Source of the DNA: an uncultured virus (IMG/VR IMGVR_UViG_3300042433_000193)
Taxonomy: Duplodnaviria > Heunggongvirae > Uroviricota > Caudoviricetes
Virus record (IMG/VR): IMGVR_UViG_3300042433_000193
Direction: 5' to 3' (one strand)
Length of the DNA: 64,000 nt
This document shows positions 1 to 64,000 of the stretch, piece after piece (positions within the stretch are counted from its first letter, which is position 1; the number at the start of each line of letters is the position of its first letter). The notes beneath the pieces were generated by a model, which made no database searches, was not told the DNA's origin, and saw nothing but the letters and a program-made list of their open reading frames with translations. A program made the translations under genes and the position numbers.

Positions 1-62
1 TGTTTTTGACCTCGATGACCATTTTTATTGATGTGATGGCTTTGACATTCTGGGCATTTCAT
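1..62 (-). CDS. Partial ORF, IS1/InsA-like N-terminal zinc ribbon (runs off window)
   Basis: Manual translation from ATG at 62: MKCPECQSHHINKNGHRGQK; the CxxC...KNG pattern is typical of InsA-like zinc ribbons. Confidence 0.5.
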   Translation of the reverse strand, partial: MKCPECQSHHINKNGHRGQK

Positions 63-126
63 TGTTCTTTCTGCTTATTTTATTTTTCATTTATTTTACC
101 TCATCATCTCTTAATCTGACAACGCC

Positions 127-226
127 ACTTAACAAGTCAAGCCGATTGTTACCACTACAGTTATCCCGATCGCCTTGGTAATCCCCTAGCTTGCAATCTA
201 CTTAACAAGTCAAGCCGATTGTTACC
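127..226 (-). CRISPR. Mini-array: two identical 27-bp repeats with a 46-bp spacer, directly after tnpB
   Basis: acttaacaagtcaagccgattgttacc at 127-153 and 200-226; the tnpB stop codon (222-224) lies inside the proximal repeat. Confidence 0.7.
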
Positions 227-1898
227 CAGTCTCCCAGAGTGTAAGCTGCGTATAGCCTGCGTTGACTGTTTGCGCGGGTTGCGAGTGGATCGACCTTTTC
301 CTTGTTTTTTTCTTGGGTGTCACTGGCTCGGAGGTCAAAACCAGTAAGGTTTCGAGGGTTTCTTCCCCAAGTAACAATCGGCTGGACTTGTCAAGTAATT
401 CCTCCTGCGCTGATTCCTTATCGAAATCCTTCAGAGGCTTAACTTCCCCGGTACAAGCCGGGTAGCTTCTTACGAAGTCTGCTTTCCCTAAGATGTTGAT
501 TGCGGCGGCCACATCTCTGGGTAAAGTACATCCACACTCTAAACATTTATGGGTGCGGGTTGATAAACTTTTTTTAACACGATTGCCACAGCGAGGACAA
601 TCCTGACTGGTGTAAGCTGGTTGAACTTTGATAAACTCTCGGTTGGGAGTTTTCATTTTCGTTTCAAGAAAACCGGTTAATTGTCCTAAACTAGCATCAG
701 CAAAGGATTTATTTAATCCCCCTTTGGCTTTCGCGTTATTGCGTTCGTAGCCTTTACCGTCTTCTCTTTTTTTCGGTTTAGGTCGTCGCATTAAATTCTT
801 TAAGTTGAGGTCTTCTACGGCTACAGCGCCATGATTTTTGACAATATCGGTACTTAGGGCATGATTAAATCCTTTGCGTTGTCTTGCTATTTTTTCGTGA
901 GTTTTAGCAACTTTAGCACGAGTTTTAGCGAGATTTTTGCCGTCTTTATTTTCCCCTGCTTTATACTGTCTAGCGGTTTTTCTTTGCAGTCTTGCTAGTC
1001 TTTTTTGCTGTTTTCTATAGTATTTGGGCGGGTCAATTTGTTGGCCGTCGCTGGTACTAATTATATATTCTAGTCCTACGTCAATACCGATTGCTTTATC
1101 GGAATCAGGTAGATCATCTACTTCAAATTCACCAAATAGACTTAGATAATATCCCGATGGGTATTTAATAATTGATACGGTAGAGGCTTTTCTGTCACCC
1201 CACCGAATGTCTAAAGTATTGTTGACAATCTTTAAATCGCCTAATGTTTTACCACAGCTACCTATAGATATTTTATCCCCTTTTCTAACAGCGCAATTGC
1301 TGATCTCAGAATAAAGAGATTTAATTTTATCTTCTTTTCTTTTAAATCTAGGAAGTTTTCTGTCTAAATTCTTTTTATCGAGTTTGGTGTAAGCTTTCCA
1401 GGAATCAGCAAGCTTTTTTAAAACCCCTTGGACAAAAGCCATAGGGATGTCCTTGCATAGCTCTGGACATTTTTCTTTTGTAATACAGCCACATAACCCA
1501 AAATAATTATCAGATTTTAACCGCCGTTGAATAGGAATATGAACAGGATAAGAGTGACCTGCTTTTTGTCTTTTTTCTCTAGCTATCTGTATTTTAACTT
1601 TTTGCTTGCCAGTTAAATATTTAGGGGTGTAAAGGGGATTAGGAAGGGATTTACCTTTTTCGTTTTTCAGGGAGTCAATAAATTGAGGTTTTTTAGCTAA
1701 ACGACGTTTAACCCGTTTAACTGGTTTTCCTGTTATTTTCTCAAGCTCGTCGTAATACTTATTAAGCTGATATTCCATCAGTAGCTCTAGTCCAAAATTC
1801 CAGACAGCTTTAAGCTCGTCCATCCAGCGATCAATATAGGCTCGCTGAGTGGCATTAAGGTTAAGTTTTATGTCCGCAATAGTTTTCTTGACTAGCAT
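222..1898 (-). CDS. tnpB: RNA-guided endonuclease TnpB (IS200/IS605 OrfB-type, Cas12f-like), enlarged to 558 aa
   Basis: N-terminal OrfB-type helix region; RuvC-I IGIDVG, RuvC-II AVEDL, YTSQDCPRCG...CLECG zinc finger, RuvC-III RDVAAAINI; no adjacent tnpA. Confidence 0.92.
   Translation of the reverse strand: MLVKKTIADIKLNLNATQRAYIDRWMDELKAVWNFGLELLMEYQLNKYYDELEKITGKPVKRVKRRLAKKPQFIDSLKNEKGKSLPNPLYTPKYLTGKQKVKIQIAREKRQKAGHSYPVHIPIQRRLKSDNYFGLCGCITKEKCPELCKDIPMAFVQGVLKKLADSWKAYTKLDKKNLDRKLPRFKRKEDKIKSLYSEISNCAVRKGDKISIGSCGKTLGDLKIVNNTLDIRWGDRKASTVSIIKYPSGYYLSLFGEFEVDDLPDSDKAIGIDVGLEYIISTSDGQQIDPPKYYRKQQKRLARLQRKTARQYKAGENKDGKNLAKTRAKVAKTHEKIARQRKGFNHALSTDIVKNHGAVAVEDLNLKNLMRRPKPKKREDGKGYERNNAKAKGGLNKSFADASLGQLTGFLETKMKTPNREFIKVQPAYTSQDCPRCGNRVKKSLSTRTHKCLECGCTLPRDVAAAINILGKADFVRSYPACTGEVKPLKDFDKESAQEELLDKSSRLLLGEETLETLLVLTSEPVTPKKKTRKRSIHSQPAQTVNAGYTQLTLWETG
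371..396 (-). ncRNA. Anti-repeat (tracr/omegaRNA scaffold segment) inside the tnpB 3' coding region
   Basis: gtaacaatcggctggacttgtcaagt matches the reverse complement of the array repeat at 24/26; on the minus-strand RNA one difference is a G-U wobble. Confidence 0.7.
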
Positions 1899-1934
1899 GG
1901 CTTTTATGGATCGACCTTCTTTTATTCTTATTTA

Positions 1935-1964
1935 AATCTACCATAAGCTTTATAGAAATGTCAA
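1935..1964 (-). promoter_or_regulatory. Sigma70-type promoter for tnpB
   Basis: Minus strand TTGACA-18nt-TAGATT; a similar copy (ttacttgacatttcta...) precedes the 1974-2342 ORF at about 2386-2420. Confidence 0.55.
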
Positions 1965-1973
1965 GTAAGAAGT

Positions 1974-2342
1974 CTAAAGATTTTTTGGGATACCAGTCCC
2001 TGCATCAGAACCTATAGCCCAACCCTTATAAAAGTTAAAGGCGGTAGTATCAATATAAAGAGAAAACCCTATAGCTTCCCAGCATTCTAATAGCCTTAGT
2101 ACATCAACAGTCTGAACCGTATAATTTGATCCTGTATTAGTAATAAGAAATTTTTCAAAAATTTCTGGGGCAACTAAAACAGAGCAATAGCTAGTATCGT
2201 TAAATTTACCAGATTTTTTGGCTAATTCAGAAGTAATTGCGATCAAAATCTCTTTTGTAAGTAATCTTTCTTGCGATATATTGCAACTATCTAAGTTAGT
2301 CCAAGCGGTAAATTTAACATAATTAGATCGGGGATTAAACAT
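1974..2342 (-). CDS. Hypothetical protein
   Basis: 122-aa ORF with its own TTGACA promoter. Confidence 0.55.
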   Translation of the reverse strand: MFNPRSNYVKFTAWTNLDSCNISQERLLTKEILIAITSELAKKSGKFNDTSYCSVLVAPEIFEKFLITNTGSNYTVQTVDVLRLLECWEAIGFSLYIDTTAFNFYKGWAIGSDAGTGIPKNL

Positions 2343-2409
2343 AACTTATAGTAGAAAAAGGTGCTAAACTATATTTGACTAACTTAAATTTACTACAAGC
2401 CTACTAGAA

Positions 2410-2550
2410 ATGTCAAGTAAAAATTATTATCCTCTTAACGTCCGTACATCAGAATCAGAAGAGAAAAAGCTAAAAAACTACTGTAAAGCCCAAAAGCGGT
2501 CAATAACCGAGGTAATCCGGGAATTGATTAGAAGTTTACCCGATAACTAA
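2410..2550 (+). CDS. Ribbon-helix-helix (CopG-like) DNA-binding protein, 46 aa
   Basis: Manual translation MSSKNYYPLNVRTSESEEKKLKNYCKAQKRSITEVIRELIRSLPDN; followed by hairpin and T-tract at 2584-2609. Confidence 0.65.
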   Translation: MSSKNYYPLNVRTSESEEKKLKNYCKAQKRSITEVIRELIRSLPDN

Positions 2551-2742
2551 TCAAGGGTGTTGTCGGGATAGCTAACACAAAAAGTGCCAGTTCACAGACT
2601 GGCACTTTTAACTTTATTCCCCAATTAACAGTTACTTGACGATTTTGGTGAAAAGAAAAAAATAGTTAAAGAGAGAGGATTATTTTAATCCTCTCTCTTT
2701 TTTAGTTTCCTGTACTGGCAGTCGTTGTTAGATTGTGATTAG

Positions 2743-2970
2743 ATTGTAGATACTCTTATTAACAATGAAACCCTTACAAGGATTAGCTTTTACGCTTTGT
2801 TAATACTGTTAACACCATTCCCCGATGTTATTTTTTTACGCTCTTACTGCTGAGGCTGTCTTGCCCCTTTACCCTATTTTCTTTTTTCCTCTATACGGCA
2901 TCAACGGCATCAACAAAGTTTAAAACCTATATATATCAAGACTTCCATTGTTAATATCCTTATCTACAAT
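2743..2970. repeat. Inverted pair of a ~70-bp dispersed element (locus 1 of 4)
   Basis: attgtagata...aacaat...ctttgtt unit forward at 2743-2811 and reverse at 2901-2970; 2926-2970 is identical to 45632-45676. Confidence 0.8.
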
Positions 2971-3010
2971 TTATTAACGATAATAACTTAGTTCTTCTGT
3001 ACTATTATCT

Positions 3011-3075
3011 TTTTGTAAGTTTTTTGCAAGTTTTTTTTAAAAATACTTGACAATTCTAGCAATCTACTATAAGAT
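3011..3075 (+). promoter_or_regulatory. Promoter with upstream operator-like tandem repeat
   Basis: TTGACA (3047-3052)-17nt-TAAGAT (3070-3075); 3011-3030 is the exact reverse complement of 8641-8660. Confidence 0.65.
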
Positions 3076-3101
3076 TGTATTAATCAAATTTTAGAGGAGA
3101 G

Positions 3102-3395
3102 ATGCTTATCACCCATATCTCGGTAGATTATAGCCAGAAAGTCAATCTTGGTAACTTTGAGTCTGCACACGTGAGTATAAATATTCATGGGAAACCAGAA
3201 GACGACGAAGATCCTGATGCTTGCTATGAATTTCTTTTAAATCAAGCACAGCGAGTAGTTATGTCAAAACTTCTGGAAGTAACAGAGGCTCATGATGTCA
3301 CTTGCCCAAGTGTGGTCAAGTATTTTGCTGGTAAAGAAACAGACGAGTTTCCTTCCTCTTATAGATTTAGCGACCCTAGCAACCTTCCTTTTTAG
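3102..3395 (+). CDS. Hypothetical phage protein
   Basis: 97-aa ORF, GAGGAG RBS, KVNLGNFES motif. Confidence 0.75.
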   Translation: MLITHISVDYSQKVNLGNFESAHVSINIHGKPEDDEDPDACYEFLLNQAQRVVMSKLLEVTEAHDVTCPSVVKYFAGKETDEFPSSYRFSDPSNLPF

Positions 3396-3406
3396 GAGTA
3401 AAAACA

Positions 3407-4414
3407 ATGCCTATAAAATCTTTGACAACAAGACAAGCCCGGTTCCTTAGACTGGGTATAATTCGCAAAGGGGGAGAAAAAAAAGAAAACCCTAAAAGAC
3501 CTGGCACTCTAATAAGCGGAGATGATTTAGAATATTTTCGCATTGATTCTGATATTCAAGGAATCAATGAAAAATTTACCGCTATTTACGGGAAAGAGCC
3601 TAAGCAATTAGATTGCTTATTACCTTTTCCTTATACAGACCAAGTATTTCCTTGTTGGATGGAACAGTGGAATGATAAAGATTTAAAAACCTCTGGGTTA
3701 ATGATTCGGTGCGACGAGGAAAAGCAACATATCTACCAACAAGCTGGCAAAATGATTGCCACTAATCCTATCCCGTGCAAACGACAACAAAATCCTGACG
3801 GAAGTTATTCAGGGTGTAAATGCAAGCAAGTTGGGCGATTGCAGATTGTTTTACCTAAATTAGGTGAACTAGGATACTTTGAAGTCGAAACCCATTCAAA
3901 GTGGGATATTATCGGACTAACAGAGCAACTACTAGCTATTGAAACATCGGCTGGTAGTTTGATTGGTATCCCTTTTCTATTAGAACGCGGGTCAAGAGAG
4001 CTATCTTATCCCTTACCAGACGGAAAAAGGGGACGAAAGACTTTTAGTCTTTTATCAATCCGTGTTCACCCTAGCAGAGCGTCTCAAGTTCTAGAAGTCA
4101 TTGAAACAAAAGCCTTTCAACAATTTACGGGAAATGTAGAACCTGCCAAAACTCTAACTCCTGCGTCAACGGGAAACGTAAAATTGTTCAACGCTTCGCA
4201 ATCACTGTCAGAGGATCGCAAGCAGGCTGGAATTACTTGGGCTGTAAATCAAGGATTACCTCAACCAGAAGCTTTGCAAATCGCCCAACAAGCAACCTCT
4301 GAAAAAGAATTGGCCGACCTCCTAAAAAAAGCTATAGACGCAAGGCTAAAGCCAGTAATAGAAGTTTGCAGTGAAAATATTGATCCTGGTGAACTTCTCA
4401 GTGAAGATTTTTAA
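3407..4414 (+). CDS. Phage recombination-related protein (Gp3/RDF-like family, tentative)
   Basis: LGIIRKGG...DLEYFR N-terminus, CDEE...PC...CKCKQVGRLQIVLP pattern; AGGAG RBS. Confidence 0.5.
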   Translation: MPIKSLTTRQARFLRLGIIRKGGEKKENPKRPGTLISGDDLEYFRIDSDIQGINEKFTAIYGKEPKQLDCLLPFPYTDQVFPCWMEQWNDKDLKTSGLMIRCDEEKQHIYQQAGKMIATNPIPCKRQQNPDGSYSGCKCKQVGRLQIVLPKLGELGYFEVETHSKWDIIGLTEQLLAIETSAGSLIGIPFLLERGSRELSYPLPDGKRGRKTFSLLSIRVHPSRASQVLEVIETKAFQQFTGNVEPAKTLTPASTGNVKLFNASQSLSEDRKQAGITWAVNQGLPQPEALQIAQQATSEKELADLLKKAIDARLKPVIEVCSENIDPGELLSEDF

Positions 4415-4869
4415 TTAGTTGCCAGTTGTCAGTTGTCAGTTATCAGCAACTTATTAGGAGTAAATCAATGTCTGTGTTCCCAGTTTTCAAAATAATCAAA
4501 ATGCTCCGATCTCCAGAAAATGACATGACGGATTTTATCTTTTTAGGACAACAATATCGGTTAATAGCAAGGCCAATAAAATACTGGAAGTATTTTCCGT
4601 TTTCTCCGAGGTTTCGTGGTAAGCGTTTTTTTTATCAGTGTCCGTGGCTAACCATTTTTTCTTTACACAGCGCTGATCCTAGCGTTTTGTTAGACAATGA
4701 AAGTAATTCACTTAAAAACTATTAGGAGTAAACCAATGACACACCAAAAAGAATTAATGAAAGATTGGAGTTTAGAACGACAAGTTAAAGCTTTATCTAT
4801 CGTGGCTCCTAATTTACATCTTTTTATGGAATATAACCCAGAACAGTTAATGGCATTAAGGAGTATTAA

Positions 4870-5289
4870 ATGAATCTGAATCTCTTAAGTCGTGATTGGT
4901 GGGATAAACTGACTTCCCAGCAAATACAAGAAATCTTAGTTGAAAGCAGCAAAAACCAATGGAAAGTTTTAAGTACAGGGCAAGTCGAAAATATTTGTTT
5001 GCATGGATTGGTAGCTAACCTAGTTTTTAGTGTAGGTATTGATCAAGTACAGCAATTAAGGGCAGATTTTGAGATTACTTGCGATTCTGGCAAGACTAAA
5101 AAAGTAATCAAGATTAATTTAACATTTGTAGAATTGAAATCTACAAACTTGCTATTTGAAACATTAACAAGTTTATCGGAATCAAATAATCCGTATATAT
5201 GGATTAAAGGTAAGGCGATTAATCTTCCAGAAATTACGATTCTTGTTAACGAATGGGGAAAACGCTATGAAGACCTAAAAATGCCTTAA
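4870..5289 (+). CDS. Hypothetical protein
   Basis: 139-aa ORF with AGGAG RBS. Confidence 0.65.
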   Translation: MNLNLLSRDWWDKLTSQQIQEILVESSKNQWKVLSTGQVENICLHGLVANLVFSVGIDQVQQLRADFEITCDSGKTKKVIKINLTFVELKSTNLLFETLTSLSESNNPYIWIKGKAINLPEITILVNEWGKRYEDLKMP

Positions 5290-5307
5290 AAGTAAAAACT
5301 AGCACAA

Positions 5308-5724
5308 TTGGGGAGTAAAACAGTGAACATCAACTCGCATCTCAAAGAGGAGCTGTATAAGCTTATGATTAAAAATAAATATCTCGAATTATCTCTTGAC
5401 TCAAAAAATTGGATTGATGATTTATTAAAAAAATCTCAAACTAGCCAAATAACTAACGAGATATTAATCTGGTGGTGGGAAGGAGATATACAAAAAGGAT
5501 ACGTCTATCTGTACTTATTCGATGGTAAATGGAATCTCTCTTTTATTAATCGGGTTAAATTTTGGGTTATAACTATTCTTATGCCTATATGTACAGGAGT
5601 TGCTATTCCTTCTCCTCTTAAAAAAGATTTTGATCTTTTCAGAGAAGCTTTAACACTAGCGTCGATTTTTCTAGCAGAAAAAAGCTGGTATAAAGAAATA
5701 ACCGACAATACAACTAAGGAGTAA
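5308..5724 (+). CDS. Hypothetical protein, paralog of 5731-6168
   Basis: Shares TGVAIP..LKK...LF motif with the next ORF; start may be GTG at 5323. Confidence 0.65.
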   Translation: MGSKTVNINSHLKEELYKLMIKNKYLELSLDSKNWIDDLLKKSQTSQITNEILIWWWEGDIQKGYVYLYLFDGKWNLSFINRVKFWVITILMPICTGVAIPSPLKKDFDLFREALTLASIFLAEKSWYKEITDNTTKE

Positions 5725-5730
5725 AAAAAA

Positions 5731-6168
5731 ATGAAAAGCCTGACCTATCGAGTACTAATCAACTTAAGCTACGCTGAGTTGCCAACAGAAGCCAAGCAAT
5801 ATGTTGATCGCTTAGTTCTTAAAACATCAAAAAACCCCTTTGCATCAAAACTGCTAGAAGGAGTTTATGAAAGCGTGATCAAAGCAGATGACAATGATAT
5901 AGAATGTCTTTTAAGCAGTGCATTTATTGACGCTGATTCAAATAGGAAAGTAGGATGTTTTTGGCGTTTTAAAACTGCTATATTCCAGTTTATCTTTTCG
6001 ATTTTAACAGGTGTAGCAATACCTAATCTTCTCAAGAAAAACTATTGTCTTTTTCTACAATCTCTTGTTATAGCTAGTTACCTTGTAGAGAAGGGTTATG
6101 TCATTCTCCCATTGATGGGACTACGAATAAAGCAAGAAACAACTAAAAATAATCTAAAACAGGAGTAA
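5731..6168 (+). CDS. Hypothetical protein, paralog of 5308-5724
   Basis: ILTGVAIPNLLKKNYCLF; AAGGAG RBS. Confidence 0.7.
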   Translation: MKSLTYRVLINLSYAELPTEAKQYVDRLVLKTSKNPFASKLLEGVYESVIKADDNDIECLLSSAFIDADSNRKVGCFWRFKTAIFQFIFSILTGVAIPNLLKKNYCLFLQSLVIASYLVEKGYVILPLMGLRIKQETTKNNLKQE

Positions 6169-6173
6169 GCCAT

Positions 6174-7235
6174 ATGAGCGCAAAATCAAGAGACAAAATC
6201 AGAACTTATGGGTCTGCAAGAGGAGAGTTAATCGTAGTCGATCCCCAGCTAATTTCTTTCAGATTAGCCAATGGTCACTTTGTCGGACCAAGAATAGGGC
6301 TTCGTGACGACGGCAAGATGCACGTCTTGCCTGATGAAACTCTTTTAACCTTTAGCCTCGATTTAATCGAGGCTATCGCAGGGGAAAACGGATGGAATAC
6401 CCGCGTTACCTACGACTTGGAGTTGATTAAAGAACTAGCCGATAAGATACTGGCATCGGGCTTAATCTATCAACCTTTACACTTAATTGCAGACGGTGAT
6501 CGACTGTTTCCTATGGACGGGCATCGAAGGGTATTAGCTTGGTTGCTTTTAGCCTCTCAAGAAATAATAATTCCTAACGTTCTAGCAATTATTAAGCCTT
6601 TGTCAGGCGGGCTAACCGTCCGGGACTTAGAGTATCAAATGCTCTCTTACGGCACTGATAGCGAAAAACTATCGGTGTACGACAAAGCGAAACTGATCAG
6701 ACGGCATTTACACGAGGATAGATTAGCTGGTTTAACTGAAGAACAGTCCTACCAACAGTTTTGCGAAAAAACTGGATGGAAAAAATCAGAATATGATCGG
6801 ACTCTAGAAATTTCTTCGATGTCTAGTCCGACATTAAAAGCAATCGAAGGTAAAGTATCGGAGACGACTTTACACAATCTTGTAAGGAAAAATGAACTAA
6901 CACTCTCGGAGAAAGAAAATGTTCTTTTAGAGACTGTAGCTATAGCGGAAGAAAAAGGGATAAAAGCCACTGGAGAATTAGTTCAATCTGTAGCAGCTAA
7001 CCTTATAGAGTCTAAAAATCCAACTTTTTTAGACTCTGATGGAAACGTAAAACCCAGTGACGAATTAGAACCAAAACCCATTAAACTTACCCCTAAAGCT
7101 AAAGATATTAAATATCTACTAATATCTTTAGCAACCGAAGGAAATGCAAAGCAAACAGACGATGATACAATGACCGTAGATTTTCCTGTAACTCTTTGGG
7201 AAAAACTTATTGATTTTGTAGAGAGATTAAGTTAG
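6174..7235 (+). CDS. ParB/Srx-like N-terminal domain protein
   Basis: WNTR...ELADKILASGLIYQPL...MDGHRRVLA arginine-patch motif. Confidence 0.75.
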   Translation: MSAKSRDKIRTYGSARGELIVVDPQLISFRLANGHFVGPRIGLRDDGKMHVLPDETLLTFSLDLIEAIAGENGWNTRVTYDLELIKELADKILASGLIYQPLHLIADGDRLFPMDGHRRVLAWLLLASQEIIIPNVLAIIKPLSGGLTVRDLEYQMLSYGTDSEKLSVYDKAKLIRRHLHEDRLAGLTEEQSYQQFCEKTGWKKSEYDRTLEISSMSSPTLKAIEGKVSETTLHNLVRKNELTLSEKENVLLETVAIAEEKGIKATGELVQSVAANLIESKNPTFLDSDGNVKPSDELEPKPIKLTPKAKDIKYLLISLATEGNAKQTDDDTMTVDFPVTLWEKLIDFVERLS

Positions 7236-7287
7236 GATTAGTTGTCAGTTATCAGTAAAAAATTGCTAAATAAATTAAAAGAACCCG

Positions 7288-7524
7288 ATGATCCAACATC
7301 ACGAACGCACAGAAACTCAAATTAGACTGCTATCCCAAAAATTAGCAGATACAGTCGGTAGAGAAATATTTGCTTCTTTAGAAAGAAGAGATCGAGAAGA
7401 TATTTTTGAGCAAATGCTTACAAGCCTCTACTATTCCTATAGACTTAATGGTAGCATGAAAAGTTGGTGCGGAACCACATTTCATGTCATTGAAACCCTG
7501 CTATCTAAACTGGAAAAACAATGA
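7288..7524 (+). CDS. Hypothetical protein
   Basis: 78-aa ORF, ATGA-coupled to the next ORF. Confidence 0.55.
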   Translation: MIQHHERTETQIRLLSQKLADTVGREIFASLERRDREDIFEQMLTSLYYSYRLNGSMKSWCGTTFHVIETLLSKLEKQ

Positions 7525-7811
7525 ACCAAAAGAATGCACTCAACTTTGAAAAATTTATCATCACTGAAACAGGATTAAAATATCCCGAATCTAGGAGTTT
7601 CGTCCGTCTGCCTGATTGTCCTGCTCGTGAAATAGAGTGGCCTTGTCCTGACTCTGTACAACTGAGTCCAGAAAAAATAGAACAAGAAAAAAAACAGGCA
7701 GAAAAAAAGATTTTTAGAAGTGTTCATTCAAAAAGAATACTTGGGAGTCTAGAAAAAATTGAAATAGTTTACGGATATACAGTTTATGTATTTTCTGATG
7801 GCAGCCGATAG
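7521..7811 (+). CDS. Hypothetical protein
   Basis: 96-aa ORF. Confidence 0.5.
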   Translation: MNQKNALNFEKFIITETGLKYPESRSFVRLPDCPAREIEWPCPDSVQLSPEKIEQEKKQAEKKIFRSVHSKRILGSLEKIEIVYGYTVYVFSDGSR

Positions 7812-7961
7812 AGCTTAAAGGATTATTATAGACATTTAGAAAGTATTCCCCTTTACGGTCCGTACTTAAGTGACTATGGAATTAACCGAAAAGATAAAGA
7901 AGGATTTACTCCAGTTGGAACATATCAAGCAACAAATGATATGTTTCAATAAATCTCAAAT

Positions 7962-7992
7962 AAAAAACAGAGGGTTAACCCTCTGTTTTTTT
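7962..7992. terminator. Bidirectional intrinsic terminator
   Basis: aaaaaacagagggttaaccctctgttttttt palindrome between convergent genes. Confidence 0.8.
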
Positions 7993-7995
7993 CTG

Positions 7996-8601
7996 TTACG
8001 CTCCGATTAGTTTCTCCTGTAAATATTGGTAAACCTCTTTCTGTAAATCTTTTGGGGCAGAACACAGAAAAGCTTTCACATCTTCTAGATCGATCTCTTT
8101 AATCATCTTCTGTAACTCATCTAGCTTTGAGTAAAGAGACTCAACTTCTTTAATTACAAGCTTTGCTTTAACTTGAGGATCAGCTTCCTGAAAAAGTTCG
8201 GGAACTAAATTAGGATTTTTAACACAATCCTTTTTTTGATTGATTGTATCTTTTAGAAAATCCTGAATTGTTGGCCAGTCGCCATTAAGATAATTCACAA
8301 AAGAATCTGTATCAAGGCCAAATACAGCAGCTAGTAATCGCATATTCCCTAGATCAGGGCAACTAGCGATATTTTTTAGCTCCCAGTTTTGAACCGCTCC
8401 CCCAGAAAATTCTGTGCCAGGTAATCCCAGTCGCCGGCCTTCTTTTAGTATCCACTCAGTAAATTCGGCTTGGGTCATACCTAGCCCCATCCTTTTTGCC
8501 TTAATAGTGTCGGACATTTTGCTTATCCCTTTTTCTGTCAAGGCCGAGGACTTTACTCGTTTGCGGGGTGTCCCGTCGCTGTTAAATCGTGGTGTAGCCA
8601 T
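7996..8601 (-). CDS. XRE-family HTH repressor (CI-like)
   Basis: IKAKRMGLGMTQAEF...GGAVQNWE HTH; divergent from a small RHH gene. Confidence 0.75.
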   Translation of the reverse strand: MATPRFNSDGTPRKRVKSSALTEKGISKMSDTIKAKRMGLGMTQAEFTEWILKEGRRLGLPGTEFSGGAVQNWELKNIASCPDLGNMRLLAAVFGLDTDSFVNYLNGDWPTIQDFLKDTINQKKDCVKNPNLVPELFQEADPQVKAKLVIKEVESLYSKLDELQKMIKEIDLEDVKAFLCSAPKDLQKEVYQYLQEKLIGA

Positions 8602-8640
8602 AAAAGTGTATTTTGATAAGATACCCTTATCTTACACTAC

Positions 8641-8668
8641 CTTGCAAAAAACTTACAAAAAACTTACA
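8641..8668. promoter_or_regulatory. Tandem 11-bp operator-like repeats in the divergent switch region
   Basis: cttgcaaaaaa-cttacaaaaaa-cttaca. Confidence 0.55.
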
Positions 8669-8718
8669 GGCAATCTCGACTTTTATGATACAATATAGAA
8701 AATTCTGTAAATTAAGCC

Positions 8719-8943
8719 ATGTCTGCCAATCAAGATGCTCCAATAAAAGTTGTGTCAATCCGGGTTAAAAAAGAGCTATGGGCTCAGATGTGCCAAAGGT
8801 CAGGCGTTTTAGGACTAAAAACCCAAGAGGTAATTGAAATTGCACTAAAGTCCTACCTTTCTATCCCCATTGATGCCGAACTCAGTGCCAGAAAAGAGGG
8901 CGAAAATGCCTTTTACAACTCTTTGCATAAATCTAAAACCTAA
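8719..8943 (+). CDS. Ribbon-helix-helix regulator (Cro-like position)
   Basis: KVVSIRVKKELW...TQEVIEIALKSYL pattern. Confidence 0.6.
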   Translation: MSANQDAPIKVVSIRVKKELWAQMCQRSGVLGLKTQEVIEIALKSYLSIPIDAELSARKEGENAFYNSLHKSKT

Positions 8944-9107
8944 GCGCATCAAGGATTTACAGGTGTAGTGCAAGTGTAGTATTTACTGATCAAGAACATT
9001 CTGCTAGGATAGTAGATACCTTGATTTGTTCTAGTCCACCTTATCCACCCAACAAAAAACCCGCTCGGAGGCGGGTCGTGTAACTAAACATTTTTCATAT
9101 AGAAACT

Positions 9108-11996
9108 ATGGTAACACAAAGCTCTAACCGTGTCAAGATCGACCAAAACAATCCTTGCCCCCACTGTGGTAAGCCTGATTGGTGCTATATGTACACTTCC
9201 GAGGACGGCAATTTACTCTCGGTCTGCAACCGAGATCACGAACCCGCACCAGGATGGGAAAAATCTTCTAAATTAGATAGTCAGGGCAAGCCAATCTACT
9301 ATTTTAAGAAAGAAGTCAAGTTTTCTGGCTATAAAAAAGAAAAAATCCAATATTTTCTTTATCCTCCCCTTGCTAGTGGGGTGAGAATCCGCGTGTACCG
9401 GAAGGACTATCAAGAGAATGGTATCTGGAAAAAGGATATTAAGCAGCAACATTCTACAGATAATGGTGAAAATTGGAAATGGGGCATAGATGATATTGAG
9501 TACAAAGATATACCTCTTTATCGTCAAGACCGCCTAGAAAAGGCTATTAAAGAAGGGACCCAGATATTTGTAGTAGAAGGCGAGACTAAGGTAGAAAGGC
9601 TTGAGTCGTTTGGGCTGGTTGCCACTTGCAATATAGGCGGATCAAAGAAATGGCAGTCAGATCACACGAAAGCTTTGAAGGGAGCAAATCTGATTTTATG
9701 CCCTGATCGCGACAAAGGGGGAGTGGCTCACTGCCAGAAAATTTATCAAGATTTCCCCGATGCAAAATGGCTTTATGCCTATCCAGATTCTCCTTTGTGG
9801 AATCATTTACCAGATTCTCAAGGGGTAGATATTCTTAATTGGATTGAAGAAAAGAAGGTAACTCTCGATACATTGCTAACTGCGATAGTTGATAAACCAA
9901 AAGAAACAAAAGAGAGCAAAGAAAAAGAAGTCACAGTAACAGAAACGATGACTTTTCAAGACCTAATAACAGCTATTGACGGCTGTATTGGTCAGGAAGA
10001 AATCACCCGAACTCAGTGGCAAGAAAAAGTTGATCTGTGGGCAAAAGCCACTGGTAAGAAACCATCGGACATACGACATTTAATTGAAATCCGTAAAACA
10101 GAAATAGCAGAAGGGGACGCTATCAAATCAGGATTAGAAGGGTTCCTGAAAGGTAAGCATTATCAGCAGAAAGAGATTGATCTTTTTGAGATACTTCCGA
10201 AACCTTTAGCCGAAGCGATTATAAGCCGTGCCAAGACATTAAATCAACCCCCAATCAGATTACTGCATTCTTTATGGCCAATACTAGGAGCTATTTTAGG
10301 AAGTCGGTTTGCAATTAACCTCCGAACTACTGTAAGAGAAAGGGAATGCTGGAAGGAATACCCGATATTCTATTGTGCAGATTTGGGCGGGGTTTCCACT
10401 GGTAAAACTCTCACTCAAAACGAAGTTTGTCGGGTTTTGAAAAGAAAAGATTTAGCCGAGCAGAAAAGAGTTACTAAGGAACAATCCACACTAGACGATC
10501 TAAAAGCTGCGTGGCAAGAGATGTCAGCGTCAGATCGCAAGGCAAACAAAACAAACGCTGAAATCAACCCTCGTCTTTATGAGAAAGAACACTGTCAGGC
10601 GCGTCGGTGGTTTTACGATGAAGGCACTCTTGATGGCATCTTAAAAACGATGTCCTCGCAACCTTCTTGGCAAGGTGGGGTAGTCGTATATGACGAATTA
10701 TCGGGATTTTTTGAAGGATTAAATCAGTACCGATCAGGTGGTAAAGGTAACGACCGGCAACGAGACTTAAGCAACTGGAATGGCCCTATCCGAAATACTT
10801 TTGACCGCGTAAACAAAGACAATCGATACTATTTAGATGGGCAAACACTTAATAAATTAGGTGGGATACAAGTCGAGAAACTCAGGAAATATCTTGATTT
10901 ATCTAATGATGTCGATGGGGCAGTTTCTCGGTATCTTTTCTTGCTACACGAACCCCTTGATCCTCGTCCTGGTAAGCCGCCAGAAGACCCTAATTCTATC
11001 GATGAGTGTATCGAAACACTGGTCAATCAAATCAGTGGAATTAGCCTAGAAGCTGATGAAAATGGGATTATCGATCCTTATAATTGCTGGTTTAGCGAAA
11101 TCGGAGAAAGTTATGCCTGGGGTATTAAGTATCACTACGAGATACTTATTAAGAAGTATCGAGCGATTAATCCATCATTTGCTTCCTATCTAGGAAAGCA
11201 AATGAAGACTTTTTTAAGGCTTACATTAAGCATCCATCTTCTGAATTGGATATTTGATCCAGATAATACTAATCTTTACAGTATTCCTGTACAAACAGCC
11301 ATTAAAGCTGCTAAGATGACCGACTTCTATATCAGTCAATTCCTGACAATTCAAGGAGTTACGTCTCAGGACGAAAATCCAGTACAGGGAATTTTATCCG
11401 AAATCTGGGAGATCGTTAAAAGCGCAGGTCAAATCAAACCTCGGGACGTTGCCCAAAAATTCGGCGGGCGTAAAATTAATGGGGAAAAAGTAAATACTTC
11501 TATCGCCCGTACCCTACTTACTCAGCTAGAAAACGCTGGTTATGGACGACTAGAAATTAAGTCAAGGGGTATGGTGTTGCACTATCAAGAGCCAAAAGAA
11601 TTAGAAACTTTTGAGATAGAAGATTCTCTGGAATATCAATCGGAGATAAAAGAAGAAATTGTTCAAGTTGCCAGTCCCACTTTCACACACCCAAAAAATG
11701 AATCGATCCCTGATTCTGACATAGTAGAAGTTGAATCGGAGCCAGTAATCGATGAGTTATCGGCTGATGGTGTACACATTGATAGCCTTCCTGATCTTGA
11801 GAAAGAAAAGGTGCTAGTGCGGACGGCTGCACCTATAGAGATAGGAGAGCGAACTATCCCACCAAGAGCGGTCGGAAAAGTTATAGAAGCAACTTTTGAT
11901 AATCAATGGCTTTTGAGGGTAGAAACTGTTTTAAATGGGTCTGTGATCATTTTTACAATTCCATTTTCTGATTGTTACCTAGATATAAGTACCTGA
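9108..11996 (+). CDS. Primase/replication protein: Zn-binding, TOPRIM and DUF3987-like P-loop domains
   Basis: PCPHCGKPDWC; VVEGE and CPDRDKGG TOPRIM motifs; GGVSTGKT Walker A; VVYDELSG Walker B. Confidence 0.85.
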   Translation: MVTQSSNRVKIDQNNPCPHCGKPDWCYMYTSEDGNLLSVCNRDHEPAPGWEKSSKLDSQGKPIYYFKKEVKFSGYKKEKIQYFLYPPLASGVRIRVYRKDYQENGIWKKDIKQQHSTDNGENWKWGIDDIEYKDIPLYRQDRLEKAIKEGTQIFVVEGETKVERLESFGLVATCNIGGSKKWQSDHTKALKGANLILCPDRDKGGVAHCQKIYQDFPDAKWLYAYPDSPLWNHLPDSQGVDILNWIEEKKVTLDTLLTAIVDKPKETKESKEKEVTVTETMTFQDLITAIDGCIGQEEITRTQWQEKVDLWAKATGKKPSDIRHLIEIRKTEIAEGDAIKSGLEGFLKGKHYQQKEIDLFEILPKPLAEAIISRAKTLNQPPIRLLHSLWPILGAILGSRFAINLRTTVRERECWKEYPIFYCADLGGVSTGKTLTQNEVCRVLKRKDLAEQKRVTKEQSTLDDLKAAWQEMSASDRKANKTNAEINPRLYEKEHCQARRWFYDEGTLDGILKTMSSQPSWQGGVVVYDELSGFFEGLNQYRSGGKGNDRQRDLSNWNGPIRNTFDRVNKDNRYYLDGQTLNKLGGIQVEKLRKYLDLSNDVDGAVSRYLFLLHEPLDPRPGKPPEDPNSIDECIETLVNQISGISLEADENGIIDPYNCWFSEIGESYAWGIKYHYEILIKKYRAINPSFASYLGKQMKTFLRLTLSIHLLNWIFDPDNTNLYSIPVQTAIKAAKMTDFYISQFLTIQGVTSQDENPVQGILSEIWEIVKSAGQIKPRDVAQKFGGRKINGEKVNTSIARTLLTQLENAGYGRLEIKSRGMVLHYQEPKELETFEIEDSLEYQSEIKEEIVQVASPTFTHPKNESIPDSDIVEVESEPVIDELSADGVHIDSLPDLEKEKVLVRTAAPIEIGERTIPPRAVGKVIEATFDNQWLLRVETVLNGSVIIFTIPFSDCYLDIST

Positions 11997-12001
11997 TAGG
12001 A

Positions 12002-12030
12002 TTGACAATTTTAGGAGTCCCTGATAGGAT
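12002..12030 (+). promoter_or_regulatory. Sigma70 promoter driving the tRNA/tmRNA-like RNA
   Basis: TTGACA-17nt-TAGGAT; predicted start about 12037 coincides with the 5' end of the acceptor stem. Confidence 0.7.
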
Positions 12031-12036
12031 TGAAGT

Positions 12037-12234
12037 GCTAGAGTAGCTTGGTAGCTAAAGGCTGAAACGAAGCCTTCAACCGAAAAGGGACTTAATGCAA
12101 AAAATAAAATTATTTTTTGTTTCAAAACTGAAATTTGCGAATCCACCGAACTTAGCAAAGATTGAGTGAGGGAAGGGCGTTTCGTCAGGAGTAGATTTAA
12201 TTAAGTTTTGCGGGTTCAATTCCCGTCTCTAGTA
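12037..12234 (+). ncRNA. tRNA/tmRNA-like structured RNA (198 nt)
   Basis: Acceptor GCTAGAG/CTCTAGT plus A; T-arm GCGGG-TTCAATT-CCCGT; mini D-arm GCT-TGGT-AGC; long helix gaaacg..ccttc / gaagg..cgtttc enclosing an ORF-bearing domain. Confidence 0.6.
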
Positions 12235-12492
12235 CCTATGATCGGACAATATATTCCCTCCCGATACCCTAAAAAAGTTTATCGTGTTAATTCCTATGGT
12301 CAAATTTTCCCCCAGTGCAAACCACTGGGGATTATTAAGACTGCCATAGGAATCTACTATCACTTTGAATCAATTGATCGCCTCACAAAAGGAGAACATT
12401 TTTACTGTTTTCGCAAAGAAGATTTTCAAGAAATTTCTTGACAATTCTAGCAGAATGATGTAAGATTTAAGTAATGAATTAAGGAGGAAATC

Positions 12493-12681
12493 ATGAAGCT
12501 TATTGTAAACATGAAGACTGCTGAAATTAGTTATTACGCTAATTTCTATGCCGGACAATATCGAAGTTCTAAAAAAGAATCTGGAGAAAATGTCCAAAAA
12601 AAACGTGACATTTTATACTCTAAAATTCAGGAGTATAATAAAGTTTTGGAACAACGAGGTTTTAAAAAAGTAAAGGTGTAA
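12493..12681 (+). CDS. Hypothetical protein
   Basis: 62 aa, AAGGAGG RBS, TTGACA promoter at about 12439. Confidence 0.65.
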   Translation: MKLIVNMKTAEISYYANFYAGQYRSSKKESGENVQKKRDILYSKIQEYNKVLEQRGFKKVKV

Positions 12682-13195
12682 GTGTAAAATGACAACAAAC
12701 TCAAAAAAGCGACTATATTGTGTAATTTTTTGGCTAACGATTTTGGCTTATTTAGTAATTATATCGGCTTTATTATTAGATGCGAACGAAGCCTATAAAG
12801 ACTACAAAGTTAATTTGAGCCTATTGTACGGTATTGTTTAAAAAAGTAAAGGTGTGATTATGGAAAAAGAAACTAAAAAAGCATGGGCTAAATTATCAAG
12901 TCAGGATGACATTGATAAGAACAAAGGACTTATCAGAGGGACAGATGAGCAAGAGTCTGCCAAAAGATTTAAAGCACATTTAGAAAATTGTAGAAAACAC
13001 TTAAAGGATTGGAGGCAATGAGATACACGATCAGGACAATAGATAGAAAAAATAAGCCTTGCAAGATTAAAACTTCTATGCACGAAAGCCGATTAATGGC
13101 TTATTTAGACGCTTTAAGCCGCAACGGTCATCATGGTATCGTAGTAGAGGAATCAGTAGGTATTTCTTAGTAAATTTACCCAACAGGAGTAACAC

Positions 13196-13594
13196 ATGAA
13201 CACATGGCAAATAGCGGAAAAGTTATTTAATTTCTGTAAAGAAAAATACCCAGATTTAGACTGGAATTTTGATTTTACAGATAATCGCTACGAAATCATT
13301 CAATGCTTAACTTTTTCTAATAGCAGCATAGAGATTGGATACGGTTTTTGTACGGGATTAGACAGACAACTTAAGTGTGTTCAGTGGCAAGATAACCAAA
13401 TAGGAAGGTTTAAAATTTGGATAAATCCTCCTACTGAGTTCTGTCATGATCGGTATGAAGACACTATAGTTTTTGAGAATCTTGCCTATTATAGACATGA
13501 GCTATGGAGTGCAGAAAATTGGAAATTAGTTAGTCAATACCGAAAAATAATGCTAGATATTTTCACTTTCATTCTTGATGAGATTCAAGAGTAA
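13196..13594 (+). CDS. Hypothetical protein, tandem paralog family
   Basis: AEKLF.FCKEKYP.L.W start and MLDIF.FILDEIQE end shared with the next ORF. Confidence 0.75.
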   Translation: MNTWQIAEKLFNFCKEKYPDLDWNFDFTDNRYEIIQCLTFSNSSIEIGYGFCTGLDRQLKCVQWQDNQIGRFKIWINPPTEFCHDRYEDTIVFENLAYYRHELWSAENWKLVSQYRKIMLDIFTFILDEIQE

Positions 13595-13607
13595 ATAGGA
13601 GCAACAC

Positions 13608-13982
13608 ATGGACACACAGTTAGTAGCGGAAAAACTATTTAAGTTTTGTAAAGAAAAATACCCAAATCTAAGATGGGACATCAAATCTGCAAGAAAAGAC
13701 TCAACATATATTTATGGATCAGATTCTTTTATTGAATTAACATTAGGGGTTCACAAAGAACGTGAATTTGAATATATTTTAGGTTCTTCTAAAATATCAT
13801 CTCCTATGCTCTGGCTAGGCACGTTTCACGTTTGGATGAATTTTGAAAAAAATAGTGACATAGATTTTACTCTTTATGAGACAAACAAAATATGGAACGA
13901 AAAAGATTGGGTATTATCCAAACAATCTCGAAAAGTAATGCTAGATATTTTTAACTTCATCCTTGATGAGATTCAAGAGTAA
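13608..13982 (+). CDS. Hypothetical protein, tandem paralog family
   Basis: Same terminal motifs as 13196-13594; AGGAG RBS. Confidence 0.75.
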   Translation: MDTQLVAEKLFKFCKEKYPNLRWDIKSARKDSTYIYGSDSFIELTLGVHKEREFEYILGSSKISSPMLWLGTFHVWMNFEKNSDIDFTLYETNKIWNEKDWVLSKQSRKVMLDIFNFILDEIQE

Positions 13983-14005
13983 AAACATTACTAAGAGTTA
14001 AAACA

Positions 14006-14338
14006 ATGGCGACAAACAAAGAGTTAGGACTTCCGCCTAAAGGAACGTATCCAGCTAGGGTAATTGAAGTTATCGATAATTTTAAAGTAGTAATAAACCG
14101 TGGTAAATTAAATTGTATCCGAATAGATACTTCTCATCTAGTTTATTCGATTACAAACAAGCCAATATACGACCCGATAACTAGCGACTTCATTGGTCAT
14201 CGTATTCTTTATAAAGGGTCAGGAATGATTATTTCTGTTGAAGAAAATACCTCTATTATTCAAGCTTGCAATAATTCTCGATACGACTGCAAGGAATTTG
14301 TCAATGTTTGTGTCAACGATTTAGTTATTTGTATTTGA
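14006..14338 (+). CDS. Hypothetical beta-barrel-like protein
   Basis: ARVIEVID..KVVINRG...IYDPIT pattern. Confidence 0.6.
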   Translation: MATNKELGLPPKGTYPARVIEVIDNFKVVINRGKLNCIRIDTSHLVYSITNKPIYDPITSDFIGHRILYKGSGMIISVEENTSIIQACNNSRYDCKEFVNVCVNDLVICI

Positions 14339-14348
14339 GGTAATAACA

Positions 14349-14825
14349 ATGGAACTATTAAAAAAAGCGTCATTTAAAGAAATCAGAGATTTCTTTAAAA
14401 AAACTTTTGAGCAGATGAGTATCTCCGAATACGATACGGTGGACATCTCAGAGTGGGATACAGTCGCAGACGACAAATGTATTCGTTTAATAGGAACTTT
14501 AGTAATTAAAGAAGATTATCTTTACAAAACTTATGGTAAGTTAATAAAAAACAAAAAGTATGAAGTTTTGATTGAATGTCGAGAAATTTCGACTGAATAT
14601 CAATTGATAAACAAATGCTTTGAAAAAATCACAATAGAAGGTACGTTAGGCGGGTCTTTGGTTGTCCTGCATTGGAACTACAGTCTTGACAGAAACAATG
14701 AAACCTCAAGATATAATCTTTATCCAAGCGGAAACAAAAAAGAGTTTAATATTTTGATTCCAGAAGCAACAAAGATAATGGAAACTATTTTAGGTTTTAT
14801 CAAAACAATTAAAGCTGAGGATTAA
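14349..14825 (+). CDS. Hypothetical protein, paralog of 14831-15301
   Basis: C-terminal ILIPEATKIMETILGFIK resembles ILLPETKKIIKPILDFIK in the next ORF. Confidence 0.65.
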   Translation: MELLKKASFKEIRDFFKKTFEQMSISEYDTVDISEWDTVADDKCIRLIGTLVIKEDYLYKTYGKLIKNKKYEVLIECREISTEYQLINKCFEKITIEGTLGGSLVVLHWNYSLDRNNETSRYNLYPSGNKKEFNILIPEATKIMETILGFIKTIKAED

Positions 14826-14830
14826 CGCTA

Positions 14831-15301
14831 ATGAACAAAACAGAAGCATTAAAACAAATTGAGGTTTTTTGTAGAGAAACTTTTAGCCATTCTAATTACT
14901 CAGAATGGCAAATAAAGACAAAAGACGGATTTTCCTATTTACAAGGAACACTGCAAAAGAATACTATGTTTTCTCAATGTCTAGTCCAATGTCAATACGA
15001 AGTATGGATTGAATATCAAAATAAATATTCTAAAAAATTAATAGTTACAGTAGAAGCTTGTTTAGCTTTAGAGTATAATTCTGTACTTTATCTTAGTTGG
15101 GTTGAAATAAAATCAAACAAGAAAAAAATACTAGGAGATGGTAAACATTTGGATATTTTACTACCAGAAACAAAAAAAATAATAAAACCTATCTTAGACT
15201 TTATCAAAAATGAAATACAAATCAAAATAGATTTGTCTAAAAAGGTTAAAAAAGATAGTTGGTTACAATTGACTATAGATTTTATTGAAACCAAAATATA
15301 A
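14831..15301 (+). CDS. Hypothetical protein, paralog of 14349-14825
   Basis: 156-aa ORF with the shared C-terminal motif. Confidence 0.65.
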   Translation: MNKTEALKQIEVFCRETFSHSNYSEWQIKTKDGFSYLQGTLQKNTMFSQCLVQCQYEVWIEYQNKYSKKLIVTVEACLALEYNSVLYLSWVEIKSNKKKILGDGKHLDILLPETKKIIKPILDFIKNEIQIKIDLSKKVKKDSWLQLTIDFIETKI

Positions 15302-15315
15302 TCTGAAATAAAAAC

Positions 15316-17145
15316 ATGACACCAACACTACAAACACAAACACTTTCTGTACCGACTAAACCACAAATTCAATTAAGAGATGACCAAAAAGCTCTTAAAA
15401 GAGAACTGTATGACGCTCTAAATCCAAAAATCTACAAAAGAGCCTTAGTCGTTGCCCCTTGCGGATGGGGTAAAACAGTATTTTTTTGTCAAATAATCTA
15501 CGATGCCGCCGTAAAAAGACAGCGACGGACTTTAATCGTAGTACCTTTTACGGTACTTATTGAGCAAACCCTAGAAACTCTAGGAAAATTTGGACTATCT
15601 GCTGGGGTAATTGCTGGTAACTACAAAGAAGATAGAAACCAATTAGTACAAATTGCAACGACTCAAACCTTATCTAGAGGACGAGATATTACTTGGTTTA
15701 ATCCCGAAGTAATACTAGCCGATGAAGTTCATCTATCAGCTTACTGCCAATGGTTTAAAGATAGCTTTCCCAATCTTAAAAACGGTAAGCAAACAACCTC
15801 AATCAAAGACATTCGTGACGAATTAGCAGTATTAGGTATCGCTGTAGAAAGAGAAGACATAGAGCCTTACAAAATTACTTTTGAGGAAGCTAAAGAAAAA
15901 TGCAAGCACCTTAGCCTGGTTCACGCTGAATCAAAAGAAATCTTACAAGAAATAAACTCGGCATGGGAAGTAATTCGTAAGCAACAGCACCTTTTTTCGG
16001 GGAAAACCCTACCAGTAGATAATCGTCTCGTAATTGGTCTAACGGCAACCCCGTGGCGGTTGTCGAAACGTGAAGAGCTAGGAGATATTTTTGAGGTTCA
16101 AGTAACTGGCCCTACTCCAAAAGAAATGATTGAACGGGGTGCGCTTGTCGGTTGCGTTTACTTTGGAACTAAAAATAAAATAAACACTAAAGGGGTAAAA
16201 ATTAATGGTGGAGACTTTGATGCTAGTCAGTTAGAAATTCGTTGTCTTGAGGCGGTAAAATCAACAGTTTCCGAGTATCGCAGGCTCGGTCAAGGGAGAC
16301 AATTTGTTTGTTTTGCTGCGGGTGTGGAACACGCTAAAAGCCTCTGCACAGAATTTAATGAGAGGGGTGTTCCCACAGCCATTATCACAGCCGAAACACC
16401 AGAGCAGGAAAGGAGAGAAATATTTAGAAAGGTAGCTGAATTAGGATTGCGGGGGATTATAAATATCAATACTTGCGGAATAGGGTTCAACCTACCCGCA
16501 ATTTCTTGTATTATTCACGCCAGACCGACCAAAAGCCGAACCCTTTATATTCAGATGACTGGTCGGGGTCAACGGCTTTGTAGCTGGTTAGACAAGATTG
16601 ATTGTCTGGTCTTAGATCAAGCGGGAAACGTAACCGAGCATGGATTTATCGAGGATGTAAAGTATCCTAAGCTTTTTACGTCTTCTGATACCGAAAAAGG
16701 ACAAGCTCCGACTAAAGAGTGCGAAAATTGCAATAAAATAACCTACGCTTCCGCTCGTATTTGTCCTCATTGTGGCTATGAATTTCCAACAAAAGAAAAA
16801 AAACAAATCGCCAACGAAAGACTAGAGATTATAATTCACGATAAAGATAGAGAATTATACCTAGCCTACAAGTACGCTCTCAGACAAGCTTACAAAAAAG
16901 GTGAGCATATTGAAAGTGTCCGGGGATGGCTGATCAAAACATTTAAAAATCCTAGACTAAGCAAAGACTGGATGCCCCCTAAATCTTGGAAGTTACACGC
17001 AATCTTCAAAAAAGACTATAATGAAAATGACTTGAATAATTACGAAGCTTACTTGAAAAGTCTTTGTAAAATCGAGAACAATAACTGGGTAAAAGCTAAG
17101 ATGGCAGAGGAATTTGGAGATGGCTGGGACAATATTCGGCTCTAA
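15316..17145 (+). CDS. Superfamily 2 DEAD/DEAH helicase with C-terminal zinc finger
   Basis: LRDDQ, APCGWGKT, DEVH, GLTATP, QMTGRGQR, CENC...CPHCG. Confidence 0.92.
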   Translation: MTPTLQTQTLSVPTKPQIQLRDDQKALKRELYDALNPKIYKRALVVAPCGWGKTVFFCQIIYDAAVKRQRRTLIVVPFTVLIEQTLETLGKFGLSAGVIAGNYKEDRNQLVQIATTQTLSRGRDITWFNPEVILADEVHLSAYCQWFKDSFPNLKNGKQTTSIKDIRDELAVLGIAVEREDIEPYKITFEEAKEKCKHLSLVHAESKEILQEINSAWEVIRKQQHLFSGKTLPVDNRLVIGLTATPWRLSKREELGDIFEVQVTGPTPKEMIERGALVGCVYFGTKNKINTKGVKINGGDFDASQLEIRCLEAVKSTVSEYRRLGQGRQFVCFAAGVEHAKSLCTEFNERGVPTAIITAETPEQERREIFRKVAELGLRGIININTCGIGFNLPAISCIIHARPTKSRTLYIQMTGRGQRLCSWLDKIDCLVLDQAGNVTEHGFIEDVKYPKLFTSSDTEKGQAPTKECENCNKITYASARICPHCGYEFPTKEKKQIANERLEIIIHDKDRELYLAYKYALRQAYKKGEHIESVRGWLIKTFKNPRLSKDWMPPKSWKLHAIFKKDYNENDLNNYEAYLKSLCKIENNNWVKAKMAEEFGDGWDNIRL

Positions 17146-18046
17146 TGGATTATTACTGGCATCTTCCCAGGAATACAAAGAACAAATAGCGAACGAGCTA
17201 TTTAGACTTATTTCTATAGGCTCTGCTCCTATTCTTTCCTATACCCTTACCACACCCCCAAGTCCTCAAAGTATAGATAGCTACTATATTGTCCCCGCAG
17301 GAGCTACTGGGGCGTGGGCGGGAAAAACTAATCAGATAGCTTATCCTGTAATTGGCTTGAATGGATTGCCTACAGGAACTTGGAAATTCTGGCAGCCTTT
17401 TACTGGATTAACAGTTTTCCTTGTTTCTGGAGAAGTAATATTTTTTAATGGCACGGATTGGCAAACAACAGTCATGGGGGATATGCTTATCGCTGATTAC
17501 GGGGGATCATCGTTCGGGACAGTGGCTAAAGCCGATGAAATTGTAGGGAATCCTAGTAATGATACTTTCTACGGGAAAGAATCAGGAAATAAAGGATTCT
17601 TCGGTTTCTTCTCAAAAGTTTTATCAACTTCATTGACGGCTTTAAATATAACTACTGGTGGCGCAATAACTGCTACTGATGATATTTTACAGGCTTTTGG
17701 CAAACTCCAAAATCAAATTAATAGTATTAATGATAATACCGAACAATATTCTGGGGATATAGAAGCTCCTATTGTTCAAACTTATCCTCTTGATTTTGCT
17801 TTATTAAGAGGGTATAATATCCTAAGCTTTAGTGCGGTAACTCAATCTGGCACAGCTACTATATCGGTTAAAATTAATGGAATAGATGTCCCTAATTTAA
17901 ATAATCTATCTATTACTTCTACTCGACTAACTGTTCCCGTGACAACAGGGAATCTTCTTGGCATAGGAAGCAGGTTAGAACTTGTTGTTTCTGCTGTTAA
18001 TAATCCTGAGCATTTATTTTTTACTATAGGAAGAAAATATGTCTAG
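17120..18046 (+). CDS. DUF2793-domain tail/virion protein
   Basis: TTPP...YIVPAGATGAWAGKTNQIA...W.F..P..G motif. Confidence 0.7.
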   Translation: MAGTIFGSNGLLLASSQEYKEQIANELFRLISIGSAPILSYTLTTPPSPQSIDSYYIVPAGATGAWAGKTNQIAYPVIGLNGLPTGTWKFWQPFTGLTVFLVSGEVIFFNGTDWQTTVMGDMLIADYGGSSFGTVAKADEIVGNPSNDTFYGKESGNKGFFGFFSKVLSTSLTALNITTGGAITATDDILQAFGKLQNQINSINDNTEQYSGDIEAPIVQTYPLDFALLRGYNILSFSAVTQSGTATISVKINGIDVPNLNNLSITSTRLTVPVTTGNLLGIGSRLELVVSAVNNPEHLFFTIGRKYV

Positions 18047-18281
18047 ATGGTTGTTTTTTCCTTTTCTTAATCCTTTTGTTCCTAACGGTGAATTTACTTA
18101 TTGCGAACTAAGCAATGCTACAATTAGTGATATGCGTCCATTAGGCAACGTAGATGGTACTTTTCTCTATTGCGCTTTTGATATTAATAACTATAGTATG
18201 CGTCCTGTAGATACGGTAGATGGACAGTTTCTTTATTGCGCTTTTGCCCTTAACAACTCAGGATTCGATAGAACACCATGA
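18039..18281 (+). CDS. Small protein built from three YC-motif repeats
   Basis: G.F.YC......MRP units ending NSGFDRTP. Confidence 0.65.
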   Translation: MSRWLFFPFLNPFVPNGEFTYCELSNATISDMRPLGNVDGTFLYCAFDINNYSMRPVDTVDGQFLYCAFALNNSGFDRTP

Positions 18282-19201
18282 CTACTAATTTAACTAATCA
18301 AGATAACGTTGGTAATTACTATTTTGGTTTTAGAACCAATGATCAAGTTTTTAGCTCGCAACAAATAGGATTAAGTTATTCGACTCTTGTAAGTTGGATC
18401 AATACTTCTTTTGGAGAAACTTGTGCGACTTGGAATAACTCTGATCCCAATTCTTTTTTTTTAATACTTCCTCATCCTGATGAGGTTTTGACTCGGCCAG
18501 CCATAACAGCCGGAGTCGCAGGCAGTTTTTCAGGTAGTAAATTTAGATTTAGTAACCAGACAATAAATCCTAGAAATACAAATGGTACAAATGGTATGTA
18601 TCAGAATACAGTTTCCTATGCCAATCCTGCCGATTCATTCAGCCCGCTTAGATTAAGATTAGGTGAAAATCTTGTCTATTATTGTGTACTAAATAATTCT
18701 TCCTTAAATATTTTTGCCTGTGTTTACTCTGGGGGCAGTTTAAATCCTAGCGCCTACTTTTTTCGCAGTATAGGTTTTGTAAAAGAACCTTTGTATTCAG
18801 ATATTGCATTTCCTCGCAATGCTTATTACTATTTTTTGGATAGCAACCAAACTTTTCTAAGTGCTGGGCGGCCAGACTTAGAAAATAATTCTGTTAGAAA
18901 ACCAATAAGACTCCCAGCCCCGGGTACTGCCGATCCAATTGCTAATTACGCTATTTCTTGCCAGATGGCCACGCCTGGAGCCAACGCCACAAACCTAGTT
19001 CTTCGAGATCATGATGCTCCGAACAAAGCGATAGGCATAGTTCCTAATTTATTGAAAACAACCTTAAATATTCCCGTGGGACAAATCTATAGAAATACTG
19101 GAATAGACTCAGATGGTTCCGATAATCCGCATTCGATTTGTGTCGGAAAAATGGGGAACGAATCAATATTAATGAGAGTGTGGGCTACAGGGTTGGTTTA
19201 G
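18278..19201 (+). CDS. Putative virion/receptor-binding protein, paralog A
   Basis: Conserved N- and C-termini with 19976-20845 (PIANY..SCQ.ATPGAN.T...LRD..APNKA.G.VPN...GIDxDGSDNP). Confidence 0.65.
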   Translation: MTTNLTNQDNVGNYYFGFRTNDQVFSSQQIGLSYSTLVSWINTSFGETCATWNNSDPNSFFLILPHPDEVLTRPAITAGVAGSFSGSKFRFSNQTINPRNTNGTNGMYQNTVSYANPADSFSPLRLRLGENLVYYCVLNNSSLNIFACVYSGGSLNPSAYFFRSIGFVKEPLYSDIAFPRNAYYYFLDSNQTFLSAGRPDLENNSVRKPIRLPAPGTADPIANYAISCQMATPGANATNLVLRDHDAPNKAIGIVPNLLKTTLNIPVGQIYRNTGIDSDGSDNPHSICVGKMGNESILMRVWATGLV

Positions 19202-19202
19202 T

Positions 19203-19979
19203 ATGATCTATTATCACGTTTTTGGAACTGCTAGAGAAAAAAGCTTAAATGGGAGTCAAGATAATCCTATATTTTGGCGTACTGGCATACCGATTTCGTG
19301 GGACAAAGAACCGACATTAAAGACTGTTGGTGGAATTAACCTATTTGGTCAATTTTGGAAAATAGTTAGCAAATACGGTCAAGAAGTAAGTATTTTCTCT
19401 ATTCCAGAAAACCAGTATAACTCTCGCTATACTGGTTCAATCGCTGACACAATCCCCTTAGAGAGAACCAGTAAAAACTACACTTACTCTGGTACTGTAA
19501 GCGAATCCAAGAAACTTGCTTACAATGTTGTAATAATTGACATCATTCGTGTCACTGATCCAGTTGATTTTCCTGATGATCCTTACCCAGTAAATATTCC
19601 TGAATTTCCTATTATTCCAGACAAAGACTATCAAACAGAAATTCAGTTTTCTAATTCTTTACTAGAAAACACAAATGGGGCAGAACAACGAATAGTGGAA
19701 TGGTCTAGTCCTGTTAGAGTTTTCAATCTTGCTCGAACTGCATTACAATCTGGTGATTTAAATGCTATTCTTGACTTTCATGAAGAAATGAAAGGATCAA
19801 AAAAAGATTTTCTTTATCGTGACCTTTCTGATTATCAGGTAAAAGGAATTTATGAATGGCTAATTTATTGTCGATTAAGTAATGATAATGTTAATAGTAT
19901 GCGCTCTGTAGATACGGTTGGGCAAATTGTTTATTGCACTTTTGATATAATTAACTCAGGATTTGATAGAACACCATGA
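19203..19979 (+). CDS. Tail protein with N-terminal half of DUF2460 plus YC repeats
   Basis: NGAEQRIVEW...LDFHEEMKG....FLYRDLSDY, then two YC units ending NSGFDRTP. Confidence 0.65.
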   Translation: MIYYHVFGTAREKSLNGSQDNPIFWRTGIPISWDKEPTLKTVGGINLFGQFWKIVSKYGQEVSIFSIPENQYNSRYTGSIADTIPLERTSKNYTYSGTVSESKKLAYNVVIIDIIRVTDPVDFPDDPYPVNIPEFPIIPDKDYQTEIQFSNSLLENTNGAEQRIVEWSSPVRVFNLARTALQSGDLNAILDFHEEMKGSKKDFLYRDLSDYQVKGIYEWLIYCRLSNDNVNSMRSVDTVGQIVYCTFDIINSGFDRTP

Positions 19980-20845
19980 ACTTACCTTTAATTAACAATG
20001 ACAACGCCGGCAATTCTTATTATGGCTGGACAACTAATAATCTAGATTGGGCTCCAGAGTCTTTGGGATTTACAAACACTCAATGTGCTAACTGGATAAA
20101 TGGTTTTTTTGGACAAACTTGCGCTTTCGCAAATTCTACTACATTTAATTTAATTTTACCAGTTAGTTTTGAATCACTAAGTTTGCCTGCAACTGCGTCA
20201 AAATTTAGATTTAACAGTTCGGGAATAAGTAAGGATATGGGAAACCCTTCGACGACGACGGTGTCTACCCCATATTGTGGAATTAACTGTATTGACTTGT
20301 TTACGTATTTTTTTAACCGTCCTTCATCTTATTATTGGGCAGTTTTGAATTCGCACAGTTTAAGTATTTTCGTCGATAATTATGTTAATAATCAGCAACG
20401 GCATACCTTTTTTAGTTGCGGATGGCTAAAAAACCCTTTGTTTCCTGCATCGGTTTTTGTTCAGAATGCTTATTTTTTATGGACATTTTTGCCAGGACTA
20501 GCGGCTGGCCGTCCATCATTGGCATTTGGAGCGAATAATAGGCAAAACTTTGTGTTCCCAGGAGCAGCAACTCCAAATCCTATTGCCAATTACCCTGTCT
20601 CTTGTCAGAGTGCTACGCCAGGCGCAAATTTAACAGAATTTTATTTAAGAGATAATGTAGCTCCTAATAAAGCCGTTGGATATGTTCCAAATGTTCTAAA
20701 ATGTTCTTTGCCTCTTTCTGTGGGGAGAATCTATAGAAATACGGGAATAGACCCAGATGGTTCCGATAATCCGTATTGGATGTGTGTAGCGGAAATTGGG
20801 AACGAGCGTCTTTTAATGCGAGCATGGGCTGAAGGATTAGTTTAG
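19976..20845 (+). CDS. Putative virion/receptor-binding protein, paralog B
   Basis: Paralog of 18278-19201 with a divergent middle. Confidence 0.65.
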   Translation: MNLPLINNDNAGNSYYGWTTNNLDWAPESLGFTNTQCANWINGFFGQTCAFANSTTFNLILPVSFESLSLPATASKFRFNSSGISKDMGNPSTTTVSTPYCGINCIDLFTYFFNRPSSYYWAVLNSHSLSIFVDNYVNNQQRHTFFSCGWLKNPLFPASVFVQNAYFLWTFLPGLAAGRPSLAFGANNRQNFVFPGAATPNPIANYPVSCQSATPGANLTEFYLRDNVAPNKAVGYVPNVLKCSLPLSVGRIYRNTGIDPDGSDNPYWMCVAEIGNERLLMRAWAEGLV

Positions 20846-20846
20846 T

Positions 20847-20915
20847 ATGGTAAATGGGCAAATTGTTTATTGCGCTTTTGCCCTTAACAACTCAGGATTC
20901 GATAGAACACCATAA
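20847..20915 (+). CDS. 22-aa mini-ORF consisting of one YC repeat
   Basis: MVNGQIVYCAFALNNSGFDRTP; 20866-20913 is identical to 18232-18279. Confidence 0.4.
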   Translation: MVNGQIVYCAFALNNSGFDRTP

Positions 20916-20929
20916 ACAGCGATTTTAAC

Positions 20930-22603
20930 ATGACTTCTTTTATTCCAAATGGCAATACCGAATTTTACACAGAAGGAGTACTTTCCCCAGAACACGATGG
21001 GGTAAAAACAGAATTTATTTTGATTAAAAAATATTCCTGCGGCAATAACGTTCATCACAGACCTATTCTTTATCCAGATATTGATAGCCTAAAAATCTAT
21101 CAAGGAAATACAGAAATACCACCGGCGGAATATATAGTAGCTCCTGGTAAAATAGTTTTTAATAATCCGCCTCCTAGTAGCCCCAAATTAACTTGGGAAG
21201 GCACTTTTAAAGTATTATGTCATTTTGAAGAAGATAAATTAGATTATCAGCCTATCACAAAAAATAGAAATAACGCTATTTTTACTATCCCTAAATTAAT
21301 TTTACGAGAATCAAGAATTGAACCTGAAATTGCATTGCTACCTGGTGATGTTTTTTATCCAAATTTAAATCACGATTTTAATTTAAATTTGACTAAAAGG
21401 TGTACAATTTCTCCTAAATTTGAGACAAATATTGTTAGCTTATCTAGTGGAGAAAGAAAAAGATTTTCTCGGAGAAATACTCCCTCTGACATTAGCTCTT
21501 TACAACAAAGAAAAACTTTATCTCAAAAAGATATTGATTATTTGATTGCCCTATGGTTGTGCGCTAAGGGGTCAGGATCAACATTTCGTTATCCTGATTT
21601 AGTTAACGGTTTATCAATCTTATCCCGGTTTAACTCTGTTTCTTTGAGCTACCAAAACCAAACCTCTTTACAAATTTATTCACTTGGAGAATTACAGATA
21701 AGGAGATTTACTGAGGGAATACAACAAGATTCAGGGTTAGAAGATTCTTTTGCAAATCCTGTTTTAAGGCTTTGTTATTGCGTTTTAATTGAACTTACAA
21801 ACGGAGAAAAGCTTGGTTATACAAATTTTTCCCAAGACTTAAAAATTGGTGAAGTAGTATTTCGGGCAAAGCAAGCTCTTGATCCGACTGCAATAGAAAA
21901 GCAATTAGGAATACAATCGGATAATCAAGAATACAGAGGTGCTTTTAGTGATAATATTGACGAAAATTTACTTTTTTCTGATAAATTTAGAGAAGCTCGA
22001 ATTATCACAGCAATTGTTGATTGGCAATATCCTCCTAATTCACTTTTGGATCTTCCAGATGAGCAAATACAAATAGGTTATGTGGGAGAAATTAAATCAC
22101 TTGGTGGCGAAAGCTATACGCTTGAAAATCTTACTGCCTCTAGTATTAATTTAAGGCAAAGTAGAGATGAAAAAACATCACCTTTTTGCCGATGGGCTTT
22201 TGGACAGGATAACGGTGATAACTCAGGATGCCGTAAACAAGTACCATTTTACGAGACTCAGGTTGCTGGTGTTAGTAGTCGGAGAGACTTTGAGGTGTGG
22301 GGAGAATACCAAAATCTTGCTTGGGGAAAATGCACATTTACAGACGGAGCAAATAAATCAGCTACTTACGCAATTTACCGAACTGTTTCAATATTTGGAG
22401 GTAAAACTCAAATTCAGTTATTTACTGAAGCATCTGGCCCCGTAGCTACCCACGATGGCGTAATCCTTACTGCTGGATGCGATAAAACCTACAGTACTTG
22501 TAAAAACACTTGGAATAATGCTATAAATTTTGGCAATATCCCCAGTTTTGGTAATTTTATGCCTGGGAATGACTTTTTATTAAGCTCTCCAAAGCAAAGT
22601 TAA
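20930..22603 (+). CDS. GTA-like tail protein fusion: DUF2460 C-half, second DUF2460-like part, DUF2163/BR0599-like hub
   Basis: DGVKTEFILIKKY...RPI; CVLIELTNGEKLGYTN..QDL; AGCDKTYSTC...NN.INFG..P...PG.D. Confidence 0.75.
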   Translation: MTSFIPNGNTEFYTEGVLSPEHDGVKTEFILIKKYSCGNNVHHRPILYPDIDSLKIYQGNTEIPPAEYIVAPGKIVFNNPPPSSPKLTWEGTFKVLCHFEEDKLDYQPITKNRNNAIFTIPKLILRESRIEPEIALLPGDVFYPNLNHDFNLNLTKRCTISPKFETNIVSLSSGERKRFSRRNTPSDISSLQQRKTLSQKDIDYLIALWLCAKGSGSTFRYPDLVNGLSILSRFNSVSLSYQNQTSLQIYSLGELQIRRFTEGIQQDSGLEDSFANPVLRLCYCVLIELTNGEKLGYTNFSQDLKIGEVVFRAKQALDPTAIEKQLGIQSDNQEYRGAFSDNIDENLLFSDKFREARIITAIVDWQYPPNSLLDLPDEQIQIGYVGEIKSLGGESYTLENLTASSINLRQSRDEKTSPFCRWAFGQDNGDNSGCRKQVPFYETQVAGVSSRRDFEVWGEYQNLAWGKCTFTDGANKSATYAIYRTVSIFGGKTQIQLFTEASGPVATHDGVILTAGCDKTYSTCKNTWNNAINFGNIPSFGNFMPGNDFLLSSPKQS

Positions 22604-22682
22604 GTGTTTCTAAAGAATTAATTTCAATTCATGAATGCCAGTAAAAACTGTAGAATAGTTTTATTGATGTTTCCCTTCTGCC

Positions 22683-23087
22683 ATGTATTATATTTCTGTT
22701 GCCAACCAAAGCCATCCCCCCTACGTCGAGAATCACGATTTAAAAATAAATTTTAACGATCTTGGCACTGTTGCGGCTATTGTAATAGCATTACTTAGTA
22801 TGTTTTCAAAAAATACTAAATCACAGGCCAAAGAACTTGATCACGAAACCTTCGAGAAAACATCAAAGAAGATGGAATCTCTTGAACAAAAACTAGAGAA
22901 AATGGTTGAGAAACTATCAACAGGAATAGAAAAACTGACTACATTAACAGCGCAACTTGACAAAGAGATAAGTCTTATTAAAGCCAAACAAGAAACTTTC
23001 TCTTCTATTTCTGATCAAATAGAAGCAATTCGCAGAAAACAGGAAGAACTTGATATACGAATCGGAATACTTGAACATAAATCTTAA
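22683..23087 (+). CDS. Membrane-anchored coiled-coil protein (holin/lysis-associated candidate)
   Basis: One TM segment LGTVAAIVIALLSMF plus coiled coil; immediately upstream of the endolysin. Confidence 0.5.
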   Translation: MYYISVANQSHPPYVENHDLKINFNDLGTVAAIVIALLSMFSKNTKSQAKELDHETFEKTSKKMESLEQKLEKMVEKLSTGIEKLTTLTAQLDKEISLIKAKQETFSSISDQIEAIRRKQEELDIRIGILEHKS

Positions 23088-23118
23088 CAGAATTGTCAAT
23101 TTTACTAACTAAATTACC

Positions 23119-23907
23119 ATGAAATTTCTAGTAGCGAATCGCAACACTATTCTAAAATCGCACCTAACAGACTCCAGTTCCGAAAGTCTTCCCCAAGACT
23201 TTAGAACAATCCAAATTAAAGCTGGACAAAAAGTGATTTATAATCAGATTGTCAAAAGAGAAAAAAATCACTATTTGCTAGAAATAAAGCCCCCGATTGA
23301 GGGTAAATTTAATTGGTACGCTTTTGTTGGTCACTTTAACGACCCTTATCCTCCTGTAGTCTGCAAGGATCAAGTTGAAGGTGTGTTTGACAGGCTTAAC
23401 AATAAAATTACTGATTTTCAGTTTCAAAAATTAGATGAGTGCCTTAAGAGATTTGACATTACCACAGTACAAAGAGTTCGCCATTTTTTAAGCCAAATAG
23501 CCCATGAATCAGCCGGATTAAGATTTATGGTAGAAATCCACGACGGCTCAAATTATGAAGGACGAAAAGACTTAGGGAATACCAGACCTGGTGACGGCAA
23601 AAAGTTCAGAGGTGTAGATGCTATTCAAATGACTGGCAAAGCCCATTATCAGGCATTTGCTAACTATATGGATGATCAGCGTGTTATGCAGGGGTGGTCG
23701 TATGTCAGCGAAAGATATTTATTTTTACCATCTGGGTTTTGGTGGATGAATAACAAAATGAATGAGTTGTGTGACCGTGGGGCAACCGTTGAACAAATTA
23801 CCCGTCGTGTCAACGGTGGTACAAATGGACTAGCCGAAAGAAACCGATATTATGAAAGGGCTTTAAAGTTTATCCAAGATATTGACAATTCAAAAAGTAA
23901 CCTGTAA
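23119..23907 (+). CDS. Endolysin, glycoside hydrolase family 19
   Basis: HFLSQIAHES, YEGRKDLGNTRPGDG.KFRG...IQMTG, ITRRVNGGTNGL.ER. Confidence 0.9.
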   Translation: MKFLVANRNTILKSHLTDSSSESLPQDFRTIQIKAGQKVIYNQIVKREKNHYLLEIKPPIEGKFNWYAFVGHFNDPYPPVVCKDQVEGVFDRLNNKITDFQFQKLDECLKRFDITTVQRVRHFLSQIAHESAGLRFMVEIHDGSNYEGRKDLGNTRPGDGKKFRGVDAIQMTGKAHYQAFANYMDDQRVMQGWSYVSERYLFLPSGFWWMNNKMNELCDRGATVEQITRRVNGGTNGLAERNRYYERALKFIQDIDNSKSNL

Positions 23908-23932
23908 TATTTAGTTAAGACTAGAGGTTATC

Positions 23933-24199
23933 ATGAAAAAAGAATTTCGTCCGTTAATTCTAGAGACAGTAGAAGATTATAGAGAATTTATTAACTGTTA
24001 CGAGATTATTACAATTACTCACTGTCCCCTAGAGGATTGGTATGTAGTGGATGTGACTTCAAAAGTGGGAATTGTAATATCTAATGGTGCGGCTAAGGCT
24101 TTAATGGAAGCGTTAGCTACCGATTTATTTTTTTGCAGTGACGACATTGACGAAAGAAAAGTTTTGCGGAGCGATGGAACATTTGCTAGATTCTTTTAA
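23933..24199 (+). CDS. Hypothetical protein
   Basis: 88 aa, GAGG RBS, TTGACA promoter at 23882. Confidence 0.6.
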   Translation: MKKEFRPLILETVEDYREFINCYEIITITHCPLEDWYVVDVTSKVGIVISNGAAKALMEALATDLFFCSDDIDERKVLRSDGTFARFF

Positions 24200-24277
24200 T
24201 ATTTAGATTTCTCCTTGGGTGATTTAAAACAGACCATCAACAAAATGGTCTGTTTTCTTATATCATAGAAATAGTAC

Positions 24278-25561
24278 ATGGCAGTTCTAATGGCAAAAAA
24301 GAAGAAAAAGGATGACAAATTAAGAGGCTCTCAGCGATCCCTTACTTCACCTGGTATCGTGTCAGTATCACGTCGGTACGATTTGGAGATTACGGAAAAT
24401 CCTATCCGTGATCCGAGAATATCAAGAGAATTAATCGAACTTAATCAATGGTGCTATGAAGTCATCCACGCCCTTGACATGGCCGCTTCTGATACCTTTG
24501 CGTCTGATGATGGAGACGATCAGGGATGGGTAGTAGCCAAAACCCTTGATGATGAAGAAACTCCTATTAACTTAGAAGTATTTGCCATTGCAGAAGATAT
24601 TAGGTTAAGAAAGCAGAATTTTTCAACCTACATGATTGGTGGGGATAGACTCAAGAAAGCCCTAAGATGGGCATTAGGGAAAGGAGAATGTTTTCTAGAG
24701 TTGGGCATTGAACGAGAAGGCTTATCTGCCAACAAGTCTAAAGATTTTGGTGTAGCAAAGACTCTTTATTTACCTACCTTTGAGATGTTTAGAAAAGAAA
24801 CAGATCAAGGGGAACTAATTGGTTTCGAGCAAAGAAAATATGTCTCGGAGTCTGACCCTGATTATTTTTTTGAACCCTATAAAATCTGTCATATTCGCCA
24901 TGAACCTGATTTTCTTTATGGCCGCTCTCTTTGGTTAGCTTCTTTAGATGCTTGGGCTGATGTTAAACAGGCTTTTGATAATTTGATTAGGGCATCTAAT
25001 GACTTAGGAGTTTCTCCGACTCTGCATATTATGCCAGGTATTTCTACCGAGCAAGAAAGAATTTATGAGCGGGAATTAGAAATCCGTAGAAAAAGCGGAA
25101 TAATATCCGACCATATTCTCAGCTATCCTGGGCAAGATATTCGTAAAATGGCTAATTTTAACTCTGATTTAACAGGGCTAATTGATACTCTTTTGCAATG
25201 CCGGTACAAGCTAATTATCCCTGGATTCCCGACCTATTTCTTCCCAGGATTAGAATCAAAAGGGGGAACTAAAGAGTTATCCCGGTCGCCTGATCGTCGC
25301 TATTCTAGGATGAGATACGGATGGTGTCAGCTTCTTAGCGGTGCTATCAAACAGGTAATTGACACAGAAATCATTCTCAGAAAAGGATTAGATTTTTATG
25401 CCGAAAATGCTAGAAATAAATATCGGATACTGTGGCCAGAATGGAGTGAATCTATTGATGGTATGTCTGGGGGAGAAGTTGAAGACACTGACTCTGATTT
25501 AACCGATGAAGAAACTAATAAACAACCTGTTAAAAAAATAAATATAAATCAAAATGATTAA
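24278..25561 (+). CDS. Portal protein (putative)
   Basis: GECFLE, ICHIRH....LYGRSL motif, size, position upstream of head genes. Confidence 0.7.
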   Translation: MAVLMAKKKKKDDKLRGSQRSLTSPGIVSVSRRYDLEITENPIRDPRISRELIELNQWCYEVIHALDMAASDTFASDDGDDQGWVVAKTLDDEETPINLEVFAIAEDIRLRKQNFSTYMIGGDRLKKALRWALGKGECFLELGIEREGLSANKSKDFGVAKTLYLPTFEMFRKETDQGELIGFEQRKYVSESDPDYFFEPYKICHIRHEPDFLYGRSLWLASLDAWADVKQAFDNLIRASNDLGVSPTLHIMPGISTEQERIYERELEIRRKSGIISDHILSYPGQDIRKMANFNSDLTGLIDTLLQCRYKLIIPGFPTYFFPGLESKGGTKELSRSPDRRYSRMRYGWCQLLSGAIKQVIDTEIILRKGLDFYAENARNKYRILWPEWSESIDGMSGGEVEDTDSDLTDEETNKQPVKKININQND

Positions 25562-26924
25562 TCAAATTATTCACGGTGATTGTTTTGATGTTTTAAAAAA
25601 TATTCCTGATAGTTCTATTGATTTAATCCTAACCGATCCTCCTTATGGACTTTCGTTCATGGGAAAAAATTGGGATCATGGTGTACCTGGTGTACAGTTT
25701 TGGATTGAAGCTTTACGAGTCGCTAAACCAGGAGCGCACCTATTTGCTTTTGGTGGGACTCGTACTTTTCACCGATTGGCAGTAGCAATCGAGGACGCTG
25801 GTTGGGAAATCAGAGATACCATTATGTGGGTCTATGGGTCGGGGTTTCCGAAGTCGCTTGACGTGAGCAAGGCGATTGATAAGATGGCAGTAGTTGAATG
25901 TCCTGCGTGTAATGGTATTGGTAAAAACACTGAACTTGAGTCATGGGAAGAGTGGATTAAAAAAACTCAAGACTATGGTGGGACACGCAAAGAGTGGGAA
26001 CGATTGCAAGATTTATCTATAGTTGAATGTCCTGCGTGTAATGGTACAGGAAAAGTACGCGGAGCGAATCGGGAGGTTGTGGGCGTTGAAACTCGCTACA
26101 ACGAAGCTAGCGGTATTGTTTCTGCGGGCCGCGACGAACGGACGCTGATTGAACGAAAAATCACCGTCCCCGCAACTGAAGCCGCAAAGCAATGGCAAGG
26201 CTGGGGGACTGCTCTAAAACCAGCCTTTGAACCGATTACGGTGGCTCGTAAACCTCTCACTGGCACGGTAGCTGAAAATGTCCTACAGTGGGGAACTGGG
26301 GGGATTAATATCGATGGGTGTCGTGTGGAGTGTGAAGGTAAGCCAGTTTTCATCAATGGTGTTGAACGTGATAGAAACAGATCAAGTTACGACACTGGTG
26401 GCAGTAATCGAACGGGTAAAATAACTACACAAGGCCGCTGGCCAGCCAACCTGATCCACGACGGCAGCGAGGAGGTGGTGGGGTTGTTTCCGGAGACAAA
26501 AAGCGGAAAGATGAAAGAGGGACAGATACGAACCAGCAAGCCTCTCTTTGGAAGCAAGACAGACCATATCGCTGAAACATACGGTGACTCAGGCTCCGCC
26601 GCCCGCTTTTTCTATTGCGCTAAAGCTAGTAAATCCGAACGCGGTGAAGGTAATACTCATCCTACGGTGAAACCACTGGGATTAATGAAATATCTGATCA
26701 CATTAGGATTACCGCCGGGTGGGATAGTCCTCGACCCTTTTTGTGGTTCTGGCACTACTGCTTTAGCTTGCAAAGAATTAGGTAGAAATTATATCTGTAT
26801 CGAGAAAGAATTAGAATATTATCAGATAGCTTGTAACAGACTAGACCAACCTATAGAACCTATTCCAGATGAACCGATAGAAGAACCAGTAGATAATTCT
26901 TCATTACAGTTAAAACTGTTTTAA
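25554..26924 (+). CDS. DNA amino-methyltransferase (N4-C/N6-A, beta class)
   Basis: IIHGDC, LTDPPYG, HPTVKP, VLDPFCGSGTT. Confidence 0.92.
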   Translation: MINQIIHGDCFDVLKNIPDSSIDLILTDPPYGLSFMGKNWDHGVPGVQFWIEALRVAKPGAHLFAFGGTRTFHRLAVAIEDAGWEIRDTIMWVYGSGFPKSLDVSKAIDKMAVVECPACNGIGKNTELESWEEWIKKTQDYGGTRKEWERLQDLSIVECPACNGTGKVRGANREVVGVETRYNEASGIVSAGRDERTLIERKITVPATEAAKQWQGWGTALKPAFEPITVARKPLTGTVAENVLQWGTGGINIDGCRVECEGKPVFINGVERDRNRSSYDTGGSNRTGKITTQGRWPANLIHDGSEEVVGLFPETKSGKMKEGQIRTSKPLFGSKTDHIAETYGDSGSAARFFYCAKASKSERGEGNTHPTVKPLGLMKYLITLGLPPGGIVLDPFCGSGTTALACKELGRNYICIEKELEYYQIACNRLDQPIEPIPDEPIEEPVDNSSLQLKLF

Positions 26925-27186
26925 ATTTGATAAAATACAGTAAAACCAAGAGATAATTATGACAAATCTAAAAGCTTATGTTGTTTCCGATTCTAATAAT
27001 CATGTTCTAGTCGCCAATATGACCGAACTGGAAGTTATTGAAGTTTTAAAAGATGAGGTGTCTAAGCTAAAAGCTCAGATCGGTGAACTTAACAAAGCAG
27101 AAACAGGAGCGTAAGTGGATTAGGGAACTGACAAAAAATAACTCTTGACTGTCAAGAGTTTATTATTTAATTTAAAGAGAAAATCC

Positions 27187-27411
27187 ATGAATAACAATAA
27201 CTTTGACGCTATTATCGAAGATTTGAGTATCGAAAACTTGAGAGCCGAATACGCCGAATTAACCGACTCATACGATAGCCTGATGTTTGATTATGAAACA
27301 TTAAAATTAAAGATAAAAATGTTAGAAATTAAAAACCGTAACCTAAAAGCTAAACTCAATAAATCAGAAAAAACCCAAGAATTAGTTTATGACGGATTAG
27401 GAGATAAATAA
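27187..27411 (+). CDS. Hypothetical coiled-coil protein
   Basis: ORF with probable ATG at 27187. Confidence 0.55.
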   Translation: MNNNNFDAIIEDLSIENLRAEYAELTDSYDSLMFDYETLKLKIKMLEIKNRNLKAKLNKSEKTQELVYDGLGDK

Positions 27412-27412
27412 C

Positions 27413-27619
27413 ATGACAGATAAATTCAACCCAAAAGATAAAAAGTCAAGTAAACTTACCCAAAAGATGAGTAAAGAAGAATGGGAAATGCGAAAACCAC
27501 TGCCGCCAGAAATATTAATTTCTTCTTTACAAGAACCGATTCATAAAGACATTGGACGCTCTAAATTTGTTAAAGCATCGAAAAGCCCGATAAAACCATC
27601 GAGAGTAGAATTAGAATAA
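27413..27619 (+). CDS. Hypothetical protein
   Basis: 68 aa; its start M.DKFNP.DK is duplicated in a short ORF at 27627-27797. Confidence 0.5.
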   Translation: MTDKFNPKDKKSSKLTQKMSKEEWEMRKPLPPEILISSLQEPIHKDIGRSKFVKASKSPIKPSRVELE

Positions 27620-27789
27620 AGTAATCATGGCAGATAAATTCAACCCAGAAGATAAAAACCTACAGCCAATTAGTCGGTTGCTAGGGAGAGCCGAAGTAAC
27701 AGCCGATGACATCCAAAAAGCTATCGATGACTGGAAAAAGAAACCTCCGGATGATGAATTTAAAAACCTATTAGAACCTGAAATAAGTT

Positions 27790-28434
27790 ATGAGTGATTT
27801 TTCTTTTAACCCTGCAACTCGACGCTATCGAGACAACCGAACGGGGAGATTTGTCTCCACTGAAAAAGTTAGACAAATCTCCCAACAAACTATTAATGCC
27901 CGTACTCAAAAAACAGATAAACTTACCCGTGACCTTTTAGAGAAAAAAATAACTACCAGCGAGTGGGAAGAAAAAATATCTTTCGAGATTAAAAACCTAA
28001 CTATTCAGCTTTATCGAGTTGGTAAGCCCGATATGACCAATTCTGACTATGGCAGAATTGGGCAGATGCTTAGAACACAATACGCACGATTAAGAAAGTT
28101 TTCCCGTGATATTATTCTTGGTACTCAATCAGAGGCTCAAATAATCAACCGCTCTAAACAGTACGTTGCCAAGTCTAGGGAAGCTTTTGAGGAGGGAAGC
28201 CGGAGAGGACACGCTCTAGTCAACAAGTGGGAAAAGAGAATAATTACCAAAAAAGAATCTTGCCAAGAGTGTCTTTTTTATGAAAGTGCCGGTTGGCAGC
28301 CTATCGGAACACTCCCCCGACCGACTGAAAGATGTACTTGCCGGGCTAATTGCGGCTGTTACTTTATTTTTTCTAACTCTAGGGAACGACCTACCCAGAA
28401 TATGCTCTCGTTAAACTTTGGCTGGACGAAATAA
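27790..28434 (+). CDS. Minor head / MuF-like protein
   Basis: RYRD..TGRFVS start; ESCQEC...GWQPIGTLP.P...C.CRANCGC C-terminus. Confidence 0.65.
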   Translation: MSDFSFNPATRRYRDNRTGRFVSTEKVRQISQQTINARTQKTDKLTRDLLEKKITTSEWEEKISFEIKNLTIQLYRVGKPDMTNSDYGRIGQMLRTQYARLRKFSRDIILGTQSEAQIINRSKQYVAKSREAFEEGSRRGHALVNKWEKRIITKKESCQECLFYESAGWQPIGTLPRPTERCTCRANCGCYFIFSNSRERPTQNMLSLNFGWTK

Positions 28435-28616
28435 AAAACGCAGGGTATCAATCCTGCGCTGTTTCCTCAGCTATACACTTTCTATGGAGACAAATATTTT
28501 GTATTGAAATTTTATATTTATAGGTTGGGCTGGAGACGACACTATTAATATACATCAACCAACCATAAACGTCAAGTCTTTAGATAGAATTATTTATATA
28601 AGTATTTTTTATTGAC

Positions 28617-29336
28617 ATGGAACTAGAACTAACCCGCGCTGAATTAGAGATATTGCTACAGACCCGTCATCCTACCGACGAGGAGATGTCGTTAATCAAT
28701 CAATTCAAACCCTACGGACTCGATCCGTGGGAATCATCGGAACTGATGCGATTTGCTTTAATTGCTTCAAATAACTTAATTCACGGTTCTGGACAGGTAT
28801 GGGATAAAAATGTTTTAGAAACCATGGCATCTAGTTACCCTGGATGCGCTTTGATGCTCGATCATGAGTGGGAAGACCAGACCAAAACTTTTGGGATGAT
28901 CTATGATTCTTTTATTTATTCCTTGCCTCGTGTAAGCAAGGAAGGGATAGTGCGAATCCTCGAAAAATCTCCCAATCCAAGCGAAGATTATCGAATAATC
29001 CAAAAAGACGGCTATCATCAGGTCTTGGTCTTTGGATTTACAGAAGCGACTCACCCGATTATTTCAGAAATTTCCTATGGCAGAAAAGCCGATGTTTCAA
29101 TGGGGGGAATTTTTTATGGCGAGTCGATTTGTCCTATCTGCGATATTCCTTACAGTGATCCTAAATGTCCCCACTACCCCCCATATATGGCAGGGCTAGT
29201 AGATGAAGAAACGCTAACCCCTTACTATCGCCGTTCTGGAAAAATGGATTCTATCGAATGCAGTTTTGTTGCCAGTGGCAATTGTCGCCAAGCAAGATTA
29301 ATAGATTCCCGTCCCAATACTTTTGTTTTTACCTAA
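28617..29336 (+). CDS. Prohead protease-like protein
   Basis: LMLDHEW, DVSMG, CPIC...CPH, IECSFV; directly upstream of the capsid gene. Confidence 0.65.
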   Translation: MELELTRAELEILLQTRHPTDEEMSLINQFKPYGLDPWESSELMRFALIASNNLIHGSGQVWDKNVLETMASSYPGCALMLDHEWEDQTKTFGMIYDSFIYSLPRVSKEGIVRILEKSPNPSEDYRIIQKDGYHQVLVFGFTEATHPIISEISYGRKADVSMGGIFYGESICPICDIPYSDPKCPHYPPYMAGLVDEETLTPYYRRSGKMDSIECSFVASGNCRQARLIDSRPNTFVFT

Positions 29337-29391
29337 AACAGAAAGTTCTGTAGTACAATTATATCTAATAGTTAGTGATCAGCAATCAGTA

Positions 29392-31266
29392 ATGAATACC
29401 CTAAAAGAAATTAAACGGGTTACTCCCGTAGCTATTAAAGATTCAGCAGAAGGAACTGATATTCCTTCTCAAGAAGAAATCTACACCCTGACTCAAAAAG
29501 CCACTTTTCGAGGTGATTTAAAGCCTTCTGGAAGTGGTGTACCAGTTAAAAATTCCGACCCTGATCCCACTCCCGTCCCAGTCTTTGATCCCAAAGCGAT
29601 TCAAGAGATTGTCAAAAACACCGTAGCAGAAACCGTAGCTTCGGTAAAGCAAGCGATGGAATTAGACAAACAATCTGCATTAGAGTCTCAAAAACAACAA
29701 TTTGAAACTACAAAAGCTACCCTAGAAGCTTCTCTCAATTCTGCCACGGAAGCTATCCAAAAATCTAATGAAAAAATTGCTCAACTAGAAACTAAAATCA
29801 CTGAGTCAGAAAAGGCGATTAATAATTTTGCTGACTTAGGAAAGCTTTACGGTAGCCAAACACCAGAAAAAATGCAGTTGCCTAACTTCAATAAAACCGT
29901 CGCTCATGATGCTGACAAAATTACAGGTGCGCTTGAAGAAACCTTTGATTTGATTGAAGACATTCAGAAACATTCTGGTGTAATCTATTCGGCTCCTGTA
30001 ATGGGCGGTAATCAGACAGTAAACCTGTACGATAAAGTACGATTGGATCGCCATGTTAAAAATAGCCGGCAACAGATTGTTGACTCTTTAGATGATTGGG
30101 GTCGCAAACAAGGCTGGTTCAGAGGGACTCGTTCGGCTCCTGTAATGGGCGGTCAAGTTTCAAAAAATGCCCCAACGACTGCGGCGGATTTGCCTCCATT
30201 TTTTCTCGACACTTTGTCAGCAATTCTCCGTACAACTCAAATCCCTGGGTATGCCTTTTGGCAGATTCCTAATTATACCTTAGACTTTACGGCTCGTAAT
30301 GGAACTGTCATCCGAATTCCTCGATTAAATTACTTAACAAGTTCCCCGTCGGTAAGCGATTATCAACTATCAGGAAAGGGTGAGTATGCTGATCTGACTT
30401 CTGAATCAGATAATAATAGTGCGTCTAGCGTATCGGCAGAAATCTTTGAATATGGGCGCGGTAAAGTAGGTGCTACTACTGCAATCCGACCTGTTTCTAT
30501 CCCAACTTTCACTGAATATTTTAGTGCGATGGGAATGATTGATTGGATGCAGAATACGCTGTATTACGACTATGCAAGTTTTGATAATACCATGATCAAA
30601 ACGATGCTTGATAGTACGTCACTGCATTTGTATAACAAAAAAGGCAGTCTTGTTACTTCTCCCACTGGACTATCGGCAACAGGAGATGATGGAACTTTTA
30701 CCAAAGGATTCTTGCGGCGATTATATCAATACGCCCACGATAACAAGTTCCAGATGTATCCCGACCAGACGTATTTGCTATTCTTAAATTCGACTCAAAT
30801 TCTGCAATTAAAAGAGAGTTATAATGACGATTGGCAAGCAAATACGACTCGCGATCTTGACGCTTTACTAAATATTCTCAATCCGTCTTATATTCCCCCT
30901 GGGGATACTGGAAGGGTTAGCTCGTATTTAGGGTTGGTAGAAAAATTCCATATTTTTGAAACTGGCAATAGTGTCGGTGTCGGAGCGGCTGGTCAACCCG
31001 GTGTTCAAAGTGAAACATTGGGCGGTTCTTTAGGTGCTAGAACTACCCGTACTGGTTATTTAATTGGAGCCGGTGCGTTAGGTGTTGGTGTAGGGATGCC
31101 GTTTCAAATCACTTTTGATAATGTCACTCAATTTGATCGTCGGATTCGCGCAACTTGGTTAGCGTGGCTCGGCTACAAAACTCTTGACGTTGATCCCGTA
31201 GGTACTGGGGAAGCCTCTCAGCAGTTACGAGTAGCTGAATTACGCACCCTAGATGTAGCGGTATAA
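29392..31266 (+). CDS. Major capsid protein with N-terminal coiled-coil scaffold region
   Basis: Long coiled-coil N-terminus, GTVIRIPRL, FDRRIRATWLAWLGY C-terminus; gene order. Confidence 0.7.
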   Translation: MNTLKEIKRVTPVAIKDSAEGTDIPSQEEIYTLTQKATFRGDLKPSGSGVPVKNSDPDPTPVPVFDPKAIQEIVKNTVAETVASVKQAMELDKQSALESQKQQFETTKATLEASLNSATEAIQKSNEKIAQLETKITESEKAINNFADLGKLYGSQTPEKMQLPNFNKTVAHDADKITGALEETFDLIEDIQKHSGVIYSAPVMGGNQTVNLYDKVRLDRHVKNSRQQIVDSLDDWGRKQGWFRGTRSAPVMGGQVSKNAPTTAADLPPFFLDTLSAILRTTQIPGYAFWQIPNYTLDFTARNGTVIRIPRLNYLTSSPSVSDYQLSGKGEYADLTSESDNNSASSVSAEIFEYGRGKVGATTAIRPVSIPTFTEYFSAMGMIDWMQNTLYYDYASFDNTMIKTMLDSTSLHLYNKKGSLVTSPTGLSATGDDGTFTKGFLRRLYQYAHDNKFQMYPDQTYLLFLNSTQILQLKESYNDDWQANTTRDLDALLNILNPSYIPPGDTGRVSSYLGLVEKFHIFETGNSVGVGAAGQPGVQSETLGGSLGARTTRTGYLIGAGALGVGVGMPFQITFDNVTQFDRRIRATWLAWLGYKTLDVDPVGTGEASQQLRVAELRTLDVAV

Positions 31267-31286
31267 ACTTTATCTTTCTAACAATT

Positions 31287-31511
31287 ATGGCAAGCAAAGA
31301 AACCCTCGAAGAAACTTTACCCACTGTGACAGGTGGAACTAAAAACCTTCCCCTGACAAATGGAACCAATGAAGTTACTTATAACAATCTGAAAGCGCTA
31401 GGTTATCCAGTCTGTAACCGGTGTAAAGGTCAACTCAGAACTGATCTCGATCATCGTCCATTTTGTCCAGTTAACGACACCAGTTGTCCTCTATTGAGCA
31501 AAATTTCCTAA
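31287..31511 (+). CDS. Small Cys-rich protein
   Basis: CNRC...CP....CP. Confidence 0.55.
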   Translation: MASKETLEETLPTVTGGTKNLPLTNGTNEVTYNNLKALGYPVCNRCKGQLRTDLDHRPFCPVNDTSCPLLSKIS

Positions 31512-32182
31512 TGATTTTTAGCATCGATGACCTCTCTATTTTCGCACCATCAGTATCTTTACCAGAAGATGCCGTCACTGGTGCGATTTACTTTGTTCAA
31601 TCAATCATTGAAGGCGATAGAGGAGCGGATCGACCCCTAGAGATTACCCGTCATCGGGAAAGACTAAGAGTTAATCTAAAATTCCAAAATTTTAGATTAA
31701 CTTATGTCAGTATAAATGCTCCACTTATCAGCAATCCTGCTCCGATAATTAAAGCTAGACTAGGCAATATTACCGATGGATTTAATCGGGCTATCGCTCC
31801 TGATAGTTGGCAAATTTTAGGTTCTAACGACTACATAATCGATATAGACGGGCAAATTCACTTATCTACAGCGATTGGTAGATCATGGGGGTATAGCGGC
31901 TATCACGGCTATAGTCGAGAGCCATATCCTGAGTTTTCCGAGGCTGATGTGGAGTATTCCAGTGGCATTGATTTCTTTCAAGATACCCGACAAACAAAAG
32001 AGATAAAAGCGGCTTTTGGTCGTGTTTTAGATTGGGTATGTAATACTGGTTCTTTTAAAGGTGTTTCGTCAGTTGAGTTACCTTTTGAAGAGGCAAAAAT
32101 CAATTATGGGACTGGTCAACTTGGTACAATTCCTGATGATTTGCTAATGATATTTAAAAAGTATCGCCCAATAAAATTATGA
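31511..32182 (+). CDS. Head-tail connector/adaptor protein (putative)
   Basis: Position after capsid; VEYSSG...IK.A and IPDDL..IFKKYR ending. Confidence 0.55.
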   Translation: MIFSIDDLSIFAPSVSLPEDAVTGAIYFVQSIIEGDRGADRPLEITRHRERLRVNLKFQNFRLTYVSINAPLISNPAPIIKARLGNITDGFNRAIAPDSWQILGSNDYIIDIDGQIHLSTAIGRSWGYSGYHGYSREPYPEFSEADVEYSSGIDFFQDTRQTKEIKAAFGRVLDWVCNTGSFKGVSSVELPFEEAKINYGTGQLGTIPDDLLMIFKKYRPIKL

Positions 32183-32589
32183 AAGCGATTTTTATCTGTC
32201 CACTTCCGCCGACTCTTAATGAACAAATAAGATACGCTCGTGCAAATAAATTTAAAAGCGCAACTACTAAAAAAGAATGGGACTTTGGTATACAAAAACT
32301 TATTATAGAACAAAAAATTCCATGTTTTCCTGACAAAGTATGGATGCTTTACGAATGGCGAATTAAAAACTTTGGGCGTGACCCTGATAATGTTTGTGGT
32401 AGCGCAAAATATGTTAATGACGCACTGAAAAAGACAGGAGTTATTGTCGACGATAATTTAAAATATATCTATGGATACGATTCAATATTCACAAAATGGA
32501 CGAAAGACGAATTAAAGTTAACAATTAGTGATAAACCAATTCTAAACAAAATTTTTATAGAGGATGATAATAGCAATGTCATATCTTAA
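32179..32589 (+). CDS. RusA-like Holliday junction resolvase
   Basis: PPTLNE, RDPDNV...KYVNDAL...GVIVDDN. Confidence 0.75.
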   Translation: MKAIFICPLPPTLNEQIRYARANKFKSATTKKEWDFGIQKLIIEQKIPCFPDKVWMLYEWRIKNFGRDPDNVCGSAKYVNDALKKTGVIVDDNLKYIYGYDSIFTKWTKDELKLTISDKPILNKIFIEDDNSNVIS

Positions 32590-32729
32590 ACTAGACCCGT
32601 CTATTGTCTGTGTTTTAATTGTTTTCGCCTGCTTGATTCATTCTTCCTTTACTCCTGAAACAATTGCTACGACAATGTTATCGTAGCAATTGTTTCAGGA
32701 TACCTCGGCTACTTAAAAGGTTCCGATGC

Positions 32730-33164
32730 TTAACTACCTTGATCAAATCTTGCATAAAGTTTAATTCTCCGTCCTAGTTTTGCGGCAATTCCTAGCTGTT
32801 GACCCGTCGGGGACTCAAACACATTTAACTGTCTGACAAGTCCGATTCTGCCATTAATTGTTACCTGTAATTCTCCTGTACTCATGATCGGGAATGGGTA
32901 ATCTTTAGGCTTTACCAATCTTCCCTCAAAATATTCACAATCGAGATAACTACCTTCTTGTACTTCTGCCACAGGCGGTTTTGACTGATGCAACCAACAA
33001 GCAATTACTACAGACTCTATAGAAGATGCTCGCATAACTGGATTACCAACGGCATCGGTAGTCATGGTAGAGCCTGTAGCCACAGAAAAGGATAGAGAAG
33101 CATTAGCCTTAATTGTGGGATTTTCTAGAAACTTTCCCGCAACTCCAATAGCACTGTCGAACAT
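32730..33164 (-). CDS. Hypothetical (possibly virion) protein
   Basis: ORF 32730-33233; probable start MFDSAIG at 33164. Confidence 0.55.
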   Translation of the reverse strand: MFDSAIGVAGKFLENPTIKANASLSFSVATGSTMTTDAVGNPVMRASSIESVVIACWLHQSKPPVAEVQEGSYLDCEYFEGRLVKPKDYPFPIMSTGELQVTINGRIGLVRQLNVFESPTGQQLGIAAKLGRRIKLYARFDQGS

Positions 33165-33267
33165 TTGTATTAATATAAATTTTTCTAATCTTAGTGTATC
33201 AAAATTATCTTGACAATTCAAGTAAGGAGCCATATAGTTTAATTATGGAAATTTCGGAAGCAAGTAC

Positions 33268-33471
33268 ATGAGTATCAAACAATTTCAAATAGAGTTTAGT
33301 GGGAAAAGCTCAGAACGTCTTGAAGAAATATCTCAGCAGTTGAATTTATCAGAGCCTGAAATTATTCGCAAAGGATTAAAGTTTATGGCTTTATACGCTA
33401 AATCTCAGGCAGAAAAAGATACTCGGTTAATACTCGAAAAAAATGGCGATCAAAAAGAGATAATCATCTAA
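33268..33471 (+). CDS. Ribbon-helix-helix (CopG-like) protein
   Basis: FQIEFS....ERLEEISQQLNLSEPEIIRKGL. Confidence 0.65.
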   Translation: MSIKQFQIEFSGKSSERLEEISQQLNLSEPEIIRKGLKFMALYAKSQAEKDTRLILEKNGDQKEIII

Positions 33472-33486
33472 AAGAGGTGTTATGGT

Positions 33487-33765
33487 ATGGATGCGAATCT
33501 AATAAAAAACCTTAAAAAAGACTTAATAGAATTAAGAAGTCAAATTTGGGATAAAATGTCGGATACTCAAAAAGAACAATATTATCAAGATGAAGCTAAC
33601 AATGCTATCAGCGTTGAAAACATTATTTCTTTTTTTAACAAACATTCTGATAGAATAAAAAAAGAAATTGATAATCCTAATTTTCAGAATTTATTTGACA
33701 GAAGATTAGAGATGAAAATCACTTGTTTTGACAATTTTTGGGAGGAATTAGACAATGGAAGATAA
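33487..33765 (+). CDS. Hypothetical protein
   Basis: 92-aa ORF. Confidence 0.55.
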   Translation: MDANLIKNLKKDLIELRSQIWDKMSDTQKEQYYQDEANNAISVENIISFFNKHSDRIKKEIDNPNFQNLFDRRLEMKITCFDNFWEELDNGR

Positions 33766-33958
33766 ATCACTAGAAGATTACATTTATGTTCCCATTGAAC
33801 CAGAAATGGTAAAAAGCTACTCAAACATCACGGAAAAGACTGGGAACCTTCTGACGAATTTAACAGCTTTTATTGTTGCTTAAAACAAGCATTGAAAGAC
33901 TTTGACAATAGATTTAGTCCTCAAAAAGAAGAGTCTGAATTTTAACTTAGGAGTAATC

Positions 33959-34162
33959 ATGCCTCAACCTATCGAACTTTCTTTAGAACAGCAGTTCAAT
34001 ATTCGTTCTTTTCAGATTCAGGTAGAAAAAATGAGTCAGGAGCAAGCGCAGGATTTCCTGATCAAGCTTTACGAACAAATGATGGTCAGAGAAAATATGT
34101 ACAAAGCTTTTCTTAAACATCAATGGGGATTAAGTGATAATCCGTGGCAAAAAACAAAGTAA
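33959..34162 (+). CDS. nblA: Phycobilisome degradation protein NblA
   Basis: MPQPIELSLEQQFNIRSFQIQVEKMSQEQAQDFLIKLYEQMMVRENMYKAFLKHQWGL; AGGAG RBS before ATG 33959. Confidence 0.95.
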   Translation: MPQPIELSLEQQFNIRSFQIQVEKMSQEQAQDFLIKLYEQMMVRENMYKAFLKHQWGLSDNPWQKTK

Positions 34163-34217
34163 TACTACAGTGCCAGTTATCAGTTATCAGATCAATATAC
34201 ACTAACCCAAAAAACCA

Positions 34218-34526
34218 ATGAGAACCATCTGGAAGTACCCTATAGATGCAACTCCTTGTTGCGAGATTGAAATGCCTTTAAACGCAGAGATATTATGCGT
34301 TCAGTTGCAGAATAATATTCCTACACTTTGGGCATTAGTAGAAACAGAAGAACCTAAGAGGATTTTTGATATTTTGACTTACTATACTGGTGACGATACT
34401 GATGACGCTTTGGTAGATAAAAAAGGACAATACATTGGAACTTATCAACTAGCTGGATTGGTACATCATGTATTTGTTAGACCTCATCCTGCATCTCCTC
34501 CGATGAACCTTTCGTACATTTGTTAA
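34218..34526 (+). CDS. Conserved phage hypothetical protein
   Basis: MRTIWKYP...EMP..AEILCVQ.Q...PTLWALV...YIGT.Q....V.HVF. Confidence 0.7.
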   Translation: MRTIWKYPIDATPCCEIEMPLNAEILCVQLQNNIPTLWALVETEEPKRIFDILTYYTGDDTDDALVDKKGQYIGTYQLAGLVHHVFVRPHPASPPMNLSYIC

Positions 34527-34863
34527 AGTTTCTGATCGCATCCCTAATATTTGCCCTTCGTAAAAAATTCTCAAATAAAGAAGGACTTATGGCTATTGCA
34601 GAAATTGACAAAAGAATATTGATTCTTTTTCAAAAAGTAAGAGAATTGCTTGCCAATGAAAAAGAATCAATCAAAAAAACATTAGCAGAAATAAAATCTC
34701 TTGAACAAAGTAGAGGTAAAATCAATTATGACTCTTGAAGAAATCAACGCAAAACTGGACTTGCTTCTAGAAGAAATAGAAAACTGGAAACCTAAATCTG
34801 ATTTATATCTTAAAGAAATAAAAGCCTGGAAGCAACCAAATCTTAAAGAAAAAGGAAAACCCA

Positions 34864-36408
34864 ATGTTTAATGCAATCTACAAGCCCAATCAGTTGATTT
34901 TAGGCAGTGGCTATATTGCTATCTGTACAGGATGGACTCCTGCTAAGTCAGTAGCCGCAAAACTCGATCCTTCCGATTATGCCGTAATTGGTAATCTTTA
35001 TAGCGCATCAAGGGGAATTAACTTTTTGGTTCGCAATTTGTTGGCTAATCCCCACGTTTGCGATCTTGTTGTAATGGATTCAACTCGTGAAGACAAAAAT
35101 TCTGGTAGTGTTCAATGCTTGAAAGATTTCTTTGAGAATGGAGTTTATAAAGGAAAAAATGATGTAGGGAAAGAGTGTTGGGTAATTGATTCTTTAGTGA
35201 AAGGATATATTGATATAGATATTCCTTTAGAAGTTTTAAATCAATTACGGTCTTCTGTTACTTTAAGAGATAATCTCACAACTTACGCAATTCTGATGTT
35301 GAGGCTATCAGTTTATGGTGCTAATAAACCGTGGGCAGAACCAATGGTTTTTCCCTACAACGAACCTACATCAGAAGTAAAACCCGGACCACGATATGGT
35401 CATCGGATTGAAGGTAAAACCATTGCTGAAACTTGGATAAAAATATTGCAAAGAATCAAAACTACTGGCACTATCAGGCCTACTGGCTATGACGGTAAAT
35501 GGCAAGAATTAATCGATTTAATGGCAATAGTTACCGACGAACCAGAAGACTTTTATTTTCCAGAACCTAATTACTTGCCTTTAGATAGAGAATATCTAAA
35601 GAACTATATCCCACAAATACTTGATGATGCCAATTATCGGGAAGGAGTTAAATATACCTACGGTCAAAGATTGCGATCTTGGTTTGGCCAGGATCAGATT
35701 AAAGCAGTTATCACAAAATTAATCAAAGAAATTGACTCTGCTAGTGCCGTTATGTCTTTGTGGGATAGCGGAAGTGGAAACTATCAAATACTTGCCGAAC
35801 ATGATAGTTGGCGTGGACACGATCATAATACAATCGCGCGAGGAGAAAGAAAAGGGGGTGACTCAGATCATAATCACGGCGGTTCACCTTGCCTTAATCA
35901 CATCTGGGTAAGAGTAGTAGATAATGAACTGTCTTTAACAGCTACCTTTAGAAGTAATGATATGTTTTCCGCTTGGCCGGCTAATGCAATGGGATTACGG
36001 GCTTTACAGCGTCATATCAGAGATGAAATTGCTAGTCAATCTGAGTACGATTTAACAATGGGTTCACTGATTACTATTAGTCAATCAGCCCATATTTACG
36101 ATGACTGTTGGGAGAATGTCGAACAGTTAATTAACAATCAATACCAATCAATTATTAGTCAAGAGTTTCGAGGCTACAATGACCCTGCTGGTAACTTCTT
36201 AGTAGAAACAGATGGCAATAATATCACAGTCAGTCAGCTAACCCCTAACGGTGAATTTGTGGAAAATTGGGAAGGTAAGAATCCTTTGAAGCTAATCCGT
36301 CAAATAATTGCCGATTGTCCCAGTATTCAACCTTTTCATATCGGCTACCTAGCTAGAGAAATCGAACGGGCATCTCAACTAAAAACAAATTACACTCAGG
36401 ATAAATAA
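34864..36408 (+). CDS. thyA: Thymidylate synthase, cyanobacterial multidomain type
   Basis: YTYGQRLR, SPCL catalytic Cys, FRSNDM...WPAN; N-terminal ICTGWT/GNLYS domain and C-terminal DPAGNF...H.GYLAREI domain. Confidence 0.85.
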   Translation: MFNAIYKPNQLILGSGYIAICTGWTPAKSVAAKLDPSDYAVIGNLYSASRGINFLVRNLLANPHVCDLVVMDSTREDKNSGSVQCLKDFFENGVYKGKNDVGKECWVIDSLVKGYIDIDIPLEVLNQLRSSVTLRDNLTTYAILMLRLSVYGANKPWAEPMVFPYNEPTSEVKPGPRYGHRIEGKTIAETWIKILQRIKTTGTIRPTGYDGKWQELIDLMAIVTDEPEDFYFPEPNYLPLDREYLKNYIPQILDDANYREGVKYTYGQRLRSWFGQDQIKAVITKLIKEIDSASAVMSLWDSGSGNYQILAEHDSWRGHDHNTIARGERKGGDSDHNHGGSPCLNHIWVRVVDNELSLTATFRSNDMFSAWPANAMGLRALQRHIRDEIASQSEYDLTMGSLITISQSAHIYDDCWENVEQLINNQYQSIISQEFRGYNDPAGNFLVETDGNNITVSQLTPNGEFVENWEGKNPLKLIRQIIADCPSIQPFHIGYLAREIERASQLKTNYTQDK

Positions 36409-36807
36409 ATGTCAATACAAATCATCCCAAAAGGACAATCCTTTCCCGACGGCACTTATCTGTATAAATGCCCTTGCTATGTTAATCCTTGCAACCTGTG
36501 TTTTAACGGCAATGAGACTGCTATAATTAACTCTTTAAAGACAGCAAAAGGACAACAATATTATGGCAACTTAAAAGCTTATTTGGCTATAAAAGGACAG
36601 ATCATTATATCTACTGCAAAGTCAATAAAAGAAAAAAATAACGGCAAATTTACAATGATTAATATTACAGAATTAGCTGATACTCTAGGGTTTCCTAGAA
36701 CACGAATTAAACCTTTAATAGAATATTTAGAAGAGTGTGGCTTTATAAAAGCTGGAACTTACGATAGACTGAGAATATCAATCAATTGGCAACCGACAAA
36801 GATGTAA
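36409..36807 (+). CDS. Hypothetical protein with C-terminal winged-HTH-like segment
   Basis: ITELADTLGF....IKPLIEYLEECGFI. Confidence 0.55.
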   Translation: MSIQIIPKGQSFPDGTYLYKCPCYVNPCNLCFNGNETAIINSLKTAKGQQYYGNLKAYLAIKGQIIISTAKSIKEKNNGKFTMINITELADTLGFPRTRIKPLIEYLEECGFIKAGTYDRLRISINWQPTKM

Positions 36808-36876
36808 TTACTTCAAATTAAATTACATGGTAAACGGGAAAGAACCGAATGGAAAGGAGTGTTTAATTAAAATAAA

Positions 36877-37119
36877 ATGGAAATAAAGGAATTAAAGGAA
36901 TTAAAGCAATTTTGCTGTGATAGGATTGCTAACGGACATAAAACTATCACTCTAGAAACAGAATCAACTCGATTGCTAGTAAGTCACGGTCCTATTGGAG
37001 AACTCCTGTGTATTAATAAACGAGGCAAGCACGTTGTTTTGTATGATGCTTTAAAAGTTTTACAGTTTCTAGATAAGCTTGAAAATCAAGAAATAAAATC
37101 AAAAATCAGGAGTAAATAA
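36877..37119 (+). CDS. Hypothetical protein
   Basis: 80-aa ORF. Confidence 0.55.
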   Translation: MEIKELKELKQFCCDRIANGHKTITLETESTRLLVSHGPIGELLCINKRGKHVVLYDALKVLQFLDKLENQEIKSKIRSK

Positions 37120-37482
37120 ATGACTAAAAAAGATTTCCCAACACTAGCGGTTCTAAGTATTACTAGCGGGCGATTACTAACACAACCAAAAGACGCAAGC
37201 GAAGGTAACGGCTTTGATCAGATATACGAAGTATTAGAATGGATGACTGACGATTTGTCAAATCGCACCAATTGGGACGATTTAGTAGAAGAGTGTAAGC
37301 AGTGGATTTATCAATGGCATCCTGAGATTATCGAGGCAGCCAGATGGATAGAAAACAAATTGACAGAAAAATGCGAAGTTGAGGACGTGAAAGATTGCCA
37401 AACCGCAATGCTTGCAAAGTTTGGTGAGACGATCACGTTACAGAAAATTCCACAAGGCTATCACAATTTTAAAAATCTGTAG
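37120..37482 (+). CDS. Hypothetical phage protein
   Basis: VLSITSGRLL...IYEVLEWMT motif; AGGAG RBS. Confidence 0.6.
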   Translation: MTKKDFPTLAVLSITSGRLLTQPKDASEGNGFDQIYEVLEWMTDDLSNRTNWDDLVEECKQWIYQWHPEIIEAARWIENKLTEKCEVEDVKDCQTAMLAKFGETITLQKIPQGYHNFKNL

Positions 37483-37492
37483 GAATAAATAA

Positions 37493-39745
37493 ATGATTAA
37501 CGTAATTCAAAGAAGTGGAGAAACTCGACCCTTAGACATCACTAAAATTCGACGAGTAGTTGAATGGGCGTGTGAAGGGTTAGAAGTAAATCCCCTCGCT
37601 TTAGAATCAGGATTAACTTCTCGATTACGAGATGGGATTACCACTAGAGAAATTCAAGAAAATTTAATCAATGTTGCCACACAATTGTTTTGTATAGAAG
37701 AAACCGATTGGAAGTATGTAGCTGGAAGACTTCACATCTGGGGATTATGGAAAGATACAAGGATTAAAAGAGAATTTGGCGGTTATTTATCTCGTACGGT
37801 TTTTAGAAGATTAGAAGGAACCGACTACGCTAAATATGTCCAGTGGCAAGTGGATAGGGGTGTTTATGATTCAAAAATTACTGAAATCTATGACGAAAAC
37901 GATTTAAAGATTGCGGGGGATTGGATATACCCAGAATACGATAAAGATTTTGACTACGCTGGTGCAATCATGCTGTCAGAAAGGTATTTGCTTGATTGTG
38001 AATTACCTCAAGAGGCTTTCCTGGCTTGCGCTTTATTGCTTGCGAGTGTAGAGGAAAACCCAGAGAATAGATTAAGAATTGCGTTTCAAATTTACTTAGC
38101 TATAGCTCAAAGAAAAATCTCTTTAGCTACTCCAATTTTAGGCAATCTAAGAACCCCTAATGGTTCTTTAAGTAGTTGCTTCATCGTAGCAATGGAAGAC
38201 AATCTAGAGAGTATTTTTAGCGAGATTACTAATACTGCTCGCATCTCTAAGAATGGTGGCGGTGTTGGGGTAAATGTAAGTAGAATCCGTGCCACTGGTA
38301 GCTCGGTTATGGGGAAAGCTAACGCTTCTGGTGGAATTATACCCTGGATTAAATTACTCAACGATACAGCTATTGCAGTCAATCAAGGGGGAAGACGCGC
38401 CGGGGCTGTCACTGTTGGGGTTGATATTTGGCATCTAGACGTGCCAGAATTTTTAGAAATGCAGACAGAAAACGGTGATCAAAGACGTAAGGCTTATGAT
38501 GTTTTCCCCCAATTAGTTATCCCCGATGAGTTTATGCGTCGGGTAGTAGATAAATCTGAGTGGACATTAGTTGATCCTTATGAGGTTCGGGCAAAACTAG
38601 GGATAGAATTAGCAGAATTATGGGGCGAAAAATTTGAAGATGCTTACAAATTAATTGAAGATAATCTAGGGACAGAAATTACTCTCTACAGAAAAGTTAA
38701 CGCTAGGGAGTTATTTAAAGATGTTATGCGCTCTCAAGTCGAGACAGGTATGCCCTATCTTGCCTTCAAAGATACCATTAATCGGGCTAATCCTAATAAA
38801 CACGACGGGTACATCCCTCAAGTTAATTTGTGCTGTGAGAGCTTCTCTAATGTCACACCGGGTAAAACAGCCCATTGCTGTAATTTAGTTAGTCTTAATT
38901 TAGCCAACATTGACACTCTTACTAATTTAGCGGAAATGTGTCATCTTGCTGTTAGAGTGCTTGACAATACAATCGACTTGACTTGTCCCCCGATTGGTGA
39001 AGCCAAAACACATAATGACCGTTATCGCACTATTGGAGTTGGGGTTATGGGATTAGCTGACTGGTTAGCTAAACAAAAATTATTTTATAAAGACTTTAAA
39101 TCTATCAATGATTTATTTGAAAGAATTAGCTATTATTGTACTCACGCTTCGATGAGATTGGCTAAAGAACGCGGTGCTTATCAAGCTTTTTCCAGCAGTG
39201 AATGGAGTCAGGGTAAATTACTAGGGGCTAAACCATTAGAATGGTTCAACGTAAATTCTGATAATACCTATAATTGGCATCAATTAGCCAAAAGTATTCA
39301 ACAATTTGGCATTAGAAATTCCCATATTACTGCTGTAGCTCCCAACACTACTTCTTCCTTAATTCAAGGTTGCACTGCCAGTGTTTTGCCCGTTTTTAAG
39401 CGGGTATTTACAGAAAAGAACTCAAAGGGTGCTATCCCTAATTGCCCTCCTTTTATTAAGGATTTCTTTTGGTATTACCAAGAGAATCAAAATCTTGATC
39501 AAAAGATTGTCGTTCAAGCGATTGCTGAAATGCAAAAATGGATTGATACAGGGATTTCTATGGAATTACTATTCAATCTTAATCAGGGTGTTTATTTTCC
39601 TGACGAACCTAACCGCGTATTAACAGTTAAAGAAATTTACGAAACTCTAGTTTTAGCGTGGGAATCAGAATGTAAAGCAGTCTATTATGTACGGACTGTT
39701 CAGAAGGATAACTTTAAAGATAGCTGTTCTAGTTGTGCTAATTAA
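37493..39745 (+). CDS. nrdA: Ribonucleotide reductase class I alpha subunit with ATP cone
   Basis: VIQRSG ATP cone, ATP..N, LSSCF, NLCCE, APNTTSS, KAVYY, C-terminal CSSC. Confidence 0.95.
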   Translation: MINVIQRSGETRPLDITKIRRVVEWACEGLEVNPLALESGLTSRLRDGITTREIQENLINVATQLFCIEETDWKYVAGRLHIWGLWKDTRIKREFGGYLSRTVFRRLEGTDYAKYVQWQVDRGVYDSKITEIYDENDLKIAGDWIYPEYDKDFDYAGAIMLSERYLLDCELPQEAFLACALLLASVEENPENRLRIAFQIYLAIAQRKISLATPILGNLRTPNGSLSSCFIVAMEDNLESIFSEITNTARISKNGGGVGVNVSRIRATGSSVMGKANASGGIIPWIKLLNDTAIAVNQGGRRAGAVTVGVDIWHLDVPEFLEMQTENGDQRRKAYDVFPQLVIPDEFMRRVVDKSEWTLVDPYEVRAKLGIELAELWGEKFEDAYKLIEDNLGTEITLYRKVNARELFKDVMRSQVETGMPYLAFKDTINRANPNKHDGYIPQVNLCCESFSNVTPGKTAHCCNLVSLNLANIDTLTNLAEMCHLAVRVLDNTIDLTCPPIGEAKTHNDRYRTIGVGVMGLADWLAKQKLFYKDFKSINDLFERISYYCTHASMRLAKERGAYQAFSSSEWSQGKLLGAKPLEWFNVNSDNTYNWHQLAKSIQQFGIRNSHITAVAPNTTSSLIQGCTASVLPVFKRVFTEKNSKGAIPNCPPFIKDFFWYYQENQNLDQKIVVQAIAEMQKWIDTGISMELLFNLNQGVYFPDEPNRVLTVKEIYETLVLAWESECKAVYYVRTVQKDNFKDSCSSCAN

Positions 39746-39802
39746 CCATGAATATCATTTTTTCTGTTATTTTATCAATACTCGAAAAAATAAATAATCA
39801 TT

Positions 39803-40084
39803 ATGACAATAATAATTATTGACTTTCTAGCAACTATTGTATTAAGTATATTTTTACTTTATACTGCTTTAATTTTTGCTGTTGTCTTGTGTAGAGTGTT
39901 TTTTAGATTTAAGACTAATTTAATCTACACAGTTAAACAATTCAAATACTATTTAACAGATGAATATAATCGGATTAGTTCTTGTAAATATTATAACCCT
40001 GAAACCCATAAAGACTTTAATCTAAAATGTAGCGTAAATCCTTCTATTTTTTGTGTACAATGTAAAGACTGGGAACCAAAGTAA
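39803..40084 (+). CDS. Membrane protein with Cys-rich C-terminus
   Basis: N-terminal TM segment; SCKYYN....LKCSVNP...C..C.DWE. Confidence 0.55.
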   Translation: MTIIIIDFLATIVLSIFLLYTALIFAVVLCRVFFRFKTNLIYTVKQFKYYLTDEYNRISSCKYYNPETHKDFNLKCSVNPSIFCVQCKDWEPK

Positions 40085-40093
40085 AGTAAAACT

Positions 40094-41161
40094 ATGTCAT
40101 TGATCAGTCTTGACAATAAAATGCCCGTTTCCCCGATCTTCAATCTGTCGGGAGATGATGCAATCGAAAACCGTTCGATCTGGTTTGGTAACACTACCAA
40201 CCTGATGCAATTAAACGATGTTCGCTATACTTGGGCTGTAAGTTTGTATCAACAGATGCGTGAGAATTTTTGGATCCCGCAAAAAATAGATATTACTCAA
40301 GATATAACTGACTATAATAATTTAACCCTTGACGAAAGGCGTGCCTATGATGGTATTTTGTCTTATCTAACTTTTCTTGATTCTGTACAAACCTGTAATA
40401 TTCCTCACTTAAAATCTTGCGTCACAGCCCCAGAGATCAGCCTTTGTATGGCAGAACAAATTTCTCAAGAGGCTATGCACAATCAAAGTTATCAATACTT
40501 GATTGAGACTATTATTCCCTCAAACAAAAGGGCTGAAATTTATGATTTATGGCGCACCGATAAAGTTCTCAAGGATCGCTGTGAATTTATTGCTAGTTCT
40601 TATCAAAAATATATTGACAGCCCAACACAGAGTAATTATTTTGGTTCTCTGTGTTCTAATTATATTCTAGAAGGACTGTATTTCTATAATGGGTTCCAGT
40701 ATTTTTATAATTTAGCTTCTAGACATCTAATGGCCGGTAGTGCTGACGTTTTCAAAATGATCAACCGGGACGAATTAAGTCACGTCCGTTTGTATCAAAA
40801 ATTAATTGTGGAAGCATTGCAATTATTCCCAAAAGAGTCAATTAAAAAAGGCATGGCAAGTTCATTTTTAGAGGCTGTCAATCAAGAAATTAATTGGTCC
40901 AACCATATTATCGGTAATCAAATACTGGGCATTACTGAAGAAAGTATAGATCACTATACTAAATACCTTGCCAATATTCGACTAAAAGCCATCGGCTTAA
41001 ATCCAATTTTTACCGAGGACAAATACAAAAAATCTCCCTATTCCCATTTAGAGAAATTCTCTGATACTCAAGGGGAAGGTCACACTAAGTCAAACTTTTT
41101 TGAAGCAACTGTTACCAGTTATGTTATGTCTTCTGGCTTAACGGGATGGGATGATATTTAA
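40094..41161 (+). CDS. nrdB: Ribonucleotide reductase class I beta subunit
   Basis: NFWIP, LDSVQ, QEAMHNQSY, EGLYFY.GF, INRDELSH, NFFE. Confidence 0.95.
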   Translation: MSLISLDNKMPVSPIFNLSGDDAIENRSIWFGNTTNLMQLNDVRYTWAVSLYQQMRENFWIPQKIDITQDITDYNNLTLDERRAYDGILSYLTFLDSVQTCNIPHLKSCVTAPEISLCMAEQISQEAMHNQSYQYLIETIIPSNKRAEIYDLWRTDKVLKDRCEFIASSYQKYIDSPTQSNYFGSLCSNYILEGLYFYNGFQYFYNLASRHLMAGSADVFKMINRDELSHVRLYQKLIVEALQLFPKESIKKGMASSFLEAVNQEINWSNHIIGNQILGITEESIDHYTKYLANIRLKAIGLNPIFTEDKYKKSPYSHLEKFSDTQGEGHTKSNFFEATVTSYVMSSGLTGWDDI

Positions 41162-41346
41162 CAGCATCGCTCGATAAGACAGAAAGCCGTTGATGCCACC
41201 TTTTTTTCGGTTGTGCTAAAAGGTGGTTATTATTGCCACTCTTGTCTTGCTATGTGATCAATTCTGCTGGTGGAATACTAATTCCAGCTAAGTATTTTCT
41301 GTAATTCAATTTAAATTCTCCAAATATTTTCTGATTTTATTTTACC

Positions 41347-42150
41347 TTAAATATCAGAAACAAGAGGTGGACGATTTTTAAAAGGATGTGCGGAGGGAAG
41401 GTTGGCGGTCAAGCCCCTATTCCACGCGAGATAGCCTTCAACAATCTGACGGATAGAAGTATTTGTTGTTCTCAACAGAATAAAATCGGTCATTGTGATA
41501 TTTGAAAAGCGAAGCGGGGTTGCTTGCGCGGCTAAAGTGAAACCAAGGTTCGTGTTATTTGGTGTGCTAATCCCGTTTGTGGTTCCTTCCAAACTGCCGT
41601 TCCGCCACACGCCCCAGCCTGTCACGTTGCTCTGGAATGCCATGACCTGCGCGTCGGTATTGTTGTATGCCGTGCCAGAACCCAGGTCGTAAAAGAAACT
41701 GCTTGGACCACCGAAATACGGAAACGACGCCCCGAAATTGTTACTGTTCTTCACGTAATGCAGCGCGCCACGGTCAGTAGCACCAGCGAGGACACCAACG
41801 CTCGGCATATAACCTCCGGCGCCGTTATTTCCGGGTCCGCGACGGGAGAACACCCAATACACACCGTGAGTTGTGTTTTGTATCTGCGTGGTAGAAATTG
41901 ACAAGCTATCGTTTAATCCGTCGAAAGTTATACCCGGCAGTCCAAAAAATCCAGTCTGGGAATAAACAGGCTGGTTCGCCGCAGTTGTCTGAGTTGCGTG
42001 TGCGCCATTGCCACTCTTGTCACGCCATTGACTAACGCCTGTGGCAATTGTAATAGTACTTAAATCAGCCGCATCTAGCCACAATGAAAGCAGTCCAATA
42101 GGTAAATCTGCGGGTGTCCATAATCGGAGACTAGCATCAATTATTAGCAT
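41347..42150 (-). CDS. Lectin/LamG-like tail fibre or receptor-binding protein
   Basis: LWLDAAD...VSQWRDKSGNG.HATQ...QP...FDG.ND; VEGYLAW..GL..NLP..HPFK. Confidence 0.7.
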   Translation of the reverse strand: MLIIDASLRLWTPADLPIGLLSLWLDAADLSTITIATGVSQWRDKSGNGAHATQTTAANQPVYSQTGFFGLPGITFDGLNDSLSISTTQIQNTTHGVYWVFSRRGPGNNGAGGYMPSVGVLAGATDRGALHYVKNSNNFGASFPYFGGPSSFFYDLGSGTAYNNTDAQVMAFQSNVTGWGVWRNGSLEGTTNGISTPNNTNLGFTLAAQATPLRFSNITMTDFILLRTTNTSIRQIVEGYLAWNRGLTANLPSAHPFKNRPPLVSDI

Positions 42151-42159
42151 TAATTAAAA

Positions 42160-42390
42160 TTACAGACCTTTAAAAATCGCTATCAAATTAATTACTGCTT
42201 TTCTAAAGAAAGCAAATACTTTTTGTAGAAAATGCTGATTACTTCCACCTTTTAAGATAAAAATACTATTATTTTTATCGCAACCAAAAGTAGTATTATC
42301 AGTAGCGTCAAACCAGAGATAAAGTCTTTTAGATTTTAGTTCTACTGGTGTCCACAATTGCGATTTTTGTGATTTTTTAGATTCAAACAT
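42160..42390 (-). CDS. Short protein homologous to the N-terminus of 41347-42150
   Basis: LWTP..L....L.LW.DA.D..T. Confidence 0.5.
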   Translation of the reverse strand: MFESKKSQKSQLWTPVELKSKRLYLWFDATDNTTFGCDKNNSIFILKGGSNQHFLQKVFAFFRKAVINLIAIFKGL

Positions 42391-42409
42391 AACAAAACTC
42401 CTACAAGAA

Positions 42410-42844
42410 CTAATTATTAAAAACCGCAGACACTTTGAGAATATTTTGATTCAACAATTGAGCTAACAGATTCTCGTCATTAAATTGCTGTGTTACTGCC
42501 TGCAAAATATCCGATTCAGAAATCGGATTTAATTTATCTCCAATATTAATAGAAAGCGCAAGTCTTGGAGCTTCCCCAAACACTGCTGCCGTCATTCCCA
42601 ATTTAGCTACATTCAGCTTGACATAGGGATCAAAAACAATCATTTCTGATAAAATCCTTTTGTAAACATAAAATCGGACAGATTTATCATCGATTAAATT
42701 AGGCTTGATTTTACTATCAAAAAAAGCTGAATTAGTTGACATTTCATTGAAAGACCCAGAAACATTTGTTAATGCAATTTGGTATCTTTCAATATATTCG
42801 GGACTATTTAAAAATAAGCTTTGAGCAGTTAAACTATTAGGCAT
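42410..42844 (-). CDS. Hypothetical protein (tail region)
   Basis: 144-aa ORF in a tightly packed operon. Confidence 0.65.
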   Translation of the reverse strand: MPNSLTAQSLFLNSPEYIERYQIALTNVSGSFNEMSTNSAFFDSKIKPNLIDDKSVRFYVYKRILSEMIVFDPYVKLNVAKLGMTAAVFGEAPRLALSINIGDKLNPISESDILQAVTQQFNDENLLAQLLNQNILKVSAVFNN

Positions 42845-43255
42845 TTAAGTTAGCGATGCTGTTTCGCGGAAAATTAACAAAAAAGGGATACTTAATGGTC
42901 CACCAGTAACGCTGGTAATATCGAATCGAATTTCTTGAGCAGTAGTAATAATTTGTCCTTGTCCAGATACTGTAAAATTAGCCCGGGCAGTAGTAAGAGA
43001 TAGACTAGATAGTCCTGGTATTGCCCCAAAAGAAGTGCCACTGCCAAAGCTAAAAGTTATTGTAGCACTTCCTACGGTTGTGCGTAAATTTCGCACTTCT
43101 AAAAGAGTAATTTCTCTTGGAAAAGAGGTAACAGGAATCTGCTCTACAGCAGAAATATTTCTAATAGTTACTTTCTCGTTTTGCAACCGACTAGCAACCC
43201 ATCGGGCTGTAGCAATCGAATCTAAAGTGTCAGTAGGACCAAGAAATTCTTTCAC
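42845..43255 (-). CDS. Hypothetical virion protein
   Basis: 136-aa Thr/Ser-rich beta-type ORF. Confidence 0.65.
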   Translation of the reverse strand: MKEFLGPTDTLDSIATARWVASRLQNEKVTIRNISAVEQIPVTSFPREITLLEVRNLRTTVGSATITFSFGSGTSFGAIPGLSSLSLTTARANFTVSGQGQIITTAQEIRFDITSVTGGPLSIPFLLIFRETASLT

Positions 43256-43259
43256 AATA

Positions 43260-44069
43260 CTAAGCTAGTAATTTGGCTACGAATCCATTTACAGAAGGTA
43301 CTGCCGTAGAAGCAAAAGTTAGGCGGATTGAAGTATTACTCAATCGTTCCGTAAAAACTCCTACAGTATCTCTATTACCGCTATTGCGAATTACTTCTAC
43401 GCTGGGATTAGTATCAGTCAGGGTATGTGTGATCACAAACACCGTATTAGTGCCATCTCCAAAAGGATTAGTAGTTACTGATCGCCGTCTTCCGGACCAA
43501 CTGGCAAGCAAGGAAGGGGTGACATATTTGGCTGTGTCTGTTCCCGCTTCTAGTTCGGCTAAAGTAGCACGCTGTACTTTACCCGATGTGGTTTCACTTG
43601 CGTCAGGAATTCCGGCCCCATGAACTTGCCAGATTATAGGAGAAGTTCCCAAAGTCACGGATTGAGTAATCTGCCTGTAAGTCACGCCCTCATCGTTATT
43701 CCCACTACCAGAGGCAACAGTTACAATCGCGTTTCTGAGTTCGGCTCCTGTACTAGCGTCAGCAGTGCGGGTAGCTGCAACAGAAGCTCCGTTCCAATTG
43801 TATAACCCGTTTTCTGTGTTATTAGTTTGATTTGCGGCAATAAAGCGAGAATTGGCTAAACTCATAGTTACCCCACCAATTGTCGAGCCAGGAGCATTTA
43901 AATTGATATTTGATGGGGCAGAAGCAAATACTGCGTCCTTGTAATCAAACCCTTCCAGAAGAGCATTTAAAGTACCAAAATTGACCAAATCGTTAGGATT
44001 TTCTGGGGCAACAGAAGCCCGAATTTTTCCTTTAAATTCAGTGTCAGACCAAAATTCAATAAAAGTCAT
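43260..44069 (-). CDS. Tail fibre/collar-like structural protein
   Basis: QTNNTENGLY.W....TRTADA; ASETTSGKVQRAT..E...GTD..KYVTP; GDG....F.ITH.L. Confidence 0.7.
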   Translation of the reverse strand: MTFIEFWSDTEFKGKIRASVAPENPNDLVNFGTLNALLEGFDYKDAVFASAPSNINLNAPGSTIGGVTMSLANSRFIAANQTNNTENGLYNWNGASVAATRTADASTGAELRNAIVTVASGSGNNDEGVTYRQITQSVTLGTSPIIWQVHGAGIPDASETTSGKVQRATLAELEAGTDTAKYVTPSLLASWSGRRRSVTTNPFGDGTNTVFVITHTLTDTNPSVEVIRNSGNRDTVGVFTERLSNTSIRLTFASTAVPSVNGFVAKLLA

Positions 44070-44071
44070 AA

Positions 44072-44518
44072 TTACCTCGATAAAATTGCATAACCACTAA
44101 AGGGACTACTAAAAATAATTTGAGTAGTATTTAAAGAAAGGTTTTGTACAAAAGCTTCTATTTTTACTCCCCCTGAACTAAAAACTTGAGTCTGTGGCTC
44201 AAAGCCTAAATTATGAATAATTGTCCAGGTTGCAGATGCAGGCGATTGAGTATGCTTGTAAAAAGCACTTCCCTCTCCCGGTAGTCCAGGAGAACCCCGA
44301 ACATCAACAGCAGAGCTAATTGAAGAAACTAGCCCAGACGGTCCAATATAACCACCCGTTGCTGGAGGAGTACCTGAACCTCCTACCCAATTAACTACCT
44401 GAAAAACCCGGCGATTACCATCAGTAACTAGGGACAAAATAGGCGACCATCCAGCACCTCCAAGAGTAGCCGAAACAATTACTTGCCTAGAACTTCCAGT
44501 TATTTGAATTGGCATCAA
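44072..44518 (-). CDS. Tail-associated structural protein
   Basis: GWSPILSLVTDGNRRV.QV..W.GG.GTPP; HTQ..ASATWTI.HNLG. Confidence 0.65.
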   Translation of the reverse strand: MMPIQITGSSRQVIVSATLGGAGWSPILSLVTDGNRRVFQVVNWVGGSGTPPATGGYIGPSGLVSSISSAVDVRGSPGLPGEGSAFYKHTQSPASATWTIIHNLGFEPQTQVFSSGGVKIEAFVQNLSLNTTQIIFSSPFSGYAILSR

Positions 44519-44994
44519 ACTTCCCCCCTAACGACTACGGGAATTAAATCTAGTCCTAAAGGTTCAACAACGAGCCGATTAGCAATAGTTTTAGATGCCT
44601 CTAAGTCAGCTTGCCAGTAATCTCTTCCCACTTTTGGCTGTCCGATTTCCTTAAAAGAGACAGGAGTAACGTCCATCTCAGCAGTGATATTGCTATCGAT
44701 AATTAAATGAAAATAAGTATAATTTTGATATTCAATTGGGTCTTCTCCCTCTTCATAAGCAGGTAAAATAAAATTGCCAAATTGCAACCCATCGATCCGA
44801 CCGACTGCCATGCGATCTTCTCCAAATTGCTTTGCTACATAAAAATTAATGTTCCATGTAGTAAAATCTCCCTGAATAAAAAACTCCTCATCCCAAGTCG
44901 AACCCTTTTTAATCTCAATAACAATTTCACTGGCAATCGTAGGATACGATTGCCCTTTAAGAAAATAGTTACCAGTAAGGACTTTTTGAGCCAT
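44515..44994 (-). CDS. Hypothetical virion protein
   Basis: ORF 44515-45066, probable start MAQKVL at 44994. Confidence 0.55.
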   Translation of the reverse strand: MAQKVLTGNYFLKGQSYPTIASEIVIEIKKGSTWDEEFFIQGDFTTWNINFYVAKQFGEDRMAVGRIDGLQFGNFILPAYEEGEDPIEYQNYTYFHLIIDSNITAEMDVTPVSFKEIGQPKVGRDYWQADLEASKTIANRLVVEPLGLDLIPVVVRGEV

Positions 44995-45268
44995 CGATGA
45001 GGTGCGTACTGTTTCTTGTATTATATCTTGAATTTTCTTTTTTGAGATATAATAAAAAGTAATCATATTTATACCTTATACTACTGCGCTCTTTTATACC
45101 ACCCAAGAGTGCGGTTATTTTTTTGTCTTGACAATTCTATTAAGACTGTGAGAGAATTTTTTTAGAAGATTGATATGGGTAGCCGCTCTCTCGTAGGGCG
45201 GTATTTTTTTATTTATCTGTAGTATATATACTACAGATACTACGGAGCGATTGTTCTTTTGTAATTTG

Positions 45269-45676
45269 ATTGTAGATAAGGTTATTAACAATCAAAACCT
45301 TTACAGGGTATAGGTTCTAGGCTTTGTTGATAATGTTGATGCTCTATAGAGAGAAAAAAGATAAAGAAACCAAACAAGGTCAGCAATAAAAAGAAACAGG
45401 CTCAACAGTAAAACAAAAAAATACACACGGGGTAATTATTAACAATATCTACAAAGAAGTGAAAAAAGGATGAAAGCTATATATATCAACACTTTCATCT
45501 TTTCTATCTTTGTAAATACCCTTATTTACAATCTATTTACAAACTAACAATCTAATTAATCGAGGTCAGCAATAAAAACATAAAAAATTCTGACACGGGA
45601 ATAAGGCTAACAACATCAACAAAGTCTAGAGCCTATATATATCAAGACTTCCATTGTTAATATCCTTATCTACAAT
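45269..45676. repeat. ~70-bp dispersed element cluster (locus 2)
   Basis: Forward 45269-45339, degenerate reverse about 45440-45532, reverse 45608-45676. Confidence 0.75.
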
Positions 45677-45808
45677 CTAATTACAAGCCAACAAACAAAA
45701 AACCCCTGTAGAGACTACAGGGGTTAGCTTTATCAGTTATGTACCAGTTATGGTGTCATCAATTGCTTTTTATTTTAGCAGTAAACAACCTTGTTTACTG
45801 ATTTTTAC

Positions 45809-46263
45809 CTAATATCCCCCCATTAACTCAATTTGCTCTTCTAGGGTAGAGTTTTTGCTCTCAATCTCTTTGATTCGGTCTTTTAAGCCGAGGATTTCAT
45901 CGATATAGTCAACTTCTTGATAATCCAATTTGTCGATTTTGGCAGTCAATTTAGAAGGAATAAGCGAATGCCCAACTGCATTACTTTTAGGGCTAGTTCG
46001 TGATTGTCTTTAATTAGCCACTGGCAGATTAAATTTTCTGGTATCAATTCAACGGTTTGTAACCCACTTGCTGTCTCAATTTGAGCCTGTTCAAGACCCT
46101 TTTCACGCAAACCACTCATAGTCAAACGGCGAGAAATAGTCGAAGGTATTTTCCCCGACATCCGGGCATATCCATTAATTGAGGCAAAGCTCTCACCAGT
46201 CTCGGTATTAATAATTAATTCAATACCATCGTGATCAAAACGCTGTAAACTAGAATTAGTCAT
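45809..46263 (-). pseudogene. Internally deleted/frameshifted paralog of 57780-58484
   Basis: LQRFDHDGIELII.T.TGESFASI.GYARMSG shared; frame stops at 45946, and a coiled-coil tail KLTAKIDKLD...ELMGGY continues in another frame to 45809. Confidence 0.6.
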
Positions 46264-46340
46264 GATTTACTCTGTAGTAGTAATTGTGATGAGTCCCCCG
46301 TTAACGCGGGGGCATACCAATATTATACCGTATTTAAAAT

Positions 46341-46580
46341 ATGCCTGACAAATTTGACGGGTGTGGTGGGTATTCAGCAAAAATTGACCGATTACCGGGT
46401 ATTCCTCCTGATTTCAAGTCGAATGTCGTCAAACCACCACAATCTAGGGTTATTGTTTTGCTGAAAACCGGAGAGATCAGAGAAATCCCCGATGATCAGC
46501 TAGAGTCTTTCCTTGAGGAAAACCAAGATTTAATTCAAGATCGACAATCACCCAGAAAAAGACCGATTAGAAAACTTTAA
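46341..46580 (+). CDS. Hypothetical protein
   Basis: 79-aa ORF. Confidence 0.5.
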   Translation: MPDKFDGCGGYSAKIDRLPGIPPDFKSNVVKPPQSRVIVLLKTGEIREIPDDQLESFLEENQDLIQDRQSPRKRPIRKL

Positions 46581-46584
46581 AACG

Positions 46585-46878
46585 ATGACACCTAAAGAAA
46601 TTCTTGTCTTGCAGACTCTTTACAATAAAGAATTGTCGGGATTACAGATAGTTGAATCTATAGCCAATACTAAAGGTAGAAGTCTTGATATTGGCTCGTT
46701 TTACCCTGTATTTCAGAAATTAGAGGAAAAAGGACTCATTAAATCTCGATGGGGAACCGAGCGATCTAACGATAGAGCCGGTGCTAGAAAAAGATACTAT
46801 CGACTTACCCAATCAGGAGAAAAATCCCTTGCTGATATTCAAGGATTTGATAATTCTCTTAATTGGGATTTTACTTGA
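46585..46878 (+). CDS. PadR-family transcriptional regulator
   Basis: GSFYPVFQKLEEKGLIKSRW...RKRYYRLTQSG. Confidence 0.88.
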   Translation: MTPKEILVLQTLYNKELSGLQIVESIANTKGRSLDIGSFYPVFQKLEEKGLIKSRWGTERSNDRAGARKRYYRLTQSGEKSLADIQGFDNSLNWDFT

Positions 46879-46882
46879 TTAA

Positions 46883-46955
46883 TGTGGGGTCTAGGAGTCG
46901 AACCTAGTGTTTTAGGCTTATGAGGCCTATGTGTAAGCCATTTCACTCACCCCGC
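46883..46955 (-). tRNA. tRNA with CAT anticodon (Met or lysidine-Ile), non-canonical
   Basis: GCGGGGT/ACCCCAC acceptor with a C-A mismatch; TAGGC-CTCATAA-GCCTA anticodon arm; CTAGG-TTCGACT-CCTAG T-arm; no encoded CCA. Confidence 0.75.
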
Positions 46956-46985
46956 TTTTATATTAGCGCATCAAAAAACAGAATG

Positions 46986-47654
46986 TCAAGTGTATTGTAC
47001 TGATAAGTTTACTGTTTTTTGTTCCCGACCTAAACCAGTCAAATAGTTAACTATTTGGTTGTTAAAGATTTGACTATTTCTAACTACAATACAGCCCGCG
47101 CTTCCAGGTGCATTAGCGTCTCGATGTAATCCAAGTTCTGATCGAGAAAACCCTGATCCTTTGTAAGGATCAGGCGTAATATGAAAAAACATCCCCTCAA
47201 CACCTCTTGTATCTAACCAATATCCCTTAGTATTGATTTGCCAATGATTTCCTTCTGGTATTTGTCCTTTGCCTACAATTTTTTCGGCACCTCGGTATTG
47301 ATACCCAATTGAGCCACTGGTAGCCACTACTTCAATTGCTTTATCATTTCCTCGATAAAATTGCAAAATTCCTTCAATCAACTTAGGAGATCGACTTACA
47401 GGAAACTTAAAAACGGCTGTCACGGGTAAGGTATTAGGTAAATCAGATAAATCCCAATGCGGCTTGAATATCCACCAATCACCTGCGCTGTAGCTAAGTT
47501 TTACTTGAATGTGTAATCCATATTCAGATAAAACTTTATCTACAGGATAATTTCGATTTTTTTCTACAAAAATTAACTGATCTTCTTTCAAATCAGACAC
47601 TTGCTCTGGAGTTTTTTTCAGATAAGTGTTAAATATTGCTGTAATTTGCTTCAT
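46986..47654 (-). CDS. L,D-transpeptidase-like (Tlde1/DUF2778-like) cell-wall enzyme
   Basis: G.IPEG, RSELGLH.D.N.PGSAGCI His/Cys motif; N-terminal domain resembles that of the endolysin. Confidence 0.6.
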   Translation of the reverse strand: MKQITAIFNTYLKKTPEQVSDLKEDQLIFVEKNRNYPVDKVLSEYGLHIQVKLSYSAGDWWIFKPHWDLSDLPNTLPVTAVFKFPVSRSPKLIEGILQFYRGNDKAIEVVATSGSIGYQYRGAEKIVGKGQIPEGNHWQINTKGYWLDTRGVEGMFFHITPDPYKGSGFSRSELGLHRDANAPGSAGCIVVRNSQIFNNQIVNYLTGLGREQKTVNLSVQYT

Positions 47655-47689
47655 TTGTCCTAGCCTACATTTTCCTTAATTCTAGCTTT

Positions 47690-47893
47690 TCAATCAATCC
47701 AATAGACAATTTCGTTAGGCTGTATCTCGTACCTATCACAGATTGTTTCTAAGACAGTGATAGATGGTAAGTGATCGGCATCTCTTGCCAATTTATAACC
47801 CGTATTGGGTGCGATACCCGTATCCTTGATAAATCGGTAAACCGTGATCCCTCTATTTTTCGTGAACTGTTTGACCCTGTTTTTTAGTACCAT
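47690..47893 (-). CDS. Cro/C1-type HTH regulator
   Basis: RGITVYRFIKDTGIAPNTGYKL...LPS..VLE.IC. Confidence 0.8.
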   Translation of the reverse strand: MVLKNRVKQFTKNRGITVYRFIKDTGIAPNTGYKLARDADHLPSITVLETICDRYEIQPNEIVYWID

Positions 47894-48054
47894 TGTATTG
47901 TTTTACACTTAATATATTTAGTATAACTTTTTTTAGAATAATACTTGACATACTATTAACATGATGCTACTATACAGATATAGAGAAAGACGACCACTCC
48001 CAACTCCAAATTAGTGTGATCGCCTTTCCGTCAACCCTTATCAGGTCAAAAGCC

Positions 48055-48492
48055 ATGTTAGCATCCAATTCTCTTCCTGTCAAATCTAATTGCGTTCCCG
48101 TCATCTCTGGGAATTTCACTATGATCGCCAAAGGTCAAAAGCACCGGGTTTCTCTTGAAGTGTGGGGAGAAGGACAGATTACCACTCTCCGAGTTATTTG
48201 TCAGCAAACTGGTAAAGAATGGTTTTTCGATACCTTTAATGGCAAGTTAAGCCGTGGTTTCAGTCCTGACGGAAAACTCCCCAACTGCGAATTGCCTGAG
48301 ATTAAATTTCAGCCCGTCAAAAAATCTTTTGTTATTTCCCCTACGATGGGATTCGTGGATTGCGGAGGGCGTTGCTACGAGATTCCTAGTAACGAACCTA
48401 CAGACAATTTTATTGATGATGATACCGAGCCGTCGGATTTAAGTCGATACAGCGAACCAATGACCGACCCGATGACATGGCAAGAGTTTTAA
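48055..48492 (+). CDS. Hypothetical protein
   Basis: ORF 48016-48492, probable ATG at 48055; TTGACA promoter at 47945. Confidence 0.6.
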   Translation: MLASNSLPVKSNCVPVISGNFTMIAKGQKHRVSLEVWGEGQITTLRVICQQTGKEWFFDTFNGKLSRGFSPDGKLPNCELPEIKFQPVKKSFVISPTMGFVDCGGRCYEIPSNEPTDNFIDDDTEPSDLSRYSEPMTDPMTWQEF

Positions 48493-48556
48493 TATACCAG
48501 TTATCAGTTGTCAGTCATCAGTTGTCAGCTAACAATTATTTAGGAGTCAAAAAAAA

Positions 48557-48844
48557 ATGAAGGGTATTCGCATTGAAGGTTTTTCTCCGAGGTCAGGCGA
48601 CAAAATTGCTGTTATTGTCAGTACGAAATACATACTATGTGTTTTAGATACTTACGAGAATTTATTACCTTGTCCGCAAATTGAAAACACTGAACAATAT
48701 ATTGTAATACTCGACGATCCAATTGCATCATATTCAGTCATCACAACACTTGAATTATCGCCAGGTCTAAAAAAATGGATTGATGAGCAGATCGTTGGTC
48801 GAGTTTGGACTGGGTACGGTAATGAGGATGATATTCCTGACTAA
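48557..48844 (+). CDS. Hypothetical protein
   Basis: 95 aa, AGGAG RBS. Confidence 0.6.
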   Translation: MKGIRIEGFSPRSGDKIAVIVSTKYILCVLDTYENLLPCPQIENTEQYIVILDDPIASYSVITTLELSPGLKKWIDEQIVGRVWTGYGNEDDIPD

Positions 48845-48889
48845 ATATCAGTTATCAGTTGTCAGTAAAAACTATTAGGAGTAAGAACC

Positions 48890-49277
48890 ATGACTATTAT
48901 CAACGCAACCCCTCACACTATCACCATATTAAACAAAGAAGCTGGCATCACCCAAGATGCAAAAAAAACAGTTTCTGGGAAACAAAGAAGCGATTGTGGT
49001 TTTCAAGGAAATCCCAGCATCCAGGATTCTCCCGCGGGTCAAAATGTCCAACGAACCCGCGGAACCCATTGACGGTATCCCAGTAGAAACCGTTATCTAC
49101 GGGGAGATCGAGGGACTCCCTGAGTATCAGGAGGAGGTGTACTATATTGTGTCAGGATTAGTGGCGGCGGCCGCTAGTAGGCAAGGACGGACGGACTGCC
49201 TTGCCCCTGGTGCAATCGTCCGGGATAAGTCTAATCCCTCGAACGTTCTAGGGTTCTTGTTCTTACAAAAGCCCTAG
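48890..49277 (+). pseudogene. Phage conserved protein split by a frameshift at an A8 run
   Basis: MTIINATPHTITI... (48890, AGGAG RBS) joins ...IEGLPE....YYIVS.LVA...R.DCLAPG..VRD if the A8 at 48961-48968 is read as A7. Confidence 0.65.
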
Positions 49278-49340
49278 CCGATCCGAAACAGGAACCTTTC
49301 CCGTATGCCTAGCGGCTCAATTCTAGGCACTGATGAGGAT
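49276..49340 (+). ncRNA. Hammerhead ribozyme, type II topology with pseudoknot
   Basis: atcc-GAAA-c..stem III..GTA^-tgcctag/ctaggca stem I-CTGATGA-ggat; loop cggct pairs with upstream agccg. Confidence 0.85.
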
Positions 49341-50016
49341 AGAAGAAGTTACGGCTATCCTAAAATGGGAGGTGCAATTCCTCCCCCTACAAACCGATAT
49401 ATTTGACATGAACATGAACGAGGAATCCAGAAAAATACTAGGAACAATTGCAAGGCTAGAGAACGCATCGTATCTTTTGATTGCTATCTTAATTGGAATG
49501 GTAGTGTTTGGAGTAGGTCAAACACTCCACAAAGCTAATCACTACCTTGCATCACAAGGACACGAAAACCCAAAAATACTATTGCTTCTATCTTGGAGGT
49601 GTGGAACATTTACCGAATTGAATTTCCGTCAGAACGACGGAAATAGAGGATATTTGTGTGTAAAACAGATAAAGAGGTAGGTTGTCCAATCAGTACTCAA
49701 CGAAGTGAAACCTAATAAGATGATGCTGTAGCAAATGCAGATTGGCGCATAGAAGATTAAGGTTATCAGTTATCAGTAACCATTATTTAGGAGTAAAACA
49801 ATGACAATGATGGATATAGGACAATTCCCTAAAATTGCCTCAGCCCCGCAAGAGTTCAAGTTAAACTGGTACGAAACAAAGTTAATTTATGTTTGTATTG
49901 CTTATAAAATGGAATTAGCTTTAGGCGTACCTTCTGCTCGTTTCTGGATAGAGCGTGAAAGACTTTATCGAGAGTCTCTAGTAAATCAAATTGATTAGGA
50001 TATTTTTACAACTATT

Positions 50017-50211
50017 ATGAACCTGTACCTAGTTAAAGATTCAGTTACATCATTTGGTCTTCTTATTGCAGCAGAATCAGAAACAGAGGCTACCTGGCAT
50101 TGGTGCAATTATTTTAATAGCAATAATGACAATCCAATCGAAATAGAAGAAATTAACATTAATACTTCTGGTATCGTTTGGAAATGTGGGTGGACTACTA
50201 TTAACCCCTAA
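50017..50211 (+). CDS. Hypothetical phage protein
   Basis: MNLYLV...LLIAAESETEA motif. Confidence 0.55.
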   Translation: MNLYLVKDSVTSFGLLIAAESETEATWHWCNYFNSNNDNPIEIEEININTSGIVWKCGWTTINP

Positions 50212-53092
50212 AACCGCTCCTAAACCGATTAACAGGAGCAGAAGTAATAATCGTGCTAATAACCTTTTCATGTCCCTGAAACTCATTTTCAAGGGAATAA
50301 AATGCTCCCGATAGGCTATCTACAATGTCATTGGTCGGAGGTGTTTTCTTACTACCATCAAAACCCTGACAGGCATTTAAAAACCGAGTGTTCCACGTCC
50401 CATCTCTTAAGATAAAGATTTGTCCCCGACTAGCTGCCGTGGCTACTGGTAAAGCTCGTGTTAGCTTATCCCCTTGAGGTGCTATCGCTCTAATATCATG
50501 ACTCGGATGATTTTCCCTAATTACATTAGTAATGGTATTCTCAACAAATTTACCGCTCGATCCCCCTTCCTGCTCCCATCTTACAGCCACGGTTCTACCA
50601 TCCAATTCAGCAGTATTTTTAAGCATTAATTCCACTTCCCCGACCTTTTTCTGCTCACAGATATTATCGGCAATCACATAAGTAAATTCCTTAATCTCAG
50701 TTGAATCTGACAGTGTATTTTTAACTCTTTGGTATTTATAAACAAGAGTCCCACTGGTGTAACAGTGATAGTTTTCAGCATTTTCTTTAGCAGTTGCCGC
50801 TAAATCCCAGAACCTCACTTTACCTATTAACTTCCAATCGTCGGGTACTTTATCGAGAATCTCAAACCAAGTCCGATCAAATACCGTACCGGCTTCGTAT
50901 TTAACTTTCCAGTTACCTCTGAGAAGTCTTTCCCGCTCAATAGGATGTAAAGCGTAAAGGTTAGCCAAATAGGTAGGGTTAACCTTAATTAAAGCTGGAT
51001 TATCAAAAATCGTAGCTGGAATAAAAGTAAAACTCTTAATCAGTTTATCTGGTGTAATATTAGTATCTATATTTGATAAAAACTTTTCTCTTTTATCTTT
51101 AGGAATAAGGTCAAAAAGTTCATCTTTAAGACTAAATTTATCGATTAGTTCTTCTTTAGTATCAGCCCAGTGGATTATGTTTTCTCGTCTAACAAAATAT
51201 TTAACTATTCCCCCTCTTTCTTCAATAGCATACCCAGTCTTAGGGTCGATCCACCAAGAGATAAAACTAGCTACCCAAGAGTCAGCGTCAGGGTTACAGG
51301 TTGCTCTAACTGCGGGTTTAATGCCTGATACCGAACGGTTTCTAGAGAGAAGATAGAAAAATTGTTCTTCTGTAAAATGGGTTAATTCATCAAAACCTAT
51401 CCTTGCAATTTGTCCCCCTTGATAAACATAGACAGTTTTTTCGTATTGTAAATGTCTAAAAGATATTTTCGATCCAAATGGAAATCGCCACCCTGGAGGC
51501 TTTTCAATAAAATTACCTTTCACTGCTTGATAGATTTTTTGGCTTTCATCTATTAGTCCACCCGCTTGAGTAAATTCAGGATACGTCCGACGAAATATAA
51601 CAGCCCGATAGTCAGGATTGCTAATAAATTCTTGCCGGGCAAAATCAATTAATAGCCCAGCACTATTATGCGTAACTATATAATCATCTGTTAAATAAAG
51701 ATGATTTGGATTGCTAACAGTAATACAACGAGCGTAATCAATTTCAGTTGGTTCAATAGAAACAATTCTTTTACCCGACCAACTTGATCCCCCATTAAAT
51801 TGTCCAAGCATTTTCGCTCGTTCAACTTTACGCGGCAAACTAAAAAGTAATTCAAGGTGATTTCCCTCAACAGCCACGACGTAAGCTGTACGACCATCTA
51901 AATGCTCCCCCTTGTATCTATATTTTGGTTGTCTTTTCGTAATCTTAGCCATATAACCCAAAGAACGAACCAAAGAAGCTACCTGAATAGCCAAATCTTT
52001 ACTGGTTGTGCAATAGGAAACTTCTCTTTTTTTGTCTCCAACAGTTCCATCTGTATCAAAAAGACCTTGAGCAAACGCATAACGAAAATCAAGAGATGCC
52101 GATAAATAGCCGTCGGGAAATACTTTTTCCCACGCTCTTTTTCCTTTATATTCATTGTTGCTTATCCAAGACTTAACCCATTGAACTTTTGTCGCGTTGA
52201 CGGATAAAACTTCTAAACGGTTATCTTTTATTGGTGTTCGTGTTTTAACGGTAGCTTCTTTCCCTAAAATATCAACGAGTTTATCAGCAATAAATCTATC
52301 AGAAGTTGTTACGATAATTGAATCACTACAATAAGAACCATCGCCTATTAAACAACCGTAAAAATAGGCTCTGCCAGTATCAGACCTGTTAAGTGCCGTA
52401 AATTGCAATGGCGCGTTAACTGGAACAATAAACCGTCTTCCTTTGCTAATCTCAGTAATCAACCAATTAGTATCCCTAACCCTTGCTTTTGTAATGTAAT
52501 TAGTATTCCATCCTCTAGGTGTCAGATTCTCCTCAATTCGATTAATCCCGTTACTAGACTTCCTGCGGCTATTACGGCGAGATTCCCAAAAAGACCATAA
52601 ATGATCGCCACAGCATTCTGTACTTGTACCGTCTTCAAAAGAAACCCGATAAAATTGCTTGAATCCCTGTTCGTGAATTTGGATGATTTCTTGATACTGA
52701 CCATCAGGATTCATAATCTTATCCCCGACTTTAAGATCAGAGAAGTCGATCCATTGACCGCTCCATCCCAAGACCTTTGAATCTTTCATTTGTGATTCAT
52801 TAAAACTACTATTATATGATAATAGTCTTTTTCCTAAAAGCGCATCCGCCATAGAAAGCATTTTATCTCGAATCGCTTTTCCTGTCTTGGATGCACGCCC
52901 TGCTTTTCCACTTCCTGCGCCTCCGCCATAGAAGATTACATCAGCGTCAATTTCCCCAAATAAAGCTTGTTTTCCCTCTTGTAATTGAGGAAAAACAATT
53001 TCTTCTTTGGTGTTAACAAGTCGATATTTTTCGGTCGCTGTTTTTATCTTTGAGAGATTTTTTAGTGATAATTTACTCGCTTTCATCGTCAT
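50201..53092 (-). CDS. terL: Terminase large subunit containing an intein
   Basis: YGGGAGSGK|S Walker A, FRRTYPE, FDELTHF, ATCNPD, RFWDLAAT, DIVDSLSGA nuclease motifs. Confidence 0.92.
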   Translation of the reverse strand: MTMKASKLSLKNLSKIKTATEKYRLVNTKEEIVFPQLQEGKQALFGEIDADVIFYGGGAGSGKAGRASKTGKAIRDKMLSMADALLGKRLLSYNSSFNESQMKDSKVLGWSGQWIDFSDLKVGDKIMNPDGQYQEIIQIHEQGFKQFYRVSFEDGTSTECCGDHLWSFWESRRNSRRKSSNGINRIEENLTPRGWNTNYITKARVRDTNWLITEISKGRRFIVPVNAPLQFTALNRSDTGRAYFYGCLIGDGSYCSDSIIVTTSDRFIADKLVDILGKEATVKTRTPIKDNRLEVLSVNATKVQWVKSWISNNEYKGKRAWEKVFPDGYLSASLDFRYAFAQGLFDTDGTVGDKKREVSYCTTSKDLAIQVASLVRSLGYMAKITKRQPKYRYKGEHLDGRTAYVVAVEGNHLELLFSLPRKVERAKMLGQFNGGSSWSGKRIVSIEPTEIDYARCITVSNPNHLYLTDDYIVTHNSAGLLIDFARQEFISNPDYRAVIFRRTYPEFTQAGGLIDESQKIYQAVKGNFIEKPPGWRFPFGSKISFRHLQYEKTVYVYQGGQIARIGFDELTHFTEEQFFYLLSRNRSVSGIKPAVRATCNPDADSWVASFISWWIDPKTGYAIEERGGIVKYFVRRENIIHWADTKEELIDKFSLKDELFDLIPKDKREKFLSNIDTNITPDKLIKSFTFIPATIFDNPALIKVNPTYLANLYALHPIERERLLRGNWKVKYEAGTVFDRTWFEILDKVPDDWKLIGKVRFWDLAATAKENAENYHCYTSGTLVYKYQRVKNTLSDSTEIKEFTYVIADNICEQKKVGEVELMLKNTAELDGRTVAVRWEQEGGSSGKFVENTITNVIRENHPSHDIRAIAPQGDKLTRALPVATAASRGQIFILRDGTWNTRFLNACQGFDGSKKTPPTNDIVDSLSGAFYSLENEFQGHEKVISTIITSAPVNRFRSGFRG
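51665..52903 (-). mobile_element. Intein (413 aa) with LAGLIDADG homing endonuclease, class 3-like
   Basis: Inserted in the P-loop GK|S; starts Ala, ends VTHN|S; DHLW, ARCITV; YGCLIGDG and QGLFDTDG motifs. Confidence 0.9.
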
Positions 53093-53837
53093 CGCTTATC
53101 CTAGTGGGAACCATTACATCATCATCAAATTCTGCACTATCACGAATAATCGAGGTCAGTCCGTCATCGAGTTTCTCTATGCCAGAATGTCCTATAAGTT
53201 TTCCGTCAGGGTCAATAACAGCTAATCCGTGCTTTTGAACAATATTAATTGCGTACTCGATGGTGTCAAAACCTAAAACTTTTTCAAAGGTATCAGTCAA
53301 CGTTTTAGCCATAGTCACTGCGTCTCTATGATTCCAATTTCCGTTAGGTTCAATTGTTATGGCAATCGGTCGGCCCGATTCATCTACAGAATCTATCCGA
53401 CGGCGAGAAATCGGATAATTAGTCATCTGTTCAATCTTTTCGAGGTTTTTTAGAGTAATCTTTAGAGTCTTCTCTCGGATTTCTCGTAAAATGCTATCAG
53501 TGTAAGCTCGCTGCTCTTGAATCTTTAAAAGCCAATAGGCTTTCGCCCGCTCTTCCCATCGATAGTTTTTATGCGCTAACTGCCAGTCATCGGGGACAGT
53601 TTTAGCTCGTTTAAATTTAGTCTTCTCTATCTGTTCCCCAGAAGCTTCCCCGCAGTTACCGTAAGCTCGGTTTAAAGTGCGATAGCCTGATGGAATAGGA
53701 AGGTAAAAAATCTGAAATCTTTCAAACCAGTCAGGGGTTTCTAGTTCTTGCTGTTCCCAGATAGGATATTTGGTAAACTCGATTACCTCTTCATGAATAG
53801 AGTATGTACGCTTTCTGCCTCGATTAGTGACAACCAT
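53073..53837 (-). CDS. Terminase small subunit (putative)
   Basis: IWEQQELET...F..F..., W....RWEERAKAY motif; overlaps the terL start. Confidence 0.65.
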   Translation of the reverse strand: MVVTNRGRKRTYSIHEEVIEFTKYPIWEQQELETPDWFERFQIFYLPIPSGYRTLNRAYGNCGEASGEQIEKTKFKRAKTVPDDWQLAHKNYRWEERAKAYWLLKIQEQRAYTDSILREIREKTLKITLKNLEKIEQMTNYPISRRRIDSVDESGRPIAITIEPNGNWNHRDAVTMAKTLTDTFEKVLGFDTIEYAINIVQKHGLAVIDPDGKLIGHSGIEKLDDGLTSIIRDSAEFDDDVMVPTRISDDDESE

Positions 53838-53878
53838 TGGTTATTATAGTAGTAGAGTTACTTAATCTTACATCAATC

Positions 53879-54583
53879 ATGACAGATAAATTGGAAATTG
53901 AGTATCGACGGCTTTGCGACCTAAAACAACTAAAGGGTAATTCCAAAAAACACGCCACTGAAAACACAATAGCTTCAATATTGGATATGGGATTTAAAGA
54001 CCCAATTGGCTACGATCCGAGCTTAAACGGCGGAAAAGGGGGGATTACTGAGGGTCATGATCGGTGTGCCGCACTATTAGCAATTAAAAAGCGCAAAATA
54101 GATCGACCTAGAGGTATAGATATTGACAACGATGGGGAGTGGATGGTTCCTATTTTAGTAGGAGTTCACGCTAAAAATGAGGCTCAAGCTATAAAATACT
54201 CGATTATTCACAACCATTCTACGATTCACGGGGCGGGGCTTGACCTTGCTACGGAATTAAAGCTTTTTGATACTGACTTACTAATTAGCCAAGCTGAATA
54301 CCTTGATGAAGAGGGGGAGAATTTAGGAGTAATCGGCGATTTAAATTCAATCCTAGAAGCTTTAAATACTTCAGATAATTTAGATAATTCTGATAATTTT
54401 GAATCGAATATAACAGATAATTTTTCGGGAAAAAACAAAGAAATTGACATCGAGGGTATGGATGGGCAAATGATAATTAAATTAAGTTATACAGAAAATG
54501 AATACTGGCAAGTAAAAGAACAATTAAGTAAAATAGCATCGACACCCGAACAAGCAGTATGGAAGCTTTTAGGTAATGACTAA
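53879..54583 (+). CDS. ParB/Srx-like domain protein associated with a methylase
   Basis: NSKKH...IASILDMGFKDPI, ITEGHDR; probable start MTDKLE. Confidence 0.65.
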   Translation: MTDKLEIEYRRLCDLKQLKGNSKKHATENTIASILDMGFKDPIGYDPSLNGGKGGITEGHDRCAALLAIKKRKIDRPRGIDIDNDGEWMVPILVGVHAKNEAQAIKYSIIHNHSTIHGAGLDLATELKLFDTDLLISQAEYLDEEGENLGVIGDLNSILEALNTSDNLDNSDNFESNITDNFSGKNKEIDIEGMDGQMIIKLSYTENEYWQVKEQLSKIASTPEQAVWKLLGND

Positions 54584-55622
54584 ACATAAATTTGCATATA
54601 AGTGGAATTTGTCAGATGGATACCCAGCACCCGGAATTGAAAAACATGGGTTAAAAGTATTTGGTACTTTTATCTGTGGCGGTGGTTCGACTATGGGTTA
54701 CAAGTTAGCAGGTTTTGACCATTTAGGAGGTGTTGAAATAGACTCGCAGGTAGCTGATGTATATAAAGTTAACCACAATCCTAAATATTTATTTATTGAA
54801 GATATAAGAGATTTTGCTGATCGTACAAACTTTCCTAATGAACTTTATAACCTAGATATTTTAGACGGCTCACCTCCCTGCTCTTCATTTAGCATGGCAG
54901 GAAATAGAGAAAAAGACTGGGGGAAAGAAAAAGTATTTAGGGAAGGTCAGGCTAAACAGCGACTTGATGACCTTTTCTTTGATTACATACGATTAGCAAA
55001 AAAACTACAGCCAAAGGTCGTTATCGCTGAAAATGTTAAAGGAATTATTCAAGGTAATGCCAAAGCGTATGTAAAGCGAATAAAAGATGAATTTGAAAAA
55101 GCAGGGTATAAAGTACAGTTATTTCTTTTGAATGCTGCGAGCATGGGAGTACCTCAAAAACGTGAGCGAGTATTTTTTATTTGCCAAAGGAATGATTTAA
55201 ACTTTAAAAATCTAGAGTTAAGTTTTGATGAAAAATCAATTATTTATAGTGAATTTAAGTCAAAAAAATTAGGAAAAGAATTAACCAATGAAACAAAAGC
55301 TGTATGGGATAAAAGAATAAAAACAGATCAAGATTTAGCGAGTATTCACGAAAGAATTGGAAATAAAAGAAAAAGATTTCAAGCTAAATTTATTCACGAT
55401 AACCAGATTTCTCCTACTACAGTAGCAAGTGGAGATTCTGTCCCAATAAGATTTGATCATCCAAATAGAATAACAATGGATGAAGTTAAAATGATTGGTA
55501 GCTATCCGCTTGATTACAACTTTAAAAATATTAAACCAAATTATTTAATAGGAATGAGTGTGCCTCCTGTAATGACCGCACAGATAGCGCATCAGATTTA
55601 TTTACAGTGGTTTACAGAATAA
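54576..55622 (+). CDS. DNA (cytosine-5)-methyltransferase
   Basis: FICGGG, DGSPPCSSFS, ENVKG, GVPQKRERVF, GMSVPP. Confidence 0.92.
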   Translation: MTKHKFAYKWNLSDGYPAPGIEKHGLKVFGTFICGGGSTMGYKLAGFDHLGGVEIDSQVADVYKVNHNPKYLFIEDIRDFADRTNFPNELYNLDILDGSPPCSSFSMAGNREKDWGKEKVFREGQAKQRLDDLFFDYIRLAKKLQPKVVIAENVKGIIQGNAKAYVKRIKDEFEKAGYKVQLFLLNAASMGVPQKRERVFFICQRNDLNFKNLELSFDEKSIIYSEFKSKKLGKELTNETKAVWDKRIKTDQDLASIHERIGNKRKRFQAKFIHDNQISPTTVASGDSVPIRFDHPNRITMDEVKMIGSYPLDYNFKNIKPNYLIGMSVPPVMTAQIAHQIYLQWFTE

Positions 55623-55642
55623 TCAGTACAAAAGTATCCACA

Positions 55643-55664
55643 GTGACACTTGATAAACTGTCAC
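55643..55664. promoter_or_regulatory. GTGNCA-N10-TGNCAC palindromic site
   Basis: Copies at 55643-55664, 55970-55991, 56508-56529 and 2584-2605. Confidence 0.55.
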
Positions 55665-55706
55665 ACTTTGCCAACTATCTGAAAATTATCATGATATATT
55701 TAAAAT

Positions 55707-55894
55707 ATAAGCACTAAACCAAGTGCATCCATTAATTAGAGCCTCCATAAGCTACTGGGCGGATCAGTAACCGATTTGAAATAGTAGTCGGCTGGTGAGA
55801 CTGGTTAATGAGTCGTTCTAAGCTTGCTGGTGTAATTCCAGTAACCGATTTGAAATAGTAGTCGGCTGACGCACGCACTTGGTCTAGTGCTTAT
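55707..55894 (+). ncRNA. Candidate structured ncRNA: 20-bp closing stem enclosing two identical 30-nt hairpins
   Basis: 55707-55726 pairs with 55875-55894 (19/20); cagtaaccgatttgaaatagtagtcggctg at 55765-55794 and 55839-55868. Confidence 0.6.
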
Positions 55895-56059
55895 TACTTT
55901 AAATAGATTCTTAGTTATTCTAGTGACAGTAAATCACTGGAATAACTGCTTTAGATGTCCCCAAGCATTGTGACAGTTTATCAAGTGCCACACTTCGCCA
56001 ACACTTATCAAGAGGATTAATCTACATTAGAAATGTAAGCAAAACACACACCGCAGATC

Positions 56060-56521
56060 ATAAATAACCTACAATCTAAACTGGCTCGACTAAACGCTCA
56101 ACTAGCGATTACTAGAGGACGGCAAAACCAGCGTAAACTAATTGAAAAAATCTTAAAAGTAGAAGCCGTTATCGAAGCAATCGGGAAAAATACTATCGTA
56201 AGCTTTAAAAGATTGCCTAAAACTCGCGCTCTTATTTTAGAAACTCCTCGCCGCGCTTAGAGAGCATGGGTAGCGAAAATCTCACCCGAAAAAGATATTA
56301 AGCACGGTGGATTCATCAAGAAGTTTATCGAGCCTGTAAGTCGAAAATTTGAAGGTAAAAAAGGCGAAACATCTGCAACTTTTGAGATTCCTATCGATTT
56401 AAACGTTATTTATCAAGATAGCGATGGGGACTACTGGGTATTTGAAAATGTCAAAGGGAAAATTCAAAGCATCTCCTATCAAGAAGTATGCTATCGTTTT
56501 TCTCAGCGTGTCAGTGCCTAA
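56060..56521 (+). pseudogene. 153-codon gene with ATA start and in-frame TAG; N-terminus paralogous to 59109-60347
   Basis: (I)NNLQSKLARLNAQLAITRG...KILKVEAVIE versus MNTLQTKLARLESQLKITKG...EILKVESAIE; TAG at 56258-56260. Confidence 0.7.
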
Positions 56522-56569
56522 AGTGGCACAGCAAAACACCTATTTTCAAGAATTAAGTGATTTACTTAA

Positions 56570-56660
56570 GGTAGTTGCACAAAGAACTCCTATTAGGAAT
56601 TGAAACTATGAACTATAATCGTAGTTGCGTGCGCTTTATCTAATAATCCCTATTAGGGAT
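56570..56660 (+). CRISPR. Degenerate type I-D-like repeat, ~23-nt spacer, truncated repeat
   Basis: ...ctcctattaggaATTGAAAC then ...taataatccctattagggat; resembles the CCCTATTAGGGATTGAAAC end of cyanobacterial I-D repeats. Confidence 0.6.
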
Positions 56661-56694
56661 ACCCCGAAGCTTAAGTAGGGGAAAATTTGAAAAA

Positions 56695-57225
56695 ATGAAA
56701 GCTCTGCTACTCGATCTTGATGGCACGATCCGCCGGCCTACTAGCGGAAAATTCATCGAATATCCAAACGATCAAGAACCAATCGAAGGGGCGATAAAAG
56801 CTATAGAAATTTACCATCAAGAGAGATGGACGATGATAGGAATCACCAATCAGGGCGGAGTAGCCGCCGGCTATAAATCCTTAAAAAGCGCAATCGAAGA
56901 ACAGCAAAAAACTTTAGAAATATTTCCCCTACTTTCTTATATCTACTTTTGCCCTGATTTCGAGGGGAATTTGTGCTATGGCGTAAGTCGAGAAAATATA
57001 GATTTAATCCATGTAATTTGCAAAGAATTTTTAGGCCAATTTAGAAAGCCTAATTGTGGTATGATTTCCGCATCTTTAAAATCCTTTGACAAAGAACCTA
57101 CCGATATTTTAATGGTAGGAGATCGAGAAGAAGATAAATTAGCGGCAAAAAATGCAGGAATCAACTTTTTAGACGCTCATGTTTGGAGTGTATATTCCCT
57201 TGATTTAACAAAGAATACCAGATGA
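56695..57225 (+). CDS. HAD-IIIA phosphatase (GmhB/polynucleotide 3'-phosphatase-like)
   Basis: LDLDGT, ITNQGG, RKPNCGM, MVGDREED. Confidence 0.85.
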   Translation: MKALLLDLDGTIRRPTSGKFIEYPNDQEPIEGAIKAIEIYHQERWTMIGITNQGGVAAGYKSLKSAIEEQQKTLEIFPLLSYIYFCPDFEGNLCYGVSRENIDLIHVICKEFLGQFRKPNCGMISASLKSFDKEPTDILMVGDREEDKLAAKNAGINFLDAHVWSVYSLDLTKNTR

Positions 57226-57506
57226 TTGATGTTTTCAAAAATAAGATTAGAAAAACAAAAGTGATAACACCTAGACAAGCCTACATCTATCTAGTGTGGG
57301 CAAAAAACAATAATCTTGACCCAGTGCCTGTAACTTCCCGTCATCGGAACTATCGCTTTAGAGTGGCATCAACTACAGCAGAATTAGGAATAGGTAAAGA
57401 ACGAATTAGACAAGTTTTAGCTAAAATTCTTAAACTACTATCAAAAGGAACCCAAATTGAGGAGGCGACCCAAATAATATTAAGAGAATACGAAAAATTC
57501 AACTAA
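57222..57506 (+). CDS. Sigma70 region-4-like HTH protein
   Basis: AELGIGKERIRQVLAKILK.L. Confidence 0.55.
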   Translation: MIDVFKNKIRKTKVITPRQAYIYLVWAKNNNLDPVPVTSRHRNYRFRVASTTAELGIGKERIRQVLAKILKLLSKGTQIEEATQIILREYEKFN

Positions 57507-57508
57507 CT

Positions 57509-57538
57509 AAAAACCCGTCAATTAATTGACGGGTTTTT
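57509..57538. terminator. Intrinsic terminator
   Basis: aaaaacccgtcaattaattgacgggttttt. Confidence 0.75.
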
Positions 57539-57779
57539 AGTTAATATTGTTAACAGATTGGTAGCAGTGTATTAACAGCGAAAAGTATTGATATATATAC
57601 GTTTTATTAGTTTGTTGCTACTGTTAATAGGTTTCCCGATTCTCGTTTTTTTTGTGTCCAGATTCCCTAATATAGAAAATTCTATATTAGGGAATAATTG
57701 ATTATTTAATGTAGTACAATATCAATATGCCCTCGTTGACGCGAGGGACTAACCAAGTCAACCTACTGTAGAGGCTAAC

Positions 57780-58484
57780 ATGGCTGATCTAATTTTACAA
57801 CGTTTTGATCACGACGGCATCGAGCTAATTATCGACACTCAGACCGGTGAAAGCTTTGCCTCAATCAAAGGATATGCTCGTATGTCTGGGAAAAGCCACA
57901 ACGCTATCACTATGCGATTAAACCGGCTATCTAAAGAAGATAGCAAGGGGGTAACTTCTGAATCTCCAAATCACCCTCAAATTCAAACAGGGAGCGGGTT
58001 ACAAGGGGGTAACACAATGGGGTTAGGATTAGGATTGCTAAAACAGGCTCAAATTCAAACAGAGGGCGGGTTGCAAGGGGTTTATCTAATCCCAGAAGAC
58101 CTAATCTGTAAGTGGTTGCCAAAGGATAATCCTGAGTTAGCCTCTCAAGTGCTTAAGCTAGGAGTCCGATTATTCCTTCACACATTAGCTGGTTTTCGCG
58201 TCAAGAGCGAGGCAATTAAAGAGGTAAGACAACTTGAGAGCCAAATCGTCAAACTAAGCGAAGAGAAGCAAATACTAGAGGAGTTGATCGAAACTCAAAA
58301 GATTATGATCGCTGACTTTAGCAGTAAAAACTCGATGCTTGACTATAAGCGGCTAGTGATCGAAGAATTGCACGCTGAAAAAGAGCGCGATATAGCTAAA
58401 TTTAACTTACTCGAAACCGAACGAGAAAAAGCACGGGGATGGCGAGGCGGTCGAATGCTTACAAGAAACGATAAAAAACGGTAA
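57780..58484 (+). CDS. Antirepressor-like DNA-binding protein with coiled-coil tail (tentative)
   Basis: Paralog of 45809-46263; followed by terminator hairpin 58503-58530. Confidence 0.55.
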   Translation: MADLILQRFDHDGIELIIDTQTGESFASIKGYARMSGKSHNAITMRLNRLSKEDSKGVTSESPNHPQIQTGSGLQGGNTMGLGLGLLKQAQIQTEGGLQGVYLIPEDLICKWLPKDNPELASQVLKLGVRLFLHTLAGFRVKSEAIKEVRQLESQIVKLSEEKQILEELIETQKIMIADFSSKNSMLDYKRLVIEELHAEKERDIAKFNLLETEREKARGWRGGRMLTRNDKKR

Positions 58485-58553
58485 AAATACCTAAACCCAT
58501 ATAAACCCCCTATGGACTCATAGGGGGTTTATAGTTTGTTGGTTTGTAAATAG

Positions 58554-58984
58554 ATTGTAGATAAGGTGATCGACAATAAAAAGCATTGATATATATAGGT
58601 TCTAGACTTTGTTAGTATTGTTACTCTATTTCCCCGTGTCAGAATTTTTTATCCTTTTCTTATTGTCCAGTTTGTTTGTCTCTCTTTATTTTTTTCTCTC
58701 TGTATAGAGTGTCGACAAGATAAACAAACCTCGAAATCTATACTCTGCAAGGATTTCGATTGTTAATAACCTTATCTACAATCTATCTACAGACTAACAG
58801 ACTTATTGCTGACTTTGGTTTTTTTTTCTATTGCTAAACTTAGTTATCTCCCGCAGTCTTTTTATTGTCCAGCCTGGTATATTTTCTTATCTTTTCTTTT
58901 TCCCTATAAACCATTGACAACGTTAACAAAGCCTACAACCTTTGCGGAGTAAAGGTTTTGATTGTCGATCACTTTATTAACAAT
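58554..58984. repeat. ~70-bp dispersed element cluster (locus 4; a degenerate copy also at about 57556-57627)
   Basis: Forward 58554-58623, reverse 58712-58782 and 58915-58984. Confidence 0.75.
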
Positions 58985-59015
58985 CTATTTACAATGGTAA
59001 CGAGTAAATATACTT

Positions 59016-59100
59016 AGTACATCTGCTCAGAAATAATTCTCCCATATACTTGACTTTATTGGGAGAATGATCTAATATAGAAAAGTAAACAAAACACACA
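59016..59100 (+). promoter_or_regulatory. Repeated promoter/operator module (copy 1 of 4)
   Basis: tagtaca..gctcagaaa..TTCTCCCA....TTGAC.ttatTGGGAGAA...aaacacac; also at about 60407, 61309 and 62506. Confidence 0.8.
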
Positions 59101-59108
59101 ACGACGAC

Positions 59109-60347
59109 ATGAACACCTTACAAACTAAATTAGCTCGATTGGAATCTCAACTTAAGATTACAAAAGGCAATCGTGCCAAAGCTAAGATTGTTATAGAAAT
59201 TCTAAAAGTAGAATCAGCTATTGAGCAATTCAATCTAGAGCAAAAAGAAATTACCCTAACACGGGAACAACAAAGATCATTAAACGCACTGACAGGAGGA
59301 CAATTTATTTTTCAATTATTAACAGAAGAATCTAAAAAACAGTTATTAGAGATTGTTAGCAAATTAGAAGACTTAGAACGTGAAGAATATCGAGATAAGT
59401 GTACTGGGAAGGGACTCTGGAAAAGACTTAGCGAAGCTTCTATAAAAAGATCGGAGAAAAGATCAAATAAATACAGACTTTTAAGAGAAAAAGTTAGTAA
59501 ATTAGAATTAATTCAAGAGAAACCAGCAGAAATCAAAAATATAACTGTTAAAATCCCTGTTAGTGTTTCTACCCTTAAAAAACACTGCAAAGTACCATCT
59601 CCTGAACGGACAGACAAAGAAATTATTGACGGATGGAAGTATTCTTTAGCTGCCCAATCAATGCAAAGAGACTTTAGAACACAAAAAGATATTCAATGGG
59701 GGGATCGCCATCTCCTTCTACAGGTAGTTTACTGGGTTGATCAATACCAACAAGAAATGGATAAAAGGGGATTAACAGAAAAATACTGTCTATGGATCGA
59801 GAAAAAACAAGCATTTAAAGACGAGTTTTATCGAAAACCAGAAAAGACAATTAATAAATCTAAGGATACTCAAATCAATATAACCGAAACTCAAGCAATT
59901 GAACTCAGAGCCAAACAATTAGAATTAAATCTTTTTGGTGAGATGCCATGCGTAAATAAGTTTCAAGAAGTAATCGATAACACAAAATTTACCGAACAGA
60001 CCATATCTATTCTAAACAGAGAAGGTAAAACTAGAGAAGTAAAAGGAGAAGCTTTGGGCGATTATCTAATTTCTGCGGGAGGAAATGACGCTTACTACAT
60101 TTATCACATCCCAACAGGATTAGAAATAATGTCTAGTGTAGGATTTAAAACTAGAAACCCAGTTAAGTATGAAAATCTAAGCGAAAAAGAAGCGGCTAGG
60201 TTAGCTGTCAAAAAGTTAGTTGCCGCTAACATTGACATTCCAGGTTCTTACTTAGAATGGAATAAGTCTAGCGCAATTGAAAAAGCAAAAATAGGACAAA
60301 ACATCATAGATGCTTTTGATGACAAGATTAAGGCTAAAGCTTCATGA
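59109..60347 (+). CDS. Hypothetical multidomain protein
   Basis: 412-aa ORF behind the repeated promoter. Confidence 0.75.
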   Translation: MNTLQTKLARLESQLKITKGNRAKAKIVIEILKVESAIEQFNLEQKEITLTREQQRSLNALTGGQFIFQLLTEESKKQLLEIVSKLEDLEREEYRDKCTGKGLWKRLSEASIKRSEKRSNKYRLLREKVSKLELIQEKPAEIKNITVKIPVSVSTLKKHCKVPSPERTDKEIIDGWKYSLAAQSMQRDFRTQKDIQWGDRHLLLQVVYWVDQYQQEMDKRGLTEKYCLWIEKKQAFKDEFYRKPEKTINKSKDTQINITETQAIELRAKQLELNLFGEMPCVNKFQEVIDNTKFTEQTISILNREGKTREVKGEALGDYLISAGGNDAYYIYHIPTGLEIMSSVGFKTRNPVKYENLSEKEAARLAVKKLVAANIDIPGSYLEWNKSSAIEKAKIGQNIIDAFDDKIKAKAS

Positions 60348-60502
60348 GTACACTTATCGCTTAGTCAGCAATAAAAAACACTTAGCTTAGTTAAGCGTTT
60401 TTTATTAGTACATCTGCTCAGAAAAGATTCTCCCAGATAGTTGACATTATTGGGAGAACGATCCACAATAGAAAGTAACCAAAACACGGAAAAGTAACAA
60501 TC

Positions 60503-60886
60503 ATGAACACAGAACAAACTATTAAAAAGTTTAAAGCCAGTAAACTTCGTATTTACGAAGATGGTTACATCGGTCCCCACGGATGGTACTGGAGAAGTCA
60601 CACAATTGCTAGTTTTATAGCAAAAGCTATTCAGACAAAACACAGTCATAATATGACTGACGTTCTAAATTACACCACTATCTATGTCTCAGAGCTAGTT
60701 AAGGTTCCTGCGGGGGGTTTAGCTTGCGGATGTCATGACACACTCTACAGCGTGACGGCTTTAGTTGATTTGTCCCTAGAGTTGCCGACGGAAAAAGAGA
60801 TATACGCCGCTTACAAACACACTAACGCCCATTTCAGCGGCGTAGAAGCTATAAAAGGCGGTTATCACTTTTATAGCATTTGGTAA
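60503..60886 (+). CDS. Hypothetical protein
   Basis: 127-aa ORF behind the repeated promoter. Confidence 0.7.
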   Translation: MNTEQTIKKFKASKLRIYEDGYIGPHGWYWRSHTIASFIAKAIQTKHSHNMTDVLNYTTIYVSELVKVPAGGLACGCHDTLYSVTALVDLSLELPTEKEIYAAYKHTNAHFSGVEAIKGGYHFYSIW

Positions 60887-60948
60887 TAACCAACTAAGTC
60901 AAAACGGAGATAATTCCCCGTTTTATATTAACACTAACAAAAACCACT

Positions 60949-61329
60949 ATGATCTTAATCTTGTCTCTTAAATTAGAAGATTTTGAGGTTTTAAAATCTT
61001 CTATTCAGAAAATCGACAACATTGACACTAACTTGAGTCTTGTTAAGCTACAAGATTACTCTTTATCGGGCATAGGTTTGACAAGAGTAGCTTTAATCTG
61101 CGATAAACCTCCTCAGATAATTGCAAAAAAAGGAATCAATACAGAAACAGAAGCAGTTATCCCTGAAACTAAATACTGCGTTGCCTGCTTAGTTTTGGGT
61201 AAATTTACGGCACTTAATGCCCGAAACAATTCTGGGTATTGTTTAGAACATCGAGAACTTGATCCTAAGCGGAAACAGGATCAACACCAACGTTACAAAC
61301 AAAGACGTAGTACAAATGCTCAGAAATAA
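60949..61329 (+). CDS. Hypothetical protein with Zn-finger-like C-terminus
   Basis: YCVAC...SGYCLEHR. Confidence 0.6.
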   Translation: MILILSLKLEDFEVLKSSIQKIDNIDTNLSLVKLQDYSLSGIGLTRVALICDKPPQIIAKKGINTETEAVIPETKYCVACLVLGKFTALNARNNSGYCLEHRELDPKRKQDQHQRYKQRRSTNAQK

Positions 61330-61406
61330 TTCTCCCACCTACTTGACTTTATTGGGAGAATTTTGTAAGATAAGACTAGGCAAACAAACACACGAGGACA
61401 AAAAAA

Positions 61407-62483
61407 ATGACTTCTATCGAACTTTACGAAAGAGATACGCTTATCAGGCTTTTCCAAAGCACCCTCAATCAAATTAACCAAGAGTGTTTCGGAGAAAAAT
61501 TGTCAGTCACCGATAACGGTGATTATGTTACGGTCAAAACGCAAGGGTTATTCGTTGCAAATTATGACATCCAAAAGCTTTGGGACGCACTAGAAAACTA
61601 TGATCAAGATGACTGTGTTAAATTTGATAATTTGTGGGATTCTCTTGATAATTGCAAATACACCCTTCCAGAAAATCAGGAAACTGAAAATGGGTTAAAG
61701 ACCGATGATGAGTTATCTTTCTCTGAAAAAAGACAGGTTGCGCTCGTTCATTGGTTGTTTGATGAACCTGACTTAGAATACCAAGAGTTTAATAAAACAT
61801 GGATTGAAAAGGAAAACTTAAAGCGGGAAAATTTTGAATTGACTCAATCTATTCAAGAGATGCATAATCTCAGACAGCGTGAGACTAAAGAAGTATCTGA
61901 GATTATTAACCACTTGACGGCTTGTATTCATGAATTAAAACAGGCCAAAGAGTTCAATGAAGCATGGATTAAAAACTTAAAGCAACGAATACATGATCTT
62001 GAATGCACAGTTTTTCTACTGCAAAGAGAAACAAATCAAATAACAGTTCTAAACGAATCTGTTACTGAATTACATACTCGTATTTATCAACTTGAACAGG
62101 AAAATAAGCAACTAAAAACCAATCAACCAGAAACCAAACCAGAACCTAAGCTAGATAAAAAACCGATGGCTAAAAAGCCTAAGTTTAAACTGCCAGAAAA
62201 CTTTGCTGACTACCAGCAAGAGTGCAACGACTTAATTGATGCCTTATCCTGTTTTTACAATATCAAAAAAGGTAAATGGGGAAAAGACATTCTCCAGTTT
62301 ATTCTTACTCCCAACGATACCGAAAAAGCAAAGCATCCATATCCTGACAAGTGGAAAGCAGGACTATATTTACATGGACAGTGGACAGTCGATAAAGTCA
62401 ATCTATCCGACCCTGATGGATGGGAAGACTGGTTCATGAATGTCAACGACTTCGCTGACGCTAACGACATAGAGATTAGTTAG
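61407..62483 (+). CDS. Hypothetical coiled-coil protein
   Basis: 358-aa ORF behind the repeated promoter, GAGG RBS. Confidence 0.75.
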   Translation: MTSIELYERDTLIRLFQSTLNQINQECFGEKLSVTDNGDYVTVKTQGLFVANYDIQKLWDALENYDQDDCVKFDNLWDSLDNCKYTLPENQETENGLKTDDELSFSEKRQVALVHWLFDEPDLEYQEFNKTWIEKENLKRENFELTQSIQEMHNLRQRETKEVSEIINHLTACIHELKQAKEFNEAWIKNLKQRIHDLECTVFLLQRETNQITVLNESVTELHTRIYQLEQENKQLKTNQPETKPEPKLDKKPMAKKPKFKLPENFADYQQECNDLIDALSCFYNIKKGKWGKDILQFILTPNDTEKAKHPYPDKWKAGLYLHGQWTVDKVNLSDPDGWEDWFMNVNDFADANDIEIS

Positions 62484-62958
62484 TTTCTAGTTATTAGTTA
62501 TCAGTAGTACAAACGTTCAAAAATAGTTTTCCCACACACTTGACTTTATTGGGAGAATGATCCACAATAGAAAGTAACCAAAACACACGAGGTACTAAGT
62601 CATGTCTAACGATAAACAACCAATCGAAACAACACAAATTCCTAAAATTAAAAAAGCTCAAATTTTCTGCAAAGAGATTGAGTTATTTGCTCAATCTTTA
62701 AATCAGAAAGCACAAACAGTGCTGGACAAGTATCCGACGCTGTAATCAGTTGTCAGTTATCAGTTGTCATCTGTCAAAAAGTGTGTGATTGCTTTATTGG
62801 CTTGATTTTCCGAGATTTTTGGCAGTTCTGCGATCAGTGTAACCATGAGTAAATCTACGAACTACAAAAAGATAATAAAAAAGTTTGACAAACTACTTGA
62901 CACGAAAACATATCCCTGTTATATTGGGTATATACCAAAACACACAAAGGAGTTCAAC

Positions 62959-63270
62959 ATGGCTACCATCGACAAAATTGATTCTCAACTTGCTGACTTA
63001 CAGTCTGAAATAGACTACTTAAAATCTCAAATTGAGATTTTTCAAGCCAAGCTATCTGATCTAGAACACCTTAAAGCGCAAAAAGAAGCGCAAAAAGAAA
63101 GAGTTCAAGACAAAACCTCAAAAGTATTGACAGAAGCAGAGTCACTAAATGTAGAGATTCCTTCAAAAGAAGAATTTGAAAAAGTCTATTATCATATTCC
63201 TTATTATCAGGGCGGACTAATCGATCAAGAAATTTGGAAGAGGCTATTGCTGAGGATCAAAAAACCATAG
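62959..63270 (+). CDS. Hypothetical coiled-coil protein
   Basis: Probable start MATIDK at 62959 after AAGGAG. Confidence 0.6.
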   Translation: MATIDKIDSQLADLQSEIDYLKSQIEIFQAKLSDLEHLKAQKEAQKERVQDKTSKVLTEAESLNVEIPSKEEFEKVYYHIPYYQGGLIDQEIWKRLLLRIKKP

Positions 63271-63401
63271 CACTTAAAGCTATGTCTGTTATGTATTTTG
63301 GCTAGTCTCATCGGGGTTTAAAAATATTTCTTAACCCACTTGACATACAAACATATACCTGTTATATTGGTTATATGCCAACAAACACAAAAGAGGTTAC
63401 G

Positions 63402-64000
63402 ATGAAATTTAACAGACAAGCACCTGGTCACTACGTTGCAGTAGCAGAAAAAGTTGAAATTAAAAAAGGTATTGGTGTCGATAAAGATAAATGGTTTTGC
63501 TATTTTCCTGATGATAAAGTATCTTACCGCCGTAGCTATGAAGCGGCTAAGGCTTGGTCAGAAAAATATATGAAAAAACTACAGACATACAATGTCACAG
63601 TCAATCAAGTTAAGACTGTCAAAAAACAAGCGACGACCAGTAAAGAGCAGTCTTTACAACACAAGCTATCTCGCCACCTAAGTTATGTGGTAGGAGCGGA
63701 ATCGTTAGGCTGTGTCAATACTGGACGCGCCGCTTGTATAGCACATTTATCTGTTAACGGAAAATCCTTTTATGTAGTCGGTTTTGAAGGTGCTGTTACT
63801 GATACCATTTTCGAGAAAATTATCTTTAAAATTAAAAAAGATTTACAATCTGGTTTATTCCAAGATTGCTATCAGACCGAAGCATGGGGTAGCGTTTCAG
63901 TTTTTAAAAGTTTCAAAGAAGCCGAAAAAGCCTATCGCAAAATGGATGACAAAACAAGAAAACAGAACGAGGAAGATCGTCAAGCAATAGCAGAAGCAAA
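63402..64000 (+). CDS. Hypothetical protein, partial (runs off window)
   Basis: ATG at 63402 after AGAGG; MKFNRQAPGHYVAVAEKVEIKKG... appears open to the window end. Confidence 0.6.
   Translation, partial: MKFNRQAPGHYVAVAEKVEIKKGIGVDKDKWFCYFPDDKVSYRRSYEAAKAWSEKYMKKLQTYNVTVNQVKTVKKQATTSKEQSLQHKLSRHLSYVVGAESLGCVNTGRAACIAHLSVNGKSFYVVGFEGAVTDTIFEKIIFKIKKDLQSGLFQDCYQTEAWGSVSVFKSFKEAEKAYRKMDDKTRKQNEEDRQAIAEA

Follow-up and report, generated by a model that had tools for sequence, protein, structure and literature searches.

The stretch of DNA analysed here, 64,000 nucleotides long and called the window below, comes from a phage of the bloom-forming cyanobacterium Microcystis, and the phage origin that an earlier note had read from the sequence was borne out. 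Named phages gave no DNA match to window positions 1-2400, and an Rfam search of positions 1-2500 returned nothing relevant. All of the features described below lie on the minus strand at the left end of the window, and the largest of them is a nuclease gene at 222..1898 that encodes 558 aa and was identified as a type V-U2 (C2c8) CRISPR effector gene from the ORF list, profile searches with Pfam, PADLOC and NCBIfam, and alignments. The protein scored 374.5 bits against the NCBIfam model V_cas_c2c8 (NF038192), which has a curated cut-off of 350, and Cas12u2 came top among 17 families in PADLOC (1.1e-126), with a score of 421.9 compared to 172.8 for Cas12u4 (Cas12n). The general TnpB model NF040570 also matched, at 225.8 bits, while the effector stayed below the cut-offs of both IS200_TnpB (176.5 vs 425) and IS607_TnpB (86.9 vs 350). 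By its profile matches, the nuclease is TnpB-derived and belongs to type V-U2/C2c8, a family that already had a name; the earlier identification as TnpB holds as to descent and fails as to a plain TnpB.

Pfam placed the domains OrfB_IS605 and Cas12f1-like_TNB in the effector. The RuvC residues D273, E362 and D462 coincide in alignment with the catalytic positions of a solved TnpB-type chain and are unchanged in a comparison with a 32%-identical relative, confirming the intact D/E/D set described earlier for the 558-aa protein, and the CxxC...CxxC zinc finger (C434, C437, C452 and C455) is likewise aligned and invariant. Among solved structures, PDB 9jfs (Cas12p) is the second-best relative, with E 8.3e-26 over three stretches. 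As had been claimed, there is no adjacent tnpA, since none of the five ORFs neighbouring the effector matched a transposase family in Pfam. Cas families searched with PADLOC (1e-5) gave no match among 69 window ORFs of at least 85 aa, with Cas1, Cas2 and Cas4 absent. In a sister phage (G002), the same genomic site is occupied by a different V-U2 gene. An IS200/IS605 or IS607 TnpB transposon was rejected on the failed family cut-offs, the missing TnpA and this different V-U2 gene at the site. A C2c8 search at the phylum level around G001 matched only G001's own phage-like contigs; G001 is possibly no kin of the host, and the result hence has no bearing on cyanobacteria. Upstream of the effector start, a consensus scan located a promoter-like site at 1935..1964 (TTGACA-18-TAGATT, with TG ahead of the second hexamer) within a 45-nt element that has a second copy at 2379-2423, and this site is a candidate promoter of the effector and the array.

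The effector gene runs directly into CRISPR repeats. Two identical 27-bp repeats with the stop codon in the first had been described, and positions 127-153 and 200-226 are indeed identical across 27 nt, with the TAA at 222-224. A search for the repeat with up to three mismatches returned three hits in the window, compared with an expectation of 0.00 from 100 shuffles; one of the three is the anti-repeat described below. Comparison with related loci moved the boundaries: the reported repeat-spacer array is real, and the 27-bp repeats and 46-bp spacer are replaced by a true repeat of 36 nt and a spacer of 37 nt. Repeat 1 (GTAACAATCGGCTTGACTTGTTAAGTAGATTGCAAG; 190..225) is complete, holds the stop codon and recurs as the same 36-nt unit 2-15 times in 35 related loci. 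The spacer (153..189) is unique to the window, being absent from the 89 distinct spacers of the related loci, and was found by no exact scan of IMG/VR. What had been called guide 1 contains this real spacer, but its start was placed 10 nt too early, inside the 3′ end of the repeat (AGAUUGCAAG); the spacer itself starts CUAGGGGAUUACC. Repeat 2 (127..152) is a stump in which the first 26 nt are kept and the last 10 nt (AGATTGCAAG) are missing, leaving one complete repeat, one spacer and one repeat stump in the window.

The junction at 126/127 that cuts repeat 2 is the end of a Microcystis insertion sequence (1..126), recognised by identity to host contig ends, and the window begins inside this element. 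Window positions 38-126 are 100% identical to three contig ends of Microcystis genome G658; all three matches stop at 126 and each then continues into a different flank. RNA contigs of two studies (X15 and X19) likewise part from the window at 126/127. Judging from these matches, a host insertion sequence landed in repeat 2 and left the two-repeat state, which is why one complete repeat-spacer unit is visible in the window; any remaining array would be past the left edge. The insertion appears recent because the end of the element is 100% identical to the host copies. A consensus scan placed a promoter-like site of the element at 122-93, and a zinc-ribbon ORF (MKCPECQSHHINKNGHRGQK...) begins at 62. 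The element may be IS1-like, judging from its motifs; a Pfam search of the ORF of a degenerate relative gave no hit. An exact scan of IMG/VR for the end of the element found none, and a class-level search returned weak, short matches only. The claim of two guides fails at this junction, as the supposed guide 2 (GGCGUUGUCAGAUUAAGAGAUG) is no guide but the terminus of the insertion sequence, ending at 126.

Related phages retain what the window lacks. The 36-nt repeat directly follows the gene in 34 of 38 IMG/VR loci and in one further locus (L001), and these 35 loci carry 1-14 spacers per array, 188 in total, of which 89 are distinct, in 23 distinct arrays. The comparison of orthologous loci for constant repeats and variable spacers, proposed in the earlier note, thus came out in favour of a CRISPR array. 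Effector proteins are 94-100% identical among these loci despite the differing arrays, and the window effector shares 99% identity with its counterparts in phages whose arrays are intact. Spacers are shared among arrays as a mosaic with no clear leader end. An array with 14 spacers had no DNA match to named phages, and the repeat of the window type was absent from the three Microcystis genomes searched. Near-identical genes beside arrays of up to 14 spacers indicate that the array is older than this genome.

Within the effector gene, an anti-repeat lies in the coding sequence of the C-terminal tail (371..397), located by complementarity, duplex energy and fold, and would be a tracrRNA-like segment for nucleotides 1-26 of the repeat. 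The arms 199-225 and 371-397 are 27 nt each and 93% complementary. In the gene-sense RNA, 26 positions pair with 24 Watson-Crick pairs, one G-U pair and one C-U mismatch, the same count as had been given for a 26-nt anti-repeat. The stretch between anti-repeat and repeat 1 (226..370) encodes the protein tail and, from its position and predicted fold, may also form the body of the guide-RNA scaffold. In RNAduplex, the window's anti-repeat and repeat (class A) reached -43.0 kcal/mol compared to -26.0 for the best of 30 shuffled repeats, and the stem is present in the minimum-energy fold of 154-420 (z = -3.56). Among haplotypes, GA, AG and AA occur at two anti-repeat positions, and each of the three can still pair with the UU in the repeat. 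Four RNA libraries yielded contigs over parts of the effector gene, including 190-632, 196-401 and 197-462; these are assembled contigs with possible DNA content, and their ends near 196 are k-mer-related and do not define RNA ends.

Related loci with other repeats were scanned in the same way. Metagenome loci with a different repeat (class D) gave -41.3 and -39.7 compared to shuffle bests of -34.9 and -28.3, and their anti-repeat sits at the same scan offset (-188/-186), within the tail of the coding sequence. For Aphanizomenon phage CL131 (class C), the best cognate site, at -178, is complementary at 19 of 23 positions, and its duplex energy of -27.1 is not better than shuffles (best -30.0). 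Non-cognate repeats gave -18 to -32 at scattered sites. In class B (G002 and Microcystis genomes) and class E (L127), no strong anti-repeat was found; the best class B site lies partly in a palindrome also present in the repeat, and GCAATCCC facing GGGATTG in the gap between gene and array may be a short anti-repeat in both classes. The array-less relatives L091 and L092, which are above or near the C2c8 cut-off, have no anti-repeat. A single consensus helix for classes A, C and D was set aside, the paired parts of the repeat being in different registers in the three. A conserved ...CAGCTTAC.CTCTGG... ahead of the array was dropped as an RNA motif, since relatives keep the peptide QL.L..W with other codons, indicating conservation at the protein level. 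A consensus scan found no promoter-like site just upstream of the anti-repeat. The anti-repeat is probably a tracrRNA-like element, and the partner role proposed for it earlier is credible.

Spacer targets were found on a plasmid-like contig of 8,940 nt (L107) from a Microcystis MAG, with matches of at least 20 nt for 23 of 90 spacers. The window spacer matches the primase-helicase gene of this contig at 2420-2455, with 33 of 36 positions identical, no mismatch in the first 16 nt and TTA as the 5′ flank. None of the spacers has a match in the window itself, where the earlier note had seen no convincing protospacer either. A shared 5′ TAM had been suggested as a check, and among the 19 ungapped matches of at least 26 nt on L107 the 5′ flank is T-rich: 17 of them have T at -2 (binomial p 7e-8), and 12 have T at -1 (p 0.002); the pattern comes from this one contig, as nearly all protospacers derive from one contig of one MAG. 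Sixteen of the 19 protospacers are on one strand, and the spacer matches are spread over the whole plasmid with no concentration at promoters. The array of sister phage G002, of class B, adds two further matches on L107. Beyond L107, two whole arrays had no match among PLSDB plasmids at E 0.1, matches to plasmid p1 of NIES-2549 are limited to 3 of 90 spacers, and exact scanning of IMG/VR for the protospacer found none.

The gene content of L107 comprises a tyrosine recombinase, an HTH protein and a DUF3987 primase-helicase. A phage satellite was considered on the strength of integrase and primase and was dropped for a small plasmid after similarity to a 6,987-bp Microcystis plasmid was found (75.5% identity over 36% of the 8,000 nt queried). 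The replication proteins of L107 and of the phage share 31% identity over 846 aa (E 3e-91), and no relatives of the plasmid primase were found in IMG/VR. In ecological terms, the locus suggests a conflict between Microcystis phages and small plasmids of the host.

Given these observations, we consider it likely that this Microcystis phage carries a type V-U2 (C2c8) CRISPR-Cas locus made up of the effector gene and an array interrupted by a host insertion sequence, with no adaptation genes. Transcription would start from 1964-1935 and run through the gene into the array, and the anti-repeat (397-371) would pair with nucleotides 1-26 of each repeat, with repeat 1 paired in cis, as in a TnpB omega-RNA, and later repeats in trans, as with a tracrRNA. 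The guide would comprise the spacer preceded by the final 10 nt of the repeat, and the RuvC site of the complex would cut DNA with a T-rich 5′ PAM (roughly NTT/TTN). By this route, the phage would attack resident plasmids whose replication protein is homologous to its own. Maturation of spacer 1 is probably still possible in the window, since the repeat 2 stump retains the entire part that pairs with the anti-repeat, and the insertion-sequence DNA after the stump would provide no guide.

The earlier note had instead seen a nascent type V-like system, in which a phage-domesticated TnpB is becoming CRISPR now and duplication of the 3′ end of its omega-RNA has produced two guides. Anti-repeat, about 145 nt, repeat and guide do follow one another in cis much as in an omega-RNA, the general TnpB model matches, and an origin of arrays through duplicated omega-RNA segments has been published (PMC10691335). 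This origin is nonetheless very improbable for the window, given arrays of up to 14 spacers beside near-identical genes, a repeat 2 that ends exactly at the terminus of a multi-copy host insertion sequence, a supposed second guide made of that sequence, and an established V-U2 family. The same insertion could have left the locus of this phage a dead remnant by ruining array expression or processing, so that the single spacer no longer works; repeat 2 has lost its last 10 nt to DNA with its own promoter-like site, and the spacer has three mismatches to the sole target found. Set against this are a full-length effector ORF with 99% identity to its intact-array counterparts, the preservation of the promoter-like site, the anti-repeat, all of repeat 1 and the section of repeat 2 that pairs, a perfect match over the PAM-proximal 16 nt of the spacer, and the recency of the insertion as judged from its 100% identity to host copies, and we regard loss of function as unlikely.

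Binding of targets without cutting is known for Cas12m, Cas12c and Cas12k, and the effector could act in this way as a gene regulator. Such a role was put forward for V-U2 by the authors of the CL131 study (PMC6293099), and the strand bias of the protospacers (16 of 19) would fit it, but the RuvC D/E/D residues are intact and invariant between 32%-identical variants and the protospacers extend across the whole plasmid and not to promoters, making it improbable that the protein only binds. It is also rather improbable that the anti-repeat is not a guide-RNA partner at all and is either a cis-regulatory hairpin, which would attenuate the effector mRNA or affect its stability, or a leftover of past recombination involving the array. 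The scan for a separate promoter came back empty, classes B and E lack a clear counterpart, and the CL131 duplex energy is within the shuffle range, all of which speaks for such a reading. Against it, classes A and D have different repeats and each carries a strong cognate complement at the same tail offset, polymorphisms inside the anti-repeat preserve pairing, and the related miniature Cas12p is reported to require a repeat-pairing tracrRNA (10.1101/2025.01.20.633832).

The main value of the analysis of the V-U2 locus is corrective, in that a signal taken for nascent CRISPR is an array truncated by an insertion sequence at the window edge. V-U2 is also the last of the original type V-U subtypes for which our literature search found no experimental characterisation, and a 2024 review gives neither size nor PAM for it. 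This phage family, with dozens of near-identical effectors and different arrays, is a natural experiment, and the inferred target plasmid, T-rich PAM and coding-sequence anti-repeat would allow guide RNAs and interference assays to be designed for a 558-aa nuclease.

A phage-borne V-U2 locus has been published before, in Aphanizomenon phage vB_AphaS-CL131 (PMC6293099). That paper reports no tracrRNA and leaves the direction open, and one spacer is reported to match a cyanobacterial primase pseudogene, comparable to the match of the window spacer to a primase-helicase gene. The CL131 effector also belongs to the C2c8 family (450.8 bits) and is 38% identical to the window effector, its repeats are 36 nt long and end in ...GCAAG, its array comes after ...CAGCTTAC.CTCTGG..., and it too has no other cas genes. 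The two loci differ in phage and host, in repeat sequence, in the tail-coding part, which is out of frame with the annotated CL131 ORF, and in the insertion sequence that interrupts the array of the window phage. Cas12p ("Cas12 hacker") is described as phage-encoded, 500-700 aa long, an early TnpB-to-Cas12 intermediate and in need of both tracrRNA and crRNA (10.1101/2025.01.20.633832). It shares N-terminal and RuvC-insert similarity with the window effector, but the sequence similarity is partial and the Trp-rich pocket motif is unaligned; according to the same source, its PAM is GTN and its repeat ends in AAAC, whereas here the flanks are T-rich and the repeat ends in CAAG.

The splitting of one RNA into two has been developed as a concept (Jin et al., Cell 2025, as presented in the review PMC13565253). 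The putative arrangement in the window, in which the nuclease ORF and the guide-RNA scaffold overlap at the 3′ end of the gene and the guide comes directly 3′ of the scaffold, is like that of TnpB omega-RNA, the TranC intermediates and Cas12n. Unlike a TnpB omega-RNA locus, the window locus is without transposase, transposon ends or a single fixed guide.

Vibrio phage ICP1, as Seed et al. are said to have described in 2013, carries a CRISPR-Cas system against the PLE island of its host. The ICP1 system is a full type I-F one that includes adaptation genes, and its PLE target is a proven anti-phage island, which distinguishes it from the phage studied here. As a tentative extension that we think doubtful, plasmids of the L107 type could be parasites or antagonists of this phage family, using their primase-helicase, a full-length homologue of the one in the phage, to exploit or block phage replication, and the minimal V-U2 system could be the counter-weapon, with its scaffold overprinted on the nuclease tail and its arrays renewed without phage adaptation genes, perhaps via the host Cas1-Cas2, which would make it a cyanobacterial parallel to ICP1 and PLE. 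The likeness to ICP1 itself is that of a lytic phage with a CRISPR system of its own, the spacers corresponding to a mobile element resident in the host instead of to other phages.

The open-reading frame at 222-1898 on the minus strand encodes a 558-aa effector with the Pfam domains OrfB_IS605 and Cas12f1-like_TNB, and alignments place D273, E362, and D462 at its RuvC positions, so that the D/E/D set is intact, as an earlier note had stated. The best PADLOC family for this protein was Cas12u2 (1.1e-126), and it scored 374.5 bits against the NCBIfam model 'type V CRISPR-associated protein C2c8', above the cut-off of 350, and far under the cut-offs of the NCBIfam IS200/IS605 and IS607 TnpB models, which argues against its former identification as a plain TnpB. 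None of the five neighbouring ORFs was a transposase, bearing out the absence of an adjacent tnpA. The locus is real and is a system of the known type V-U2 kind, seen here in a damaged state. A C-terminal peptide of the form QLT[LI]W or QL.LNLW lies a few residues from the end in all effector variants (225-245 (-) in the window; related loci L049, L081, L127, L132, L091, and L092), encoded by codons that vary among them; in the Aphanizomenon phage CL131, this peptide is in a frame other than that of the annotated ORF. A 45-nt element is present in two copies with 80% identity, at 1927-1971 and 2379-2423, preceding the effector gene and a neighbouring 122-aa ORF, respectively, and both copies contain a promoter-like TTGACA-18-TA.ATT site on the minus strand.

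Both 27-nt repeats (127-153 and 200-226) have the same sequence, a match not expected by chance, and the stop codon of the effector gene (222-224) lies within the first repeat, both as previously described. Among 38 IMG/VR loci encoding a protein 94-100% identical to the effector, 34 carry an array of the 36-nt unit GTAACAATCGGCTTGACTTGTTAAGTAGATTGCAAG directly after the gene, as does the related locus L001, and in the remaining four the gene is represented by its 5′ part alone. Read against these arrays, the window contains a 36-nt repeat 1 (190-225), a 37-nt spacer (153-189), and a 26-nt stump of repeat 2 (127-152). The arrays of this repeat type (A-type, 35 loci) have 1 to 14 spacers each, mostly of 34-40 nt, for a total of 188 spacers, of which 89 are distinct; there are 23 different arrays, among which spacers are shared as a mosaic, and two metagenome loci supplied further new spacers. 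Constant repeats with variable spacers, which the earlier note had proposed looking for in orthologous loci, are therefore present. The A-type array is old, not nascent, and the proposed nascent two-guide state does not hold, since near-identical genes already carry arrays of up to 14 spacers.

Three contigs of the Microcystis genome G658 have, at their ends, sequence that is 100% identical to positions 38-126. Each match breaks off at 126, beyond which the three flanks differ, indicating that a multi-copy host insertion sequence (IS) terminates at this position. Diverged copies (~82%) end likewise at 126, and in metatranscriptome contigs of two studies, window 1-126 or 46-127 is followed by divergent sequence. 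As judged from these matches, the IS has inserted into repeat 2 and cuts it short; it bears a promoter-like site and the beginning of a zinc-ribbon ORF, and the left edge of the window falls within it. The supposed 'guide 2' is the IS end and not a guide.

An inverted copy of the repeat at 371-397 is 93% complementary to it, and in the gene-sense RNA the 26-nt anti-repeat forms 24 Watson-Crick pairs and one G-U pair with the repeat, with one mismatch, reproducing the 25/26 pairing first reported. This helix is present in the minimum-energy fold of 154-420 (z = -3.56). The cognate duplex energy was compared to that of shuffled repeats in five classes of related loci that differ in their repeat. 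In class A (this phage), the best cognate duplex was -43.0 kcal/mol at an offset of -188 from repeat 1, compared to -26.0 for the best of 30 shuffled repeats. In class D (metagenome loci L131/L132, with a 565-aa effector whose best family is C2c8 at 295 bits, below the cut-off), the values were -41.3 / -39.7 kcal/mol at -188 / -186, with best shuffles of -34.9 / -28.3. Classes A and D both have the cognate complement within the tail of the coding sequence. The best cognate site of class C (CL131; -27.1 kcal/mol, best shuffle -30.0) is at about the class A offset (-178) and is complementary at 19/23 positions, with an energy not above the shuffles. The scan of cognate duplexes gave no convincing anti-repeat in class B (sister phage G002 and Microcystis genomes; -22.7 kcal/mol at -206, best shuffle -25.1) or class E (L127; -23.2 kcal/mol at -422, best shuffle -28.3), and non-cognate repeat/locus combinations ranged from -18 to -32 at scattered positions. 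Polymorphisms within the class A anti-repeat were GA, AG, and AA only, each of which pairs with the UU of the repeat; a single covariation model is inapplicable because the paired register differs between classes. These observations support, but do not prove, a tracrRNA-like or omega-RNA-like role for the anti-repeat in classes A and D. No promoter-like site preceding the anti-repeat was found in a consensus scan, so the anti-repeat RNA may be derived from the effector transcript. Contigs from RNA libraries extend over 190-632, 196-401, and 197-462; these cannot give RNA ends and may include DNA. Two relatives on cyanobacterial MAG contigs (L091 2489-4021, which is above the C2c8 cut-off at 442 bits, and L092) are 48-58% identical to the effector and have a single repeat-like unit (GTTAG...) after the stop region, with no array after the gene and no anti-repeat found in either. 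These may be single-guide forms of the V-U2 family.

The window is a phage, encoding a large terminase, a tail assembly protein, a ribonucleotide reductase, a helicase, a primase, and two methyltransferases, and its DNA matches to named phages are to Microcystis phages only (~83% identity, short stretches). A 106-aa protein at 48957-49277 (+) matches the PADLOC model 'Unknown small protein, sometimes fused to CARF' (8.6e-13). The window itself contains no spacer matches. When one 14-spacer array was compared to three Microcystis genomes, four matches resulted, all on one short plasmid-like contig of 8,940 nt (L107), which is matched over at least 20 nt by 23 of 90 spacers. The spacer of the window matches L107 at 33/36 positions (mismatches at 17, 23, and 30) with a 5′ flank of TTA. 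For the 19 ungapped L107 matches of at least 26 nt, T occupies position -2 of the 5′ flank in 17 (p = 7e-8) and position -1 in 12 (p = 0.002). No similar bias is seen in the 3′ flank, although A is missing from three of its positions in the first 15 matches. These protospacers (854-7983) are on one strand in 16 of 19 cases, irrespective of gene direction there. On L107 are genes for a tyrosine recombinase, an HTH protein, and a DUF3987 primase-helicase of 986 aa. Of 8,000 nt of L107 used as a query, 36% align to the 6,987-bp plasmid p1 of M. aeruginosa NIES-2549, at 75.5% identity. The replication proteins of L107 and the phage are homologous along their full length (31% over 846 aa, E 3e-91), and despite this homology the phage copy has no spacer match. 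The phage homologue is a 962-aa primase-helicase (9108-11996 (+)), in which the first ~250 residues are much more similar. With an inferred PAM, a plasmid target, and a testable anti-repeat, the locus is worth keeping for a so far uncharacterised subtype.

Sister phage G002 is ~96% identical to the window across most of its length and encodes, at the corresponding genome position, another V-U2 effector, which is 633 aa long and shares only 32% identity with that of the window (B-type locus in L049, 8705-10606 (-) and 7480-8620). Its 37-nt repeat, GAAGCAATTAAGCTTAAGCCTTATTAGGGATTGAAAC, is unlike the A-type repeat, and its array has two matches on L107, indicating that two distinct V-U2 systems aim at this element. 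B-type repeat remnants end some A-type arrays (downstream of the arrays in L035 and L028). Given these remnants and the different effector at the same position, the locus appears to be a site at which alternative CRISPR cassettes are swapped. The last spacers of an A-type array (L017 4929-4964) and of the G002 B-type array (68011-68041) have 31 identical consecutive bases, which suggests either that arrays of different repeat type have recombined or that one target was captured twice independently. In three Microcystis genomes (L093, L094, and L095, about 4100-5100), B-type effector genes are directly upstream of host CRISPR arrays, which begin with one or two B-type repeats and continue with the host repeat GTTCCAATTAATCTTAAG.CCTATTAGGGATTGAAAC. 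In L094, a small ORF lying between them may be a Cas2. This arrangement hints that host adaptation proteins could supply B-type arrays of this kind.

In a literature search covering few subscription journals, no paper was found on the tracrRNA, PAM, or target range of V-U2, or on V-U2 in Microcystis phages. The subtype appears with neither size nor PAM in a 2024 review and, according to a preprint, has been lumped with Cas12f3. The published phage-borne V-U2 locus of CL131 is reported to have 10 spacers and 36-nt repeats, and its authors found no tracrRNA (PMC6293099). In a 2023 survey of TnpB and Cas12, omega-RNA segments are given as a source of arrays, and many array-only V-U variants are reported (PMC10691335). 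Cas12p ('Cas12 hacker') is reported to be a phage-encoded miniature Cas12 that requires a tracrRNA and uses a GTN PAM (10.1101/2025.01.20.633832). Its solved chain is the second-best PDB relative of the effector, whereas its PAM and repeat end are unlike those of the system in the window.

Follow-up and report, generated by a model that had tools for sequence, protein, structure and literature searches.

Our analysis suggests that one locus of the window (the whole 64,000-nt stretch of DNA analysed here, IMG/VR record IMGVR_UViG_3300042433_000193) carries an optional gene, complete in itself, whose product is a structured non-coding RNA of ~190 nt that acts in trans, a reading to which we assign a probability of roughly 0.4. 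The phage of the window is a Microcystis siphophage, and that the locus encodes a discrete structured RNA, whatever its mode of action, is in our judgement very probable. We picture the product as an accessory, trans-acting structured small RNA with two or three identical binding modules, probably expressed early. Non-coding RNAs of cyanophages are almost unexplored, and one full-text search on Microcystis, cyanophages and non-coding RNA returned no paper about them.

Layout and predicted fold of the cassette

Between two promoter/operator units lies a 327-bp cassette composed of a promoter, the ~190-nt structured RNA and a terminator-like end. It occupies a divergent junction, with the terminase operon ~1.8 kb away, and heads a rightward gene cluster; when the neighbourhoods of relatives were compared, no gene consistently adjoined it. 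Its parts, in window positions, are the following.

55643..55664, no strand: operator-like palindrome 1 (GTGACA-N10-TGTCAC), the upstream part of promoter unit 1, from repeat analysis and likeness to Mic1
55676..56002, + strand: optional cassette, 327 bp, bounded by comparison with "empty-site" relatives, the register being arbitrary inside the shared repeat
55676..55706, + strand: putative core promoter of the RNA, with a putative -10 TATATT at 55695-55700 and a putative start near 55707, from alignment
55707..55726, + strand: P1 5' arm of the terminal helix (helix 1: 19 pairs, 96% of cells paired)
55730..55810, + strand: domain 1 (consensus fold, helices 2-5)
55812..55874, + strand: domain 2 (consensus fold, helices 6-8)
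55875..55894, + strand: P1 3' arm (repeat analysis, terminator scan, consensus fold)
55895..55947, + strand: U-rich tail and 14-bp hairpin (55913-55926 with 55934-55947), likely the 3' end region
55970..56035, + strand: promoter unit 2, with palindrome at 55970-55991, CACTTCGCCAAC, putative -10 TACATT at 56023-56028 and leader TAAGCAAAACAC

A preliminary description of this DNA had reported a 20-bp stem enclosing two exact 30-nt copies, the whole being bracketed by inverted sites. The stem and the copies are as described: the 20-nt arms (55707-55726 and 55875-55894) are 95% complementary (19/20 bp) with 148 nt between them, and the 30-nt copies, which occupy 55765-55794 and 55839-55868, are 100% identical; their starts are 74 nt apart, with 44 nt between the copies. 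Allowing up to three mismatches, the 30-mer occurs at those two places only in the window (0.00 expected in shuffles), and the 44-nt segment that separates the copies has no second match within the window. The bracketing sites (55643-55665 and 55969-55991; 23 nt, 96% complementary) do match as inverted copies, but they are direct repeats as well, because each is a palindrome in itself, and they form promoter units rather than a closure of the RNA. As a direct repeat the flanking sites reach 33 nt at 82% identity (GTGACA..TG.CACACTTYGCCAAC), promoter unit 1 running on in this way past palindrome 1 to 55675 (CACTTTGCCAAC). The palindrome pattern gave 11 strand-matches at 6 places in the window, compared with 0.42 expected.

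The cassette had also been called free of open reading frames, which holds for the + strand, where no frame of at least 25 codons was found in any of 13 variants, but not for the minus strand, where a 48-codon frame spans 55732-55878. The latter is interrupted by stops in 3 of the 13 variants, and a small-protein reading was rejected on these two grounds.

The + strand folds at -66.1 kcal/mol (z = -4.65), an energy matched by none of 200 shuffles. The minus strand is about as good (z = -5.70), so that folding leaves the strand ambiguous. Domain 1 is predicted to comprise a P2 stem (55730-55739 with 55801-55810), a three-way junction (55743-55752 with 55791-55799), a small hairpin a1 (55753-55758 with 55764-55769) and a hairpin b1 (55772-55776 with 55786-55790) with loop UGAAAUAGU. 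Domain 2 would consist of a stem (55812-55817 with 55868-55874), a small hairpin a2 (55824-55830 with 55838-55844) and a hairpin b2 (55845-55850 with 55860-55865), whose 9-nt loop is the same as that of b1. Of the hairpin unit originally drawn, the inner 6-bp pairing CCGAUU/AGUCGG is supported and the outer CAG/CUG pairing is not: the relative that diverges most reads CUA in both copies, and the consensus fold has CAG paired to its left within a second small hairpin.

Covariation among homologues, a check that had been proposed for the structure, lends it modest support. In an alignment of 13 variants that are 96% identical, the consensus fold has 67 pairs, with 98.3% of cells paired against 23-43% when the partners are slid. 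Four pairs changed on both sides, compared with 0.5 in shuffles (0 of 500 reached 4), but three of these four double changes trace to a single lineage, L031/L077, in which helix 8 carries three compensatory pairs. There are in addition many one-sided changes from G-U to A-U or G-C, and ~8 of the + strand pairs are G-U, which would become A-C on the opposite strand. Across the 13 variants the b-hairpin loops, 26 in all and candidate contact points, carry a single substitution, whereas the b stems vary. The outer 5' arm of P1 is altered without compensation in L030/L035, and two pairs at the base of P2 are broken in L031.

Putative promoter, RNA-library contigs and a possible leader role

Promoter unit 1 is the likely promoter of the RNA, judging from how it aligns with unit 2 and the single units found in relatives. 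In this alignment TATATT falls on TACATT/TATATT and is followed by AAAT(A/G)TAAGCA, and the putative RNA start sits just before the conserved TAAGCA leader. From the 33-nt direct repeat, the similarity of units 1 and 2 extends to ~70 nt in all, and the same layout of palindrome, -10 and leader recurs in promoter families of the window (D1, D13). A generic sigma-70 scan returned two sites compared with 3.3 expected, which is not above chance.

A related arrangement exists in Mic1. One Mic1 study places palindrome-plus-promoter repeats (GTGCCAGTTYATAAAGTGTCAC...) in the interval 67,047 to 69,344 (PMC7156551), and a direct look at the Mic1 sequence also found such a repeat (family D9). Mic1 gp69-gp73, around that interval, are reported to peak at 0.5 h and are immediate-early (PMC11237433). 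The Mic1 transcriptome paper makes no mention of non-coding, small, antisense or intergenic RNA. In both phages a 22-bp palindrome stands ahead of a -10 and a TAAGCAAAA leader. The cassette of the window sits in what appears to be an early take-over region. However, Mic1 is without the RNA: its complete genome, searched with the RNA model, gave no match up to E = 10. In DNA sequence, moreover, Mic1 is no close relative of the window phage. As positive controls, the RNA model found the element in the window and in relatives bearing the cassette.

At the other end of the RNA, the window has a terminator-like site at 55875-55890; the 3' arm alone can form a 5-bp hairpin with TTATTACTTT behind it, an arrangement that resembles a terminator. 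A strong terminator (16-bp hairpin, then UUUU) replaces the 14-bp hairpin in L026 and L031/L077, where it comes straight after the 3' arm. The 14-bp hairpin is gone in some relatives in which 55923-55969 is missing, and the joint of 55922 to 55970 is present among RNA-library contigs.

As to transcription, another point singled out for checking, the element is present in contigs of all four metatranscriptome runs examined (three studies), but these contigs give neither strand nor ends. In X16, the element alone was assembled out of a 2.7-kb stretch. The bin sum for the element was 39.9 in X15, compared with at most 7.3 downstream, and 9.1 against 4.4 in X18, figures that derive from assembled contigs instead of raw reads, give no reliable level and may include DNA carry-over. 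Uncovered parts of the 2.7-kb stretch, including the methylase gene, were not counted as evidence. The duplication junction of the three-module form described below is present in three of the four runs, and because of this junction the contig ends in those runs are silent on the start. Contig ends near 55716-55731 and 55866-55871 can likewise not be taken for RNA ends, because they lie at the duplication junction and the 30-nt repeat. Finally, in X15 and X17 one contig joins the element to the downstream gene, which could reflect read-through, and the RNA may therefore not be discrete.

The joining contigs bear on an alternative in which the element is a cis-acting leader that decides read-through from promoter 1 to the downstream genes. 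Two versions can be drawn, both of which we find unlikely: the element could be a conditional terminator in which P1 competes with the terminator-like hairpin formed locally by the 3' arm, in the manner of a riboswitch or a protein-controlled attenuator, or it could be a put-type RNA that renders RNA polymerase terminator-resistant. The put RNAs of HK022, which act in cis, measure ~70 nt, lack a closing helix and present two conserved hairpins behind an early promoter and before a terminator. The element resembles them in having two conserved hairpins directly past an early promoter and ahead of a terminator. Its 3' arm has two pairing options, the 5' arm or the 5-bp hairpin with a T-rich run, its two similar junction domains recall tandem aptamers, and it is positioned at the head of the rightward cluster. 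However, the downstream genes here own a complete promoter unit, located between the element and the next gene, and relatives without the cassette express them from that unit alone. This is promoter unit 2, the right border of the optional cassette. Moreover, the terminator after the RNA in L026 and L031/L077 is strong and unconditional, Rfam holds no riboswitch or leader family that matches, and the bridging contigs of X15 and X17 do not prove a single transcript.

Fold, covariation and RNA-library contigs together make an RNA gene with repeated identical hairpin modules the most likely interpretation of the locus.

Presence, absence and module number among relatives

A pattern search found the cassette in 25 IMG/VR contigs and 7 metagenome phage contigs. 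Of the close relatives whose upstream flank covers at least 3 kb, 16 of 20 have it and 4 do not; among five near-complete whole records, three have one copy and two have none, and the cassette occurs once per genome. Searched in full, the records G123 and G124 gave no hit with the RNA model. Empty sites are exact: L126, L131 and L137 contain a single unit whose left side is that of unit 1 and whose right side is that of unit 2, a pattern consistent with gain or loss of the cassette by recombination between the flanking promoter-unit copies.

Such a unit can be likened to the general class of accessory phage units known as morons. It also resembles the PeSLs (promoter-early stem-loop), mobile regulatory cassettes of T4-type phages (PMC2839356, PMC4122927), in being an accessory unit bounded by repeated promoter motifs, with relatives that differ by its exact presence or absence. 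However, the cargo here would be a structured RNA and not a protein gene, no conserved frame being present in the cassette, and the motif is a palindromic operator plus promoter instead of a T4 early promoter with stem-loop.

The number of modules varies as well. In L015, L018, L020, L023 and L076, a 90-nt domain (55721-55729 plus domain 1) is duplicated; the block keeps P2 intact and is found in 4 of the 25 viral contigs and in one metagenome contig. One three-module variant folds with z = -4.95. The third module of such variants is a duplication of a 90-nt structural domain, not an added repeat-spacer unit. The preliminary description had offered, as an option, a second mini-array close in period to one beside TnpB, and had proposed to test whether the 44-nt segment varies between strains. 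The segment is conserved in 13 of 13 aligned variants, with few substitutions, and a CRISPR-like reading is not supported. Kinship with the TnpB array is not supported either: its 27-nt repeat (127-153 and 200-226; spacing 73) is unrelated in sequence and 53 kb off.

Presence and absence are also informative about a function at the DNA level, such as a signal for recombination, replication or packaging close to the terminase genes, or about the absence of any function, the element being then a neutral by-product of promoter-unit duplication. We regard this pair of readings as quite improbable. The distance of ~1.8 kb to the terminase operon and the divergent junction would suit them, as would arms that are inverted repeats and form hairpins on both strands, a minus strand of equal energy, and a divergence of ~10% from L031 that is no lower than that of the neighbouring genes. 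However, the element is missing from near-complete, evidently viable relatives, and it is for this reason not an essential origin or pac site. In addition, the ~8 G-U pairs and the wobble-preserving substitutions fit a + strand RNA only, the promoter and terminators are oriented around the element, and the element is over-represented relative to its flanks in RNA-library contigs.

Gene content was compared, in 300-nt window tiles, between four element-bearing and two element-lacking near-complete records. Tiles at ~3301-4350, 7951-8700, 12001, 22501, 46951-47700, 60751 and 61801 track the element; because the two lacking records look like one lineage, the tiles amount to one contrast and name no partner.

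Searches were extended to other phages and genomes. Blastn of the element against the phage collection gave no match, tblastn of the 412-aa neighbour gave none either, and megablast of 24 kb returned a 300-bp match to MaMV-type Microcystis phages only. Against 101 genomes of the genus of G001 (1.3-3.7 Mb, not Microcystis), the element had short matches only, the best per-genome E being 8.5e-4, which is not significant over 101 genomes. The G001 contig C205 is probably phage DNA binned with that genome.

Possible partners and likeness to known RNAs

For the trans-acting RNA we propose the following model. Transcription would proceed rightward from an operator-controlled promoter like that of the Mic1 immediate-early region, giving a transcript from near 55707 to the U-rich tail after 55894; at this point a canonical terminator is found in some relatives. 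The 20 nt at either end of the RNA would pair into a terminal helix that should protect both ends and that would enclose two similar three-way-junction domains, or three in some relatives, each showing the same hairpin with a near-invariant 9-nt loop. Such an RNA could be a stable platform that binds one partner, most likely a protein of the host or the phage, in several copies. It would serve as a decoy for this partner or sequester it while the phage takes over the host or counters its defences, and its valency would be adjustable via domain duplication. We hold the view of the RNA as a trans-acting multivalent protein binder tentatively, at somewhat less than even odds. A narrower and rather unlikely form of it is a phage counter-defence or take-over factor, in which a nuclease-resistant, end-closed scaffold soaks up a Microcystis RNA-binding protein, for example a toxin or immunity nuclease, of which the host has many. 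If this were true, phage populations would tune a two- or three-module valency through domain duplication, and whether a phage has the cassette would be one factor in which Microcystis strains it can infect during blooms.

The RNA is represented in bloom metatranscriptome assemblies and is polymorphic in presence and module number among co-occurring phages. These natural plus/minus and two-/three-module variants are a ready-made genetic experiment. Should the RNA bind a host factor, it would give access to the question of which phages infect which Microcystis strains in harmful blooms, and it would show a phage manipulating its host through an RNA of adjustable valency.

The stand-alone layout of promoter, RNA and terminator, together with exposed and nearly invariant loops, could equally serve a base-pairing small RNA in which loops or linkers pair with host or phage mRNAs. 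We judge this improbable, since a 13-nt loop region has no exact complement in 17 Microcystis genomes, and its one-mismatch sites, 6-10 per genome, are below the 15-75 of the reversed control. In the window, the exact complements are the element's own minus strand only, and BLAST against five host genomes returned only a 21-nt match (E ~0.8-0.9) and no look-alike of the element.

ToxI-type RNAs consist of contiguous tandem repeats of ~36 nt that copy a host locus. At the present locus, TRF detected no array, the copies are 44 nt apart and no host look-alike of the hairpin or of the whole RNA was found in 17 Microcystis genomes. A further alternative is mimicry of a host repeat RNA: the element would be a CRISPR-like mini-array, a Racr (RNA anti-CRISPR) or a copy of a type III antitoxin repeat that disarms a host nuclease. 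Identical hairpin units, a phage non-coding cassette with its own promoter and a unit number that varies among relatives are all in its favour. Pseudo-ToxI of phage PhiTE is reported to be a type III antitoxin mimic that changes in repeat number and works as a decoy (PMC3475682); like the element, it is a phage non-coding repeat RNA of changing repeat number, and the module gain seen here recalls its expansion, but the element has a period of 74 or 90 nt, structured domains and no host counterpart. Racrs are solitary repeat units, small phage-encoded non-coding hairpin RNAs that occupy their own cassette and bind host proteins (PMC10651486). The element shares the small hairpin RNA and the separate cassette with them; however, Racrs are defined by CRISPR-repeat mimicry, and the element has no such likeness to Microcystis repeats.

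Several further results speak against host-repeat mimicry, which we consider very improbable. The hairpin pattern was absent from 5 and then from 17 Microcystis genomes, the 21-nt hairpin having no occurrence in any of the 17 even with up to three mismatches, and the whole-RNA model had no match in these 17 genomes. The Microcystis CRISPR repeat GTTTCAATCCC...TTGGAAC, which is directed against this phage group, has an unrelated sequence. The "spacer" of 44 nt is conserved, and the units are not contiguous tandem repeats. The element repeat at issue in the comparison with host CRISPR and antitoxin repeats reads CCGAUUUGAAAUAGUAGUCGG.

Other known families were considered. A retron would carry a reverse transcriptase gene beside its RNA; the 68 ORFs of the window that were searched against Pfam have no reverse-transcriptase domain. 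Terminal inverted repeats (P1) are present. IS200/IS605-derived miniature elements (PATEs) occur in multiple copies and have end hairpins like those of a resident IS; the element is found in one copy per genome and the TnpB-side repeat is unrelated. ARAGORN predicted no tRNA or tmRNA at the element. The preliminary description had recognised no RNA family, and Rfam 15 agrees, with no family near its gathering score: a permissive scan of 55500-56150 gave four matches, all with E of at least 0.85 and far below gathering. Across the whole window, the single hit of the Rfam gathering scan is a tRNA at 46883-46955.

Anatomy and fold of the element

The region at about 55643..55991 has the anatomy that the preliminary description ascribed to it. 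A 20-nt inverted repeat, with 19 of 20 positions complementary and 148 nt between its arms, encloses two identical 30-nt copies 74 nt apart, and two sites of 22–23 bp, inverted copies of each other (96% complementary), bracket the whole:

55643-55665 and 55969-55991, left and right bracketing sites
55707-55726 and 55875-55894, arms of the enclosing stem
55765-55794 and 55839-55868, the two 30-nt copies

The 30-nt sequence has no further place in the window at up to three mismatches (expected 0.00). In 200 shuffles none folded as well as the + strand of the element (z = –4.65), and the same holds for the minus strand (z = –5.70). The region had been described as free of open reading frames, which holds for the + strand (no frame of at least 25 codons) but not for the minus strand, where a 52-codon open stretch is found; stop codons interrupt it in 3 of 13 variants.

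Thirteen distinct versions with two modules went into a covariance model, R1. The consensus fold has, besides a 19-bp terminal helix (P1), two closing stems, P2 of 10 bp for domain 1 and another of 6 bp for domain 2. Each domain forms a three-way junction, whose hairpins are a small one (CUGG.../...CCAG) and one of 6 bp (CCGAYU/AGUCGG) with UGAAAUAGU as its loop. The 30-nt copy is common to both domains, as are the small hairpin and the sequence UAAGCU. The 6-bp hairpin was already part of the unit fold first proposed, but the CAG/CUG pairing added to it there is not kept, both copies in L031 (with L077 the most divergent variant) reading CUA.

Conservation of the structure in relatives, a prediction of the same description, is modestly supported by substitutions that fit the fold, at a low diversity (mean identity of the 13 aligned variants, 96%). 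In the consensus fold 98.3% of cells are paired, compared with 23–43% for slid partners, and four pairs are changed in both partners, where shuffles give 0.5 (0 of 500 reach four). Three of these double changes sit in b2, the hairpin of domain 2, in L031/L077, where the stem becomes CUAUCU/AGAUAG and the loop is kept. The helices also contain many switches from G-U to A-U or G-C, and the loops one substitution in 26. Exceptions are the outer 5' arm of L030/L035, changed without compensation, and two broken pairs at the base of P2 in L031. On the + strand some eight pairs are of the G-U type, which favours an RNA of that strand over the minus strand or DNA; an element working at the DNA level, or a neutral one, is quite unlikely. 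Three modules are present in 4 of the 25 viral contigs and in a single metagenome contig, the 90-nt P2 domain having been duplicated in tandem, and their predicted fold remains closed.

The RNA lies outside every described family: Rfam gave no match at gathering or permissive thresholds, in agreement with the first impression of the sequence, and there is no tRNA-like gene at the element. A CRISPR-like mini-array had to be rejected, the 44-nt 'spacer' being conserved in variants and a similar repeat occurring in 0 of 17 Microcystis genomes; the latter also speaks against an RNA that mimics such repeats, which we regard as extremely improbable. Neither BLAST, pattern nor model found a host homologue in up to 17 Microcystis genomes. 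The proposed link to the array beside TnpB fails as well, the repeat there being unrelated to the element:

127-153 and 200-226, exact 27-nt direct repeat, spacing 73, at the 3' end of the TnpB gene
222-1898 (minus), TnpB gene, 558 aa, OrfB_IS605 and Cas12f-like TNB
1927 and 2379, 45-nt repeat

The repeats beside TnpB are possibly a duplicated guide-RNA end. A retron was rejected, no reverse transcriptase domain appearing among 68 window ORFs scanned.

An optional cassette between putative promoter units

A search for the 21-nt core of the hairpin gave 24 IMG/VR contigs; with a looser pattern the number was 25, to which seven phage-like metagenome contigs and two CRISPR arrays are added. The neighbourhood is mosaic among relatives: in G002, another record, a 283-nt module (window 55644-55926) is 98% identical, follows four minus-strand genes, not the methylase, and leads directly into the equivalent of window 57256 onward. 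Homologues of the 234-aa gene downstream led to 65 loci, and in 19 of these R1 detected the element. Twenty close relatives have an upstream flank of 3 kb or more; 16 of them carry the element, and four (L118, L126, L131, L137) lack it. In place of the window's two promoter units, L126, L131 and L137 carry one, whose left side matches that of unit 1 and whose right side matches that of unit 2 (the units left and right of the element); this implies that the 327 bp between the repeats were exactly inserted or deleted. Whole-record searches gave one copy each in G120-G122 and none in G123 and G124 (92%- and 100%-complete), and R1 found none in the Microcystis phage Mic1. Empty sites and copy counts, compared at the sequence level, make the element an optional, single-copy cassette, gained or lost between two promoter units. 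One copy per genome, in the window and whole-record searches, rules out a multi-copy miniature transposon. The PeSL cassettes of T4-type phages are described as likewise gained and lost between promoter units (PMC2839356, PMC4122927). A promoter-flanked optional cassette with a phage small RNA is of an already known kind.

Each bracketing site is a palindrome by itself, GTGACA-N10-TGnCAC, so that the two also form a direct repeat, which extends to 33 nt; the palindrome pattern is about 25-fold over-represented in the window (11 strand-matches vs 0.42). Site 2 runs into a –10-like TACATT and the leader TAAGCAAAACAC, a layout similar to other intergenic promoter units of the window (repeat families D1, D13) and to units of the Mic1 early region (D9). 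Site 1 aligns to site 2 through TATATT (55695-55700) and TAAGCAC, from which we infer that both are promoter units and that the RNA would start near 55707, the first base of P1. A generic sigma-70 scan gave nothing above chance. Mic1 genes around such units (gp69-gp73) are reported to peak 0.5 h post infection (PMC11237433), and by analogy the promoter of the element is likely early.

Two more families of repeated promoter units (D1, D5), one with an inverted repeat TTCTCCCA...TGGGAGAA around a TTGAC box, head successive rightward genes, each of which looks like its own promoter-led cassette:

59008-59096, 60399-60487, 61301-61389 and 62498-62586, repeated promoter units
62876 and 63319, further repeated promoter units

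The Mic1 immediate-early region (locus L113, 15900-21800; Mic1 65.9–71.8 kb) is a dense patchwork of 60–99% identical repeats, a 200-nt unit being present in as many as 11 copies. Its gp69-gp70 interval, about 2 kb without an annotated gene, may hold unannotated small genes or RNAs.

RNA libraries and proposed function

Assembled contigs of four public metatranscriptome runs from three studies served as expression data. The element is present in contigs of all four, which give neither strand nor ends and may include DNA carry-over; they support its transcription without proving it.

The element and the rest of the 2.7-kb stretch in three runs
X15: a sum of 39.9 in the element bin; no more than 7.3 downstream
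X16: element depth about 2.8; nothing else assembled
X18: element 9.1; rest of the stretch 4.4

The three-module junction is present in three runs. In X15 and X17 some contigs continue past the element into the gene downstream; these are of a variant without 55923-55969. After the 3' arm the window element has a U-rich tail, a terminator-like site, and then a 14-bp hairpin, and L026 and L031/L077 have a 14–16-bp hairpin with a U-run directly after that arm. A cis-acting conditional terminator or antiterminator leader is unlikely.

We regard the element as a discrete structured RNA gene, with a probability of about 0.8. How it works is more tentative, and the mechanism we propose is somewhat less than an even bet: a stable, end-closed, trans-acting RNA would present its two or three identical modules as binding sites for a single partner, most likely a protein, and might serve as a decoy during take-over or counter-defence. 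This reading is suggested by modules that are repeated and variable in number, by loops that are nearly invariant while stems change, by the accessory nature of the unit and by its place in an early-type transcription unit. A base-pairing sRNA is very unlikely, since neither host genomes nor the window show an enrichment of sites complementary to the loops. In a full-text literature search, no paper turned up that deals with non-coding RNA in Microcystis phages. The RNA is new, well defined and open to testing, and natural variants of it exist; our analysis contributes a host assignment, empty sites, three-module variants, RNA-library contigs and negative host searches.

Phage, host and neighbouring genes

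The window belongs to a tailed phage and also encodes ribonucleotide reductase, helicase, baseplate genes, TnpB (222-1898) and one tRNA-Met. The large terminase gene carries an intein, and a ParB-like gene and a methylase lie immediately upstream of the element:

50201-53092 (minus), large terminase with LAGLIDADG intein
54576-55622, C5 cytosine methylase

No close relative at the DNA level was found among phage-collection records. The window resembles Mic1 in its intein-bearing terminase (two inteins are reported in that of Mic1), in ATCAGTT repeats and in a palindrome-plus-promoter repeat (PMC7156551). The 7-nt repeat ATCAGTT is reported from Mic1 and Microcystis genomes (PMC7156551); heptamer runs ATCAGTT/CAGTTAT lie at 48498-48539 and 62742-62777.

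The host is Microcystis. One metagenome match to the hairpin is a CRISPR array, not phage, with a 34-nt spacer identical to the hairpin-2 region of L031/L077. Its 37-nt repeat occurs at 18 loci in the genome collection, 17 titled Microcystis and one a small contig in a Crocinitomicaceae MAG. Five of 354 spacers read from these arrays match the window full length at 100%:

26823-26856, 53208-53240, 53989-54023, 58251-58285 and 58731-58767, protospacers

Many more Microcystis spacers match at 88–97%, and the phage group is a frequent CRISPR target. The Crocinitomicaceae contig (4.9 kb, L103) is a Microcystis-type array with spacers against this phage, and contig C205 of G001 is phage-like DNA in a non-Microcystis genome (genus genomes 1.3–3.7 Mb); both look like binning errors.

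Downstream of the element, a 66-codon frame (56039-56260, +; start position 56060) shares homology with the N-terminal part of the 412-aa ORF at 59109 (repeats D13, D17). It starts with ATA, where the paralogue and L030, L034 and L035 have ATG, and RNA-library contigs of three runs have G at 56062; either this small gene no longer has a start codon, or ATA serves as one. The 234-aa gene (ORF 57780-58484) contains a 62-nt direct repeat (57947-58080; 74% identical, 72 nt apart; D6), probably an internal protein repeat, and paralogues of the gene, 49–60% identical, occur at other places of the same genomes (L146, L160, L161, L166, L172).

Follow-up and report, generated by a model that had tools for sequence, protein, structure and literature searches.

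The intergenic element at positions 56574-56681 of the window (the entire 64-kb stretch of DNA that was analyzed) is composed of a degenerate CRISPR repeat, a pseudo-spacer, and a second, handle-less repeat hairpin fused to a CCCC/GGGG hairpin. This element is tentatively proposed, with a probability of roughly 0.45, to be a phage-borne, single-unit degenerate mini-CRISPR that descends from the type I-D repeat of Microcystis and would give rise to a Cas6-processed, crRNA-like decoy of the Racr or Cracr kind. The origin, architecture, and conservation pattern of the element, its link to the host, and the CRISPR pressure on the phage were read directly from sequence comparisons.

The first pseudo-repeat, psiR1 (56574-56606, + strand), opens with GTTGCA and leads into the hairpin TCCTATTAGGA (56588-56598), followed by an intact 8-nt 5′ handle, ATTGAAAC (56599-56606); hairpin and handle are both complete in this unit (56588-56606). 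The element reproduces the 3′ portion of the host repeat, GTTCCAATTAATCTTAAACCCTATTAGGGATTGAAAC. A preliminary description of this region had likened the unit to cyanobacterial I-D repeats, and alignment to the Microcystis I-D repeats bears this out: 17 of the last 19 nt of psiR1 are identical, and the two changes convert the outer C-G pair to T-A. Between the conserved repeat parts lies the 22-nt pseudo-spacer, psiS (56607-56628, + strand), present here as allele A; the 23-nt sequence tatgaactataatcgtagttgcg is found at 56607-56629. The second pseudo-repeat, psiR2 (56629-56660, + strand), extends from GTGCG to TAATAAT, with the hairpin CCCTATTAGGG (56648-56658) followed by AT. It contains AATCCCTATTAGGGAT at 56645-56660 and has ACCCCG in place of the TGAAAC of the handle, and is, in other words, a hairpin without a handle. 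The second hairpin, hp2 (56662-56681, + strand), comprises CCCC, a 12-nt loop, and GGGG, precedes an A-run, and stands 13 nt 5′ of an ATG. It is formed in the minimum-free-energy structure and invariably accompanies psiR2, even in copies that lack psiR1. As no T-run lies downstream, hp2 is not an intrinsic terminator, and a terminator scan lists none here. The sequence features given in the preliminary description were all found, including the missing TGAAAC end of the second repeat and the cccc/gggg hairpin after it, whereas the term solitary was inaccurate: two repeat-like units are present, and the element belongs to a family. These two unlike units, 60 nt apart, do not form a regular array; host arrays have a period of 70-78 nt. 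The distance from handle to hairpin is 41 nt in the window and 36-41 nt across alleles, compared with about 52-55 nt in host arrays. Identity to the host repeat is confined to the 3′ 19 nt of psiR1 and to 13-16 nt of psiR2. An additional hairpin inside psiS is paired in 91% of allele-A cells, with one wobble-compatible change; a short AAAUU/AAUUU equivalent was identified by eye in allele B, and none was seen in allele C.

A chance origin of the element is unlikely. The 18-mer CCTATTAGGRATTGAAAC occurs a single time in the 64 kb, with 0 mismatches, and only 0.16 occurrences would be expected even with three mismatches allowed. The CCCC/GGGG hairpin word is likewise unique in the window (0 expected), and the psiR1 and psiR2 hairpins form a 19-nt direct repeat with the same 60-nt offset. 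The top two Rfam matches in 56300-56900 are both to CRISPR-DR5: psiR1 aligns end to end (model positions 1-37, with a 4-nt gap; 19.7 bits, E = 2.7) and psiR2 aligns over model positions 17-31 (18.8 bits, E = 4.2). Since both scores lie under the gathering score of 40, membership in this family is not established by Rfam alone. The window holds one such repeat-like, viral element, away from cas genes, and no array.

Microcystis was assigned as the host from named Microcystis records that carry the repeat; 17 of the 19 host-repeat loci were found with Microcystis titles. In a complete Microcystis genome, an array with this repeat lies immediately downstream of a type I-D operon, in which csc2, csc1, cas3′, cas6, cas4, and cas1d are named by NCBIfam. 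The 920-aa first ORF of the operon is putatively labeled cas10d on the basis of its position and size. Microcystis I-D arrays target the window phage heavily: of 608 spacers from host-repeat arrays, 50 match the window along 80% or more of the spacer, eight of them perfectly, and the 5′ flank is GTT, GTC, or GTA (GTH) for 36 of these 50. Taken together, the repeat copy, the I-D operon, the phage nature of the window, and this heavy targeting make a crRNA-like or Racr-type role the most likely one. An intermediate form is seen in contig L028, a five-repeat phage array whose last repeat has the full host-type 5′ part, ends after GGGAT, and is fused to the CCCC/GGGG hairpin. A search of 17 Microcystis genomes with the Cas10d protein matched only the query's own genome, and a Cas10d family model matched none of the 41 genus-mates of the nearest genome (G001), but the control genomes also gave no match. 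This nearest genome itself carries the host repeat together with phage-like contigs.

Alignment of 21 distinct variants shows invariant flanks around psiS, the only non-alignable stretch, which occurs as three unrelated alleles (A, B, and C). Both hairpins are paired in every variant, and the observed changes either fall in the loop or replace C by T, which leaves a G-U pair. Among 13 haplotypes, the mean pairwise divergence is 0.8% in the hairpin and handle, 2.3% in the psiR2 hairpin, and 6.8% in psiS; the upstream gene diverges by 3.9% at first and second codon positions and by 20.2% at third positions. The 8-nt handle, which in class 1 systems serves effector loading rather than Cas6 binding, is invariant in allele A. 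In a nine-haplotype subset, allele A of psiS shows 3.8% divergence and no indels, compared with 10.6% in the adjacent intergenic DNA, which hints that the psiS sequence itself is constrained, something a pure decoy would not require; low divergence could in part stem from recent recombination-driven spread rather than from selection. By hand tally, the full element is present in 36 IMG/VR contigs, 31 with allele A and 5 with allele B, and five near-complete relatives of 64-90 kb contain exactly one copy each. One contig of the nearest genome (G001:C205) has the element at 89% identity with unrelated flanks. A megablast search of 55000-58500 against phage records gave no match.

The window derives from a cyanophage, with Pfam matches to NblA, ribonucleotide reductase, terminase, and baseplate genes. 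As first described, no cas genes were seen among the 72 ORFs covered by the Pfam scan; the sole cas-related item is a TnpB-like ORF at 222-1898 (OrfB_IS605 and a Cas12f1-like TNB domain). Downstream of the element, the + strand encodes a 176-aa HAD-family, polynucleotide-kinase-3′-phosphatase-like protein (56695-57225; Pfam Hydrolase_like, HAD_2, and PNK3P) with 45% identity to the annotated polynucleotide kinase/phosphatase of Aphanizomenon phage vB_AphaS-CL131. Upstream lies the pseudogene of a 155-aa protein (56060-56521, + strand), with ATA as its start codon (56060) and TAG at codon 67 (56258-56260). The gene is intact in contig L043 (1647-2114, minus strand), position 56259 is G in contigs from all four RNA libraries, and the protein has no match in Pfam or PHROG. 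The intergenic placement of the element is confirmed, as the 155-aa gene ends at 56521 and a 59-aa ORF (56424-56603) that would end in psiR1 was rejected: this ORF overlaps the 155-aa gene out of frame, and its frame is broken in relatives by 2- and 28-nt indels, with psiR1 intact there.

No sigma-70-like promoter is predicted on the + strand between 55707 and 56694, and expression of the element would therefore rest on read-through. An internal promoter was also rejected, as a mere 8 nt separate TTGAAA from TATAAT and no + strand promoter-like site follows 55706. Relatives of the region are covered by contigs from four of four freshwater RNA libraries (four studies), for which DNA carry-over is possible, and one RNA-library contig bridges 56407-56721. 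These libraries consist of assembled contigs, which do not preserve RNA ends, and gaps in the cover of run X4 near 56575-56618 were not counted as evidence. A simpler, promoter-driven, three-repeat copy of the same host repeat is found in the cultured Microcystis phage Ma-LMM01, and this repeat region is expressed in infection, with a log2 FPKM of about 9 at both 3 h and 6 h (Table S3, PMC5780444).

For the proposed decoy, we infer a course of transcription, Cas6 cutting, effector loading, and inhibition. The element would be co-transcribed with the gene behind it, and host Cas6 would cleave each hairpin at its 3′ base, with cuts following positions 56598 and 56658. The predicted product is a crRNA-like RNA of ~60 nt with the 5′ handle AUUGAAAC, a shortened guide region (the 41 nt noted above), and a 3′ hairpin. 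By occupying Cas6 and seeding short, non-productive Cas5d/Cas7d assemblies, this RNA may compete with the many phage-targeting host crRNAs and would thus act as an RNA anti-CRISPR; type III complexes with the same tag may be affected likewise. With psiR2 handle-less and hp2 stable, the downstream mRNA, once cut free, would not be mistaken for a crRNA and would keep a structured 5′ end. Relatives of the phage carry true CRISPR arrays of roughly two to nine repeats, with normal spacers and no cas genes. Such arrays imply reliance on working host Cas, which a guide role fits better than a blanket inhibitor.

A somewhat unlikely alternative is that the pseudo-spacer serves as a regulatory guide similar to Cracr or CreR, which would send host Cascade, with no cleavage, to silence the promoter of a cas, defense, or phage gene. 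The 36-41 nt between handle and hairpin resemble the shortened spacers of CreA, CreR, and Cracr (as described in part of 10.1101/2024.10.29.618823), and mini-arrays predicted to target the cas10d promoter are reported from host I-D loci (part of 10.1101/2023.03.03.530964). In three Microcystis genomes, the cas10d leader contains the repeat hairpin itself; in one of the Microcystis genomes, this leader is the sole non-array match to a pattern made of the hairpin and two flanking bases. The better conservation of psiS relative to the adjacent intergenic DNA points in the same direction, and the three psiS alleles could fit three host variants. The searches for a target of the pseudo-spacer argue against this reading. 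The longest GTH-flanked seed that any of the three alleles has in three I-D cas promoter regions measures 6 nt, a length also attained in 34 of 300 shuffles. Allele A has neither a run of at least 8 nt nor a 16-of-22 match in 20 kb of one I-D locus, and alleles A and C have no GTH plus 7-nt seed in the window itself. When 17 Microcystis genomes were screened with up to three mismatches allowed, near-matches were no more numerous than those of a reversed-pattern control (A, 5 versus 44; B, 4 versus 5; C, 0 versus 0). These searches covered 17 Microcystis species representatives and three cas promoter variants, and seeds of 9-11 nt elsewhere in the genome are indistinguishable from chance. The suggestion in the preliminary description that TATAAT within the spacer might guide Cascade to a promoter such as that of the host cas genes is not sustained either: the motif is not conserved, occurring in only 4 of 18 allele-A variants with TATAGT in 14 of 18, and its rarity, together with the lack of a target for any allele in these searches, leaves the promoter-guide idea unsupported. 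A derivation of the psiR2 flank from the flank of the host cas10d leader was considered and rejected, as the GTGCG..TTATC that they share lacks significance in 5000 shuffles (p about 0.30); the downstream flanks of the two gave p about 0.55. In two further Microcystis genomes, the leader element is located ahead of a cas3′-first locus, though without a match to the Cas10d query.

The psiR2 hairpin and hp2 together constitute a portable 42-nt module (56644-56685, + strand) that marks cassette borders. One RNA-library contig (X8 record 19) matches 56644-56685 only, with different flanks on both sides, and several such contigs break at 56644/56645 and 56685. At least seven different, unrelated genes follow the module, and in L043 a 78-aa gene is flanked by two modules. 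When searched for by its own word, the module occurs with psiR1 and the pseudo-spacer in 24 of 27 cases and without them in 3, one of which has a promoter (TTGACA-17-TAATCT) ~35 nt upstream. In host I-D loci, homology breaks exactly at the leader hairpin. Another repeat in MaMV-CH01 lies 13 nt ahead of a conserved gene that is also found behind the arrays of G002, G060, and G061. All of these observations would suit a processing or insulator cassette, in which the Cas6-type hairpin and hp2 act as a 5′ UTR cleavage or stability module and recombination junction and the repeat-spacer part is secondary. This reading is nevertheless unlikely: it explains neither the perfect 8-nt psiR1 handle, which is the most conserved part of the element, nor the presence of psiR1 and the pseudo-spacer alongside most modules, and recombination between homologous copies of any conserved stretch can incidentally leave borders at repeats. 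The module resembles the PeSL cassettes of T4-type phages, in which a short conserved stem-loop lies at the borders of shuffled gene cassettes. PeSLs, unlike the module, carry a promoter and are not derived from CRISPR repeats.

It is quite unlikely that the element is a Cas6-operated switch, in which the genes behind the handle-less hairpin and hp2 would be matured, stabilized, or made translatable only after a cut by host Cas6, and in which the hairpins and the psiR1 RNA would also drain Cas6 from the cas10d leader hairpin and upset host feedback. Such a switch would tie together the variety of genes behind the module, the cas10d-leader match, and the behavior of cas10d in Ma-LMM01 infection, where it is the only defense gene reported as up-regulated in the portion of PMC5780444 considered here. 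If this were true, the phage would sense and exploit the host I-D machinery.

A true one-spacer mini-array, which would arm the host I-D system as an interference guide against a competing phage or plasmid, is very unlikely. Real arrays without cas genes do occur in relatives, virus-borne mini-arrays against related viruses are documented (part of PMC6858448), and the spacer alleles vary by lineage; however, the guide region falls short of those in host arrays by 12-17 nt, and the target searches found no protospacer. In IMG/VR scans, which needed exact words and would let diverged targets escape, all 20 exact matches to an 18-nt allele-A word are located within the element, none exists for a 19-nt allele-C word, and 23 of the 28 matches to a 17-nt allele-B word are unrelated coincidences, none of which extends past the word, the rest being the element. 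A search of 50,697 phage records returned only chance matches of 19-34 nt at E = 4. Just as improbable is a functionless, decaying relic of a phage-borne array, kept through linkage and recent recombination, which would accord with the degenerate 5′ halves of both repeats, the truncated copies in L055 and L084 (where the element ends after the pseudo-spacer and is fused into a gene), the absence of the entire segment 55927-57255 from G002, and the neighboring pseudogene, but not with the 25-fold gap between hairpin-plus-handle and synonymous divergence, the graded pattern inside the element, the intact stems in 21 of 21 variants, or the one copy kept in five of five near-complete relatives despite gene turnover 3′ of the element.

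The Cas6-processed decoy, the best reading of the element, would be new in its Racr/Cracr form for type I-D and for cyanophages. Racr and Cracr RNAs have been experimentally demonstrated for other subtypes (Camara-Wilpert et al. 2023, part of PMC10651486; Liu et al., part of 10.1101/2024.10.29.618823), and no experimentally demonstrated type I-D anti-CRISPR was found in the same parts of these two sources. Similar to Racr, the element is a phage-encoded mimic of a host repeat hairpin, is intergenic, and has no cas genes nearby, and binding to Cas6 and Cas7 would be expected (PMC10651486). It differs from Racr in having two repeat-like units and a pseudo-spacer rather than one solitary unit, in a similarity to the host repeat that is limited to the 3′ 19 nt of psiR1 and the psiR2 hairpin, and in its location in the 5′ UTR of a gene with no promoter of its own predicted. 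Subtypes I-C, I-E, I-F, and V-A were tested in the Racr study, with no I-D Racr in the sections considered; its SRU table lists other type I-D candidates from IMG/VR3, and the present element is absent from that table (supplementary file 3 of PMC10651486).

Cracr and the host CreR and CreA RNAs share with the element, as judged from the 21-variant alignment, the order of degenerate repeat, short pseudo-spacer, and degenerate repeat (part of 10.1101/2024.10.29.618823). Cracr is also phage-carried, and the shortened guide may be expected to yield a smaller, non-cleaving complex in both cases. By definition, a Cracr matches a host CreA/CreR spacer or a cas promoter at nine or more PAM-proximal positions (10.1101/2024.10.29.618823); the element, unlike Cracr, has no such match in the three I-D promoter regions, where the longest is 6 nt, or in the 20-kb locus. 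The subtypes covered in the available part of that preprint are V-A, I-F, I-E, I-C, and I-B, and its main text never mentions I-D, cyanobacter*, or Microcystis.

A handle-less terminal repeat followed by an insulating hairpin would be a compact natural design for placing a crRNA-like unit before a protein-coding gene. Microcystis forms toxic blooms. A repeat-derived RNA countermeasure would help to explain the infection of hosts that hold matching spacers; the host of Ma-LMM01 has matching spacers yet is lysed (part of PMC5780444). Together, Ma-LMM01 and its Microcystis host constitute a culturable system for testing RNA mimicry of I-D repeats.

Two further kinds of small array bear comparison. 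Host I-D mini-arrays adjoin cas10d at gene-shuffling hot spots and, like the element, are standalone repeat-like units of the same subtype (Shmakov et al., part of 10.1101/2023.03.03.530964). In contrast to the element, which is phage-borne and has no predicted target, they are host-encoded, lie inside cas loci, and have predicted targets. Virus-borne arrays without cas genes, as in cyanophage N-1 (part of PMC4916379) and archaeal viruses (part of PMC6858448), have host-type repeats and depend on host Cas, as would the element; the latter differs in its single unit, shortened guide, handle-less terminal repeat, and the lack of a protospacer in the searches above. A 19-nt exact match to psiR2 is found in Nostoc phage N1.

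The intergenic gap at 56522-56694 contains four parts in the order pseudo-repeat 1 (psiR1), pseudo-spacer (psiS), pseudo-repeat 2 (psiR2) and a CCCC/GGGG hairpin (hp2). psiR1 (56574-56606) consists of a 4-bp hairpin, TCCTATTAGGA, and the octamer ATTGAAAC, which occupies the position of the 8-nt handle 3′ of a repeat hairpin. psiS (56607-56628) is 22 nt long, and in psiR2 (56629-56660) the hairpin CCCTATTAGGG is followed by AT and then by ACCCCG in place of TGAAAC. hp2 (56662-56681) is formed by CCCC, 12 nt and GGGG, is followed by an A-run and ends 13 nt short of an ATG. The gap is flanked on the 3′ side by a gene for a 176-aa HAD/PNK-phosphatase-like protein (start at 56695) and on the 5′ side by a gene remnant (56060-56521, plus strand), a pseudogene of a 155-aa protein. 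In agreement with the preliminary description, the hairpin with octamer, the spacer, the second, handle-less hairpin and the cccc/gggg hairpin are all present. A chance origin is argued against by the single occurrence in the window of both the psiR1 18-mer (0.16 expected even with three mismatches allowed) and hp2, by the 19-nt direct repeat that the two pseudo-repeat hairpin regions form 60 nt apart, and by the best two Rfam matches in the region, both of which are CRISPR-DR5 and far under the gathering score. Relative to the host repeat, psiR1 has two differences that jointly turn the outer C-G pair into T-A; the same 18-mer is also carried by a natural 12-repeat array (L069).

We file the element as a type I-D, cyanophage-borne single-unit pseudo-array within a 5′ UTR, in which the terminal repeat lacks the handle and is joined by an insulating hairpin. 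It appears to work most like Racrs (phage RNA anti-CRISPRs that mimic a host repeat) and Cracrs (viral crRNA-like regulatory RNAs), but strictly belongs to neither class: a Racr consists of one near-full repeat, solitary and driven by its own promoter, which is not the case here, and the resemblance to a cas promoter or to the spacer of CreR (a host counterpart) that marks a Cracr was not detected. It also differs from a normal mini-array.

On its Pfam gene content (NblA, both ribonucleotide reductase subunits, baseplate parts, DNA methylases, a terminase with a LAGLIDADG insert and a TnpB-like ORF), the window is assigned to a cyanophage, and the portal protein encoded in it shares 33% identity with its counterpart in Cylindrospermopsis phage Cr-LKS4. 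Homing-endonuclease domains (LAGLIDADG and Hom_end) in the large terminase gene (50201-53092, minus strand) point to an intein or to insertion of an endonuclease. The host repeat that the element resembles is 37 nt long, and its 3′ 24 nt, used as a query against species-representative genomes, picked out 19 loci, 17 of them with Microcystis titles. In a complete Microcystis genome, the array lies 3′ of csc2, csc1, cas3′, a Uma2-family ORF, cas6, cas4 and cas1d; the 920-aa first ORF of this operon, for which an NCBIfam search of a partial copy returned no name, we take to be Cas10d by position and size. Of 608 spacers extracted from Microcystis I-D-type arrays, 50 have a match in the window that spans at least 80% of the spacer, eight of them perfectly (example targets: 3744-3779, 22661-22695, 26823-26856, 46987-47026, 53208-53240, 53989-54023, 58251-58285 and 58731-58767). 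The 5′ flank is GTT in 19, GTC in 15 and GTA in two (36/50), which agrees with GTH, the type I-D flank motif. The ATC or ATT flanks of five of the 50 may be PAM escape changes or an artefact of imprecise spacer borders. The repeat source and the spacer matches therefore identify the phage host as Microcystis and place the phage under heavy type I-D pressure.

Across IMG/VR, exact-word scans located the psiR2-hp2 word at 27 places on 26 contigs, the psiR1 word at 30 loci (including two unrelated sequences and, in addition, one real 12-repeat array) and, at 20 loci, the psiS word of allele A, the one in the window among three unrelated psiS sequences (alleles A, B and C). One more allele-B variant was also found. 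The full element is present in 36 contigs by a hand tally of the scan tables (31 with allele A, five with allele B), and one metagenome scan gave nine more contigs, one with allele C, some of which are probably identical to IMG/VR ones. A copy with 89% identity lies between unrelated genes in the nearest genome compared (G001:C205), and each of five near-complete relatives (64-90 kb) has exactly one copy. When 21 distinct variants are aligned, psiR1 and psiR2 are almost invariant, and the sole stretch unalignable between alleles is the middle between them. Both hairpins are paired in all 21, the changes being in the loop or C-to-T with retention of a G-U pair, and a more distant allele-B copy (L150) keeps both stems. 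Among 13 allele-A haplotypes with an intact tail of the upstream gene, mean pairwise divergence is 20.2% at codon position 3 of that gene, 3.9% at positions 1 and 2, 4.0% in the psiR1 5′ flank, 0.8% in the psiR1 hairpin and handle, 6.8% in psiS, 2.3% in the psiR2 hairpin and 7.4% in the first 8 nt of hp2. The hairpin and 8-nt handle are therefore the most constrained part of the element. For the nine haplotypes with an equal-length spacer between the stop codon and psiR1, this spacer diverges by 10.6%, psiS by 3.8% and codon position 3 by 19.3%; the other four have indels in the spacer and none in psiS. Low divergence of the element could also result, without selection, from recent spread by recombination. 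We are highly confident that the element is CRISPR-derived and maintained.

No promoter-like site is predicted just upstream of the element. Relatives of the region, with a likeness of 85-99%, are represented among the contigs of four of four freshwater RNA libraries (four studies), and one contig spans 56407-56721. These are assembled contigs, in which RNA ends are unreadable and DNA carry-over is possible, and they hint at read-through transcription of the element.

In class 1 systems, the handle is needed for loading into Cas5/Cas7 effector complexes, besides Cas6 cutting. The constraint on the handle is the main reason why an RNA entering the effector pathway seems likelier than a simple cleavage site. 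The element RNA would enter the host pathway via its hairpin and handle and act there as a decoy, a mechanism to which we assign a probability of roughly 0.45. There are two main rival readings, a regulatory guide and a processing or cassette module. That psiS serves as a regulatory guide is unlikely, as no target was found for any allele, near-complete or as a short seed, in the sequences searched. With up to three mismatches, psiS has no match in the window, and phage records gave chance matches only (E = 4). As exact words in IMG/VR, allele A is found within the element only, allele B in coincidences only and allele C nowhere. In 17 Microcystis genomes, again with up to three mismatches, alleles A, B and C have 5, 4 and 0 matches versus 44, 5 and 0 for the reversed control. 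Allele A shares no run of 8 nt or more with 20 kb of one I-D locus, alleles A and C have no GTH-flanked 7-nt seed in the window, and at other genomic positions, seeds of 9-11 nt are indistinguishable from chance. The preliminary description had pointed to a TATAAT in psiS and to repression of a promoter such as that of the host cas genes. TATAAT is found in only 4 of 18 allele-A variants, and GTH-flanked seeds in three type I-D promoter regions are at most 6 nt long, a length reached by 34 of 300 shuffles; the promoter-guide idea is thus unsupported.

The psiR2 hairpin and hp2 together form a 42-nt module (56644-56685), copies of which precede at least seven unrelated genes. Breakpoints of RNA-library contigs fall at 56644/56645 and 56685, and the match of one contig is confined to the 42 nt of the module. 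From the unrelated downstream genes and these breaks, the module is therefore a cassette border, which may be functional or may simply reflect recombination at conserved sequence. That the element is at heart a processing or cassette module is improbable: psiR1 is indeed missing at three of the 27 module sites (one of them behind a TTGACA-17-TAATCT promoter), but the strongest constraint falls on the hairpin and handle. A phage contig (L043) has the order element, 78-aa gene, second module and HAD gene, and the window arrangement looks like a deletion product between two such modules. In L055/L084, the element copy is cut short after psiS.

Longer arrays are also phage-borne. In the 5-repeat array of phage contig L028, the last repeat has the full host-type 5′ part, ends after GGGAT and is fused to the same hp2 and ATG. 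Other relatives (G002, G063, G061 and G060) carry arrays of about 2 to 9 repeats of a sister repeat. By comparison, the window element looks like a minimal degenerate end state of such arrays. Its handle-to-hairpin distance is 36-41 nt versus about 52-55 nt in host arrays (period 70-78 nt), which would make its product about 12-17 nt shorter than a normal intermediate. In G002 and G063, the array, of 7-9 repeats, adjoins and follows a TnpB-like gene. The window has a 558-aa TnpB-like ORF (222-1898, minus strand; OrfB_IS605 and Cas12f1-like TNB domain) followed by two copies of a motif of about 26-35 nt, GTAACAATCGGCTTGACTTGTTAAGT (225-190 and 152-127, minus strand), and no array; the same motif pair lies 5′ of a CRISPR repeat in G060. 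Directly behind the last, degenerate repeat there is always a conserved gene, which encodes about 100 aa beginning with MNQTQLDKK and is seen behind arrays in G002, G060 and G061 (L002 ~1400-1520; L169; L170) and, in MaMV-CH01 (L173 505-560), behind a single repeat 13 nt before the ATG. Its product may be a repeat-associated factor or a candidate anti-CRISPR. Runs of the short motif (T/A)CAGT(T/A)ATCAGT recur between genes in these phages, often just 5′ of repeat units or modules (L169; L043 ~1200-1240; L015 ~1210-1235). Another degenerate mini-array, on a Microcystis contig (L116 6470-6570, minus strand), comprises TTCCTATCAGGGATTGAAAA, 24 nt, a truncated repeat with full handle, about 20 nt and a terminator-like hairpin; the contig also encodes a ParA-like protein and a 962-aa primase/helicase-like protein 30% identical to that of window 9108-11996.

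In the complete Microcystis genome, the sole match outside arrays to the hairpin and next two bases (GGGA, then A/T) lies in the cas10d leader of the host I-D operon. This hairpin, CCCTATTAGGGAA, is about 165 nt before the cas10d start codon and is followed by a second hairpin (L118 7013-7060, G043:C1:4333011; also L119 and L120); the divergent upstream gene is a regulator gene with WYL and WCX domains. The same leader is present in 3 of 17 Microcystis species representatives, and in two of these homology stops exactly at the hairpin, after which a cas3′-first locus follows. Host type I-D mini-arrays near cas10d, with gene shuffling alongside, are described in a preprint (10.1101/2023.03.03.530964). 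In the cultured phage Ma-LMM01 (L172, NC_008562.1 35,700-35,970), a TTGACA-17-TATAAT promoter precedes three copies of the host I-D repeat, each with its last base changed and with spacers of 36 and 33 nt. The record annotates only a '56 bp repeat unit' and hypothetical proteins gp049 and gp050, and in one literature search the terms mini-array, solitary repeat, CRISPR-like and mini-CRISPR were all absent from the papers that mention Ma-LMM01. According to an infection study (PMC5780444), this region reaches log2 FPKM of about 9 at 3-6 h into the infection (Table S3), cas10d is the only defence gene up-regulated, and the host is lysed despite matching spacers.

The pseudogene upstream of the element (56060-56521) has ATA as its start codon and TAG at codon 67 versus TGG in relatives; position 56259 is G in contigs of all four RNA libraries. 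The intact 155-aa protein (L043 1647-2114, minus strand) is encoded beside the element in most contigs and has no match in Pfam or PHROG. Further upstream, the gene-poor stretch 55644-56012 (including 55765-55794 and 55839-55868) contains a duplicated 30-nt segment, inverted GTGACA..TTGATAAAC/GTTTATCAAG copies beside CACTT(T/C)GCCAAC motifs, and terminator-like hairpins at 55711-55726 and 55875-55890. In RNA-library contigs, relatives lack 55923-55969. The stretch is possibly a small insertion or a group of regulatory repeats.
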